Assembly (NCBI RefSeq): GCF_000143415.4
Contig: NW_003314317.1
Coordinates: 1,123,183 to 1,187,182 of the forward strand
Direction: 5' to 3'
DNA length: 64,000 bases
Source of the DNA: Selaginella moellendorffii
Taxonomy: Eukaryota; Plantae; Lycopodiophyta
The notes beneath the pieces were generated by a model. It was not told the origin of the DNA and made no database searches. It was given only the letters and a program-made list of their open reading frames with translations. Of this stretch, positions 1-64,000 are shown piece after piece; positions within the stretch are counted from its first letter, which is position 1; each line of letters starts with the position of its first letter. The position numbers and the translations under genes were made by a program.

Positions 1-3000
1 GTCCACTATATGATCTACGACTCCGAATCCTATCACAAGTTCTGGAAGGCTTTGAACGAGGTGAAGGCTCGGTTGAAAGGCAAGGAGATGCAGGAGATCC
101 ATGGGATAATGGCTAAGAAGAAGATACCGACGAATGTCCGCATCTTCACACTCGCCCTTGTTATTGGTCCTGCAGCAGAGTGGGACTGGAGTGACTTCCC
201 AGCTTCGTTTGATAAGGCCGATCGAATTGATCTGAGGGAGGTCAATTTACCCGTGCCTGAGGAATTGAAGACGGCTATGGAGCTTTCGAATCCAGAGAAA
301 GCTCCAGGTGCAGCATGGGAAATGCTCAGCTGGGTCTTCAACGCAATAGCACCTGCTTCCGACTCCAAGGGCAAATGCGTTGTCGAGTACAACTGCGGCG
401 GACTATTCTTTCGAGCCGCACTACTCAAGGGTGTCCCGTGTGTTGCGGTGACAAACTCCATTGAAGAGGTGACTTCAATGAAGCATATAATTACAGTTGC
501 CAAAGAAAAACAGTATCTTCTCTGCGAACCTGGTGAGTACGCACTTTAAGTTTAAATGTTATCTCACAAGCTCCGTATGCAGGAGCGTGGCCACCCCCAG
601 ATGCTGAAACGGCGTTAACAGCTACTGTTGGGCCGAGCTCACAACCTGCACAAGGTAAGGTCACGTGAGGCCTCACGCCATTTTGATTATCGATCGTTGT
701 GAATATTCAGACATGAGGACTGAAAAGCGCACTGGTGGCGCGTCGAAGAAGGACAAACAGACAAGCAATAGGAAAAAAGGAGGTACAAATTATATTTGCA
801 ATGGCGTGTGGTCTCATGCCATTCCTTGCAGGAGACACTTCTTCAAAGGCAAAACAGGCAAGCACCAGCCAAGCTCAAACTGACAGTGGTCATAAAAAGT
901 GAAAGCACGTTGGACAGTCGTTGGGATCAGAGGCGTTTGATTCGAAAAGGAAGAAGGGCAACGAAAAGATGATAAGTAATGCCTCGCGGTCACCACCTCC
1001 TGACTCAGATTCCTATGGCGGACTCCCCTTCCCCAATCTCAATGGAGAGGTACAATGGAAGAGGGATGTTTTTCAAGTCAGGGCCACATTTTTCTCATCT
1101 CGTCGTCTTCGAAGGGTGCAAGAACGTGCAGAAACCATGTTAAGACAGTCGGGTGAGGATACGGTCCTAGGTCACGCACTAAAATAGGCTATGGATGTCT
1201 TGTATTTTGAGATGGAGACTCGGCCAGATGATTTTCCCAAGATGGTCCTGGAAGAACAAGCCATCCAGCCTGAGCAGCCTATGGAAGAAATGCAGGAGGG
1301 GGATGAGGAGCCAGAGAAAGATAATGAGCAAGAAGAGCAGAAGGACAAAGAGGAGGACAAAGAAGAGGAGGACGAAGAAGAGGAGGACGAAGAGGACTTG
1401 GATGGTCCTCACAATGGTGACGATCACAATAACGATGACGACGATAATGACGACGATGGCCAGCCTGAGGTGGCCAAAGAGCAGCGGAGGAAGGTCATAC
1501 AAGACAAACCATCAGGTAAATAATAGTACATCCATTCCTAACCTTTTACCATTTCTAACATTGTCCATGTAGGTCGCAAAGCAAATGGTAAGTAGAGATT
1601 ATTCAGTTGAATTAAGATACAAACTCTAGCCTTTAGTGTCGAGGAAGGATAGTGCCAAGCAAGGGTCGAAACGTATGTCCAATCCTTCAGAATCAGCAGT
1701 GCGCCCAAGTGATATCGGTCCTAGTTCCTCAATAGCAGTTGATGGTAAATACAGTATAGTCGATTCAATGTGCTAATGAGTTTGTTTTTAGTAGCCAGTA
1801 GGGAGGATACCATCTCAATCGAAGGGAGATATTTGGACATGCATATGGATCCGCCAGTGGACTCTACTTGCCTGCAAGAGTCATCAGAGCTGGTGGAGGC
1901 TACTATCCATATCAACGCCAAGCAAGCTGACCACACTCCACTTGATGCTGCCCATACCACTGAGTCAATCTTGTCCACGTATCCAACTGACGGTGACCAG
2001 GCGCCATTAGACCCGCATGAGGCCGCCCCAGCCGCCGAGCCGGTCGTATCCTCATTTCCAACGGACTCAACGTGTGCCCAATCGTCTGACTACGCGCCGT
2101 TGGAACCTCCCTACACTGCCCCTGCTGCCTGTTCGGTCATGTCCACTTTGCCAACGGAGGCACCAACTGAAATGGCGTGTGATCACACGCCATCGGAACC
2201 ACCCCATGCCACTGTTGAGCCAGTTGTACCAGAGTCTACAGCTGAAATGGCATGTGCCCACACGCCATCGGATGCGATTGACCCCACATTGCAGAGGAGA
2301 GTATTTCCGCCCTTCACGTTTCCTCGACCAAAACCCTCTCAACGACCATCGGGAGCACCATTCGCTAATATTGTAGATGGTAAAATTGACTTGTACCATT
2401 TTTTATGCTGACGCATTTCATTTCAGAGTCACGGCGAAGGTACTGTATCGTTTTTGATCTGAATGGTGTCCTTTTCTCCCATGAGCGTGGCTCGTCCTCG
2501 AATGTCACTGCACCCTCCAAAGCTTGCGGTCGCAAGTTGGTCAAAAGAGACAGATTCACATTAATCACACGGGAGAAACTGTGGGATCTAATAATGACCA
2601 TGCGACACTTAAAACAGAGGGCCGGGTTCAATTTGCAATTGGGAGTTTGGACATCCATGATGCGCCACAATGCATTAACGTTGCTACAGATGATGCACGA
2701 TCAGACGCGAGTAATATTACCATTTGACTTTCTCCTAACGCAAGAGGATTGCTTGACTATGGTCCATGTGAGGGGTAGCAAGCCCATCTTTGTCAAGCCA
2801 GAGGCTGTAGTGATGAACCGGACTGCTAGGTCAAGTGAAATCCTCATCATTGATGACTCGCCGATTAAAACTGCAGCGAACACGCACACATATGCAGTGC
2901 ACCCCATCTCTTGTAGTATGGAAACTAGGGAGAAGAAACCGTATGTTCTGGGGGACCTTGCAGAACGGCTTGGAGCGATGGTGATAGAGAACCGGCCAGT

Positions 3001-3289
3001 CCAGGAGGTGGCTGCAGAAATCAACCAAATGGCAGATGGAACGGTATATCAGAAGCCATTTGATCGGACAGACACCAGTCATCATTTATGGCATGTATAT
3101 TGTCTAGCCAAGCACTATCCGCATCTCCATAATCTGCTCAACCGGATGGGTTCTTCGACCACTGAACATGAGCATGGACATATTAGAGAAGAGATGGCAT
3201 TACTATTGGGTTTAAATCCTGATAGTGTGGAGAGTGATGAAATTCCAAGATTATTGTATAGGCGTTGGAGGCAAAAAATAACAGTCTGA
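1..3289 (+). pseudogene. 3' part of a multi-exon gene (probably disrupted or TE-borne): possible amino-methyltransferase-like segment, acidic tract, Pro/Thr-rich linker, C-terminal FCP1/NIF-like HAD domain
   Basis: GT-AG introns 533-582, 655-710, 783-831 and 2380-2426 join ORF pieces in phase. The frame then breaks near 900-970, and an in-frame TAG at 1185-1187 separates ORFs 921-1187 and 1191-1523. Confidence 0.55.
2427..3289 (+). CDS. Terminal exon encoding an FCP1/NIF-family HAD phosphatase-like domain
   Basis: Motifs CIVFDLNGVL (HAD motif I, DxN variant), LGVWTSMMRHN, FLLTQEDC, KPIFVK and ILIIDDSPIK. The 47-nt intron 2380-2426 (branch GCTGAC, acceptor TTTCAG) splices it in frame to ORF 1770-2379. 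Confidence 0.7.
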
Positions 3290-3730
3290 GATGGCATGTA
3301 TTTATTTAAAAATGTAACTTATTATGGCATGGGGTTCCATGCCATTGTATTAATATTAAAAGACAATTCTTTGAGAGGATTTGCATTATACTAGAAGTGT
3401 TATAGCATGTTATTGGAAGTCTACGAAGTTGTTTTATTAATAAGGGGAAAGTAAAGATTGAATGGGGACTTGGGCTCCACCTAGACTCGGAGCAACTGAG
3501 CCAATATTAAAAGGATGGAAAGAAATTGGACGACGATGACAAGGAGAAGAGAGAGGTGAAGCAGTGGCAGGGGGAGGAGAAGTGATTGAGTAGACATTTC
3601 CTTGTTTAAAATAAAATGGCATGTGCCTCAATGCAGTTGAATTTTGTTATATTTATATACTATATAAAGGTTTGGAAACCTTATTTTACAAGTGGGATAA
3701 TGACAATTCCCACTTTAACGAAATAGAGCT

Positions 3731-4325
3731 TAAATGAGCAAATCTGGACACTTTCCATAAATAGCATTTGGGACCGAAATGAGACTAACACAAAGGGCAT
3801 GATAGCGAGGGTGTTTGGCAGACACGGTAAGCTATCATCTAGCGATATTGAGGGACCAAATCTCAATACGCGAGGGTTCTTGTCAAGCCAGTGCAAGACA
3901 GAGCAAAAGAGAACTAACAAGCCGGGCCAAGTATGCTCAGCTAAATAGACACTTAGGAATTCCTTCCTTATGCTCATCCGGCCAAGTACAGATGCAAAGT
4001 CCAGTTTACTAACACTTGAACAAGAGGGGCCAATAAAGGGAACCAGCAGTACCGACCTCCTGCCATCGTGGCAGTAAGGTAAGAGTGTCCGTAAGGACTA
4101 GTCGACAGGTAACTTTCGATACCCAAAGTCACATGCGTGACACTCTCCCCCCCTAGGGAAGATTGACGTCCTCGTCGATGCATATTCGAGTCTAGAATAC
4201 CGCCAAGGAAACAACTCCAAAAAAACGTTCACAGTATTCACACTATGTGAGAAATGCATCAACTTAAATGAGTTAGGAGGCAACCTCTTTGTCTAACGCG
4301 GATGCGCTACCAGCTCAGACACCTT
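3731..4325 (-). mobile_element. Truncated family-A LTR element fragment (end of internal region, PPT, start of 3' LTR)
   Basis: Reverse complement reads GGGGGGAGAG then TGTCACGCATGTGACTTTGGG from 4142, matching the 15410-16010 region of the intact copy. Confidence 0.85.
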
Positions 4326-4340
4326 CCTTCTCCAACATTT

Positions 4341-4519
4341 TGTAAACTCTTGAATTTAGATTTCCCAAAAGGTCATTAAACCCAGTACTATTCAAACTCA
4401 AGTATCCCAAGACATTTAACCGATTGGAAAAAGGCATGCACTCTTGTTTATGAGCCCTTTCCTTTTATATTTGAACTCATATAGATTATCTCTTGAGTCT
4501 TTCTTTTTGGTTATTTACA
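4341..4519 (-). mobile_element. Cassandra solo LTR (degraded)
   Basis: TG...CA termini, degenerate 5S-derived core, near-TSD CATTT/CATCT. Confidence 0.8.
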
Positions 4520-4974
4520 CATCTCTTTGACATTTTTATATAAAATTTTGATCTTCTTTGGTGATTGATACTAAATTGGAACCATTAGACAAGCAAACCC
4601 AGTTGGAATAGGATGGTATGTTGCTATCTTAGCCCCAAATGACAGATTAAAGTCAAAGAGATTAATATACTCTTTCTTGAGTCAGTTAACTGCCACAACA
4701 TAAAAATTGTATAAAGGATTTAGAGAGTACAAAGGAAATACAATGTAAGACACAAATCCCTAAGCCCCAAAGTGGAGCCAAAAGTGTGTTATATGGTAAT
4801 GGTCGAAATAGAAGTCCAATAAGTATAACACACTAGGACCAAAAGCTCCAACCTGAAAAGGCGAGAGTGGGAGTGAAACTCTAAACGAAGTGCTCGAGGA
4901 ATGAGCACGAAGCAATTGATGAATGAGTCTCTAAAAAGGGACACGAGAAGGACAAACACATGGCAAGTGTTGGG

Positions 4975-5210
4975 ACCGAGTTTGAGAAGGAGTCTAAAAA
5001 GGAGTTTGAGATAGAGTCTAAGATGGAGTTCGAGAAGGCATTTGAGAAGGAGTTTGAGATGGAGACCAAAACCAAGACCAAGACTAGGACCGAAACCAAG
5101 ACCAAGACTAGGACCAAGACCGGGACCGAAACCGAGACTAAAACTATGGTCAAGACTGAGTTCGTGATCAAGACTAAGTCCGAGTTTGAGACTAAGTTTG
5201 AGTCCAAGGC
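4975..5210. repeat. 12-bp-period degenerate tandem repeats inside family-B LTR
   Basis: GAGTTTGAGA(A/T)G and ACCAAGACTAGG units; homologous arrays at 19065-19300, 23360-24070 and 28660-28890. Confidence 0.85.
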
Positions 5211-7431
5211 TGAGGGTGAAAGCCCAAAGTGATCGTCTCCCAAACCCTAGAAGGTTTAGTAAGCTCCAAAAGGATAGTAGGGAGTTTGATTAGGAAAGAC
5301 CAGTGTGACCAAGGAAGGCTATATACCTATATGGTGGGTGATGATATAACCACTAAGGAGTCCAATGCTAGGGTGAACATGAATAGACAAGTGAGGTAAT
5401 TTAGTGAAGTGTTCAAGGGTTAACTCTAACTCCCCTAGGAGATCTAATAGTCAATGCTCCCAATCTAAATATGGGTGGCACTACCTACTTGGATACATGG
5501 TGTGGCTTATCGGAACCTCACTCTAGCCATATGACTAGGGCACCCAAAGACATAAGGTGGGGAGAGTACCCATGAGGCTTGCGTTTGGCCGTGGTGTTTT
5601 GAAATGTTACCCTAAAGTCCTAGATTGTGGAAAAGAAGTTTTGCGTAGTGACCAAGGACACGTGGCAAGGAAGTCCCAAAGATCAATAGGACTTAGTGGT
5701 CGGGCCTTTGGGCCCTAACCTAGTGGCAGTGTTGGTGAGCACAGTCATGGACGGAAAGGGATTTAGTGGGGACCGAAGAAGGGATATTGAGGAAGGGTGT
5801 TCTTTATGTCTCTAGACATTCTAAGAATGCTAAGGTATGGTCATGGGATAACCACTCATGAATAAATAGCCTAGTTTTTGGGAGACAAGACTATGGTACA
5901 GGTGGTTTTGGACTACTCATGAAACAAAGGTAAATGGACATAGCTTTAGTGTAACAGGTTAATATGTCAGTGGTATCTTTGGGTGTCTGTCGTGGGATTG
6001 GACATGTAGAGCATTTGGACAAAGTGTAAAGGCTAAGGGGCATAGATGCCATTCACGGGGCTAGCATGTTTCTAAGTCGGGACAAAGGTTATAAGTGAGA
6101 CTCTTCCAAGTGGTCAAAGATATAGTTAAATGACTAAAGTAGAATGGAAAATTTAGTTGCTTATAACTTGGTATCCTTAGTCTGACTCTTATTAGTAGTC
6201 AAATATATCACCACTTGATATTGGCATCGGAATGTCCTAGGAGTGGGTCTATCTTTAAGGAGTAGTATGTCGAGACTCTCCACTTGAGTTCGTATATGAA
6301 CATGTAAGTAATATAGTGGATAGAAAGGGACCAATAAGGGAACGACTTTGGGATCTTGAAAACAGTAGAAGGTTTTTCTCAGAAAGTAGAGGATGTAATC
6401 CATATAAACATTTGACTTAGCAAATTAGTTAATATGGTTGTGGTAAACAACTATAGTTGGGATCATAGAAAAAATAAAAAGTCCGAGATAATAAAGAAGT
6501 CATAGAATTATCCTTATATAGTTAAAGATGGTGCTCATGAATTTGAGACAAGAGTTAATGACCGTGAGAAGTCAAATATGGATAAGGATATATGCTTTTG
6601 AAATGGTAGCTAGGGCTACCTTTAATAAAGGTCAGAATCACTTAAGGAATTGAGGGGTGTACTCAAAGGATGAATTTGTATTCTCATCATATGGAAAGAT
6701 AGGTTTAATGTGCAAAAGTAATTTATGTAGAATAAAGGATAATCAAGTATTGGAGTAATACTTGCAAAAATGGTCCTTGTGAATATAAAAAGTTGTGTTT
6801 AAGTGTGATGACACCTCAAAGGAAGCTAGGAGGCTAGGACCTTACGGGATGTTAAATTAACAAAGTCCAAAAACCAAATGACTTAGTAAAGTTAAAGGAT
6901 GGTTTTTAAGGCTTAGAGGCATCTCATTTAGATGGAGGAAATATGAGAATAATAAGTATCTTATTGTGGTAGAACGTGCTATACTAAAATTGTGGAAAAG
7001 TATTTATGGAAGAAAGCAACTTTAGCGAGGAGTTGTGTGTGAACACTGTGTTGTAGTGTTAATCAATAGTTGGCATAAGAAACAATTACAATTGTCTTAA
7101 TAAAAACTTAAATATAAGTGGGAAGTGTTGTGAGGGTAGGCTTATAGAACCAATGGTGTGAAGACACCAAATGTTCCAAGGTGTAATACTTTGAGGTTAA
7201 GTTGGTTGGTTTATGAGAACCTTTTGCCAAAGGAATCTCAATGCGATTGGTATAGCCTCAGTTAGAAGGTATATGATTCAAGTGCATTGACCTAAATAAT
7301 GATGGAGGTGTGGAATCACTAACAATGAGTTGTAAGACTTAACAACTATAAGATAACTAAGCAAAAGGTGCAATATAATTGATTGGATTGGTAGAAGTTA
7401 ACCTCCCAAGACTTTTTATTAGGTAAGGAAG

Positions 7432-8564
7432 TGTCGCAAATGTGACTTCGGGTATCAAAAGTTACCTATCGACTGGTCCTTACGGACACTCTTACCTTAC
7501 TGCCATGATGGCAGGAGGTCGGTATTGCTGGACCCTTTATCAGCCCCTCTTGTTCAAGTGTTAGTAAACTAAACTTTGCATCTGTACTTGGCCAGATGAG
7601 CATAAGGACAGAATTCCTAAGTGTCTATTCAGCCAAACATACTTGGCCTGGCTTTTTAGTTCTCTTTTGCTCTGTCTTACACTGGCTTGATAAGAACCCT
7701 CGCGTATTGAGATTGGTCCCTCAATATCGCTACATGATAGCTTACCGTGTCTGCCAAACACCCTCACTATCATGCCCTTTGTGTTAGTCTCATTTCGGTC
7801 TCAAATGCTATTTATGGAAAGTGTCCAGATTTGCTCATTTAGCATATCTACGGAATGTAGAGATCGGCCTGAACACAATGGTGTTCGTCCCGTGTCCAAA
7901 TTCGCAATCTAAGGACATTCCATATTTAATAAGTTTCGAGCTTGTCCTAGAGACTAACTCTTGATACTAAGGGAGGCTTGGGGTGAAAGCCCAAAGCGTG
8001 TGTTCCTCAAGGGGGGGGCGGGGGGGTATAGTAGGGATACTGGGTAGGTCGAGCATGGCTGACTAACCTGAGGCATAGTCTAGCTCCCACTTGCGTGCCT
8101 GTCCTTGTTCTGCATCTGGCTTGGGTCTAAGCCCAAGTTCCATTCCATGCTAGCTGGTGGAGTACCCATGTCCTTGCGTTAGGCTACCGGTATGCTGAAA
8201 TAGCACCAAACTCCGTTTGGCTCCGTTTTGCATGCTGGTCCTGGCATTGGGATGTTGGTTGCTCCAGAACTGTTCCAAATCGCTTCGGGCTCCTGTCCCT
8301 TCGCTCCTTGGGCTTCATGCTCGGGAGTTGCTCCGTGGTTCGGTTCTGTCACTCCTCGGCTCCATGCTTGGGAGTTTGGCACCATTCCTTCGTTTAGTGG
8401 CCCAAGGCCCTAAACCTCGGGTTCTTGTGGACACGTGGCATGGACACGTGGCATGTGACACATGGCATCTGTCACATGGCACAAAGAGGGTTTAGGTTCC
8501 ACTTCATAGTGTTATCCTATAATAAATCACCATAGGATAAAAGGTCAAAATCACGTGCACTACA
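7432..8564 (+). mobile_element. Family-A solo LTR
   Basis: TGTCGC...CTACA, homologous to 9534-10678, perfect TSD GGAAG. Confidence 0.93.
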
Positions 8565-8792
8565 GGAAGTTAGATATCCCTTAAGGGATAAACTACTTAT
8601 ATTGCTATATAGTGAGTTAATGTTGTAAAAAGAAATACTCATTATCAAAGAAGGCCATTATTGGGATATTTAAACACTCTAAAACACTAAAAAGTGGTGT
8701 TTGGTATCATGAAGGTATTAGATAAGGCCTAATGGATTACATCCCTAGTGAATAATAAATAGAAGATGTTATCTAACGTCTAAGGTTGTAAA

Positions 8793-8951
8793 TGTAAGCT
8801 CCTAAGTTTGGACTTCCCAGGAGGTCACCCAGCCTAGTACTATTCAAACGCAAGGACACTTAACCCCAAATATCCCAAGACCCTTAACCGATTGGAAAAG
8901 GGGGTGCACTCTTTGGATCGTCTTTCGAGTCGTTCCTTTTGGTTGCTTACA
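8793..8951 (-). mobile_element. Cassandra solo LTR with internal deletion
   Basis: TGTAAGCTCC...GCTTACA; reverse complement contains the 5S-like TAGTACTAGGCTGGGTGACCTCCTGGGAAGTCC; near-TSD GTAAA/GTAGA. Confidence 0.9.
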
Positions 8952-9533
8952 GTAGAAATGAGATAAATTCGTCTATCTGAATTGAATAAAGCCAAAAGGA
9001 TTTTGGCAAGGCTAGTGATGGGCATACAAAGGCCCATGAGTAATAATGTTAATCCCAGTGTATGGGATTACAAGTTAAGCATATTTGGATTGAAGAACTA
9101 CTCCTTAAATTATCGAGTAAGTTCATCCCTAAAAATACTTACTAAGGTATGGTAAAAAGTGCAAAGTTATCCTTTTAGCTTGGAGGAGAATAACCGAAGG
9201 GAATGTGTAATGCTAAGAGCAAGTAGTAAAAGGATAACACTAAACCATAGGAATCAAAAAGCATAGCCAAAAGTGGTTATATAAGTTGGGAGTGGAAAAT
9301 CAAGTGAGTGCTTGAAGGTGTTACTACTAACAACTATGGTGCTATAAAAAGTCTAAAGTATGGAATTGCCTATGTTAGATCATATGGTAGTTAAAAAATT
9401 TGTGAAAGAAGAAGCCTTACCAAGTTAAGGAACAAAACCCCTTCCATATTTCTGAAAGCAATTCTAGGGAGGTTAGTACCTAGAAACATAGGTAATAAAT
9501 AATTCATAGGAATATGCAAAATCATAGTGGTAT

Positions 9534-12500
9534 TGTCGCGAATGTGACTTCAGGTATCGAAAGTTACCTGTTTGCTAGTCCTTACGGACACTCTTACCTT
9601 ACTGCCACGATGGCAGGAGGTCGGTATTGCTGGACCCGTTATCAGTCTCCGCCTAAGCTAGTTGAGAAACTGGTCTTCGCGTGTGCACTTGACTAGATGG
9701 GCATAAGGATGGAATTCCTACATGCTATTTGTCAAGCATACTTGACCTGGTTAGAGAAACTCATTCGTTGACTTGCACTTGCTAGTGTTGGGAACCCCCG
9801 CGATATTGAGATTGGTCCCTCAATATCGCTAGATGATAGCTTACCGTGTCTGCCAAACACCCTCGCTATCATGCCCTTTGTGTTGGTCTCATTTCGGTCC
9901 CAAATGCTATTTATGGAAAGTGTCTAGATTCGCTCATTTGGCATATCTATGGAATGTAGAGATCGGCCTAAACACAATGGTGTTCGTCCCGTGTCCAAAT
10001 TCGCAATCTAAGGACATTCCATATTTAGTAAGTTTCGAGCTTGTCCCAGAGACTAACTCCTGATACTAAGGGAGGCTTGGGGTGAAAGCCCAAAGTGTGT
10101 GTTCCTCAAGGGGGGGGGGGGCTGTGGGGGGTTTCAAATGTATAGTAGGGATAGTGGGTAGGTCGGGCATGGCCGACCAACCTGAGGCATAGTCTAGCTC
10201 CCGCTTGCGTGCCTGTCCTTGTTCTGCGTCCGGCTTGGGTCTAAGCCCAAGTTCCATTCCATGCTAGTTGGTGGAGTACCCATATCCTCGCGTTAGGCCA
10301 CCGGTATGCCGAAATAGCGCCAGACTCCGTTTGGCTCCATTTTGCGTGCTGGTCTTGGCATTGGGATGCTGGTTACTCTAGGACTGTTCCAAGTCGCTCC
10401 GGGCTCCTGTCCCTTCGCTCCTTGGGCTTTATGCTCGGGAGTTGCTCCGTGATTCGGTTCCATCACTCCTTGGCTTCATGCTTGGGAGTTTGGCATCGTT
10501 CCTTCGTTCAGTGGCCCAAGGCCCTGAACCTCGGGTTCCTATGGACACGTGGCATGGACATGTGGCATATGACACATGGCATCTGTCACGTGGCACTAAG
10601 AGGGTTTAAGTTCCGCTTCGTGGTGTTATCCTATGGTAAATCACCATAGGATAAAGGGTAAAAACCACGTGCGCTACATTTGGTATCAGAGGATGAGTCT
10701 CAGCGAGTACTATTCAATGAGATTGGGCAACTAGTCTCGTTGCATACGCAGAGATGAAAACGATGATCCGAGTGGGTACACGTTTGGTGCAAAGGGTTCG
10801 CATTCGTTCCTTGGGTATGGTTTTTGTTACCTTTTGTACTTAATAATGTGAGCTTGCTCTTGGGCTCATAAGATGGATTTGAGATGCTCTGTTAGCACGA
10901 GTTTACGCTTGGGCTCGTGAGTGAGGCACATTAGCAACTCGAGATTAAACTTTGAGTTGGCAGAATTAATGTTAGCCTATCGGTGGTTCCATGAGTTGTT
11001 CCATGTACTGTGGGTGAAAGCAAACTTTCCCTGGGTTTGCTATGAGTAGCAAATAGGCTAGGCCATATCTGTTTAGCATGGTACTAGTGGATCCTTCCTA
11101 GGCATGGTTACAAGTGGATCAACTAAGACTATAGGGATTAGTCTATTGGTTCAAGTAATCATTGCCATGCTCTCTCATAAACTTTTCTTGGTTTGGACTG
11201 AAGGCAGTGCGAAAGCAAGCTTGAGGTTTGGTCAAAGATGAGACCGAAACGAGAGTCATCGGGGACGAAGGATCAAACACGTAAATCATCTTCTCTTCTT
11301 GGAGAGATGATTTGCAACGAGGTGTGACTCATTGCTCGTATTCACATCATGCAATCAAGAGTCCCTACCTTGATGCATCTTGGAGATGATGGTCTTACAA
11401 ATGGTGAGTTGTGGGATGGATAGCGGTGAAGCGCTAAACCATTTTGTCTAGGCTTACTATTGGAAGACTTGAGTTACAATGCTCAATTCTTTTCCGGGGA
11501 ACCTTGCTATTGCTCCTTGAGTAGCTTGGTGTTGGATTAGTGTTGAGTTTGGTCAGATAGATAGAGTGGTATGAGCTTGGCCATGTTGTGAACAAAAGTT
11601 AGTAGTGTTGATACTCACATAAACTTTTGAAGTAATGACCTTGGCATTGCTCGTGGTGTTGCTCAATTGATGATCAAGTCATTGTGATTTCCATATCATA
11701 TCCATGTGATAATGAGCAATGTGTTTACGAAGTTGCTTGGTTAAATGATGATTAACCCCAAAAGTGGTTGATGGTGAAGCTAGTCTACTTGCATAAAGTA
11801 GCATTGTAGCAGCTTTGACTAGATTCTCGATGGTGGTCCATTATGCTAAAGCTTAAGTTGGTTCCTTGTTTCCTTGAGTTTGCCCACTAAGGTGTTGGAA
11901 AAGGGTTGTAGCATTCAGTGGCTATAGCTCATTAGTTGATCCGTTAACACTTGGAGTAGATTGTTGGATGGAGAAGATGTGTGGTTAGGGCATTGACATC
12001 ACTAGCACTTGTGTTAGTGGAAGTGGCATTGTTACTTCGAGTGATAAGGAATTTTCCTTAGAGCTTGATTTTCCATGTCATTTTTCTTGTTAGTGTTTTA
12101 ACTTCACATTGGATCTTGAAAGTGGTTGAAGAAGAGTGTTAGTGCAATATGAATATCCGAAGATATGGTCTCCATGATCAAGCTTTAGATGTTCATTTTG
12201 CATTCTGCGGACGTCGGTGTTGGATGTCGAAAGAATGGGCAAAAAGATGTTCAAGGCTTAAGCATACTATGGGTCATGAGAATTTGTGTTGAGGTGAACT
12301 TATGTGAAGTTGTTAGTAGGAGGAAGTTGGTTGAGTTTTGAAAGTTTGCATTTCTAGACTGAGAGTCATTCTTTCTCTAGAATGGAAAGATTTTCCATAA
12401 ATTTTCTTAGACTTTTCCAATGGCTGATCTGTTATCACTTTGTCTGAAAACCATTCCGTTTTCGTAAGCCAGTACAAACTAGTGAAGGGGTTGGAGTTAA

Positions 12501-15500
12501 CTTCGGTTGGCTTAGACCTTAGTATGTAGTTTGTATGATGCGGCCTGAAAGGGATGCTGACTTTTGGGGCTAAGGTAATTGAGTTGGATAGAGTCTGGAG
12601 TTAGTGTAGAAAAGTGGCCGTTACACTTTTCTAGAAAGGTGACCCTTGTGCCTTTCTTTTGTAGTGTTATGCTTGGTGGCAGGTTGCACTTTGCATTTCG
12701 TTAGACTCTATGAGAGTAGTGAGCTCTCACTGATCTTGATTTTGTCTTGGTGGCCCTGCGCCTTGGCTAAGGATGGTGATGTTCAACTTAGTTGTTTAAG
12801 TTTGAGATGTTGGTACCCATACTGTAGCTTTGTCTATAAGGAGGTTGTGTACCGATATGGATCCATCTCATGGTTTTCACTTTAGTTTCAGCTAAGTGTT
12901 GATCATGCATAGCTAGCCTCTTCAAGGCATGCTCAGAGCTATTGGTTAAATGCATTAGTGAGCTTATTGCGGTTGAGTTGGATTCGAGTGGTCATTTAGT
13001 TTGTGCCTGTCCATGAGCTAATATCTCGTATCTGGGGTATTATATTCATATTGGACAAGTATATGACTCGATAACATGAGTTTAGTGTTTGGGTCTCATG
13101 AAAGCAAGTTGAAAAAGTGATGGTTATTTGCTTGGCAACTAGTGATTGCTTGTAGACTTTGTCAAGGACTGTTGACACTTGCTTCACTCGATGAAGATTT
13201 ATCAGTGATGGGCTTGCTTTACCGAATGGGGTTGCAGAGGATCGTGTCGTTAGACTTACATGGGTTTTCCATGTTGGCATGTCGACTCTACCTCTGTTGA
13301 TATCATTTGGTTGCGTTTAGTTCATAATGTTGGATTTCATAGAGTCTTGGACGTGGTGATTCACTCCTTGAGGAAGTGTTATCTGTACCTGAGTATTGTT
13401 GAGAAATTGGTCTCGGATACTGAGTAAAGTATCTTCGACCTTGGTTAGCTTAGTTGCTAGAGAGTTTTGAGTGGTGATTCACTCGTGCCTTCTTCTAGCT
13501 TTGTTCTAGTGTTGATGGTATTGAAGTGATGCCTTATTGTTGACATTGTTGATGTTGAGATTTTAGTGAAATGAGATGTCTCTCTACAAGATTGATGTCG
13601 AGTTTCATTAGTCTTGATAAAGATAGTATTGATGATTTGGCTATAGCTCTGTATTATTAGCATTCGCGCATTTGCTAGATAGCAACTGTATTGACGTTCA
13701 AATGAACTGAGTGGCAAGTTGAGTTAGTTATGTTCTAGACGAGATTAGTAGGGGTGAGCTTTGAGCTTTTCCTTGAAAAGTGATTTAGTCATGGACTATA
13801 CTAACTCTACAAGTGGGAGAGTTTGATTGATATTGGAATATTTGAATCCTTATGGGATTTTAGTTGAAATATATCGATCATTGATGATTCTTTTTGTGCT
13901 TGTTATGAAGTGAGTTACGTCTTGCTATGGATGGATTCATGGAGGATCGTTTGGTGGTCACTTGTCCAGCATAGCTTCGTTATGCTTAGCTTTTGGATTG
14001 ATGCAGACATGCTCTTCATTAGCTTGGCATTATGAAGTTTAGCTTATGGATGTGTTGAGGAGGATATTATGGGTTGTACTATAATTTCTTCTTTAGCATT
14101 GAAGTTAGTTCATGCAAGACTTGTAATCATTGTTAGGAAAGACTTGGCTATAGACTTCTTCGAGCTTTTGGTTCTTTGAGTTTTCATGCTCATTGTTCCA
14201 TTTGTTAGGAGTTGTTGGGGGAAGGCATTTTGGCTCATTAGCTTTGATGTTGACATTAGTATTTGCATCTAGCAATCATTGGTGATGATTAATTATCATC
14301 TAAGATAGTTGATTATCCTTGTCAAGGGTTTTGCTTGGTTGTTGTTGATATAGAATGATTCGCTGCTCTTTGAGATAGTGGATTCTTTCTTAGACGATGA
14401 TTATGCATCTCTCTATTGATAGGATGATTGATGATCTTTTATGGTGGTTAGTTGTTCTCTTTGATGGCTTGTGGCTTTTCGCAATATCACATGTTCTTTG
14501 TGGTTTGCTCTGGATTGGTCTCTTGGGTTTGAAACATCAGTAGGATGTTGCTGACACTTGCTTAGGCAACTTGAGTTCTTTGGTATTGTTGGCTGGGATC
14601 TATTCAGATTGGCTTTTGTGATAGTTGGCAGGAATGAGTGTTTGTTGGTCTTACTGCATTCATTCTGTTCTGTTGATTATTGCTCAAGTTAGTTTTGATA
14701 GGTTGGGATGTTATTTCCTTCGGGGGATACATTCGCGAGCATTGTGCTTGTCAGTCAATAATATTTTGTGTTCTTTGAGTTATCTTTCGTAAGTTGTTTG
14801 GCATTCTATCTGCAATCTTTAATAGTTAAACTTTATCATTGAGTTTACTTGATGATATATTTGCTATTGAATTTTGTTTGATGGTGAATCCTATGTTTAC
14901 CAATTATGATGATCTTGGTGGTTCCTGCACTATAATACTAGTTTATCGGATGATAACTTGCTTGGAATACTTTTGTGTTCTAATCTAAGATATATTCACT
15001 GATAATTAAGTCTCTAAGATATCATTGTCTATGACTTTGATATTGTCCATCTATTGATCTTTGAGTTTGGGCCAGTAATAGGCAGACTGGCTTCGGCACT
15101 TCGTGTGCATGTTGAAATCTCTAGTCATGGGGTAGCTACTGTCGACTGGTCACATAACCCGCCTCTCTGTCGATGTTCCTTATTCCGTTAAAAGGGCGTG
15201 ACCGTGTAAACAACTCTAACTGCCTGTTTACAGTAGTCTATCTAAACCTAACCGACGGGTTTGGTTTCTTTGCTCAGGAGGGTTGGGGCCTTTGGCTTCT
15301 CTCTCTATGTTCCTGCGGGTAGGGCATATCACACTTTTGTAAGCTGGGTGACTCCCAGAGCAGCAAGGGTGGCTAACTCCGTTGGTCATTTCCTTGTCGG
15401 CGACGGCCGGAAGGTGTCTGAGCTGGTAGCGCATTCGCGTTAGACAAAGAGGTTGCCCCCTAACTCATTTAAGTTGGTGCATTTCTCACATAGTGTGAGT

Positions 15501-16735
15501 ACCGTGAACTTTTTCTGGAGTTGTTTCCTTGGCAGTATTCTAGACTCGAGTATGCATCGACGAGGATGTCGATCTTCCCAATGGGGGGAGAGTGTCGCAA
15601 ATGTGACTTCAGGTATCGAAAGTTACCTGTCGGCTAGTCCTTACGGACACTCTTACCTTACTGCCACGATGGCAGGAGGTCGGTATTGCTGGACCCGTTA
15701 TCAGTCTCCGCCTAAGCTAGTTGAGAAACTGGTCTTCGCGTGTGCACTTGACCAGATGGGCATAAGGACGGAATTCCTACGTGCTATTTGTCAAGCATAC
15801 TTGACCTGGTTAGAGAAACTCATTCGTTGACTTGCACTTGCTAGTGTTGGGAACCCCCGCGATATTGAGATTGGTCCCTCAATATCGCTAGATGATAGCT
15901 TACCCTGTCTGCCAAACACCCTCGCTATCATGCCCTTTGTGTTGGTCTCATTTCGGTCCCAAATGCTATTTATGGAAAGTGTCTAGATTCGCTCATTTGG
16001 CATATCTATGGAATGTAGAGATCGGCCTAAACACAATGGTGTTTGTCCCGTGTCCAAATTCGCAATCTAAGGACATTCCATATTTAGTAAGTTTCGAGCT
16101 TGTCCCAGAGACTAACTCCTGATACTAAGGGAGGCTTGGGGTGAAAGCCCAAAGCGTGTGTTCCTCAAGGGGGGGGGGCTGTGGGGGGTTTCAAATGTAT
16201 AGTAGGGATAGTGGGTAGGTCGGGCATGGCCGACCAACCTGAGGCATAGTCTAGCTCCCGCTTGCGTGCCTGTCCTTGTTCTGCGTCCGGCTTGGGTCTA
16301 AGCCCAAGTTCCATTCCATGCTAGTTGGTGGAGTACCCATATCCTCGTGTTAGGCCACCGGTATGCCGAAATAGCGCCAGACTCCGTTTGGCTCCATTTT
16401 GCGTGCTGGTCTTGGCATTGGGATGTTGGTTACTCTAGGACTGTTCCAAGTCGCTCCGGGCTCCTGTCCCTTCGCTCCTTGGGCTTTATGCTCGGGAGTT
16501 GCTCCGTGATTCGGTTCCATCACTCCTTGGCTTCATGCTTGGGAGTTTGGCACCGTTCCTTCGTTCAGTGGCCCAAGGCCCTGAACCTTGGGTTCCTATG
16601 GACATGTGGCATGGACACGTGGCATATGACACGTGGCATCTGTCACATGGCACTAAGAGGGTTTAGGTTCCGCTTCGTGGTGTTATCCTATGGTAAATCA
16701 CCATAGGATAAAGGGTAAAAACCACGTGCGCTACA
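9534..16735 (+). mobile_element. Intact young non-autonomous LTR element (LARD-like, family A)
   Basis: LTRs 9534-10678 and 15593-16735 (~98% identical by eye), TG/CA ends, TSD GGTAT, tRNA-iMet PBS TGGTATCAGAG at 10681, PPT ATGGGGGGAGAG at 15581-15592. The 4.9-kb interior has no long ORF. Confidence 0.95.
10681..10691 (+). promoter_or_regulatory. Primer-binding site complementary to initiator tRNA-Met
   Basis: TGGTATCAGAG, 2 nt after the LTR-terminal CA. Confidence 0.92.
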
Positions 16736-17179
16736 GGTATAGCAAAAGCGTGGGCTTAAAGCTTGTCATGAGGTGAAGCTGGCAAGATTAGGGAAATAGT
16801 TCCCAAGTGTTCAAAGAAATAGCTTTGAATGAAAGTTGATATTTAAGGACTTTCACACTTATGTATAGAACTATATTATGTTGGTCAGATGACCTGCTAA
16901 GCAAGATTACCAAGTTAGAGGAACAAAAATCCTAGCTGAAGGTGATAATTTCAAGAGGATGCCTTATGAAGCCAAATATAGAAGAGTCTATATATGATAA
17001 CAAGCTAGTCAACTAAATTATCAAGTGAGAGGACTTGGAAGCTTAGAGGAATTAAGTTCCTAAGCTATGATTGGATATAAATTGGTGCACCAGTGTGAAG
17101 AGTTATGCCAGACATTTTAAGTGATACTGTCCATAGATGTATATTTGAAAGTTGGGTTTAGGTTTGAGTCTCATTCTAC

Positions 17180-17373
17180 TGTAAGCTCCTGGATTTGGAC
17201 TTCCCGGGAGGTCACCCAGCCCAGTACTATTCAAACCCAAGGACACTTAACTCTAACTATCCCAAGACTCTTAACCGTTTGGAAAAGGGGGTGCACTCTT
17301 GTTCATGGGCCCTTTCCCTCTATATTTGAACCCTATGGATCGTCTCTCGAATCGTTCCCTTTGGTTGCTTACA
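17180..17373 (-). mobile_element. Cassandra solo LTR
   Basis: 194 bp, TG...CA, 5S-derived core, perfect TSD TCTAC. Confidence 0.93.
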
Positions 17374-20300
17374 TCTACTAGGGCGTGGTGATGGTTTGGA
17401 ATATGAGGATACTCATGTTTTGGTAGTTATGGACTTTCAATAGGGAGGTTAGCTTAGGCACACTATCAAATAGGGGATGCTTTAGAGTTATGATGCACAA
17501 TTAAAATGCTTAATGTGAAAGCTCGGCATATTTAACTTGAACACTTTGGTGCAAGTGGCACCAAAGACGGGTGAATGACATGGGAAGACTTAATTTCAGT
17601 TGCTATGGACCTTTGGCCAGAAGGGCTAGCTTGGGCACACTTCCAAGTGTAGGGGATGCCTTTGGGGTCATGGTTAACAACTTAAGGGTTTGGCAAATTT
17701 AGTACTCATTAGTAGACATGTTAATGTGTCAATATGAGATCACTAAGTGATCTTATGGCTAAACAAAGACAATCTCTTTGTTAGGTTAAGAAATAAGCTT
17801 TCTAGTTCAAAGTGTTGATTTAAACTGTTGATAATGGTGTGACTTGGTTAAAGTGACCAAATGGGAAAGACATTTAGGTGAAATTAATTATAAAATATAA
17901 TGGTATTGTAAGTTTAAGAAAAATAATCTCTAAAGAAGAACCTAAAGAAGGGTCATAAGATTGGCTAAGGATAAAACTCATAACAAAAAATGCTAAAGAA
18001 ATTTACTAGGGATGAACAACTATTGAAGTTGGCAAAACAAAGCTTTTGCTTTGGAACCAAAAGGATACCTCAAAGATGGAGGTAGTGACCTTATGTTATT
18101 TGGTGTAAAATTAAATGATAGAAGCAAAAAACTAATGGCTGAGAATGAGCCTTGAAAACTATTGGAAGGAATCCAAATAATAAATTAAGCAAGGAACCAC
18201 TAAGTGGATGATAATGGATTGTAGAAAAGGAAATATATTTTCAATAACAGGATTCCCAACTACTCCAATTTAGCAAAAGTGAAAGCTTTAAAAAAGATAG
18301 AGTGGCAAATTAGCCAAATGATGGAGCCATGGATAGCTCTAGCACAAATTATAAATAAGTGAAATTTTGTGTTAAGGGTGGCACAAAATAAAAGAGAGGA
18401 TGATGATGCTCTCAAGTAAAAAACTTCATAGGATGAGGAAATGGAGTTTGCATAAATGGTGCAATACAAAATGTTAGACACACCTAGGAAATTGATTTGA
18501 GATGTTAATATTAAAGTTCTAGAGTGCAATGGTTATGTTGGTAAAAGTTAAAACTACTCAGAAATGAATAATAAGATTGAGATAAAGAAAGTGACTTTAA
18601 CAAGTTTAGTGAGAGCTAAACAAAAAAAAAGAAAAAAAACCAATACAAGTGATTTTATGAGTCTCTAAGATGGAGAGATTATACTCTTTAAAGAACAAGC
18701 AAGGTATGGTGAGCCTTTGGTGGCAAACCCTTGATAAATATTGGTTTAGTGCTAAGGATGAAAATAGTAATCCATAATGAGGTTACTTTATAAAATGGTT
18801 TATTGTTTGATAAGGACATTGAACTTTAACTATGGGTGGTGGAGTTGTGAGACATAAATCCCTAAGCCCCAAAGTAGAGTTGAAAGCAGTGGTCAAAATA
18901 GAAGTCTAACAAATGTAACACATTGGGACTAAAAGTTCCAACTCAGAAAGATAAGAGCGAGAGTGAAACTTTGAATAAAGTTGCAATTGATGAATGAGTC
19001 TTTAGAAAGGGATATAAAAAGGATAGACACATGACAAGTGTCGTGAGACATAGAAGTCTCAGGACCAAGTTTGAAGAGTTCAAGAAGGAGTTTGAGATGG
19101 AGTTTGAAATGGAATTCGAGATGGAATCTAAGAAGGCATTTGAGAAGGAGTTCGAGATGGAATCTAAGATAGAGCCCGAGGTCAAGTCTGAGATGGGGAT
19201 TAAGACTAGGACCAAGACCGAGACCAAAACTAAGACCGAGATTGAGATTGTGATCAAGACTAAGTCCAAGTCTGAGATTGAGTTCAAGCCCAAGTCCGAA
19301 GGTGAAAGCCTAAAGCAATTGTCTCCTAAACCCTAGGGGGTTTAGTGAGCTTTGAAAGGATAGTAAAAGGAGGACTCCAGTGGAACTAGTTTGGTTGAGA
19401 AAGGCCAGTGTGACCAATGAAGGCTATACCCATGTGGTGGGTGATTGATGATATAACCACTAAGGAGTCCAAGGCTAGAATGAACATAAATGGACAAGTG
19501 AGGTAACTTAGTGAAGTGTTCAAGAGCAAGTTTTAGGTCCTCTAGGAAATTAAATAGTCAATGCTCCTAATCCAAGTGTGGGTGGTATTACCTAATTGGA
19601 TACTTAATATGGCTCATTGAAACCTTGCTCTAGCCATGTGGCTAAGGAACCCAAAGGCAAAAGGTGGGGAGAGTACCCACAAGGCTCACATTAGGCCACA
19701 GTGTTTTGAAATGTTGTCATAAAATCCTAGATTGTGGAAAAATAGAAGAGTAATCCTCTTATGTAGTGACCAAAGATAGAATCACATGGAAGGAAGTCCC
19801 AGATGTCAATAGGATTTAGTGGTCAAGCCTTTGGGCCCTAACTTAGTGGCAGTGTTGGCAAACACGGTTGTGGATGAAAAGGGACTTAGTGGGGACCAAA
19901 AAAGGAATATTGAAGAAAAGTGTTCCCTATTTCTCCAGGCATCCTAAGGATGCTAAAGTATAGTCATGGGATGATCACTCATGGACAATCTTTGGGAGAT
20001 AAGATTATGGTATGGGTGGTTTTAGATTACCCATAAAACAAAGGTGAATGGATATACCCTTAGTGTAATAAGCTGATATGTCAGTGGTATCTTTGGGTGT
20101 CTGTCGTAGGACTAGACATATGGATCACTTGGACCAAGTACAAACATTGAAAGGCATAGATGCCATTCACGAAGTTAGCATGTCCCCAAGTCAAAAATAA
20201 AATTTATGGAGGTTGTGAGTAAGACTTCTTCAAGTGGTCAAAAGTGTAGTTAAATGACTAAAGTAGAATGGAAAATTTAGTCATTTATATATAATAAGAA

Positions 20301-20810
20301 GCAATAAGAAGATATAAGTGATAAAAAGCAATGATAAAAGTAGAGGGATGAAATGAAACAAAAGTGAAAGGAATGGGAGTATAAGATAAGGGGGAAAAAC
20401 CTTAAATTAACTATTGGTATGATTGTATTATAATTAATCCATTCAAAATCTTGATTCGGTACTACTTGTAATGATTAAAGCTGAATCTCAAGATCCCCCA
20501 TATACATAGTTAGGTTTACTTTATCCTATGCACATGCATGCGTATGACTATTGTTATAGAGAATGAAGATTGGCTCTACTACATGATACTATTGTAAACA
20601 ACATGTGATAACAGACTAAAGAATAAAAAATAAACTCAAACCTTTATCAACCAATATAAATAATAACAAAAGACCTTTTATTACAAAATCAAGCATTGAA
20701 AGTGGACACTAGATAACCTTATGTGAAGTGAACTCCTTGATAGTACTCTTAAAAGAAAGATGATGGAGGGATCACTAACTTTTTTGTAGAAGAACCCTTC
20801 ACTACTCAAA

Positions 20811-20962
20811 TGTAGTGTGTGTGATCATGAGATGAAATTTGGATATACTGTTATTATGGACCTTGGGGGATAAATGGGGATAAATAACCACTAAGGGCTC
20901 TCTCATCAAGCAATTGGTCCTTTTCCAATTAGCTTAAGGGGAGAAAGATAAGGTGTGCTACA
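20811..20962 (+). mobile_element. Solo LTR of the TRIM family at 25406
   Basis: TGTAG...GCTACA, homologous to 25406-25567; near-TSD TCAAA/TTAAA. Confidence 0.85.
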
Positions 20963-22359
20963 TTAAACAGTTCCTCAATTCTTAGCAAAATCTTTATATC
21001 AAAACTTTCCACTATAGCAACATCAATAAAATATTGTTGACACTAAAACATCCATTTAAGAAATTGAGGACACTAGGAGCAAAAGCAAGAAGAGTTACAC
21101 TATATGCCATGAATGCCACTATCAATTGAGTTTAATTATTCAATTATAGTTGTATAACATTAAGCAACTACATCAATTATTGCTCTAGCGTCAAAGGAGA
21201 ATAAAGCTATTAGAAATGAGAAGTATGCTACTTCACCATGAAGATGAACTAAAAGAAGAAGAAAAGCTAAAGAAAAGAAATGGAAAAACTATAAAAAAAG
21301 AGAGAGAGTTTTAGATACTATAAAAGCTAAATTTAAATCAAAAGCACAAACCTAAACATATTTCAAAGAAAATCAAAGTTGCCCTTAGCTTCCACCAATA
21401 ATGTAAGTGTATGCAATATTTTATTATTTTGAAAACCCTAGTTTATATATAAGAGTAAGTGCTCCGGATTTAAACTAATCTTGTTGCTATTAAAATTCCA
21501 TTGTGCTAATAATACTATACAGAATTATAGCTATACATTTGGACCTCACAAGATGAAGTTGATTTATTTCTGAAAATAAAAATTTATATATAAGCTTTTG
21601 TAAAGTTTGTTAATACATGTATTATCCTGCCTATGTAATACATTAATAATAGTAGTATAGCATATGAACTTTCCATTTGGGATTGAATTTAGTCTATCCA
21701 TTTTTATAGATAACAAAGGTCTAAATCCCAATTAAGATATCTATTCTCATATTCTAAGCACTCATATTAGTGGAGTTAAGGGGAATTACAATTTAACTCT
21801 GGAGAGCAAAGCTTTTTAGCAATGATTTACTATCACAAATATGATTGTGGGCATTGAAAGTTATCTATCAGTTAGTCCTTTTAGATATTCTTTCCTTACT
21901 ACCACAATGGCAAGAGATTGGTATTGTTAGACCCTTTATCAGTCCCTTTTATTCAAGTGTTAGTAAATTTGACTTAGCATCTATACTTGGCCAAACGAGC
22001 ATAAGGAAGGAATTCCTAAGTGCCTATTTAGCCAAATATACTTGGCTCAGTTTGTTAGTTCTTTTTTGCTCTATCTTGTATTAGCTTGATAAGAACCCCT
22101 ATAATATTAAGATTGGCCCCTCAATATTTGCTAAATGATAACTTATTATGTTTGCCAAACACCTTCATTATCATGCCCTTTGTGTTAGTCTTGTTTGGTT
22201 TTAATTGCTATTTATGTAAAGTGTTTAGATTTGTTAATTTGGCATATCTACAGAATGTAAAGATTGTCCTAAACATAATAGTATTGGTCCCATGTCCAAA
22301 TTTGCAATTTAGCACCATTCTATATTTAATAAATTTCAAACTTGTCCCAAAAACTAACT

Positions 22360-24304
22360 TGTAAGCGACTAAATTTTCCACTCTATTTTAGTTACTTAAC
22401 TACACCTCCAACCACTTGGAGGAATCTCACTTACAACCTTTATAAGTCCTATTTCGAACTTGGGGCTTGCTAGCTCCAAAAATGGCATCCATGCCACTTA
22501 ACCTTTACACTTGGTCTAAGTGCTCACGTGTCCGATCCCATGACCGACACCTAAAGGTACCATTTACATATCAGTTTGTTATGTTAAAGCCATGCCCATT
22601 CACCTTTGTCACACTGATGATCCAACACCACCTACATCACAGTCTTGTCTTTCAAAGACTAAGCCATCCATCCATGAGTGATCATCCCAAATCCACTCTT
22701 TAGCATACTTAGGATGCCCGCAGACATAAGGAATAACTTTCCCCAATATCCCTTTTTCAATCCCACTAAGTCCCTTTCTATCCATGGCTATATTTGCCAA
22801 CATTGCTATTGAGTCAAGGCCCATTGTCCTTTGGGACTTCTTCATCATGTGACCATATCTTTGGTCACTACACCAGAGGACTGCCTTTCTTCCTTTCCAC
22901 AATTTGAGACTTTGGGATAACATTTTAGAACACCATGGCCCTACGCGAGCCTCATGGATACTCTCCTCACCTTCTGCCTTTATATGCTCTAACCATAATG
23001 CTAGAGCGAGGTTCTGTTGAGCCATGCCAGGTATCCAAGTAGGTAGTGCCACCCATGCTTGGACTAGGAGCATCGACCATTCGATCTCCCAAAGGAATTA
23101 GAGCCGGCTTTTGAACACTTCACCAAATTACTTTGCTTGTCTTTCCATATTCACTTTAGCTTTAGACTCCTCAATGGATATATCATCACCCAGCATATGG
23201 GCATAGCCTTCCTGGGTCACACTAGCATTTCCTGGCTCCACTGGGGTCCAACCCCCACACTCTCCCTACTATACTTTTAGAACCCTCTGCAGCACCCCGC
23301 CCCCCTCTCCGGGGAATGATCGCTTTGGGCTTTCAGTCAACAGCCTATATTAGTATTCGGACTTGGACTCAGACTCAATCTTGGTCTCAGTCTTAGTTTC
23401 AAACTTAGACTCAGACTCAGACTGAGTCTTGGTCCTGATCTCAGTTTCAAACTCGAACTCAGTCTCAATCTCAGTCTCGGTCTCTAACTCCATCTCAGAC
23501 TCTATCTTGGGTCCATCTCGGACTCCATTTCGGGTCTATCTTGGACTCCATCTCGAACTCCATCTCAATTCCATCTCAGACTCCATCTTGAGTCCATCTC
23601 GGACTCCATCTCAGGTCCATCTTGGGTCCATCTTAGACTCCATTTTGGGTCCATCTCGGACTCTATTTTGGGTCTATCTTAGACTCCATCTTGGGTCCAT
23701 TTTAGACTCCATCTCAGGTCCATCTTAGACTCCATCTCGGACTCCATTTCAGGTCTATCTTGGACTCCATTTCAAACTCCATCTCAGTTCCATCTCAGAC
23801 TCCATCTTGAGTCCATCTCGGAGTCCATCTCGGAGTCCATCTCAAGTCCATCTTGGGTCCATCTCAGGCTCCATTTCAGGTCCATCTCGGACTCCATCTC
23901 GGGTCCATCTCAAACTCCATCTCAGACTCCATTTTGGGTCCATCATGAATTCCATCTTAGACTCCATTTCGGGTCCATCTCGGACTCCATCTCGGGTCCA
24001 TCTCAAACTCCATTTCAAACTCCATCTCAAGTCCATCTCAAACTCCATCTCAAGTTAGACTTTATCTCAGACTCTTCCATATGTTATGTGTTGGTCCTCT
24101 TGCGTCCCTTTTCTAGAGACTCACTTACTGCTTGCTTCGTGCTCATTCCTTAAGCACTTCGTTGGGATTTTCACTCCCACTCTCAACTTTCCAAGTCAGA
24201 GCTTTTAGTCCAAACATGTTACATTTGTTTGGCTTCCGCTTTGGCCACTACCACATGGCACCCTTTTAACTCCACTTTTGGGGCTCTGGGATTTGTGTCT
24301 CACA
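22360..24304 (-). mobile_element. Family-B solo LTR with expanded 12-bp repeat array
   Basis: Reverse complement of the 4744/18846 LTRs; perfect TSD TAACT; GACTCCATCTCG-type array at ~23360-24070. Confidence 0.92.
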
Positions 24305-25405
24305 TAACTCTTAGTACTAAGGGTGGCTAAGGGTGAAAGCGCAAAGCATATGTTTCTTGAGAGGGGGGGCTTATATGGGGTTCTAAATGTATAGTAGAGA
24401 TAGTGGGTAGGTCGAGTATGGTTAACCAACTTAAGGTATAATTTAACTCTTGTTTGCGTGCTTATCTTTGTTTTGCATTTGGCTTTGGTATAAACTAAAG
24501 TTCTATACTATACTAGTTGGTGGAGTATTCATTTTTTGCGTTAAGCCACCAATATATTGAATTAACACTAAATTTTATTTAGCTCTGTTTTGCATGTTAA
24601 TCCTAATATTGGGATGTTGCATTCTTTAGGACTGTTCTAAGTTGCGTACTTTTGTCCCTTTTCTCATTGAGCTATACACTCGGGAGTCACTCTATGCTTT
24701 AATTCCTTCGCTCCTTGGTTCCATATTTAAGAGTTTAGCTCTGTTCCTTCATTCAATGGTCTAGAGCTCTAAAATGCGGGTTTCACTCTACTGTTCTTAG
24801 ACACATAGTATGTGGCATATGGCATATGACACATGGTACATGGACGGTTTAGATTCTACTTCGTGGTTATCTTTTGGTAAACTACAATAGGATAAAGGGT
24901 GAAAACCACGTGCATTACATTTGTATCAAAGATACATCTTAGTGAGTACTATCCAATGAAATTGAGCAACTAATCTCATTGCATATGCAAAGATGAAGAA
25001 GATGATTTGAGTGGGTACATGTATTGGTACTAAGACTTTGCATTTGTTTCGGTATGGATTTTAGTTACCTTTTGTACCATATTATGTGAGCTTGCTCTTG
25101 GGCTCATAAGATGGACTAAAATGTTCTGTTTGCACAAGTTTGCACTTGGGCTTATGAGTGAGGCACATTAGCAACTCAAGGTTACACTTTGAGTTGGCAA
25201 GATTAATATTAGCTTATCAAGGGTTACCATGAGTGGTTCCATATACCATGGTTAAAAGTAAACCTCCTTTGGGTTTGCTATGTGTGGCAAATAAGCTGAT
25301 CTATAGTTGTTTAGCATGGCATTAGTGTTTCTTCCTAGGCATGATTAAAAGTGGATCAATCAAGATTGTAAGGATTAGTCTATTAGTTCCTATTAGTTCA
25401 AGTAG

Positions 25406-26116
25406 TGTAACGCATGTGATCATGGGATGAGATTTGGATATACTGTCACCGTGGATCCTTGGAACCTTGGGGGATAAATAGGGATAAAATAGCCACTAAG
25501 GGCTTTCTCATCAAGCAATTGCCCTTTTTTTAGTTGGCTTAAGGGGAGAAAGATAAGGTGCGCTACAGTTGGTATAAGAGCAAATGGCACGGGTTCAATT
25601 CTCATTGATTAGTGGCTACTTAAAAATATAATATACCTTTGAGCAAGGTATATTTCTACCCCTAAATTTGAAATCGTACGTATTGGGCATCCATGCGTAC
25701 GTCCTTCCTCTTGTGTGGAGTATCCACAAACGAAGGTATCTACCGTGGGACTGTGGTATGGGTGGATGACTAGTTGCCTCACATGGAATAGCTGGTCTAC
25801 ACAATAGAAGGATTGGTAAATTGAGTGTGAAAATAGAGGTGTTGGTTCCCCTTGGCTCAATAGGGGTTGTTAGTCAATAGTCAATGAGGACATTGACATT
25901 TCTGAAGGGGGGGTGAGTGTAGCGCATGTGATCATGGGATGAAATTTGGATATACTATCACCGTGGATCTTTGAAACCTTAGGGGATAAATGGGGATAAA
26001 ATAGCCACTAAGGGCAAGCAATTGCCCTTTTTCCAGTTGGCTTAAAGGGAGAGAGATAAGGTAGCAATTGCCCCTTTTTCAGTTAGCTTAAGAGGAGAGA
26101 GATAAGGTGCGCTACA
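25406..26116 (+). mobile_element. TRIM (terminal-repeat retrotransposon in miniature)
   Basis: LTRs 25406-25567 and 25918-26116 (the latter has an internal duplication), PBS TGGTATAAGAGC, PPT GAAGGGGGGGTGAG, perfect TSD AGTAG, ~350-bp noncoding interior. Confidence 0.93.
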
Positions 26117-27884
26117 AGTAGTCATTATTGTGATCTCTTATAAACTTTTCTTGGATTGAACTGAAGACAATGCGAAAGTAAATTTAAAGCTTGGTCAAAG
26201 TAAAGTCTAAAAAAAGAGTATTAGAAATGAAGGATCAAACACGTAAATCATTTTCTCTTCTTAAAAAGATGATTGGCAACGAGATGTTAAATCATTACTC
26301 ATATTCACATCATGCAATCAGAAGTCCCTATCTTGGTGTATGTTGATTATGATAGTTTTATAAATGGCGAGTTATAAGATGGATAGTAGTGAAACGCTAA
26401 ACCATTTTTGTCTAGGTTTGCTATTGAAGACTTAGGTTACAATGCGCAATTTTTTTCTAGGGGACATTGTTATTGCTCCTTGAGTAGCTTGATGTTAGAT
26501 TAGTTTGAAGTTTAGTCAGAAAAAGAGTGGTATGAGCTTGTTTGAGTTATGAATAACAATTAGTGGTGTTAGGTGTTATAAAGCTCTATTGATAGGGTGT
26601 GGCATTCATGTTACATTTTGTCAAATCGATTTGGCACTTGATACTCATATAAACTTTTGAAGTAATAATGTAAGCTTGCTTATGGTGTTGCTTGGTTGAT
26701 GATCAAGTCATTGTAATTTTTATATCATATACATGAGATAATGAGCAATATCTTTATAAAGTTGTTTGGTCGAACAATGATCAACCCAAAGTGGTTGATA
26801 GTGAAGCTAATCTACTTGCAAGTAGTAACATTGAAGTAGCTTTGACTTGGTTTTTAATGATGGTTTATTATGCTAAACTTAAGTTAGTATCTTGTTTCAT
26901 TGAGAGTTTGTATATAAGGTGATGGAAAAAGTTATAACATTTATTTACTATGGCTTGTTAGATTATCTGTTAGCACTTAGAGTAGATTGTTGGATGGAGA
27001 AGGTGTGAAGTTAATGCATTAACATTATTAACACTTGTGTTAGTGGAAGTGGCTTATTATCTCGAGTGATAAGGAAGTTTCCTTAAATTTTGATTTTTTA
27101 TATCATTTTTCTTGTTAGTGTTTTAGCTTCATACTAGATCTTAAAAGTGATTGAAGAAGAATGTTAGTGCAATATAGATATTTAAAGATATGCTCTTCAT
27201 GATTGAGTCTTAAATATTTATTTTGCATTTTGCCAATGTTTGTGTTAGATGTTGAAGGCAAGTTGTTCAATGCTTAAGTATAAAGGTTGGGTCATGAGAA
27301 TTTGTATTGAGGTGAACCTATGTGAAGTTGTAGGTAAGAAGAAGTTGGTTGAGTCTTGAGAATTTATATTCTTAGACTGAGAGTCATTCTTTCTCTAGGA
27401 TAGAAAATTTTCCATAAATTTTCTTAGACTTTTTTAATGGTTGATTTATTAATCATTTTACTTGAAAACCATTCCATTTTCGTAAGTGAGTACAAATTAG
27501 TGAAGGGGTTGGAGTTGACTTTGGTTATATTAAACCTTAGAAAGTAGTTTGTATAATGCAATCTAAAAGGGATACTAACTTTTGGGACTAAGGCAATTGA
27601 GTTGGATAGAATCTAGAATTAGTGTAGAAAAATAGCCATTGCACTTTTCTAGAAATATAAGCTTTCTGCCTTTTTTTTGTAGCATTGTGCTTTGGTGGTA
27701 GATTACACCTTGCATTTTGTTAAACTCTATAAGAGTAGTGAGCTTTCACTGATATTAACTTGGTCTTGGTAACCATACAATTTAGCTAAGGATAGTAATG
27801 TTTAATTTAGTTGTTTGAGGTTGAGATGTTAGTACTTGTACTATAGCTTTATCTATAAGGAAGTTGTGTACCATATGAGTCTAT

Positions 27885-28958
27885 TGTAAGCTACAAATTT
27901 TTCCTTTCAAATTTGCCAACTTACCTCATCTATCCGTCTAACATTGCCTTGGCTTTTGCTAAGTTCCCTCGCCAAGGTTCCTGCCTATGATACTAGTTCC
28001 TATTTGGTCCTACTTAGTTTCAATTACTCACTGCATGAGTAGGAGTGTTAGCCATCCATCCACGGATTCCCAAATCTCTCCCAATCCCCCTCCCCGGGTT
28101 AGACTGAACTTAAGATTCAGCTACACTCCCTGCTGAGCATACCAAGCCTCTAGATTCCTAACACCCCTTGGTACCACAAGACTTAATATGGGACCCTCTA
28201 AATCCCAAGTCTTGGGTGCAACACTTGCTTCGAGACGTCGGGGTGAAACACCGTGGCCTAACAGCCCGGTATGGGTACCTCTACCCCCCCACTTCCATCC
28301 CGAAGGAAAGCCCAAGCCCCTAGGAAGGGCGAGGACCAATGAGCCGCATGGTACTCAAGTGGGGCACCACTCCATATGAGTCGGGAGCACCATAGTCGGT
28401 TTCCCTTTCAAGAGTGGGAGCTGCTCTTGAGCACTTCTTGGGGTGGCCCTTTCGACACCACCCAAGTCCCTGCTCACTCCCACCCAAGGCCCCTTGGCCC
28501 CAGTCTCAACCTCAAATCAGTTTGGAAGCACCACTGGAAAGTTCCTTCAAGACTGATTCCTGGACCTCACTATCCCTACTATACTTTTGGAACCCCCCGC
28601 AACCCCCCCCCCCTGGGAGACGCACGCTTTGGGCTTTCACCCCTTGACCCGTATTAGTACTCGGACTCAGTCTCGAACTCGATCTCGGACTTGATCTCGG
28701 ACCCGACTTCGGACTTAGTCTTGGACTCGATCTCGGACTCGATCTTGGACTCGACTTTGGACACGACCTCGGACTCGGTCTCGGACCTGATTTGGATCTC
28801 GGACTCTGTCTCGAACTCGGTCTCCAATTCGGCCTCGGACTCAATCCCGGACTTTATCTCGAACTTGGTCTCAGAGTCAGTCTTGGATTCTTTGTCATTT
28901 TGGTCATGCTTTCAGAGATCCTTTAGCCTACGACACCTTGAAGAGTTGGTTCCTTACA
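27885..28958 (-). mobile_element. Solo LTR of family C (related to family B)
   Basis: TGTAAG...CTTACA, perfect TSD TCTAT; shares the GAAAGCCCAAAGCG module and 12-bp repeats with family B. Confidence 0.9.
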
Positions 28959-31900
28959 TCTATCTCATGATCTTCACTTTAGTTTCAACTAGCCTTTTCA
29001 TTGATGATGTGTTATTTGTAACTGAGTATTGTTGAAGGATTGGTCTTAGATACTAAAGTATCTTTGACTTTGGTTAACTTGGTTGCTAAAGAGTTTTGAG
29101 TGGTGATTCATAGTTTTGTTTTGGTGTTGATGGCAATAAAGTGATACTTTGTCGTTAACATTGTTGATATTGATATTAAAGTGAGATGAAATGTCTCTCT
29201 ATAGGATTGATATTAAATTTTATTAATCTCAATATAGATAGTGTTAATGATTTAATTGTTACTTTGTGTTATTAGCATTTGTGCATTTGCTAGCTAACCA
29301 CTGTATTGATGTTCAAATGAATTGAGTGGCAAGTTTGAGTTAGTTATGTTTTAGACGAGATTCTTTAGTAGGAGTTGAGCTTTGGCTTTTCCTTGAAACA
29401 TGATTTAGTCATGAACTATACTAATCTTGATAGAAGAAGGGTTAGTGATTGATATTGAGATATTGATTCTTTATTAGATTTAAGTTATAAATATATCAAT
29501 CATTAGTGATTTCTCTTGTGCTTGTTATAAAGTGAGTTTTACCTTGCTATAAATGGATTTGTGGAAGATCATTTAATGATCACTTATTGAGCATAGCTTT
29601 ATTATACTTGGCTTTTGGATCGATGTAAATATATTATTTATTAGCTTTTAGTATTATGAAGTTTGGCTTCTGGATATGTTGGAGAGGTTATTGTGAGTTA
29701 TACTTCTTTTACATTGAAGTTAATTCATGTGAGACTTGTGATCATTATTATGTGAGACTTGGTTATAGGCTTTTTCAAACTTTTGGTTCTTTGAGTTTTT
29801 TGTTCCATTTGTTATGAGTTATTAAAGGAAGGCATTTTGGCTCATTAGCTTTGATGTTGAAGTTAGTATTTACATCTAGCAATCATTAGTGATAATTGAG
29901 TGTTATTTAGGATAGTTGATTATCCTTGTCAAAGGTTTTGCTTGATTATTATTGATATAGAATGATTTATCATTCTTTGGGATGGTGGATTCTTTCTTCA
30001 ATAACTATAAACTATCAAAGAAAATAATTAACTATTATGAAAGATTCATATCAATTTAAAGATGGAAAATTGCTCTAGATTGGTTTTTTGGGTTTTAGAC
30101 ATTTAGTAGGATATGATAGCTCTTGCTTAAGAAATTTGAGTCCCTTAATATATTTAATTAGGATTTATTTAGATTGGCTAGTGAGATAGTTAGCATGAAT
30201 GAGTGTTTATTTATATTGCAACATTTATTCTATTCTATTGATTGTTACTACAATTGGTTCTAATAGGTTAGATGTTTGATAGTGAATCCTATGTTTTCCA
30301 ATTATAATGATCTTGGTGGTTTTTATATTCTAATATTGGTTTATCAGATGATAACTTACTTGGAATACTTTTGTGTTCTAATCTAAGATTTATTCACTAA
30401 TACTTAAGTCTCTAAAATATCATTGTCTATAACTTTGATATTGTCCATCTCTTGATCTTTCTATTTAGACCAATATAGGTAGATTGGTTTTAGCACTTCG
30501 TGTGCATGGTGAAATCTTTAATCATGAGGTAGCTACTGTCAATTAATCACATCACCCACCTCTCTTTTAATATTCTTTATTTCATTTAAAAGGGCATAAC
30601 TGTGTAAACAACTTTAATTGTCTGTTTACGGTAATCTATTTAAACCTTACCGATAAGTTTGGTTTCTTTACTCATAAGGGTTGGGGCTTTTAACTTCTCT
30701 CTCTATGTCACCTACAGGTAAAGGCATATCACTCTTTTGTAAGCTGGGTGACTCTATTGATCATTTCCTTGTTGCTGACGGTTGAAAGGTGTTTAAGCTA
30801 TAGTGTATTTGGGTTAAATAGAGAGGTTATCTTAACTCATTTAAGTTGGTGCATTTCTCATTAAGTGTAAACACTATGAACTTTTTTTAGAGTTGTTTCC
30901 TTGGCAATGTTCTAGACTATAATATATATCGACGACATCAATCTTCCTTAAAGGGGGAGAGTGTCACAAATGTAACTGTGGGTATTAAAAATTATCTATT
31001 GGATAGTCCTTTTGAATATTCTTTCCTTACTGCCATGATGGTAAGAAGTTGGTATTACTGAACCTTTTATCAATCCCTTTTGTTCAAGTGTTAGTAAACT
31101 TGACTTAACATCTGTACTAGGTTAGATGAGTATAAGGAAGGAATTTCTAAGTGTCTATTTAGCCAAACATACTTGGCCTAATTTAAAAGTTCTTTTTTAT
31201 TCTATATTGGCTTAACAAGAACCCCTACAATATTAAGATTGGTCCCTTAATATTCGCTAAATGATAGCTTATTATGTTTGCCAAACACCCTCGCTATCAT
31301 GCCTTTTGTGTTAGTCATATTCAGTCCCAATTGCTATTTATGTAAAGTGTCTAGATTTATTAATTTGGGATATATATGGAATGTTGAGATTGTTCTAAAC
31401 GCAATGGTGTTGATCCTATGCCCAAATTTGCAATTTAGTGTCATTCTATATTAATAAATTTCAAGTTTGTCCCAGAGACTAATTTTTGGTATTGTGAATG
31501 GCTAAGGGTGAAAACCCAACTTGAGGCATAATTTAGCTTCTGCTGGCATGCCTATTCTTGTTTTGCATTTAGTTTGTGTCTAAGTCTAAATTCCATACCA
31601 TGCTAGCTGGTGGAGTACCTACATCCTTGCATTAAGCTACTAATATGCTAAAATAGTGCCAAACTTTATTTGGTTCCATTTTGTATGTTGGTTCTGGCAG
31701 TAAAATGTTGGATGCTTTAGTACTGTTCTAAGTTGCTCCATACTCCTATCTCTTCTCTCATTAGGCTATACACTCAAGAGTCACTCTAAGCTCTAATTCC
31801 TTTGTTCTTTAGCTTCATACTTAAAAGTTTGGCTCTGTTCCTTCATTCAATGGCTCAGGGCTTTGAAACTTGAGTTCCACTCCACTGTCCTTGGACATGT

Positions 31901-32639
31901 AGCATGTGGTATGTGGCATATGATACATGGCATATGGACGGTTTAGATTTTATTTTGTGGTTATCCTTTGGTAAACCATTATAGGATAAAGGGTGAAAAC
32001 CATATACGCTACATTTATTTAAATTATCGAGATAGCTTTTGAGATGAATTAAAGATTTCACAAGGTAAGTATTAATCCTTTAATCTGTTATTTGATCCTT
32101 TCTCTTTTGGGATTATATTTTTTGTTTTTGTTCTATCATTCTTCCTTTCTTCTCTAGATTTGTTATAGTTTTTTGCTAAAACTAGAATTTTAGCTATTAT
32201 TATGCTTATATTTTCTCATTGCATTCCTTTATTTTGCCATATCATACCATAATTGATCAAAGAGTATATCACTTGAGGTTACTAATGTTGCATCATTGGA
32301 TCGAATTTTTGGTTTTGTGGGGTATGATTATATTGGTATTGTACATATCCTTGGTGTGTTGTGGTCTCCAATTTCCATGGGATATAACTACACAAGTTCT
32401 CCTATTTTATGTGTCCTATTATCTCCCATTAATGTGGAACATGATTATATATCAATTGGAGAGTTATGAATGATGCAATTTAATTCTTGAAAAATATTCA
32501 AGAATCAAGTTAATAGGAAGATGATGTGTACAAGCTTAAGTGGATTCAAGATTATGATGAGGAGCTTGATTATCTTTTACTCTTTCTCAACTTTTTCTTA
32601 TTTTTTAGTCTTAGCCACCTTCTTATATTTGTAGTGTTG

Positions 32640-33200
32640 TGTAAGCTCCTGAATTTAGACTTCTCGGGAAGTCACCCAGCCCAGTACTATTCAAACTCAA
32701 AGATGCTTAACCCCAAATATCCCAAGACCATTAACCAATTGGAAAAGAGGGTGCACTCTAATTCATAGGCCTTTTTCCCTCTCTATTTGAACCCCATAGA
32801 CTGTCTCTCGAATCATTCTCTTTAGTTGCTTACAATCCACCACGCTTCCCTGCAAGTTCACGCCCTCGTGAACGGAAGCTAAGAGCTGCAGCTCTCCCGA
32901 GAGCCCCGCTCTTTTGACACCCTACCCCTCGGGTCGAGCTCATCAAGAGCAAACTGGACCAGCCAAATGGCAATCAATTTGTGATGAGACCCCTCTGATA
33001 CCAAATGTAAGCTCCTAAATTTAGACTTCCCGGGAGGTCATCTAGCCCAGTACTATTCAAACTCAAAGATGCTTAACCCCAAATATCCCAAAACCTTTAA
33101 CTGATTGAAAAATGGGGTGCACTTTTATTCATGGGCCCTTTTCCCTCTATATTTGAACCCCATGGACTGTCTCTCAAGTCGTTCTCTTTAGTTGCTTACT
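32640..33200 (-). mobile_element. Complete Cassandra TRIM with 5S rRNA-derived LTRs
   Basis: LTRs 32640-32834 and 33006-33200, TSD TGTTG, PBS (reverse complement of CTCTGATACCA at 32993-33003), PPT AGGGAAGCGTGGTGGAT, 5S box A/C-like core in both LTRs. Confidence 0.95.
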
Positions 33201-36200
33201 TGTTGCTTCTTCATTTGTAGTATTTCCTTCTTTTGGCACGATGATAATTTTTTATGCTTATGATTCTCATTCTAAATTTAGTGTTGAGTTGAGTGTTTTT
33301 TGTCCTCTTCATACTAATAAAATGTTGAGTATATATACAAAAATAAAAATTTTGTTTTTATTTCATTGACAAAGTTTTTGATTTGTTTTGGTGTTGAGTA
33401 TTTCTTTATTCTAACAATTAAATTACTTTTGTTAGAGTTTTGGATTGAATATAACTCCTTGGTTGCAAATGTCATTGAGAGCTTTTGTTTTACTGAGTTT
33501 ATATGTTCCTTTGAAAGTATGGAGTTTTCTATTAGTTTTCCTCTTTCTGTTATACTTCAAAGTTTTTTTCTTTAGAGGAGGGGGTAAATGGGATGGACAA
33601 GAGTCTTGCCCTAATAATAGAGTGAGGATGAATGAATATAGAAGTGGAGCAAAAATGAATGATATAAATTATGGAGTAAGGATAAGTATAGCACATCCAA
33701 ATGGAATATCAAACCTTGATATAATGAGGCCAAATGGATGCAATAGTGGAGAGAGGCTGAACATTGATAGTGGAGTGAGGATAACACAGTGAGTATAAAT
33801 AGAATTAATACTTTAGAACTTTTTTTACTTTCAAGGATAGAATAAGAAAGATGTAGGGGATGACCTCCCATATGTAGTGCTAAATAAAGATGAAGATTGT
33901 GAGTATGAGTGAATGTGACTCTTAAAATGTTGACCAAAGAGAAAATATAGAGGTAAATTTTACTTATGATCGTGAGTTTGAGTTAATAGTGGTCTTGGAG
34001 GATGGTTAGTAGATGGATTTAGAAGTTGGATATATCATTTACTGTAATGGTATTTCATGGACTACAATGATTCTCAAAATCCCTTGCTTTGATTTAAAGT
34101 TATGGTTTTAAAATTGATTCGAGCATTTAGTAGTTGCACACAAAGTTACAACTAGTTCATCAAAATTTCGTAATTAACTAATGTTGGTGCCATGGTTTTG
34201 GATTTTTTTTATTCAACAATCACATTAGTGGTTTTATGGAAGTTTCAAATTCTTGTAACACTCTATAGTTGCTAAACAAAAGCTCCAGATGTTCCACCTA
34301 ACTTATTGTTATCACCTTTTCATTTTTTAGATGGGAGGATAGTGTAAAATTTATTAATATATATACATATAAATATGTAATGCCTACCTTAACTCAACTT
34401 GCCATCCAAGCAATCAAGAAAAATGAGATTGGCACAATGTTGATGCAGCCATCCTCTATAATATGTTGACAATCTTTGCAACTATATCCTCCCCTTTGCC
34501 TCCTAATGTTGCCTTCAAATATTGCTTCAAGATGTTAGTCCAAGTGTTACCACTAAGCATTGCTTCTTTACCAAATATTACCACTAAATATTACATTCAA
34601 GTGTTACTCTAATTGTTGCTTCTCTACCAAGTATTACTACCAAATGTGCTCTAAGTGTTGCATATCTCAAAGTGTTGTAACTTGAAATCTTAGTACCTCA
34701 AAGTGTTACTCCTTCCAAGTAAACAAGGTTTGCCCAAGGAAGATGAAAGACTACTTAAGTTTAGATTGGAGCTAGAGTTTTTCTAGCTCATAAAAAATCT
34801 AGTTTGATGGAAGATTTGATGAGAATGTTTGGTTGCCTTAATTAAATCTGAGAGTAATAAATATTCTTAGAATGCTTAAGAATTTGGTTTGTGATTTTGT
34901 CATAATTATTTTTCTTGAGTCACATTAAATAATAAACTGTCCACTTTGGTTTGCTTTATGAATAATTTTTGGTTAATTTACACAATGCTTTAGATTTTAC
35001 CAAAATTTGAAGTTTTTAGCAAGTATTTCATGTATTTGGATCTAGCAAGCATTAGTACAAATTCAATTCTAGATTCCCATCTAGATGTGTTATGTTCTCT
35101 AATAACAAAAGAGAATCTCCTTTTGATCATATGTGTTTTGTGTGTACTTGAATTATATGAACATGAATTAGCAAGCATTGTAAATTTGAGAGAATCTTCA
35201 CTAAGTAGGGATTCAAAAGAGTGGTTATGGTTTTGATTCTTGTCTACTTTTGTGTGAATATGAATTTAGGGCAAGAAATGGAGTAATTGTCCAGCTGAAA
35301 GTAAGCTGGTGCTATACCACTGCCTACCCTATAGCACTCCCAATTTTCATGATCAACTTCTTTAGAATTTCTTTGCAGAAGTTTAGGCTTCTACAATTCT
35401 TCATATCCTCATCAGCTACATTGGCATACTTGATGTTATCAATAGTTCTAATAGCCAAGATACCTATTACATGCCCAATCCTCATAGGAATTTTCAAAAT
35501 AATTTCATGTTATTTAATCAAATCTAACTAGACTTAGACAATCATCAAACGAGTGATAATTAACAAGTCCTCAAGTCCATGGATTTAGAAGGGATAACTC
35601 CCAACATACATTCTTAACTGCCATCTATATATGCACAATGCTCTATTGGTTTGAGCCTGGTAGGATTAGTTGCTGCTAGAGATGAGTTCCTTGACACTGG
35701 GTGAGCCTTTATAGAAGAGCTAGATTCCTCTCAGTACAATGGACAATGTGGTAATTTTCTCTAATATAGGCAAAGTTTTGTTTATAAAATATTAAAAATA
35801 AGAAAGTAAATTAGTATTAAACCCTCATTAATTAGAAACTAAATAGAAAAGAAAGCTATTAGATTAAGGAATAGTTTATAACCCATCATGCCATATCCAC
35901 ACAGAGCTACTACTGCTCCTGCTGCTGCTGCTGCAATATCAAATCTAGCTGGTGAGGAGGTAATGGCACTGCTACTACTTGGAATGCTTGGGGGAGTGGC
36001 AGCAGTCTTTGGCTGGCTTTTGCCATTTTGCTAACATAGATGGGGATTGGCATATCACTAGTTACTGAAAATGCATTTGTTTAGAAATATATGCAAACAC
36101 TATGCTTGCATTTGCGTTTGTTAGGCGTTTGTGTTTGTTATTAGAACCTTCAACTAAGTTAAAGAATATTCTTTTCTTTTACCTTTAACTTTTCTTGGGC

Positions 36201-37499
36201 TGAGCAACAAAAGATGCTAGGGAGAGAAGGCAAGCTGTGGAAAAGGATTAGGGTAAGGACACCATCCTTGGTAAAGCACATGATAATGCTCAGCATTGCT
36301 GAATTTGTAAGCATTGCAGCAATATAAAGGGTCTTTGAAATGTCACCAGGCACATTTGGGGCCAATCCCAGGTAATGAGATCATGTATTAGTGTATTGCT
36401 ACACTAACTTGAAGCTAGTCTAGCTCATAGAGACTAAGGGCTCTTGTAAGGAGATTGAATTTAGAAGTCAATTGCAAGAGGTTTTTGCATATGCAGCAAA
36501 GAATGGAAGAATTCCAAGACTTTTACAGGAGATAGATGAAGTGACTATGATGATCTGAGTGATTGAAAACTTGAAGTCACACAATAGAATATTCGAATAT
36601 TTAAAAGATTATTTTAGAATATTTTCATTTATTTAGGTTTTTTTTTTCTTACTGACAAATACGTTTGGAGCATAATTTGACATTTGGAAATGCATTTGCA
36701 TTTATGCGGAACATTTATGCATTTGTTTGGTAAGTATGACTGTTGCTAATGCAGTGAAATTCTTTTTACTCCCAAATGGATCTCAAGCTGGCTGAAACTC
36801 TTTCTTCCTAGGTCTGGCAGTGTAAGGAGCAAGGCTTTCATGGATTTAAGGCCTTACTATTACAATGGAAGTGAGTTGAGAATTACATCATTATTGGGTT
36901 TTTGCTGGAGAATGACATGATTGTGATGTTTGTCACCAAAGTTTTTGGTTTAGTAAAGGTTTATATTCGTGATAAAAGTAAGAAAACTAGTATTAAACTT
37001 TGATTACACATGAATTAGACTAAATATATCATTGGAAAATGCTTTGGGGCTAGTTTATAGAAAGGATTCCCAAAAGAAACAGAGGTGGAATATCCTAAGC
37101 TAGAAGGCTTGGAAAGCAAGCTATTAAATTGTAAAATATTCTAGAATATGCTTGAATATGTTAAGTGGTTTTCCTCACCATATAATGCTTGTTCATGTGA
37201 TCTCAGTGAGCATGCATTAAATTCTTATGAATATTGAAGCGATCTAGCACATATTGGTGAGCCACACTCCACCCTATGCCTTCTAAGAAGCCAGTTGGTT
37301 CAGCATCTTAGCAATCAAGTGGAAGAGCACCCTAAACGAGTTCACTTGGCTTTAATTTCACTTTCGAGGCATAGCTGGTTCACTTAAGAGTTTTGTCTTG
37401 TACTTGTTTAATCCCTGCAAGACATAGGGAACATATCATATTGCTCCAACCTTGTCCCTTGCTGGTGAGATCTTGGCTTTGCTCTGAAGAAGTTTCCAC

Positions 37500-37803
37500 T
37501 GAATCTCCACGGCCTTGCACAGCTCCAGGAACCCTCCTTGAGCTGGATCTCCACGCAACTGCAGTCTCCAAGGCCCCATTCTACCATGGTCGAGACTTCC
37601 TCACGTCAATGCTGAACTTGTCGTATCACATCCTGCCTTTCCAGTGTTGAGATCCTGCAACTGAGCAGTAACGAGTTGTCCGGGGCAATTCCTTCGTCCA
37701 TGGGAAGCATGCTGAGTTTGAAGGAGCCATCTCTGGAGCTGAGTGGTGAGGTCCCCAGGAGCCTGGTAAACCTGGACTCGTTGAGATGGTTTAACGTGAG
37801 CTG
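37500..37803 (+). pseudogene. Plant-type extracellular LRR (RLK/RLP) gene relic
   Basis: Translates ...VEILQLSSNELSGAIPSSMGSMLSLKE...LSGEVPRSLVNLDSLRWFNVS*, the LxxLxLSxNxLSGxIP consensus, with stops and deletions. Confidence 0.75.
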
Positions 37804-37875
37804 AAAATTAAAAGCAGGAATCTTCTGAATAAAAACAATAGAGCTCCTGCAGTAAATTGGTGACCGAAAGCCGCT

Positions 37876-37974
37876 CGCCATCTGTGGGAATCGAACCCAA
37901 CGTTTTCGCTGCTGCCCCAGTGGCGTAGGTCGAGATCCAAAAAGCAACGCGCTCTACCGGCTGAGCTTACACAT
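37876..37974 (-). pseudogene. tRNA-Lys-derived pseudogene with an insertion 3' of the anticodon
   Basis: D arm AGCTCAGCCGGTAGAGCG and T arm GGGTTCGATTCCCAC retained; 5' acceptor strand lost; ~25-nt insert after CTTTTT. Confidence 0.65.
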
Positions 37975-38597
37975 TTGATCACTGCAAATAACATGAACTT
38001 CACTTAAACTGTATAATAAAAAACGTGACAAACCAGTGTGTGCTCGTTTTACGTCATGCACTCCTCTCCTCACTGCAATCAAACAACAGCAGCTTCATAA
38101 ACTCTAGGGATCGGAAAATTGCGATGAGCAAAGCCTGTCATACAAGCGCCGTCTCCTGGCGTTGCTACTTCACGTGTATTTTTGTCTTTCTGATCCAACA
38201 CATACACATGAACACGTTTTTCCAATCCAAAACGGCGCGTACCTGGCCCAATATGTTGAGCTTGGCGCTCTTCCAATCTCCCACTGTGAAGGTGAAGTTC
38301 TAGAAAAGAGGAGGAATTTCCGACCGGGGCTGAGTACTGTAAAAAGACAACTAGATTGTTCCGGCCTGCCAAGTAGCATTATGGCTTGCTACAGTCTAGA
38401 AACTAGAATTCAGAGCACGTACCTGGCTCTAGAAACGTTATAGATGATTTTCCGTGCAGCAGAGAACTCAATGTTCTCAGTCCGAGAGTTTTAACTAGCT
38501 CGGAGAGCACGAAAGTTAAATCGAATTGCCACTGCAACGAGTCTCAAAAGAAAAGGAGAAATGCTTGAGCTTGCCTCTTGCCTGGTAAGAGCGAACT

Positions 38598-38670
38598 CGC
38601 CGTCTGTGGGAGTTGAACCCACGACCACGTGGTTAAAAGCCACGCGCTCTACCGGCTGAGCTAAGACGGC
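38598..38670 (-). tRNA. tRNA-Lys(UUU)
   Basis: GCCGTCTTAGCTCAGCCGGTAGAGCGCGTGGCTTTTAACCACGTGGTCGTGGGTTCAACTCCCACAGACGGCG folds into a full cloverleaf; T loop variant TTCAAC. Confidence 0.88.
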
Positions 38671-39331
38671 TTGAACAACTGGTTTGAAATGCTCGGAAGA
38701 ATTCTGCAAGTATAACAAACTCAGAACGAACCTTCTGAAGCACTCTGTGCGTGTGTTTACGTCATGTAATTTCGTCTCGTCCCTGTAAACATTGCTAGCA
38801 AAATGCAACCAGAAATCGGGAAACCAAGAGTAAACCTCATCGAAGCAGTGTGTATCTCCTTGTACTTTCTTCGTCGTCTCTGTGTAATCAAACATAATCA
38901 AACACAACGTCAGCACGCTTGCAAAGCGAAATACAAAGACTGACTAGAGATTTTATTACCTCGTCTCCTTGCGAGCGATATTTTGCTGGGAGTTCGCATA
39001 GTTCTTTTCTTTCTGTTCCCACAAGCTAATCTGAGTTTGAGAAAAGCCGTGGTGAAGGAAGCCACGAGCGCGACTTGCACCTAGTTATATCTTTCATGAA
39101 AATTAGCTTCAACTGTGTTTATCCTGAATTGAAAAAGCCACTTCCAAGCACAGTACCTTATGTGAGTACAAAAACGTCATTGTTTTCCGTTGAAACCTTG
39201 GGATCCTCCAGTTTCAAATACAAGGTACTGCAGCTGAATACAGGAGGAGGCATCAATAAACAAAAAAAAAAAAGTGAAGAACTCGGCTAGATGAGTACTG
39301 TGACAAACGCAAAGTGCAAATTCGCAAGCAC

Positions 39332-39598
39332 CTAAACAAACTTGATTGCCGAGTGGCAGTCGGAGCGCACTCGCAAGTTCTTGACGATGCAAAGCGGCGT
39401 CCTGGGTGGCGTGCTGGCAATCCCAAACGCCACCGCCAGCTTCTCGCTGTGATAGAACAGCACCTCGTCCTTGTCCTCCTCTTCCATGCTGTGGATCACC
39501 ACCTTTCGATCCGGCTCGTACCCCTTGATCCTCATCTCCGACAGCAGCCCCTGCAGCGTCTTGAAGATGCGGTTAACACCAAAGCTCCCGGAATCCAC
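39332..39598 (-). pseudogene. Orphan truncated PPR E+/DYW deaminase fragment
   Basis: GYEPD...HSEKLAVAFG...PLCIVKNLRVRSDCH: first Cys of CxxC changed to Arg, stop before DYW, no PPR tract upstream. Confidence 0.88.
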
Positions 39599-40442
39599 TG
39601 AGTATCCACAAGTACCTGCTTGTAGAAAACCTCACAGAAACTTTTTCCGTCCAGCTGAAAGCTCGAAGAGTTGGACGTTTAATCCAGCGCTAATTCCTGT
39701 GACAAAACATTGAAAGTAGTACTTGTTTCCTGCATACAGCTAAAAACTCTTGTCAAGAAAACTATCTTGCGGTGCAGCAAATTGAACTGTACCGGTTTGT
39801 GGCAAACAGCTGTGACATTCATCAATACTAAATCGAATGCTCCTCGTGCAACGTGATGGCCCTCGTACGAACCTTGACAAGTTGCAACAGCTGCAACGCG
39901 CAACTTAGCCTGCCATCAGGAAATACGGTCTCAGTGAGTATGATCAAGTCAAAAGGCAAGCAAATTGATGTACCTGTTTCCGGCTGGTCCAGGAAAAAAA
40001 AAATGAAAACTATTTCCTGGCCTGCAACCAATTTGCAGCGGTTTTGGGAGCGCTCACTTTGCTGTAAGATAGCCAACAAAGGTTCAGCGAGCGAACTCAT
40101 GAATCCACAAAGGCGTTAAAGCTTTTTATAATTCTTGGAAGATTACCTGTAGGTGCAGCGAGAGAGCACTAAACTCCTGTGGAATCACTACGGAGTCTTG
40201 ACGACTACTCGGATGAGCCTAATCGAGGAATCAAACAATGTCTGAATGTCAGCTTCGAATGTCAAGAACGCTAAATATTTCTAGTGCGTCAAAATTTCCG
40301 ACTGGTCTCAGAAGGAGATCGAGTTGCGCTACCTGGCTTTAGCGAAGAATGCCCGCCCGCCCTACAGCTCCACAAACCCTAGAAGAAATAAAGCCAGTAA
40401 ATCAGACTCACGAATCTCACAGAAACTGGGAGCTCTTGCAAA

Positions 40443-40515
40443 CGCTGTCTGTGAGAATCGAACCCACGACCACGTGGTTAAAAGCCACGCGCTCTACCTG
40501 CCGAGCTAAGACGGC
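40443..40515 (-). tRNA. tRNA-Lys(UUU), probably degenerate copy
   Basis: Same body as 38598-38670 but with a C3:A70 acceptor mismatch, a changed D loop and a G:U pair in the T stem. Confidence 0.65.
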
Positions 40516-40757
40516 TTCCACGGGAAAGAGGAAATTCGTAAAAAGTACAAACTTGGAAGCACAAAAGTTACTACGAAAGAAGTTTCACAAAGAACATAAA
40601 CAACTAGATCGTTTCTCCTATTGCCTACCAAGGAAACTAGAATTCACTACCTGGTGATTTCGCGTGCTTTCGACAGTCTTTTACCACTGCAGCAAAATCA
40701 AAGGAGTCTCACAAAGAACAAAGAACTCGAGCTTGCCTGATGAGAATGAACTCGCCT

Positions 40758-40830
40758 CGCCGTCTGTGGGAATCGAACCCACGACCACGTGGTTAAAAGC
40801 CACGCGCTCTACCGGCTGAGCTAAAACGGC
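40758..40830 (-). tRNA. tRNA-Lys(UUU)
   Basis: Complete cloverleaf, TTT anticodon, canonical GTTCGATTC B box, U6:G67 wobble. Confidence 0.9.
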
Positions 40831-42427
40831 TTGCACACCTGTTTCGACATGCTCGGAAAATTTCTACAGAAACAAATTCCCCAAGAACAGAAGTACTGTG
40901 TGTTTTATGTGTCATGCACTGTGGTCCTCCTCACTAAAGCGCAACGGGAATTCTAGAAATCGGGGAACCAAGAATAAACCTCACCAAAGCAGTGTGTATG
41001 AACATCCTTGTCTTCGTCCTCTCTGTGTAATCAAACGCAGCGTCAGCATGCTTGTACAAAGACTGACTAGAGGAATCTTTATCACCTCGTCTCCTTGAGA
41101 GCGATGTTTTGCTGGGAGAACGCATAATTCTTTACTTCCTACTCTAGAATGCGTGGTAAAGGAAGCCAGTCGCACCTAGAGAACACGTTCTTCTGAATAG
41201 AAACAAGTCACAGTACCTGATCCAAATCGCTGTCACACGATATGTGCGCATCAAAGAACCCATAGTTTCCGTGCGATCTTCCAGGCCCAGTTTCAAATGC
41301 AAGGCACTGCAAACGGAACCATCAATAAACAAAAACAAAAGATGAGAAGAATTCGGCTGTGAGGAGTTTTGGAAATCTGCAAGCAGCTCAGCTGAACACT
41401 AGGTCACAGTATCCACAATTGTAGAAAACCTCAGAGAACTTTTTGTCGTAAAATCTAGCGCTGATCCTGTGACAAAACACTGAAAGTAAAAATTGACTGC
41501 TGTCAAGAAAACTGCAAGCCTTTCTTGCAGCGAATTGAACTGTACCGGTTTGTGAGACAAATCCATCACGTGAAATTCACGTGATGGCCCTCGTACGAAC
41601 CTTGACAAGTTGCAACAGTTCCAACGCGCAACTTAGCGCCTGCCACCAGGAGAAACGGTGTCAGAGATCGCGCAGAAGATGTGCTGTACCTGTTGCCGGG
41701 TGGTCCAGAATGAATAAACTATGAAATCTATCTCCTGGCCTTCAACCAATTTGCAGCAGTTTTCGGTAGGAGCGCTCAGTTTGCTGTAAGATAACAAGAT
41801 CAGTGATGGAAGAAGCTAAAAAAAGGTTCATAACATCCATGAATCCACAGCTCGCTGAAGCCTTTCATAATTCTTGGAAGACCTCTGGAGCTACCCGTAG
41901 AAGTTTCGCGCTTTCTCCCAGGAAAATACGGAAGTAAGATCAGCGAGAGAGCACTACACTCATGCCAGGCCAAGAACGCTAACCTTTTCTAATGGATCCA
42001 ATCCAGCTTTCTGACTGTTCTCAGGAGGAGATCGAGTTGCGCTACCTGGCTTTGCGAAGAAATACCCGCCCGCATTCCTGGAGCTCCACAAACCCTAGAA
42101 GCTAAATGAAAACCTGGAAAAAATCACCGCAGTACGACAAACAAAAGGGCACTCAGAAAAGATATCCATAGTGGCAGTGATCTTTTGGCGCTCTAACGTG
42201 GTGAGCTTACACACCTGGGATGTGATTGCCATAAAGCAAGTTTGCTATGGATCAAATGTTTCCTCCTCTGTCAAGTTCTTTGCGTTTGCCGGGACCTTGA
42301 GAGATGGATCTGCTTGTTAGATATCCGCAAGATGAAAGAAAATACTTCTCCGTCGAAACAAAGGCAAAGAACTCGCCTGTGCCGTGTTGTGTTCATCTGA
42401 TGCAGCTACCTTAGCCAAATCCGTCTA

Positions 42428-42492
42428 TGCCGTCTGCGGCAATCGAACCCACCACGTTGTTAAAAGCCACGCTGGTGGTGAGCTAGGACGGA
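42428..42492 (-). pseudogene. tRNA-Lys(UUU) pseudogene
   Basis: GCCGTCTGCGGCAATCGAACCCACCACGTTGTTAAAAGCCACGC on the plus strand, with deletions in the variable region and D arm. Confidence 0.75.
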
Positions 42493-42630
42493 AGTGACCG
42501 GTTCTGAACGAAAGAAGAATTTCGTAGAAAATAGAAATAGAAGCACCATACCTTAAGTCTGCAGCAGAGATTTTACGGAATCTCAGGCCGCTGTCCATCG
42601 CTTTTAAACTCTGTCGTAGAGGTTATTAAA

Positions 42631-43225
42631 TGAAGTGTACCCCCCAGCTCGTGGAACTAGATCTACAAAAGGAAGTTTCGAATTAAATTTCCGAGTGCAG
42701 ATTGCTCTACTCTATTGCTAGCAACCAATCAACTGAACTAAGGTTTCTTACACAAGTAAGAGCGAAAGACGTACCCGGTAGTGATAGTCACCTGAATATT
42801 TGGGAGCACGAAACCGGTACCGCGACTTCCCCTTGGTACGGCACCTTCCAAGTTGCAACAATCTTCCTGTCATCGAAGATCTCGTCAGCAAAATGTGATC
42901 AATCATGCAGTTTACCATTGCTCTTTAGACGATGGTACATGAAGTGTACCGCAGCTTGTGGAACTGCATCTACAAAAGAAGTTTCGAATTAAATTTCCGA
43001 GAGTACATTGCTCTACTCTATTGCTAGAAACCTCACACAACCCAACCAAGACTTGTTACACAAGTAACAGCGAAACACGTACCCGGTTAGTTGAATATTT
43101 GGGACCACGAAACCGGACGTTCATCGTGAAACACGACTTCCCTTTGCTGCGAAACCTTCTAAGTTGCAACAATCTTCCTGTCATCGAAGATCTTGTCAGC
43201 AAAAATGTGATCAATCATGCAGTTT
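42631..43225. repeat. Two-copy ~310-bp degenerate tandem repeat upstream of the lyase-like gene
   Basis: TGAAGTGTACC...GAAGTTTCGAATTAAATTTCCGAG...AATGTGATCAATCATGCAGTTT occurs at 42631 and 42940. Confidence 0.85.
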
Positions 43226-43562
43226 TATTGTTAAGACTTGCCGGCTGTCCGAAGAAAGCGACCGCGCGTGCCAGAGAAACCGATTTATTTCGCCGACTTA
43301 CAACAAGTTGCAAAAGCTCGACAGTATCGTCAGTTATGGATGGAATGAGCCAAAGGTACCAATTCCTGCGCAGCGACAATATCAGTGTGAGAAGGAGCCA
43401 AGCCAAGCTTCGTAAGTCTTTAACTTTACAGCTAGCAGGAAAATGTTTCCGAGTCCACCGATGACTGCACATAATGAAGATCGCTCTCCCACCAAAAGCC
43501 TCCAAAAGCTTGGGCCAGTTGATATATAGTACCTTGCAGCAAAGCACCGCTCCCACGCAGTG

Positions 43563-45104
43563 ATGGAGACCCTCAAGTTCTTGCTGCTGCTCTCGTCGTT
43601 CCTGACTCTTGCAAGAGCTGATCAGCAGCAGCCATGGGTATGGCTGGATCCAGATAGTGATCTCGAGCAGAAACCACGGCTTTCTTACCGATCAACCTGG
43701 CAAGGTGACAGGATAATGGATTTCTCCGCGGTTGGCTACCGAGGTGGGATGGATCCCATTCCCCCGGCTCCTCCAGTGAAGGTAACGTTGTTTCCTGGTG
43801 GTGGCGGCAGCAGCGACGACACAGAGGCGCTGCAAGCGGCAATAAACACCGTGTCTGCCATGCAACCAGACGAGCAAGGATTCAGAGGGACTGTAAAACT
43901 TGCGAAAGGGACGTTCAACCTCGGTAAGCAGTCCATAGTGATCAACACCAGCGGCGTCATTATAGATGGCAGCGGCGTAGACCAAACGCTGATCGACGCA
44001 CACTCTCTGGAGGCCCAAGTTTTGTTCCGGATCCATGGAAATCCTGCGACGACAGTAAACAGCACACGGTCAGCTGTTGTCGAGACAGTTCCTTCCGGGA
44101 GCAAAACTCTCCGGCTAAGTTCAGTAGCAGGCTTCTCCGAGGGAGACCAAGTGAGTATTACCTGGACTTGGAGCCCCCAGTGGATCCAGATGATGAACAT
44201 GAGCGACTACTGGCGGCCGGGATACGGCTACAAAGCCGAGCGGATCATAAAGACGGTCTCCACACTCGACTCTTCCATCCAGCTGGATATCCCTCTCCCG
44301 TTTCGACTGGACACGAACTACCTGGACGACGCTCACGGCGCAAGCGTCGAGAAGATATCCACAGCCCCCCGCATCGGCCGAGTCGCCCTGCAGAACTTCA
44401 AGGCGGTGAAGAACATCACATTTCCAGGCACGGGATGCTTCCTAAAAATGCAAGACGTGGAGGATGCGTGGATAACCGACCTGGAGCTCCACGACTTCAG
44501 CGGCACAATCCTGAAATACCCTAGAGAGTTGCTCCATACCTCGATCGCCATCGCTGGGACGAGAGTCACGGCCCAGAACTTGGTCCTGCACCGCACCGCG
44601 AACGCAACAAAGGGGCCGAAACCGTTCGACATAGCTCTCCACCGTCCTGGACAGCAAATACTCGTGAGAAACGTCACCGTATCTGGGAACAGGGAATACA
44701 GCTTCATTACTGGAGACAGCATCGCCGGCCCCAACGTCTTCCACAACTGCACCGGATTCGGAGCCAACACCGCGCAGCCGCACATGAGGTTCGCCACTGG
44801 ACTGCTGTACGACAACCTTCGTATACCAGACGGTGGCATCGAGATGATAAACCGGCGATGGTTTGGAAGCGGCCATGGCATTGCCGCCGCCTTCTCCGTT
44901 GCATGGAACACGGAGAGCAAAAGCTTGCAGGTGATCAGCTCTCCCGGGGCTGCAAACTGGGCGTTAGGATGCCGAGCTCAAGAGGTGAACGACAAGATAC
45001 AAGGGATAAGCGAACCTGGATTCGTGGATGCGGTCCTAGATCCACGTATTCCCTCGCTTTTCCTGGCTCAGCGTCACGCTGCCGGCATGCCGGCCGTCTT
45101 CTAG
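43563..45104 (+). CDS. Secreted right-handed beta-helix (pectate-lyase superfamily-like) protein of bacterial type
   Basis: Intronless 513-aa ORF with a signal peptide (METLKFLLLLSSFLTLARA) and motifs IMDFSAVGYRGG, DDTEALQAAIN, GTVKLAKGTF, GPNVFHN, QPHMRFATGLLYDN and NRRWFGSGHG. Confidence 0.8.
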   Translation: METLKFLLLLSSFLTLARADQQQPWVWLDPDSDLEQKPRLSYRSTWQGDRIMDFSAVGYRGGMDPIPPAPPVKVTLFPGGGGSSDDTEALQAAINTVSAMQPDEQGFRGTVKLAKGTFNLGKQSIVINTSGVIIDGSGVDQTLIDAHSLEAQVLFRIHGNPATTVNSTRSAVVETVPSGSKTLRLSSVAGFSEGDQVSITWTWSPQWIQMMNMSDYWRPGYGYKAERIIKTVSTLDSSIQLDIPLPFRLDTNYLDDAHGASVEKISTAPRIGRVALQNFKAVKNITFPGTGCFLKMQDVEDAWITDLELHDFSGTILKYPRELLHTSIAIAGTRVTAQNLVLHRTANATKGPKPFDIALHRPGQQILVRNVTVSGNREYSFITGDSIAGPNVFHNCTGFGANTAQPHMRFATGLLYDNLRIPDGGIEMINRRWFGSGHGIAAAFSVAWNTESKSLQVISSPGAANWALGCRAQEVNDKIQGISEPGFVDAVLDPRIPSLFLAQRHAAGMPAVF

Positions 45105-45200
45105 TCTAGTCTGGCCTCAGCTCCATAGCCAGAGCTTCCGTCTGACTTTGAACTTTCATAATCGCCCTGGATCTCATCATACCTATGACGCGTCCGAGTC

Positions 45201-45296
45201 GGATTGATGGCAGAAGAATAGAGAGCACAAGCACCCAAAAGCCTCTCTAGAGCTGGTGGCTGCTGGTGCTCCCTGTCTTCTGTCAACAATAGATCC
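45201..45296 (-). ncRNA. MIR156: MIR156-family precursor hairpin (mature UUGACAGAAGACAGGGAGCAC, 45286-45266)
   Basis: Mature-like 21-mer with a complementary star arm at 45207-45228. Confidence 0.88.
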
Positions 45297-47877
45297 ATAC
45301 CAATTTTTTGCATCTGGAGAGAAAACGAAAGAAAGAAAAAAAAAGGACAAGAAACCTTGACATTCTGAGAAGCGAAAAAACTTATAAGCCGGATAAAGTT
45401 TTAAAGCTTATCTGATATAGTTCACATCGGACCGTCGATGTGTTCCGTCCAGCTTACTTTCCGAGTTTTTGGCTCCAGCATTGAGAATAGTTAGTTGATT
45501 GGCCCAACTCCCAAGGGATCAAAGGACAAGTCGTGGAAACCACTAAAGAGGAAACAACAAAAAAGCTCAGACCTCTTTGAAGCGGTCAAAGACTCCGACC
45601 CGGCGCCATCCTGTGAGCTGCCTGTCCTTGCCAATTTTGCTAGCTTCAAAGGTGGACAGAAGACTATTTCCTCTTGCCTGCACAAAAACAAAGTGAGAAA
45701 TGTTTCAATCTCGTCAACACTAGACTAGCCTCCAAGTGATGTCATGGTTGCTGACGATTGATCAAAGTTAAAACTCGTGGTTGCTGCTGCGACAGTACTC
45801 TGCTATTCTGCATTAGCTTCAGTGCTGTTTGTTCTCTGAAAGAAGCTTAAAAAACGCCACCTACAAGCTGCCAGAGGCCCTGCTCTGCAACACCGTAAAA
45901 TCATTTATGTATACCAAAACAAACTCCTCACAAGTCTCTCAGCACATACGGGAGACCGGACGGTCGAGGCAGGTTGATAGGTAACACCCATGGCCATGTG
46001 CAGACGGGACTCCACCAGGCAACTTGCGATTTGAGACAAAAACGGTTCAGCTTCCAGCAAAGAATTGCAATTTAAACATTGTTAACTTACAGACAGGAAG
46101 GCACACTCCGGCTCCGTCTTGCAGACTAAGATAATCAAAAGATAGCCGAGCTGAATGTTTCCGTGATTGTCCTTCCTGCTGGTAAACATCCAGATATTTT
46201 AAACCTGTACGATTTGAACCAAAATGCTCCCACCTTGAGTGGCTGCACGTTGGACATCTTTTCTGGGTACCATGGCAGTCTTTTGCGTAGTCTGAAAAGA
46301 AACGCATCTCAATCATGACTTAGAATTTACCTTGAGCAAGTCCATTTTTTGTGAACACTTTCGTTTTCGGAATAGTTTCGGGGGTAGCTCGCTCCTGATA
46401 TTTCCGAAAGAGAATTCTTATCTGTCATCTTAGAGCTTAGAAGTAGGATTTGATAGCTTGAATTCGAGGTTTGCAGATCTGAACAATATAGCACGATCAC
46501 AAACAAAGAAGGTATAGAAAAAGGACAGCGCTATCTAGCGAAAAGTGCTGCACCTGGAGGCAAGGTTTTGTCTTTTCGATAATCATTTCGATATTATCGT
46601 TGAGCTGCAATTAGTATAATATGGTGTTTTCGAATAATTTCCACTTTCTACAGATTGTACCTTATAGAAAGGCATCACTGATATCAGGAAGCAACATTTG
46701 AATCTCTGTGTGATTTTGAAAAGGAAGTGCACAATATAATTCGACTGAAAACGCTGTTTAATTAAATGAGAAGTTAAGCTGCCCCAACCCATTGTCTCGA
46801 CGAAAAGCAAAAACTGTGTAATCTAGATTGCAAATCTGAGAACTCAATCAGTTTCCAAAATTCTGTCAAAATCAACATAGTAAACTCAGGACTTCATAGC
46901 TTTGTCAATACCAAAATGCAGAAAACCTGGAGCGGTGTAGTTTACAAGTTCGACAGCACCACACCACCGAGTTCATCGATAACAATAATATCAGCAGGAT
47001 CCTAGAACTATGGCAAGCATGACAGTTACGGCAAATCACACCTTTTCCGAGAGTAGTCTTTGTGGATAACTGGATAACCCCGGATAAGATTAGAGAAGTC
47101 CAAATTCCTGATGTGACTGAGCTGCAGAAACATCTCATGAGATCAGAAATAACAGCTGTATATAGCGAAGAGAATTACCACAGGTTCTGCCCGAGTACTT
47201 ATCCAAGAAAGTTTACTCGAAAACTCGTCTGCATATCTAGAACGGATTTCCTGCAAAACGTTTCAAAGTTTGCAAAGGAAAAAAATTGCGTTCTTAGCCA
47301 ATCCAGTTAACTAGATTCCCATACCTTTTTCTTCAAGGCAAAATGCATTACAAGTGAGATTTGAAGCACCACTACGTGTTCAAAAAACGGGACTTACGCT
47401 ACCGATGTTCATCTTAAATGTTGATTCTGAAGACCACTTTAGAGACCTGAATGCAAGAGGAAAACATTGATAGGTAAGATTTTTCTGTAGGCAATGGTGC
47501 ACAGCTAACGAGCTGCTGACTCTGAAATCCGTGTTTGCACGATACTAGTTGCCAGCGAATGTTCAAATATATCTTCGCGTAGAATGCATTTACCTGCAAG
47601 CATTCAGTCAGAAAACTATTATGATAGTGGTCGAATTCTACCGCTCGGTATGTATCTGACCGGAAAAACTCGCAGCTGGTGTAGCAGCAAAGTTAACACA
47701 AGCCTGGCCATGAAGTGACCTGAGATAAATAGTTCTGAGAGAAACAACAGCGAAACTTACAGGTATTTCTGGATCAGTCCGCACCTATCAGCCTTGTTGG
47801 AAAATGTCAATCAATCTGCTTCTCAGCGAATGCCTGAAAGTGAACTTCGAATAGACAGGAAAGAACGCGGGCAATTA

Positions 47878-47980
47878 CGGACAGGGACTCCCGACAGAAG
47901 AAAAAGAGCACGCATCGAGGCTGCAATCAGAGGCAGTGTTCATGCGTGCTCTCTTTCTTCTGTCTAGAGGCCTGCTCGTC
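47878..47980 (-). ncRNA. MIR156: MIR156-family precursor hairpin (UAGACAGAAGAAAGAGAGCAC, 47966-47946)
   Basis: Long stem GACAGAAGAAAAAGAGCACGCAT / ATGCGTGCTCTCTTTCTTCTGTC; the mismatch becomes a G:U pair only on the minus strand. Confidence 0.8.
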
Positions 47981-49821
47981 GCAAAACGAAACTCCCCTCA
48001 AGAGGCATCCAAGGATGCTCCAATTCCAAATCTGAGAGAGATGTGAGACGGATCATATGAGAACCGAAACCCTACCAGTAAAATTTATTGAAGAGCTCAT
48101 CATTGAAGCAGAAAATACGGTTCAGCTGGGACAGGTCTTCCGCATCGCTCCAAGCAACACTGACCAAAGACTGGTCGATTGCTCTCGGAGAAAAGACGAA
48201 AATATTCCGTACCCTGCGTAATAAAAACTCATTGTCAATATATTATGAAGTTGCTTTACCATGATTAATCCGTCTTCCCTCACGCGATCAAGAGCTTCTG
48301 CGAAAACAATTAGAGCTTCTGACTGAACTGCTCAAGAGCCTCTTGATGTGAATACAATGAAGCGATCACCACTGCTATCAAACTCATTGAATTTTTCTTT
48401 TGTAGATCTATGCCTGCTTCAAGAAACAGTTAGAAACACAAGCTATTGCAAAATAGTTCTGAAATGTAGATTGAGCTGCACAGAATATCAACACCGGATT
48501 TCACGTTCGTATCTCCTCAGAAAATCTGTCCATATCGTCGGTGATCGCATAAAGTATCGCATACTTGTCCCTGCAGATCACGAAATACATAAAACGTGTG
48601 TACTGGGATCGCCCGCTTTTCGTCATGGCTATTAAACCGCACTCACCGGCCATAGTCTCAACCTGTGATCATCTGTCAAGAGCTGTGCTCCAAGTGCCTT
48701 GCACGGCCAATGCTGCGCTGACAATTATACCCTTTGAAACTGTTGCTGGTTGACTGCTGCGTTATGTTGCTCCGAATGCATGTGTGAGGTTTTGACATCC
48801 ACGCAGCAACTGCCAGAAATTGTTAGAAAACGATACGCTTCACTACATAAATATCCATATAACCCTCAGTGGTGTCATTCCTTGTTATCGGTACTACTAT
48901 AGCCGAAAATAGAGAGTAGACTCAGATGGATCGGAAAAGAAAACGCTGCAAAGAAATACAACAAGAAGAAATGTCCCCAGATGAAGATTGCGAATCTGCC
49001 AAGCTACTGAACTCCTACCTGTTGAATCCTTATGTTCGCTTATTTTGCGCTCCACTGGTAACGATAAAACCGATGCTAAGAACGCAGTATTCTCCATCAA
49101 CGGACATATTTACCACAACCTGCATTCAATGGAGGTTAACCTATTAGAGGCAATCAAGTTTGACTTACCCATGGCAATGCTGAAGACGTAAGAAAGCACG
49201 CATATACATACAGTGCGTGTTCAAGAGAAACTTTAGATCTTGATGCGAAAAACATTACTGCAAGCCACATGAACGGCAACGAAAAGCCCCGCATTCTCAT
49301 ATTCAAATATTAGCCCGGCAAACCACACCCGAACTCAGACCAGACAATGCGTGAAATGATCACGTTGCTGACCTTTTGTCATAGATCGATCTGCTCGCCA
49401 TTTGTAGCTCAGGTTTGGTGGCAATCAACACCTTTAGCGCTTTTATCCCTTTCCCTTCACAGTTATTCAAGCCAGAGGCAACATCAAGAGCATACACATT
49501 TGTTAAATTCTTACACAGGCCTCGTTCTTCTTTGCGGATTAATGGAAAATGAATATAGGAAAAAACACTCATGAAAAGTCCTCGCCAAACAAAACGAAAC
49601 TCACCGATTCAACCGCCAGATCGCACGCGACACCGCCCATGTCCCGTGCGTTGAAGCATTTCCTTTGCCACATATTTCACGTACTTGATCCAAACTGACG
49701 AGCAAGCACTTGCAAGAGAGGAAAAAGAAAAGCCTTCAGTGCAACAGTCATAGGATACCTTCCATGCATTCCTCGTGTGTCTTGAAACAGCGCCTAATGA
49801 GAGCGAGGCCTCAGAAGTTGC

Positions 49822-49910
49822 GATATGACAGAAGAAGAAGAGCACGCATGAGTGACACACTAGAACCAACGGCGTGCAGCCAAATGTGCTCTCTTTCTTC
49901 TGTCAAATCA
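49822..49910 (-). ncRNA. MIR156: MIR156-family precursor hairpin (UUGACAGAAGAAAGAGAGCAC, 49906-49886)
   Basis: Canonical miR156/157-type 21-mer with star arm at 49826-49845. Confidence 0.9.
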
Positions 49911-50323
49911 GTCTCCTCTAACTGCAAGCAGATCGATTCTCAGCTTCACAAAATCTCGCCAGGAAATTTCTCGTCTTGCTCTTCCACACACCACGCAAAG
50001 AAATCCATCACCAACACCAACACCACACCGCAAGCAGACGCAAGATCCACAAGAAAGAGACCAAGAAATCAGCAGACAGCCGCTGATCCACAAGAATTCG
50101 AGCGCAAACGCCAGGAATCAATACGCGCGACCTGCATTCCACCACAAAATTTCGGTGGCGCAGCAGCGGCGCTGACGATCCCAGCAGCAATAGCGGCGCC
50201 ATACCGGCCAGCGGCGCGGATCTTGCGACTTTGATCGAGGACGATGTGAGAGATGCTCGCGTCGGCGCCCTTCTTTAGCGCAGTTCTTCCCGTCGATAAA
50301 GCCTTTCTCCACTTGCATCACAG

Positions 50324-50331
50324 AAACCCTA
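50324..50331. promoter_or_regulatory. Telo-box (AAACCCTA) in the short divergent promoter interval
   Basis: Exact motif between the minus-strand host unit and the plus-strand PPR gene. Confidence 0.45.
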
Positions 50332-50598
50332 GTTTAAAACCCACCGTGTCACACTAACAACCATACATCCCGTTGCGATCTAAGTATATTCTGTCCGGCG
50401 TAATTTGGAGGACTGTCCTTCAAGTGTACATTTTTTCCTTCGCGAAATCCCTGCTTGTACTTGAGGTGTGCTTTCCGCCGTGGAATGGCCAAACGAATTC
50501 CAGCCCTTGGATGCGAGGCATCCAAGGGCGCAATCTATGCTAGATCTGAGTCGTACACGTACACACGGTGGGAGAGTTTGAATTTGAATTAAAACACA

Positions 50599-53070
50599 AT
50601 GTTTTTAGGGCTGTTGCCCATGCTGGGGCATGGCGGATTGGAGCTCGGGAATCCGGCTCCTGGATCCCGGTACAGGACCCGCGGAGAGATCGCCGTGACG
50701 ATCGGCGCTCTCAAGGTATGCTCGGGGGATTTAGAACGGGGTAAGATGCTTCATCTCGATGCGATCGAGAGTGGGATTCACACGCACCCTCACGTCGCGG
50801 CGGCGCTGGTGAGCATGTATGCGAGGTGTGGGAGCTTGGCGGAGGCGCACAGGGTTTTCGAAGAGATGCCTCGGCGTAATGTGGTCTCTTGGAACGCATT
50901 GATTCAGGGGTATGCCGAGAATGGACAGGAGAATTTGGCTATGGAATCGTTCGTGGTAATGCAGGACAGGGAAGGACTTTGTCCGAATTCTCAGACTTTT
51001 GTGGCGGTTCTCAAGGCTTGCACCAACATGGCAACTAAAGGAGAGAGAGCAGGCGATGGGGTCTCGGTGAAAGAACAGGCTTTAGAGAAGGGGATGGCGC
51101 TTCACTCTCACGCAACAGTCAGTGGATTCGAGTTGAATGAGTTTGTGGCGAACAGTCTTGTGGAGATGTACGCGAAGTCTGGAAGCATGGAGGATGCGAG
51201 CCGAGTTTTCTTCGGGATGAAATCACGGAGCGTCGTTTCGTGGACTGCTATGATACTTGGTTTCGCAGAAAATGGTGAAGAAGAACTTGCTCTGGAGCTG
51301 TTCGACCTCATGCTAGAGACTCAAAGTTGCCGGCCAGATGCGCTTACATTTGTTGCTGCTATCAAGGGCTGCACACGCTTAGCTATCAAGGAAGAAGGGA
51401 GGCTGATCGGGAAGAGCCTTGTCAAAGTCACAAGTCTGGAGAAAGGCAAGATCGTCCACACTAGAGCTAGAAACAGCGGCTGCCAGTCGAGCATTGTTTT
51501 GGAGAGCGCACTTGTGGACATGTACTCGAAGTGTGGCAGCATGGTGGATGCACGAAGGGTCTTTGACAGCGCGAAGTGTCACAACGTTGTGTCCTGGAAC
51601 TCACTGATACAGGGATATGTCGAAAACGGGGAAGAAGATTTGGCTCTTGAGTCACTCCTTCGCATGCAAGCGGAAGAGAACTGTCAGCCAGATGCTCGCA
51701 CGTTTGTCGCAGCTTTTAAAGCATGCGGTGGCTTGGCGGCGAAAGAGAATGGCAAGAAGCTGGACGATCTTCCAAAGCTGGTGAAGGTTCAGTCTCTAGA
51801 GAAAGGCATGGCCTTGCACGCTCGGCTGGCAAAGAGCACTTGCGGCCCGGACGTGTTCCTGACGAATACCTTGGTAGACATGTACGCTCGGTGCAGAAGC
51901 ATGCAAGACTCTCAGAAGGCATTCGATCAAAGTTCCCATCATACTACAGTTTCGTGGAACGCCTTGATTCTTGGATACGCAGAAAACGGGGAAGGCGAAG
52001 CTGCTCTCGAGTTTTTTCAACAAATGTTAGCAGCAGGGGAGTGTCCACCGGATTGTCTCACGTACGTTGCCGCGCTCAAAGCTTGCAACACCGTAGCAGT
52101 GACGGAGAAACAACTTGTAAATGGTAAGCCACATAACTGGAGATCACTTGAGACTAAATTTGCTATCCACTCGCATGCCTGTGCTCACCCTGACGTGTTT
52201 CTCGCCAACACACTTGTGGATGCTTATGCGAGCTCTGGAAACATGTTCGATGCTCGCAGGGTATTCGAGAGTATGAACTTTCGTACTCTTGTTTCCTGGA
52301 ACACTCTATTGCATGCATATGCTGACTGCGGGCAGGTAGAAGAAACTCTGGAGCTGTTTCCTTGGATGAAGAAGGACGGATACAGGCCAGATTGTCGAAC
52401 TTTTGCTGCTCTACTCAAGGCCTGTGGACTCTTGGTGACTTTGAGTATTGGGAAAGCAGTCTACAGAGATATATGCCGAAGTGGTTTCGAGGACGACATG
52501 GTTTTACTCACGGCATCGGTGGACATGTTTGGGAAATGTGGGAGCATGGCCGAGGCACAACATATCTGCGATTCTAGCACAAGTTCTGAAGTTGTGACCG
52601 CACTAGTAGTCGGATACAGTCGACAAGGAGACGTTGGACGTGTTTTGGGCCTGTATCATCAGATGAGGGACGAAGGTGTGAAGATCACCAGTAATTGCTT
52701 CGTGTCAGTTCTCGCTGCATGCAGCCACGGTGGCCTCGTTGAAACCGGCAAGAAGATTTTCCGGACAATGACCTCCCAAGAGTTTGGAATTGTCCCGGGA
52801 ATGGAGCACTACGTCTGTATGGTGGATGTCCTCGGCCGCGCTAATCAACTCGACGAGGCAGTCGAAATGGTGAAGAGGATGCCTTTCGACGCAAACGCCA
52901 TGATCTGGATGACAGTTCTTGCTGCATGCTGCAAGTGGAACAATTTGGAAACTGGAAGGCTGGCCTTCGACAGATTGGTCAGTTTAGATGCAAGCAACGG
53001 AGCAGCTTACACCTTGATGGCCAACCTCTGCAAGAACAGTGATCACCAGGAGCTTTCGAATCACCAGTAG
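50599..53070 (+). CDS. PLS-class PPR protein with truncated E domain
   Basis: Intronless; repeated [18 protein letters not shown] motifs; ACSHGG...[13 protein letters not shown]; ends shortly after AAYTLMAN, with no DYW domain. Confidence 0.93.
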
Positions 53071-53381
53071 TCACCGCAAGAACAGGTACCATTCTCAAAG
53101 TTATGGAACCTGTATCCATCACGAACTATGATTTCTCGCTGCAGCAACTTGGAGAAACTTGGTAGCTGGAAGGCTGGCCTTCGACAGATTGGTCAGTTTA
53201 GATGCAAGCAACGGAGCAACTTACACCTTGATGGCCAACCTCTGCAAGAACAGTGATCACCAGGAGCTTTCGAATCACCAGTAGTCACCGCAAGAACAGG
53301 TACCGTTCTCAAAGTTATGGAACCTGTATCCATCACGAACTATGATTTCTCGCTGCAGCAACTTGGACAGAAACTTGGTAG
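52952..53381. repeat. Tandem duplication (214 + 216 bp) of the PPR/PPR tail-to-tail junction
   Basis: CTGGAAGGCTGGCC...GAAACTTGGTAG occurs at 52952-53165 and 53166-53381. Confidence 0.93.
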
Positions 53382-56196
53382 CAGTGTGACAATCCGAGCA
53401 GACACGCAAGTTCTTCATTATCCTAATCGGCGTCCCCGGCTCACAGGCGATGCTTGCAAACGCTATGGCGAGCTTCTCGCTATGGTAACTCAGCAACACC
53501 TCCTTCTCCTCGTCCAGGACGCTGTGAAGAACAGCCTTGGTGTCCGGCTGGTAGCCGGCCTTCTTCATCAACTCCTGGAGTCTGCTAAGCTCGGACAGAA
53601 TCTCCTGGTGCCGGGGATGCGAAGCCTCTCCAGCAACGAACCTGTGAAGAACGCCGTCGACTCTGATCAAGCTCACTCCCGGCTGCTTCTTCACACCCCG
53701 AGCTTTCATCCGGTTCCTCACAGCAAGCGCATCGGCCACTCGACCAACGGAAGAGTACATGTTGGCCAGAAGAACGTAAGGCCCGGAGCTCTGATCATCA
53801 AACTGGAGCAAGCTCTCGGCAGCCCGGGTTCCCAGCTTCACGTCACTGTGAGTTTTGCAAGAACCAAGCAATGATCCCCAGGCTCCAACGTCGGGGATAA
53901 ACGGCATGGTCTCCAGGAGCTCTCTGGCCGCTCCGAGCTGCCCCGCGCGTCCCAAAACATCCACCATTCGGCAGTAGTGCTCTCGCCAAGGGATCAAACC
54001 ATGGTCTCCTTGCATGGAAGTGAAATGCGTCCATCCTTCCTCGACCAGGCCAACATGACTACACGCTATCAAAATTCCCATGAAGGTGATATGGTCGGGC
54101 TTGGCTCCTTCGTTCCTCATCACGTACAAGTACCGTACTGCGGCCATTCCGTGGCCACAGCTGGCCATACCAGCAATGAGGGAGTTCCAGGACACGACGT
54201 TTCGGTACGGCATTTTGGCGAATAGCTCTTGGGCCTCCGCGAGGCGTCCGTGCTGGGCCAGCATGGCCACCATGGCCGTCCACGTCACGGTATCTTTCTC
54301 GTCCATGGAGTAGAATATGCGCCTTGCCTCCGCGAGGTCCATGTTGTGGGCATATGCCACGACCATCACGTTGTGTGAGACGACGTTCTTGTGTGGGATC
54401 GAATCAAAAATGGACTTCGCCTCGTCAAGATTCCCGGCTTGGGCATATGCCGCGACCATGGTGTTCCACGAGACCAGAGTCTTTTGCTTGATGCTATCAA
54501 ACATCGCCTTTGCGTGATCGAGCATTTGGGCGCTCGAGTAAGCCTCCATCATCGCATTGCAAGCTATCACGTCGGGGTTCTTGATTGAATCAAACATCTC
54601 TCGCGCATCTTTGATATACCCGTTTTGGGCATATGCAACGATCATGGATGTCCGAGTGCTTTGATCTGGATCCGGCAAGGTATCGAGCATCTTTCTCGCT
54701 TGGACGACCTCCCCGTTCTGGCTGTAAGCGATGATCATGGCCGTGTGTGACACGCGGTTTCTCTCGGGCATGAGAGCGTACACTCGCTTGGACTCGGTCA
54801 GCTGCCCGTTGACTCCGTACGCCTGGATCAGAGCCGTCCATGCCACGAGATCGCGCTCCGGAATGAGGTCGTACAGCACCTCCGCCTCCTCGAGCTGCCC
54901 GTTCTGGCCGCTGACCGCAATGAGAGCCGTCCACGCCACGACGTCGTGACGTGGCATTCTCTCGAACGTGGATCTTGCCAGGTGGACGTGCCCGGCCTGG
55001 GCGTACGCCGAGAGCAGCGCGTTCCACGACACCTCCTCGCGGCGTGGCATCTCGTCGAATATCCTCCTTGCCTGTCCGGGCTGAAGGCTCTGGGAATATG
55101 CCGCGATCATGGAGTTGAACGCCACCACCCCGCGCTGGGGCATTTTCGAAAACGCCAGCTCAGCTTCCCGCGCGCCGCACTTGTGGGCGTACGCTCCAAT
55201 CAGCGCGTTCCACGACACGTCGTCTCGCCGGGCAGCCCTGTCGAATATCCTCCGCGCCTCTTCCACAAGGCCATGGCGCGAGTAGGCCGAGAGCATGCTC
55301 GTCCATAGCGTGGGATCTTGCTGGGGCATTCTTCGCGAAAGATTCTCGGCCTCGCCAATCTTCCCCTGGTCGATGTAGATCTGGATCATGAAGCTGTAGC
55401 TCACGGCGTTGCGATCGGGCATGGCGGTGAAGATCTCCACGGCGTGGCCGAGGATCTCCTGGACGGCACAGGCCTTGATCATCAGCGTACACGACACGAT
55501 GTCCTGCTGCGGCGTTCGATCGAAGAGCTCCTTGGCGGAATCAAGGTCGCCCGACTGGGCATAGGCGGTGAGCATTGCATTCCAGGAGATTTTGTCCCTC
55601 CCTGGCGCGCGATCGAACACGCCCTTGGCCTCTGGGATCATCCTGTTGTCGGAGTATCCAGTGATAAGCGCGTTCCAGGAGATTACGTTGTGTTCGGGCG
55701 TGCGATCGAACATCGCGGTGGCGCCGGCAAGATCCCCGCTCTGGGCGTAGCCCGTGATCATGGAATTCCACGACGAGGAGCTCCAACGCGGCATCCTGGC
55801 GAAGATCTCGTCGGCATTGGACATGAATCCATGCTGCGAGAAGCCGGCGATGAGGCTGTTCCAGGAAACCACATTGTGGGAAGGGATTTGGTCGAAGATT
55901 GCCTTGGCGCTGCCAAGATCGCCATTCTCGGAGTAAACTTGCATGAGGATACAGCGTGAGAAGACATTGGGCTCGGGCAATTCATTGAACACCGCCTGTG
56001 CATCATCGATCCGGCTACATTTGCCATACATTTGAATGATCAGATTTTGGAGGAATAGATTGCCCCGGTGCTCCCCATCCGCGATCTGGTTGTGGATCTT
56101 TCTACCCTGTGCGAGATCCTTAGCGATGCCACACGATCGTATTGCTGTGGCTAGTGCGTTCTGCAGCTCCCTGACCTGTGTTTTCAGCAAGGACAT
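53275..56196 (-). CDS. PLS(SS)-E-E+-DYW PPR protein, organellar C-to-U editing factor
   Basis: Long run of short S-type repeats, PG box (KKQPGVS), HSEKLA, KNLRVCSDCH and terminal CSCGDYW; first ATG at 56196. Confidence 0.96.
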   Translation of the reverse strand: MSLLKTQVRELQNALATAIRSCGIAKDLAQGRKIHNQIADGEHRGNLFLQNLIIQMYGKCSRIDDAQAVFNELPEPNVFSRCILMQVYSENGDLGSAKAIFDQIPSHNVVSWNSLIAGFSQHGFMSNADEIFARMPRWSSSSWNSMITGYAQSGDLAGATAMFDRTPEHNVISWNALITGYSDNRMIPEAKGVFDRAPGRDKISWNAMLTAYAQSGDLDSAKELFDRTPQQDIVSCTLMIKACAVQEILGHAVEIFTAMPDRNAVSYSFMIQIYIDQGKIGEAENLSRRMPQQDPTLWTSMLSAYSRHGLVEEARRIFDRAARRDDVSWNALIGAYAHKCGAREAELAFSKMPQRGVVAFNSMIAAYSQSLQPGQARRIFDEMPRREEVSWNALLSAYAQAGHVHLARSTFERMPRHDVVAWTALIAVSGQNGQLEEAEVLYDLIPERDLVAWTALIQAYGVNGQLTESKRVYALMPERNRVSHTAMIIAYSQNGEVVQARKMLDTLPDPDQSTRTSMIVAYAQNGYIKDAREMFDSIKNPDVIACNAMMEAYSSAQMLDHAKAMFDSIKQKTLVSWNTMVAAYAQAGNLDEAKSIFDSIPHKNVVSHNVMVVAYAHNMDLAEARRIFYSMDEKDTVTWTAMVAMLAQHGRLAEAQELFAKMPYRNVVSWNSLIAGMASCGHGMAAVRYLYVMRNEGAKPDHITFMGILIACSHVGLVEEGWTHFTSMQGDHGLIPWREHYCRMVDVLGRAGQLGAARELLETMPFIPDVGAWGSLLGSCKTHSDVKLGTRAAESLLQFDDQSSGPYVLLANMYSSVGRVADALAVRNRMKARGVKKQPGVSLIRVDGVLHRFVAGEASHPRHQEILSELSRLQELMKKAGYQPDTKAVLHSVLDEEKEVLLSYHSEKLAIAFASIACEPGTPIRIMKNLRVCSDCHTATKFLSKLLQREIIVRDGYRFHNFENGTCSCGDYW

Positions 56197-58257
56197 AGAT
56201 TTCAAAAGCTAAACCCGGTTGATCCATATTATGGATAAAGAAAAGGTGGTAATATAAACTAATATATTTCCTTACTGAATTTTTAAGAAATAGTAAATAA
56301 CTTTTTTTTCTCTAACTTCAATTAATAATATCATATTTATCTAAGTAAAAGATAAAATATTTTATGGGTTACTAGTAATGCCTGACAAATACTGGCTGGA
56401 TAAATAAGTTTTAACTAACCTTGGAATTTAGATTTTAATTAATAATAAAATATTAAAATATGGAAACAAAAGAATTGGAACTAGCATGGGACAATTTTAA
56501 TAATGTATTGCATTTTATTAAGTTTTATTTACTTAAGTTACTTGTTGTTGCATGCACTTATGCTTAGAGGCTTACCATTCCTAATCTCGATCCTCATGCT
56601 AAAAGTGTCAATTCTAACATCTCATCAACTTGATATGCATGAGATTAAAAACAAAAGTTATTATCATTCCATCTCTAAGAAAAAGAGAATATTTTGCATT
56701 GATCCTTTAACTTGGTTCATTTCAAACAACACTCCATCACCTCTATTACCCCCGCCCCCCCCAGATAGATGCTCTAGATAACAAATTCTATCAAGTGAAG
56801 AGTGGCCATTGGCTTAAAAAATGTTACTTGTATTAAACACCACATATTATCTTGTGATATGTCATTGATGTGACACTTTGCTATGTGGAAAAAACATTAA
56901 GAAATATCAACCAAAAAATGTTATTTATATAGTGGCAATACTGAATCAAAAGTTGAAGTAATCCACATGTCATTTGGTTGCTATAAGAATGTTGTAAAAA
57001 TGCATGTTAAAAGAAAATTATATACTTGTAAGTAGATGTAATTCCAATGGTAGATGTTGCATGTTCGTGTGAACTGGAAGAGTGTTAGTATGATATAGAC
57101 ATTAGCGAACTCTTTTACAAGAGTATTTGATCATGATATATTAGTTAAAAGAGACAAATAAAAGAAGTAAACATACCACTAATATCAAGTATGTTATTGG
57201 AATTTTATCAATTGTAATGCAAATTAAATTGTCATTTGAAAGTAAAAGTGTAATATACCACTAATGTCAGGAGTGCCAAGTTCACATTAACTATAGGGCA
57301 AATTTGATTAATCAAAGAAGAAAACAATGTATGAACCATTAGATTATGCAATCCAAGAATATTGTGGTGCTTGGTGATAGTAGGTTTTGTTACAACATAG
57401 TTCATAGTTATTTTTATTTTTATTCCTTGATATAGCATGCTTATAATGTTATAGATAAATTTTGATTATTATAAGTTTAAGAATTGGCTATATATATTGT
57501 CAACCTTGTGAACTAGTGATGTAGTAGAAATATAGTCAATTGCATCATCACTTGAAGACAACACATATACTTTCCATTATTGGAAAAACAAAGAACTTTA
57601 GGAATGTTGAAAGTATAAGAAATATATCATCAATGGAGCAAATTCATGTATGAATATAAATATGTTACATAGAAACAACCAATAGAAATAATGCAGCTTG
57701 TCTATGAGAGATGAGGTTGTATTAGTACAAACATAATTTTATAAATTACAACTAGGGAATGTATCTAGTGTTATTATATATAGGTATATATAGTTTCTAG
57801 AAAGGCTCAGTTCAATGTTTTAAACAAAGCTTGGTTGGTATACAAGCTCCTTAGGTTTCTCTGTAGCCTATCATTTCTAGAAAGGCTTGAAAAATTAGTG
57901 TTTTAAATGTCATGCATGCTCACTAATAGCAATTGGTAGAATGCCATGTTTTCTTCCTCCAATAGCACACCAAGGATCAAGGAACATAAATAGTAGCAAA
58001 GGAGCTAGCTATGTTTGAGCATTCCATCTATAAAAAAATAAAGAATAAATTTATATCCACCTTACTATGTAAAAGGTGGCACAACTCTTTATCATTCTCC
58101 AAGAAACCTTTTAACACTAATAAATTGGATGAGCATAAATTTTGTGGATAGAACAATAGAGTTAAATCACTCTTGTGCAACAAGAATATTAAAGGATTAA
58201 ACTACCACTCATTTACCTAGAGAATTGAATTTGTTTTTAAAAAAGTCTATAGTAATA

Positions 58258-58958
58258 TATAGGCAACCAAAGGGAATAACTCAAGAGATATTTATAAAGG
58301 TTCAAATATAAAGAGAAAGGGTGCACCTTTTTTTTCCAATTAATTAAAGATCTTGGGATATTTGAAGTTAATTGTCTTTGGGTTTAAATAGTACTGGATT
58401 GGATGACTTCCCAGAAAATCCAAATCCACTAGCTTCCATTTGGTATTCCATTTGGTATTAAAGGTTTCAGATCCGACTCAATTGATTGGTTAAGGGAATC
58501 ACACTATATGTTGAGATTGACATCTAGCAAATTTAGTTTACCTCTGACTATGCTCGACCTAAAGAGTAGGGTGTCAAAAGAGCAGGGCTCTTAAAAAGGT
58601 TGTAATTTTAAGCTTCCACTCACGAGAGCGTGAACTTTGTAACCACATGTTAAAATTAGCATCTAGCAAATCTAATTTGCCTCCAATTAAGTTTAACCCG
58701 AGGGGTAGGGTGTTAAAAGAGCAAGGCTTTCTGAAAAGTTGTAACTCTTACCTTTCATTCATAAAAGTGTGAATAAAAGGGAACAACTAAAAAGATAATT
58801 CATAAGGGTTCAAATATAGAAAGAAAGGGCATATGAATAAGAGTGCACCTCCTTTTTTAATTGATTAAAAGTCTTGGGATATTTAAGGTTAAATATCCTT
58901 GGGTTTAAATAGTACTATGTTAGGTGACCTCCTGATAAATCCAAATCTAACAGCTTAT
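58258..58958 (+). mobile_element. Degraded Cassandra element with duplicated internal segment
   Basis: Two decayed 5S-bearing LTRs (~58258-58438 and ~58780-58958), TGGTATT PBS relics, and the interior GGGTGTCAAAAGAGC present twice. Confidence 0.8.
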
Positions 58959-59340
58959 ATGATAATAGAAGTGTTAACAATATACTATATCAATTGATTT
59001 CTTATGGCACTCAATTTCTGGATAACATGAGGTTAAGTATCCTTGGGTGTAAAAAGTATTGCGTTAGGTGACCTCCTAGAAAGTTTAAATCCAACAATTT
59101 ACATAATAATAGAAGTATTAACAACATACTAGATCAATTCATTTCTTTTAGCACTCAATTGGGTTGAGTGACCTCCTAAGAAGTCCAAATAGAAGTATTA
59201 ACAATATACTAGATCAATTGATTTCTTATAGCACTCAACTAGGTTGAGTGACCTCACGAAAAGTCCAAATCTAACAGTTTATATAATAATAAAAGTGTTA
59301 ACAACATACTAGATCAATTAATTTTTTATAGCACTCAACT
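58900..59340 (+). repeat. Minisatellite built from the Cassandra LTR 3' end plus flank
   Basis: Four GTGACCTC...AAGTCCAAAT-type segments alternate with AGAAGT(G/A)TTAACAA(C/T)ATACTAGATCAATT...GCACTCAA. Confidence 0.75.
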
Positions 59341-60777
59341 GCTGTATAATATGACCATGGCACTCTACTACTACCTAGAGTGCTAATCACACTCCACTAC
59401 TCTAGAGTGTTTGCTCCACTGTTAATATAGCATGACAAAGGACAATCACTCAACATTCCCATTCATAAACCATAGAGCTCCTTGGCCACCATCACTAGCA
59501 CTTGGTGGCCGCTAATAAACATCTTTGTGCTTGAGTGACACAAACTCTTACACCTTTATCTCTAGCCCTGGGTGTTTCCTCCCCCACTTCCCCTAGAAAG
59601 TTCATAGTTGAAGAGCTGCAGTAAAGAGGGGTTTTATCCCTTAAAACAAATAGGTGTTGCTCACACCATTGCCTATTGGACGACCCAACCTTGCAAATAT
59701 TTTTCAAAAGGACGTGCAATAAAAAAGTAATGTTTATTGGGTTACCCACATCCAATAGCACTAATTAGCCAAATCAAACAACCCACAAATTTGATTTAGT
59801 AGATGTAGATTAAAAAAATTAACACTAAGCTAATCTAGATTAAGATAAAAATCAGGTTTGTGGACCATACTAAGTGGTAACTTTTATCTCTTATTTGAAA
59901 CTTTGTATAATGGCAAGGGAATGTGGTCCTCCTCCATGGCTAGAGGAGCAATTGGCATTGGTGTTTGTGCAACTTGCACAAAATCATGTAGGCATATAAT
60001 AAGTGTTGCAAGCATTTAACAATGAACTATACTAGTTACAATCCTTGTCTTCATCTGACACTAGTTAGATTATTAATAAAGGATGCATACTCTTAGATTG
60101 AGCATTTGGCATAGTGGCTACTAAAATAGTTAGGATGATGTGGTGAAGCTTTATGAACTTCCTTTATACTTGTAAAGTAATATAGCCTTAAAGTTTGCAA
60201 ACTTTATAACACCTCATGATGATGTCCTTAAATTGTAACATCAATAAGGTCAAAATGCAATCTTCTTTGGAGAAGGCATGAAGAATTTCTCAAGTGGATC
60301 AAGTTGGGTTTTCTTTATTATTTTTGGCCAAAATGTAGTGTTTGTTTGTGGCCATCATCCATAACATGAAGGAGGTAAAGTTCTTAATGCCATATCCATG
60401 TGGCATACATTCCTTTCCTCATCCTACACTTAACAAATCTTTGATACCAATGGAGGTGGACACTCCAACCATTTCAGTGGCACATGAACAAAATAGCTAT
60501 GACAACTAGGGTAAGCACGCTTATGGTTAGGTGAGGAAAGAATAGAGGATGTGTTCATAGATTATAATGTTATAATTGTTAAAGTTGAGGGCATATCATG
60601 GTAAACTATAGCAATTGCATCAGATGTTGAAAATGCATACGTAATTTGTAAAATAAACTATAACTAAAGACAATCTTAATATAACTTAGTGACAATTAAG
60701 GATAATTGAGGATAACTAATTGAATACAACCAAAGACAAACTAGTCTATGTGGTGGCTTATTACTTCAATTATTTAG

Positions 60778-60835
60778 TGTAAGTAGCTAAAAAGAATGAC
60801 TCGAGATGATTCATAGGGTTCAAATATAAAGGGGT
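60778..60835 (+). mobile_element. Cassandra LTR 5' fragment
   Basis: TGTAAGTAGCTAAAAAGAATGACTCGAGATGATTCATAGGGTTCAAATATA matches the Cassandra LTR start. Confidence 0.6.
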
Positions 60836-60880
60836 AACAAACCAAAAGTTCTAGATATTTTCTAGATAAAATTGATCATT

Positions 60881-62412
60881 ATAACCTCTAGAGATTATAT
60901 ATTACCTGGCCATATAATGAAAGAAATTAAAATGGGGCTTCATCTTATTTGTGATCAAGCTTTGAAGCTTATCTCATGAAGCCTCTTAAGCTTGAGAGGC
61001 AAAAATATCACATCCCTAGAATTTGTCTTCTAGGAGCACTACACACTTCTTGCCACTCTTTTACCTTGCATCATCATGCATTAGAAAAAATCTATGGCAC
61101 TGAGAATTTTAGTGAAGCCTTGTAAGTGTGTCCACAATTTATTTAATCTATGATTGAGGTTGTGATGGGTAGATAGAAAAAGTCATGATGCCCCATCCGT
61201 AGCTTATTTTTAGCCATTCCATAGCCAATAAGATTCTAGAATATTCTATAACCAAATCAGTTTCTTTTTGGCCAATTTTTTTAAAAAGTAGTATGGAGTA
61301 AATAATGAAGATGTGCTTCATGCTAGCTTTATCTATGAATAAGTAATAAGGAATTCATTAATATCATTAATTCTTACATGTCCAAGTTTGTTATAACTTC
61401 TAAAATGGTTAGATATACAATATAAATAGGAGAAAATAATTCTTTATCAAGATTTATTTATCAATACTCTGAACTTCCTTTTGCAACTACTAACAATTTA
61501 GCAAAGCCTTTATCATTAGCTTTAAAGGTCTAAATTAAGAAAGCCACAGAAATGACAATTATCATCCTACTTTGCTTTACAAGACTAAAAATGAGACAAA
61601 AGACAAACAAACTCTTTAAACAATAGTATGAATGCAAGCAATAATTCAAGTTGATGAATTTAGAATATGAAACCTACTAAATGAAACCTTTTCACACTGC
61701 TAGCATTTATTGCAGGTTGTACTTTTAATGTCTAACATGGCTTTCTTATAACATCCATGGACATAAAAACTTGCTACTAGCTTGCCACAGCTCTTACATG
61801 GTCACCATGTAAATGGTCTCTAGTATAATAACCTTGATATTGCATAAATAAAAGAGAAAAAATAACATAATAGTGCTTGGTGCTCCCTTGCATGCCTCCT
61901 CTAAAGAAGCAACTTCTAACCTTTAGAGATTATATGGCTGGCAGGTGACATGAGCAAGAGAAGTTAGAATGAAGCTTCCTCTTATTTGTAATTGACCTCT
62001 TGAAACTCATCCAATGAAATGTCTCATTCATAACTAAACTTGTAAGACATACATATTATGTCCCCAGAACTTGTGTTCCAAGAGCATTACACACTTGGTT
62101 GCTCTACATCGTCACATGTTGGAAGAAATTTATGGCACTAAGAATCTTCATGAAGCCTCCTAGATACATCCACAACTTATTTAATTTACAATTAAGGACT
62201 ATAGTAAGCTAGCCAGTGCCACTAGGGCAAAGTTGTGCAATGACCAAACAGGAAAGCTCATGCCCTAATGGGCTATAATGCTCTATCCATGGCCCATTTG
62301 CATTCATTCCATAGCCAAGAAGATTCCAGCCTTGATGGGCTATGATGTCCATTAATAGCCCATTTGTAGCCATTCCATACGCAAAAAGATTCTAGTGAAT
62401 ATTTTATAACCA
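60881..62412. repeat. Degenerate direct repeat pair (~60881-61255 and ~61917-62412), likely TE relic
   Basis: Shared TAACCT.TAGAGATTATAT, CTTATTTGT, TATGGCACT.AGAAT and CATTCCATAGCCAA blocks. Confidence 0.6.
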
Positions 62413-64000
62413 AGAAAGTTGGATCAAGTTTTTTCTTGCCAGTTCTAATTTGTCTTTATTTGTCTTTAGTTGTGTTAGTTGTCTTTGGTTGACTTCAGTT
62501 GACTTTAGTTGTTCTTGGTTATCTTCAGTTGTCCTCAGTTGTCACTAAATTATTTAGAAAGAAGTTTATCTTAACTATTTATTTAGAAAAACTACCTCAT
62601 TATAATATAAGTTTTACTAGCATTTCTTATACTTATTTGATAGTGAGTTAACATTTATGTGTCTTTCACTTTAATTGCTAACAATTTCATAAGTACTAGG
62701 TATTCTTAGGACTATTTATGTCTTTCATAGTTGTATTAAAAATTTAGGATGTTTAAGTTTTTCTATAATAGAGGTTTTAATTCTTGAAAATAGGGAAAGT
62801 TTAATTTACATTTAAAAATTGTTATTTTTTCAGATGGATAAATAAATTATATTTAATTATAATTTTTCTATTCTTTATTTATTTTATTTTACTTTCCACT
62901 AATTTATGGCAAATTGCACATTGGTGCCCCTTTTATTTACACATATGTGGATATTTGTTATTACACACATATATAAAATATTATACACATAATCATGTTG
63001 ATTGCTATAATAAGTTATTGTATGCATTTTAATATTTGAATGGGACTACTTACTTTTTTTAAGTGATTATTTATTTCACCTGTAAAATAATTAGCAGATC
63101 TGAAATATGTATATATAAATATTAAATGGTTTGATGGGATAAAATCATATTTTAGTGGACTCAGTTGCAATTACTTATGGATGTGCCCCCATTATTACTA
63201 TTTCTCATCATATTGACTTACTTTTCAATGCACCATTATACAAAACCACCCTTCTATAGAAGATCTCTCGCTTCAATTCTAATTCATTATATGTGTGACA
63301 ATACTTTATATTTTTCTTTACCCAGTAAGTAGCTAAATTTAAATATTGTAGTACTTAAACTTTAAAGTGTATAGTGTAAAGTTTAAATAGTGAAAAGTTC
63401 TATATTTAAAATACCTATAAAATAATGCAACTTAATCCATATACAAAAAAATATTAAACAAATGATTATAATTGGCTCCTTAATTGGTGTTTCAAGTTAA
63501 AAAATGTAATTAATATAATTTTAATTTGTATGGAATTCATCAAGAAATAAATAATTTAACATTATATCAAATTTATTTATTTAAAACTGATGGTTAATAT
63601 GGATAGCAAGTTTAAGCACTTGGCTCAACTTTGAAGAGTGGTTCGTTTCTTGTTTTGAAGGGTTTATTTGACATATACCTTTCACTTTGAGCGTCTAATA
63701 AAATATATAGACTTTAAAATGTAATATATATATTCATGTTTTATAAGTATAATTAGTATAGATATATATAATGTTTATAGTAGATATACTTAATATTGTT
63801 ACAAACACTTTAATACAATCATACTGCTTGATGTATTACATTATGTTTAACTCTTTATTAACTGTATTTATCACTATAAGTCTATAGTTAAAACTCATAA
63901 TGGTTTCTGAGAACACTATATTTCATTATGAAATTTTATTTTTAATTTTAACCTTTTCTTTTGAAATGTTAAATAAGAAATCATCATGTTATAAACAGTA

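Follow-up and report, generated by a model that had tools for sequence, protein, structure and literature searches.

A probable ancient bacterial acquisition encoding a predicted secreted beta-helix protein in Selaginella moellendorffii, overlapped by a spliced antisense transcript with a MIR156-like hairpin

Several microbial-type genes are confined to the non-seed plants, and transfers of wall-active enzymes from bacteria to land plants have been reported. Antisense pairing in cis between a microRNA gene and the target that it lies opposite is also established, as exemplified by mammalian Rtl1 and miR-127. The gene described here touches on both of these settings. It lies in a stretch of 64,000 nucleotides from the lycophyte Selaginella moellendorffii (the window), and we believe that it descends from an ancient bacterial transfer and encodes a secreted beta-helix protein with a pectin-type glycan function. 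We put the probability of this whole account at roughly 70%, and we consider its first element, a bacterial origin by horizontal acquisition, to be highly probable when taken on its own.

The locus and its place in a plant chromosome

The first-pass annotation of the window had described an intact, intronless and GC-rich ORF with a signal peptide and a characteristic series of motifs, situated among plant genes, and most of this description has stood up to analysis (Table 1). The plus-strand frame is open from 43560, and when counted from its ATG it comprises 513 codons with no internal stop or frameshift, forming a single reading frame that is collinear with bacterial homologs of 500-550 aa. 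All five of the quoted motifs are found in the protein (DFSAVGYRGG, DDTEALQAAI, GPNVF, PHMRFATGLLYDN and NRRWFGSGHG). As read from its letters, the N-terminus (METLKFLLLLSSFLTLARA, followed after the predicted cut by DQ) has the n/h/c arrangement of eukaryotic signal peptides and an A-x-A site. The AlphaFold (AF2) model places residues 2-18 in an N-terminal helix at low confidence, and hydrophobic leaders also open the other plant copies. The protein has seven N-x-S/T sequons and is probably N-glycosylated. The description as GC-rich is correct against the mean of the window (0.56 versus 0.41) but fails as a sign of anomaly, as the coding sequences of the neighbouring PPR genes have equal values (GC of 0.52-0.57, and GC3 of 0.57-0.72 versus 0.66 for the ORF). 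The base composition is host-like, and a compositional anomaly is thereby ruled out as an indication of horizontal transfer.

Table 1. Features of the window gene and its surroundings (positions are those of the window)
Feature	Position	Strand	Details and basis
Two tRNA genes	40443-40830		
Spliced antisense transcript over the whole CDS	42300..45309	-	extends left of 42300; runs X1, X4, X8
Unspliced 2-kb RNA contig, candidate sense mRNA	43317..45344	+ (putative)	ORF with ~245-nt flanks; run X2
CDS of predicted secreted beta-helix protein, intronless	43563..45104	+	stop included; 513 aa; ORF list
Predicted signal peptide, aa 1-19	43563..43619	+	cut after A-R-A; sequence reading
N-terminal cap and first coils, aa 80-149	43800..44009	+	sole region with a weak named-family match
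Codon 277	44391..44393	+	Gln, versus Glu in 97% of non-plant homologs; column statistics
Most conserved block, aa 389-469	44727..44969	+	GPNVF, PH407, D417, N430-R431, GSGH438G, N465; conservation
MIR156-like hairpin	45207..45286	-	first antisense exon, ~100 nt beyond the CDS stop; Rfam RF00073, folding
PPR gene	50599-53070	+	
PPR-E-DYW gene	53275-56205	-	

The neighbours of the gene bear out the proposed location among plant genes, as they include PPR genes, tRNA genes and three MIR156-like hairpins. The top match to the window protein is SELMODRAFT_407052 from Selaginella moellendorffii itself (98% identity). The scaffold carrying it (GL377571.1) aligns collinearly with the window across ~20 kb (96-98% identity), which identifies this scaffold as the other haplotype. 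The ORF is open in both haplotypes, which differ by 7 synonymous and 12 nonsynonymous codons; the resulting dN/dS of ~0.5 rests on these 19 codons only and is uninformative. RNA-derived contigs with short GT-AG introns traverse the ORF on the opposite strand, and a eukaryotic nucleus is the sole possible source of such introns.

A protein of bacterial type encoded without introns might be the product of bacterial contamination or misassembly. However, both collinear haplotypes carry plant flanks, a spliceosomal antisense transcript runs through the ORF, the codon GC3 resembles that of the host, and homologs are located on Diphasiastrum chromosomes of 45-49 Mb. The collinear haplotypes and the spliced antisense RNA over the ORF rule out this explanation, to which we assign practically no chance. 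The window gene is physically integrated in a plant nuclear chromosome.

Relatives and probable origin

An exhaustive HMMER search of 1.84 billion representatives, which covered fern, lycophyte and bryophyte genomes where these have deposited proteins, returned 2,794 hits at E<=1e-3, of which 428 reached E<=1e-30. The window protein has ~2,800 relatives, thousands of them from soil bacteria, and homology is strong (E 1e-60 to 1e-111). Among the best 150 of the 2,794 hits, the only plants above the bacterial score level are Selaginella (two loci), Diphasiastrum and Psilotum, and the 1.84 billion representatives yielded no seed-plant, bryophyte or algal match above that level. Searches with the Psilotum protein as the query or with a plant-only profile turned up no other ferns and nothing from seed plants, bryophytes or algae. 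A word-index search recovered two Diphasiastrum complanatum proteins (43% identity) followed only by bacteria and metagenomes (32-37% identity). Because this index missed both the Selaginella paralog and the Psilotum relative, we do not use its blanks as evidence of absence. The narrow plant distribution anticipated by the first-pass annotation is upheld by the exhaustive search, and the proteins searched include no broad set of orthologs across green plants and algae above the bacterial score level. The identifiers of the window gene are absent from the searchable literature, and a prior listing in the main survey of horizontal gene transfer (HGT) into land plants is possible.

The second Selaginella locus (paralog B; SELMODRAFT_419717 and its allele 431084) is divergent, with 41% identity to the window protein. 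It is also intronless, and it is surrounded by PPR, ELO and IP5 2-kinase genes; a supposed tandem second copy beside it was rejected as a PPR-like neighbour. Each of the two Diphasiastrum genes on the chromosomes noted above is one uninterrupted ORF, and one of them is adjoined by an intron-rich ACCase gene. The 1,754-nt gene range of the Diphasiastrum gene for P0002 had suggested an intron, which was dismissed when tblastn produced one unbroken HSP, the excess being UTR. Both Diphasiastrum genes and paralog B are found on Mb-scale plant scaffolds, next to intron-bearing plant genes. The relative from Psilotum nudum is a EukProt transcript (43% identity) and is represented by the transcriptome only. 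Two apparent eukaryotic intermediates, P0123 and P0142, proved to be encoded on bacterial contigs, the former adjoining rpsP-trmD-rplS, and the high-ranking Logan protein P0124 is not from a plant and groups with bacteria. Outside plants, a relative is present as a Protostelium nocturnum transcript (P0163), and language-model features flagged a look-alike cluster in the Ascomycota. Relatives may thus exist in other eukaryotes, which leaves a small probability for additional eukaryotic routes.

For phylogenetic analysis, the homologous domain was extracted from 300 proteins and trees were built with FastTree and then, on 90 rows, with IQ-TREE (LG+C20+F+G4 PMSF, careful search). All seven plant sequences group together (support 100/100) on a long stem (0.72). 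Bacterial or metagenomic proteins make up the rest of the 100/100 clade in which this group is nested, and another bacterial clade falls outside. The tree is unrooted, and thus the direction of transfer is argued from the thousand-fold excess of bacterial relatives. With support of 33/19 for the sister group of the plant clade, the donor cannot be assigned to a phylum; Chitinophagaceae score highly owing to their short branches, and ten lineages near the plant clade proved to be metagenome proteins only. Among the plant sequences, that of Psilotum groups with Selaginella paralog B (100/98) and the two from Diphasiastrum form a pair (98/85), whereas the place of the window gene is weakly resolved. 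Four replacements at bacterially conserved positions are common to all the plant proteins (D247F, H344R, T312F and A352P). The earlier proposal of horizontal acquisition is sustained by plant monophyly within bacterial diversity, as seen in the unrooted tree, and by a narrow plant range, as judged from the best 150 hits of a search that covered plant genomes where these are annotated.

The same data can be used to weigh the idea of an ancient eukaryotic gene that was inherited vertically and lost nearly everywhere but in lycophytes, a few ferns and some amoebae or fungi. The Protostelium transcript falls in the same polytomy as the plant clade, and the Ascomycota cluster is alike by language-model features, as vertical inheritance might predict. 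However, this history would demand many independent losses, every plant copy is intronless, the plants sit inside a fully supported and otherwise bacterial clade, and even a search on this scale produced no hit above bacterial level from seed plants, bryophytes or algae. We therefore regard vertical descent as very unlikely.

Under acquisition from bacteria, which we prefer, the transfer is very old and is common to clubmosses and the whisk fern rather than specific to Selaginella. The simplest reading is a single event that preceded the split between Selaginella and Lycopodiaceae. The acquisition probably also preceded the split between lycophytes and euphyllophytes, although the Psilotum lineage may instead have received the gene later from another plant. 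One ancient transfer from a bacterium to a plant would have been followed by duplication and losses, such that the gene would survive today as two old plant lineages while seed plants and bryophytes would have lost it or never fixed it.

Predicted fold, candidate active site and substrate

The AF2 model of the window protein, built from a 49-sequence alignment (pLDDT 86, pTM 0.89), predicts a right-handed parallel beta-helix of the pectate-lyase-like type. A structural scan of the whole PDB gave 152 chains with Z>=8 (top Z of 28), and these include only right-handed parallel beta-helix proteins. The ranking is flat, with 9-16% identity throughout. GH28 exo- and endo-polygalacturonases reach Z values of 27-28, and rhamnogalacturonase, AlgE4 epimerase, tailspikes, GH82 and PL6/PL9/PL1 proteins follow at 20-26, with the PL families (20-22) ranking below GH28. 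The top Foldseek matches are capsule depolymerases and tailspikes. Structural neighbours in the ESM Atlas are all bacterial (TM 0.81-0.87), and several of them have T9SS sorting, BACON or discoidin domains, which are the typical kit of secreted glycan degraders.

Named families contribute little beyond the N-terminal cap. The cap resembles PF12708 (Pect-lyase_RHGA_epim) with E 6e-4 and 20.1 bits versus a cut-off of 27, TIGR03805 scores 15.7 versus a cut-off of 141.5, and none of the curated models PF12708, PF13229 and TIGR03805 is matched above its cut-off. PDB profile hits, including one to the 7chu tailspike (E 9e-8), are likewise confined to the cap. Across 49 family members, hits to DUF4955 or PF12708 are sub-threshold only, with E<0.01 in 13 of them. 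There is no PF00295 (GH28) hit for the window protein, and hhalign comparison of the family profile with three GH28 neighbours aligned only 29 cap residues within 86-121, with a probability of 33%. GH28 membership was rejected at the sequence level, as the catalytic Asp triad and the GHG and RIK elements are not alignable. No Pfam lyase family was hit, searches of Pfam, PDB profiles and the literature found no characterised family member, and a literature search for DUF4955 returned nothing. This family of ~2,800 clusters lacks its own Pfam model, a solved structure and a known activity.

The assignment to an uncharacterised bacterial beta-helix family made by the first-pass annotation agrees with the overwhelmingly bacterial relatives and the predicted fold. 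In contrast, the label of lyase is unproven, because the fold is equally that of GH28 hydrolases, epimerases, PL6/PL9 lyases and tailspikes, and no catalytic motif can be assigned; a hydrolase, a lyase or an epimerase would all fit. The statement that the protein is unlike plant GH28 enzymes is true of its sequence but not of its fold, for which an Arabidopsis polygalacturonase gives a Z of 25.

In the most conserved block (Table 1), residues reach 93-100% conservation across 293 non-plant homologs, and the window protein keeps them. From this conservation and from coil periodicity, we infer that the block forms candidate active-site coils, and the 21-27-residue spacing of H407, D417, R431 and N465 suggests that these residues are stacked on adjacent coils. 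The top conserved polar residues in the same homologs (again 93-100%) are D53, D85, R227, E277, H407, R409, D417, R431, H438 and N465, and the window protein retains nine of the ten. The exception is E277, where the window protein has Gln, as do the two Diphasiastrum proteins; Psilotum has Ser at this position, and Selaginella paralog B keeps Glu. Six residues (H407, D417, R431, N465, D53 and R227) are invariant across the seven plant sequences, whereas D85, R409, H438, W440 and G435/G437 have each been lost in some plant copies.

These patterns indicate that catalysis may be altered or lost in the plant copies, and they bring into view an acquired gene whose ancestral catalysis is gone, leaving a glycan-binding or glycan-sensing protein or one with a changed reaction or substrate. 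The replacement of E277 in the window, Diphasiastrum and Psilotum proteins, the scattered losses just listed, the long plant stem and the plant-wide D247F and H344R replacements are all in its favour. Set against them are the six residues that are unchanged in all seven plant sequences and the ORFs of five or more loci, which have stayed open for hundreds of millions of years. Furthermore, E277 is ~130 residues (~five coils) from the top block and may be non-catalytic. We judge a loss or change of catalysis to be possible but on balance doubtful. ORFs are intact at five plant loci, and the conserved residues are mostly retained. The earlier description of a domesticated enzyme is plausible but unproven, with sense expression only probable and Glu replaced at position 277.

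Bacterial gene neighbourhoods provide a view of the likely substrate. The homologs of Pedobacter and of an Abditibacteriaceae MAG each belong to a co-directional cluster with GH28, a Pel9A/chondroitinase-B-like lyase, a GH29 alpha-L-fucosidase and a He_PIG-GH27 alpha-galactosidase, and the Pedobacter cluster additionally includes GH3 and GDSL/SASA esterases. We searched the ORFs of 79 bacterial loci, mostly from soil Chitinophagaceae, Sphingobacteriaceae, Planctomycetota, Acidobacteriota and Verrucomicrobiota, with HMMs for these neighbours, and counts were taken on the 49 that span 15 kb or more. GH28 and GH29 each occur in 21 of the 49 (both in 18), the Pel9A-like lyase in 12 and a GH27-like gene in 10. 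Almost all of these neighbours share the strand of the homolog, from which they lie a median of ~1.5 kb away, and loci of three phyla show the association. By raw counts, SusC is present in 12 loci and is rarer than GH28, even though SusC genes are far more numerous per Bacteroidota genome.

These GH28, GH29, lyase and GH27 neighbours suggest that the bacterial family acts on a substrate with galacturonate and fucose, of which root mucilage, RG-II-like structures and the side chains of pectin are examples, and hence on a fucosylated pectic glycan. By analogy, we infer that the plant protein may have the same specificity. The signal peptide would direct the protein to the apoplast. There, the coils with the invariant residues His407/Asp417/Arg431/His438/Asn465 would line the groove of the beta-helix, which would bind the substrate. 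This groove might then cleave or remodel an acidic, pectin-like polysaccharide, possibly a fucosylated one, from the wall, from mucilage or from microbes.

Transcripts on both strands and comparison with known systems

Contigs of four small assemblies were aligned to 42300-47300, and these assemblies were judged to be derived from RNA because splice joints are present. Contigs from runs X1, X4 and X8 skip 43855-43919, 44043-44160, 44646-44698 and 44950-45015 within the ORF, those from X4 skip 44387-44479 as well, and six further joints lie leftward. The ends are CT..AC, or GT..AG on the minus strand, at 10 of 11 joints. Coding capacity of this antisense RNA was rejected, as the joined exons are interrupted by stops in all frames, and the antisense models of 218 and 204 aa called here by the v1 annotation are probably spurious ORFs on this RNA. 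The first-pass annotation had not noted this transcript.

The antisense contigs end at 45288-45309, just past a minus-strand hairpin that is covered by contigs spanning 45016-45309. The hairpin scores 35.3 bits (E 3e-4) with Rfam RF00073, which is below the gathering value of 62, and it has a folding energy of -46.2 kcal/mol (z -5.2). Its 5p arm carries TGACAGAAGACAGGGAGCAC, a miR156-like 20-mer at 45266-45285 with two mismatches. Upstream of this hairpin, the minus strand has two more MIR156-like hairpins. Both haplotypes show the arrangement, and no comparable arrangement was found near the Diphasiastrum genes or paralog B.

The unspliced contig from run X2 bears the variants of the other haplotype and has a depth of 150 versus 44 in the antisense-only region, with a collapse in depth past the contig. 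It ends in adapter on the left and in an A-run (~45350) on the right. Words from the 118-nt antisense intron occur in nine putative RNA runs from four studies. A compact plus-strand mRNA with ~245-nt UTRs fits the X2 contig, although contigs carry no strand information, and sense expression of the window gene is therefore only probable. The putative sense 3' end would hold a perfect complement of the miR156-like sequence.

If the strandless contig were instead an unspliced antisense precursor, then the ORF could be a coding relic and the product of the locus would be the spliced, MIR156-bearing RNA of the minus strand. In three of the four runs the ORF is indeed covered only by spliced antisense contigs, and the excess of nonsynonymous over synonymous haplotype differences would suit a relic. 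However, neither haplotype interrupts the 513 codons, and intact orthologs and paralogs exist with no MIR156 beside them. Moreover, the unspliced contig stops at 43317 whereas the antisense RNA runs below 42300. The depth of the contig is threefold that of the antisense-only part, and it finishes in the A-run. For these reasons we see only a slim chance that the ORF is a relic.

For a protein-coding gene acquired from bacteria, which is the reading that we favour, the antisense RNA may serve in regulation. A far-reaching extension would have the acquired gene embedded antisense in a spliced pri-MIR156, perfectly complementary to its miR156 variant (45266-45285) and thereby tied to the miR156 developmental timer or to antisense/nat-siRNA silencing, with the protein representing a new CAZyme family that acts on fucosylated pectic glycans. 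We consider this combination unlikely.

Few transfers from bacteria to plants have survived for more than 400 million years, and each shows what early vascular plants borrowed for wall building or defence. The gene also reveals a large enzyme family of soil bacteria, whose ~2,800 clusters await a model, a structure and an activity, and whose conserved GH28, GH29, lyase and GH27 neighbours suggest a missing step in the breakdown of fucosylated pectin or root mucilage. In addition, the antisense MIR156 overlap offers a directly testable case of host regulation of a foreign gene.

The window gene resembles known bacterium-to-land-plant transfers in being of bacterial type, intronless and patchily distributed in lycophytes and ferns with no seed plants, but it belongs to a different protein family. 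Its best structural matches are the GH28 polygalacturonases (Thermotoga exo-PG 3jur, Z 28.0, and Arabidopsis PGLR 8ikx, Z 25.3), which have a beta-helix of similar size and a similar N-terminal cap motif (DDT..IQ.AI). Even so, identity is only ~12%, and the NTD/DD/GHG/RIK catalytic series cannot be aligned in the window protein. PF12708/DUF4955 proteins and phage tailspike depolymerases (7chu, 7w1c) are linked to it by weak cap hits and by the top Foldseek ranks, whereas those hits are below curated cut-offs and the window protein is without a trimerisation or particle-binding domain. The arrangement in Selaginella is like that of Rtl1/miR-127 in placing a miRNA-type hairpin antisense to a coding gene of foreign origin. 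A putative small RNA from this hairpin would be perfectly complementary to the sense 3' region, in which the extent of the 3'UTR is likewise putative.

Antisense transcription over the beta-helix gene

The whole coding sequence of the intronless beta-helix gene (513 aa) lies under a spliced and apparently non-coding transcript on the opposite strand, which carries at least ten short GT-AG introns and extends to the left beyond window position 42300. Over the beta-helix ORF, this antisense transcript is the only form assembled in three of the four runs, each a small RNA-derived assembly. A tandem duplication of about 300 bp is also present within the transcript (window 42627-42914 vs 42936-43225, ~82% identity), and its two introns of 112 and 113 nt have identical GTACGT...TTGTAG ends.

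The published v1 annotation places two antisense 'protein' gene models within the beta-helix coding sequence on the other haplotype (locus L003). These models, of 218 and 204 aa and with no Pfam match, are probably spurious ORFs on this antisense transcript.

Features on the minus strand in and around the beta-helix gene
Feature	Window	L003	Strand	Basis
Spliced antisense transcript	42300-45309		-	RNA-derived contigs
v1 gene model	about 43122-44036	9560-10474	-	published v1 annotation
v1 gene model	about 44121-44881	10559-11319	-	published v1 annotation
MIR156-like hairpin 1	45207-45286		-	Rfam
MIR156-like hairpin 2	47891-47966		-	Rfam
MIR156-like hairpin 3	49825-49906		-	Rfam
tRNA gene	40443-40515		-	Rfam, 61 bits
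tRNA gene	40758-40830		-	Rfam, 74 bits

Other elements in the window

All three MIR156-like hairpins score below the Rfam gathering score (E 8e-6 to 3e-4), and the same three are present on the other haplotype. The antisense transcript carries hairpin 1 within exon 1, ~100 nt beyond the beta-helix stop codon. In addition to the two tRNA genes, BLAST cross-matches suggest more tRNA-like copies around window 38598-38672. At the left edge of the window, plus-strand ORFs (10-549 and 1770-3289) include a NIF/FCP1-like phosphatase domain (PF03031, E 2.5e-5).

Relatives in other organisms

An amoebozoan transcript from the EukProt Protostelium nocturnum transcriptome (P0163, 509 aa) is a member of the beta-helix family, and its position in the tree is an unresolved polytomy adjoining the plant clade. 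This sequence could derive from prey or contaminant bacteria, or could represent a separate transfer. For one of the two Diphasiastrum complanatum homologs (P0002), translation from an in-frame upstream ATG (MWNAFLLAAVMMGNIL..., about 10160-10245 of its locus, L001) would yield a signal peptide superior to that of the protein as annotated. Many bacterial clusters hold two to three family copies each (Pedobacter locus L005, 2673-4718, and several other loci), with one copy in such multi-copy clusters carrying an F5/8 type C (discoidin) domain as a fusion at its C-terminus.
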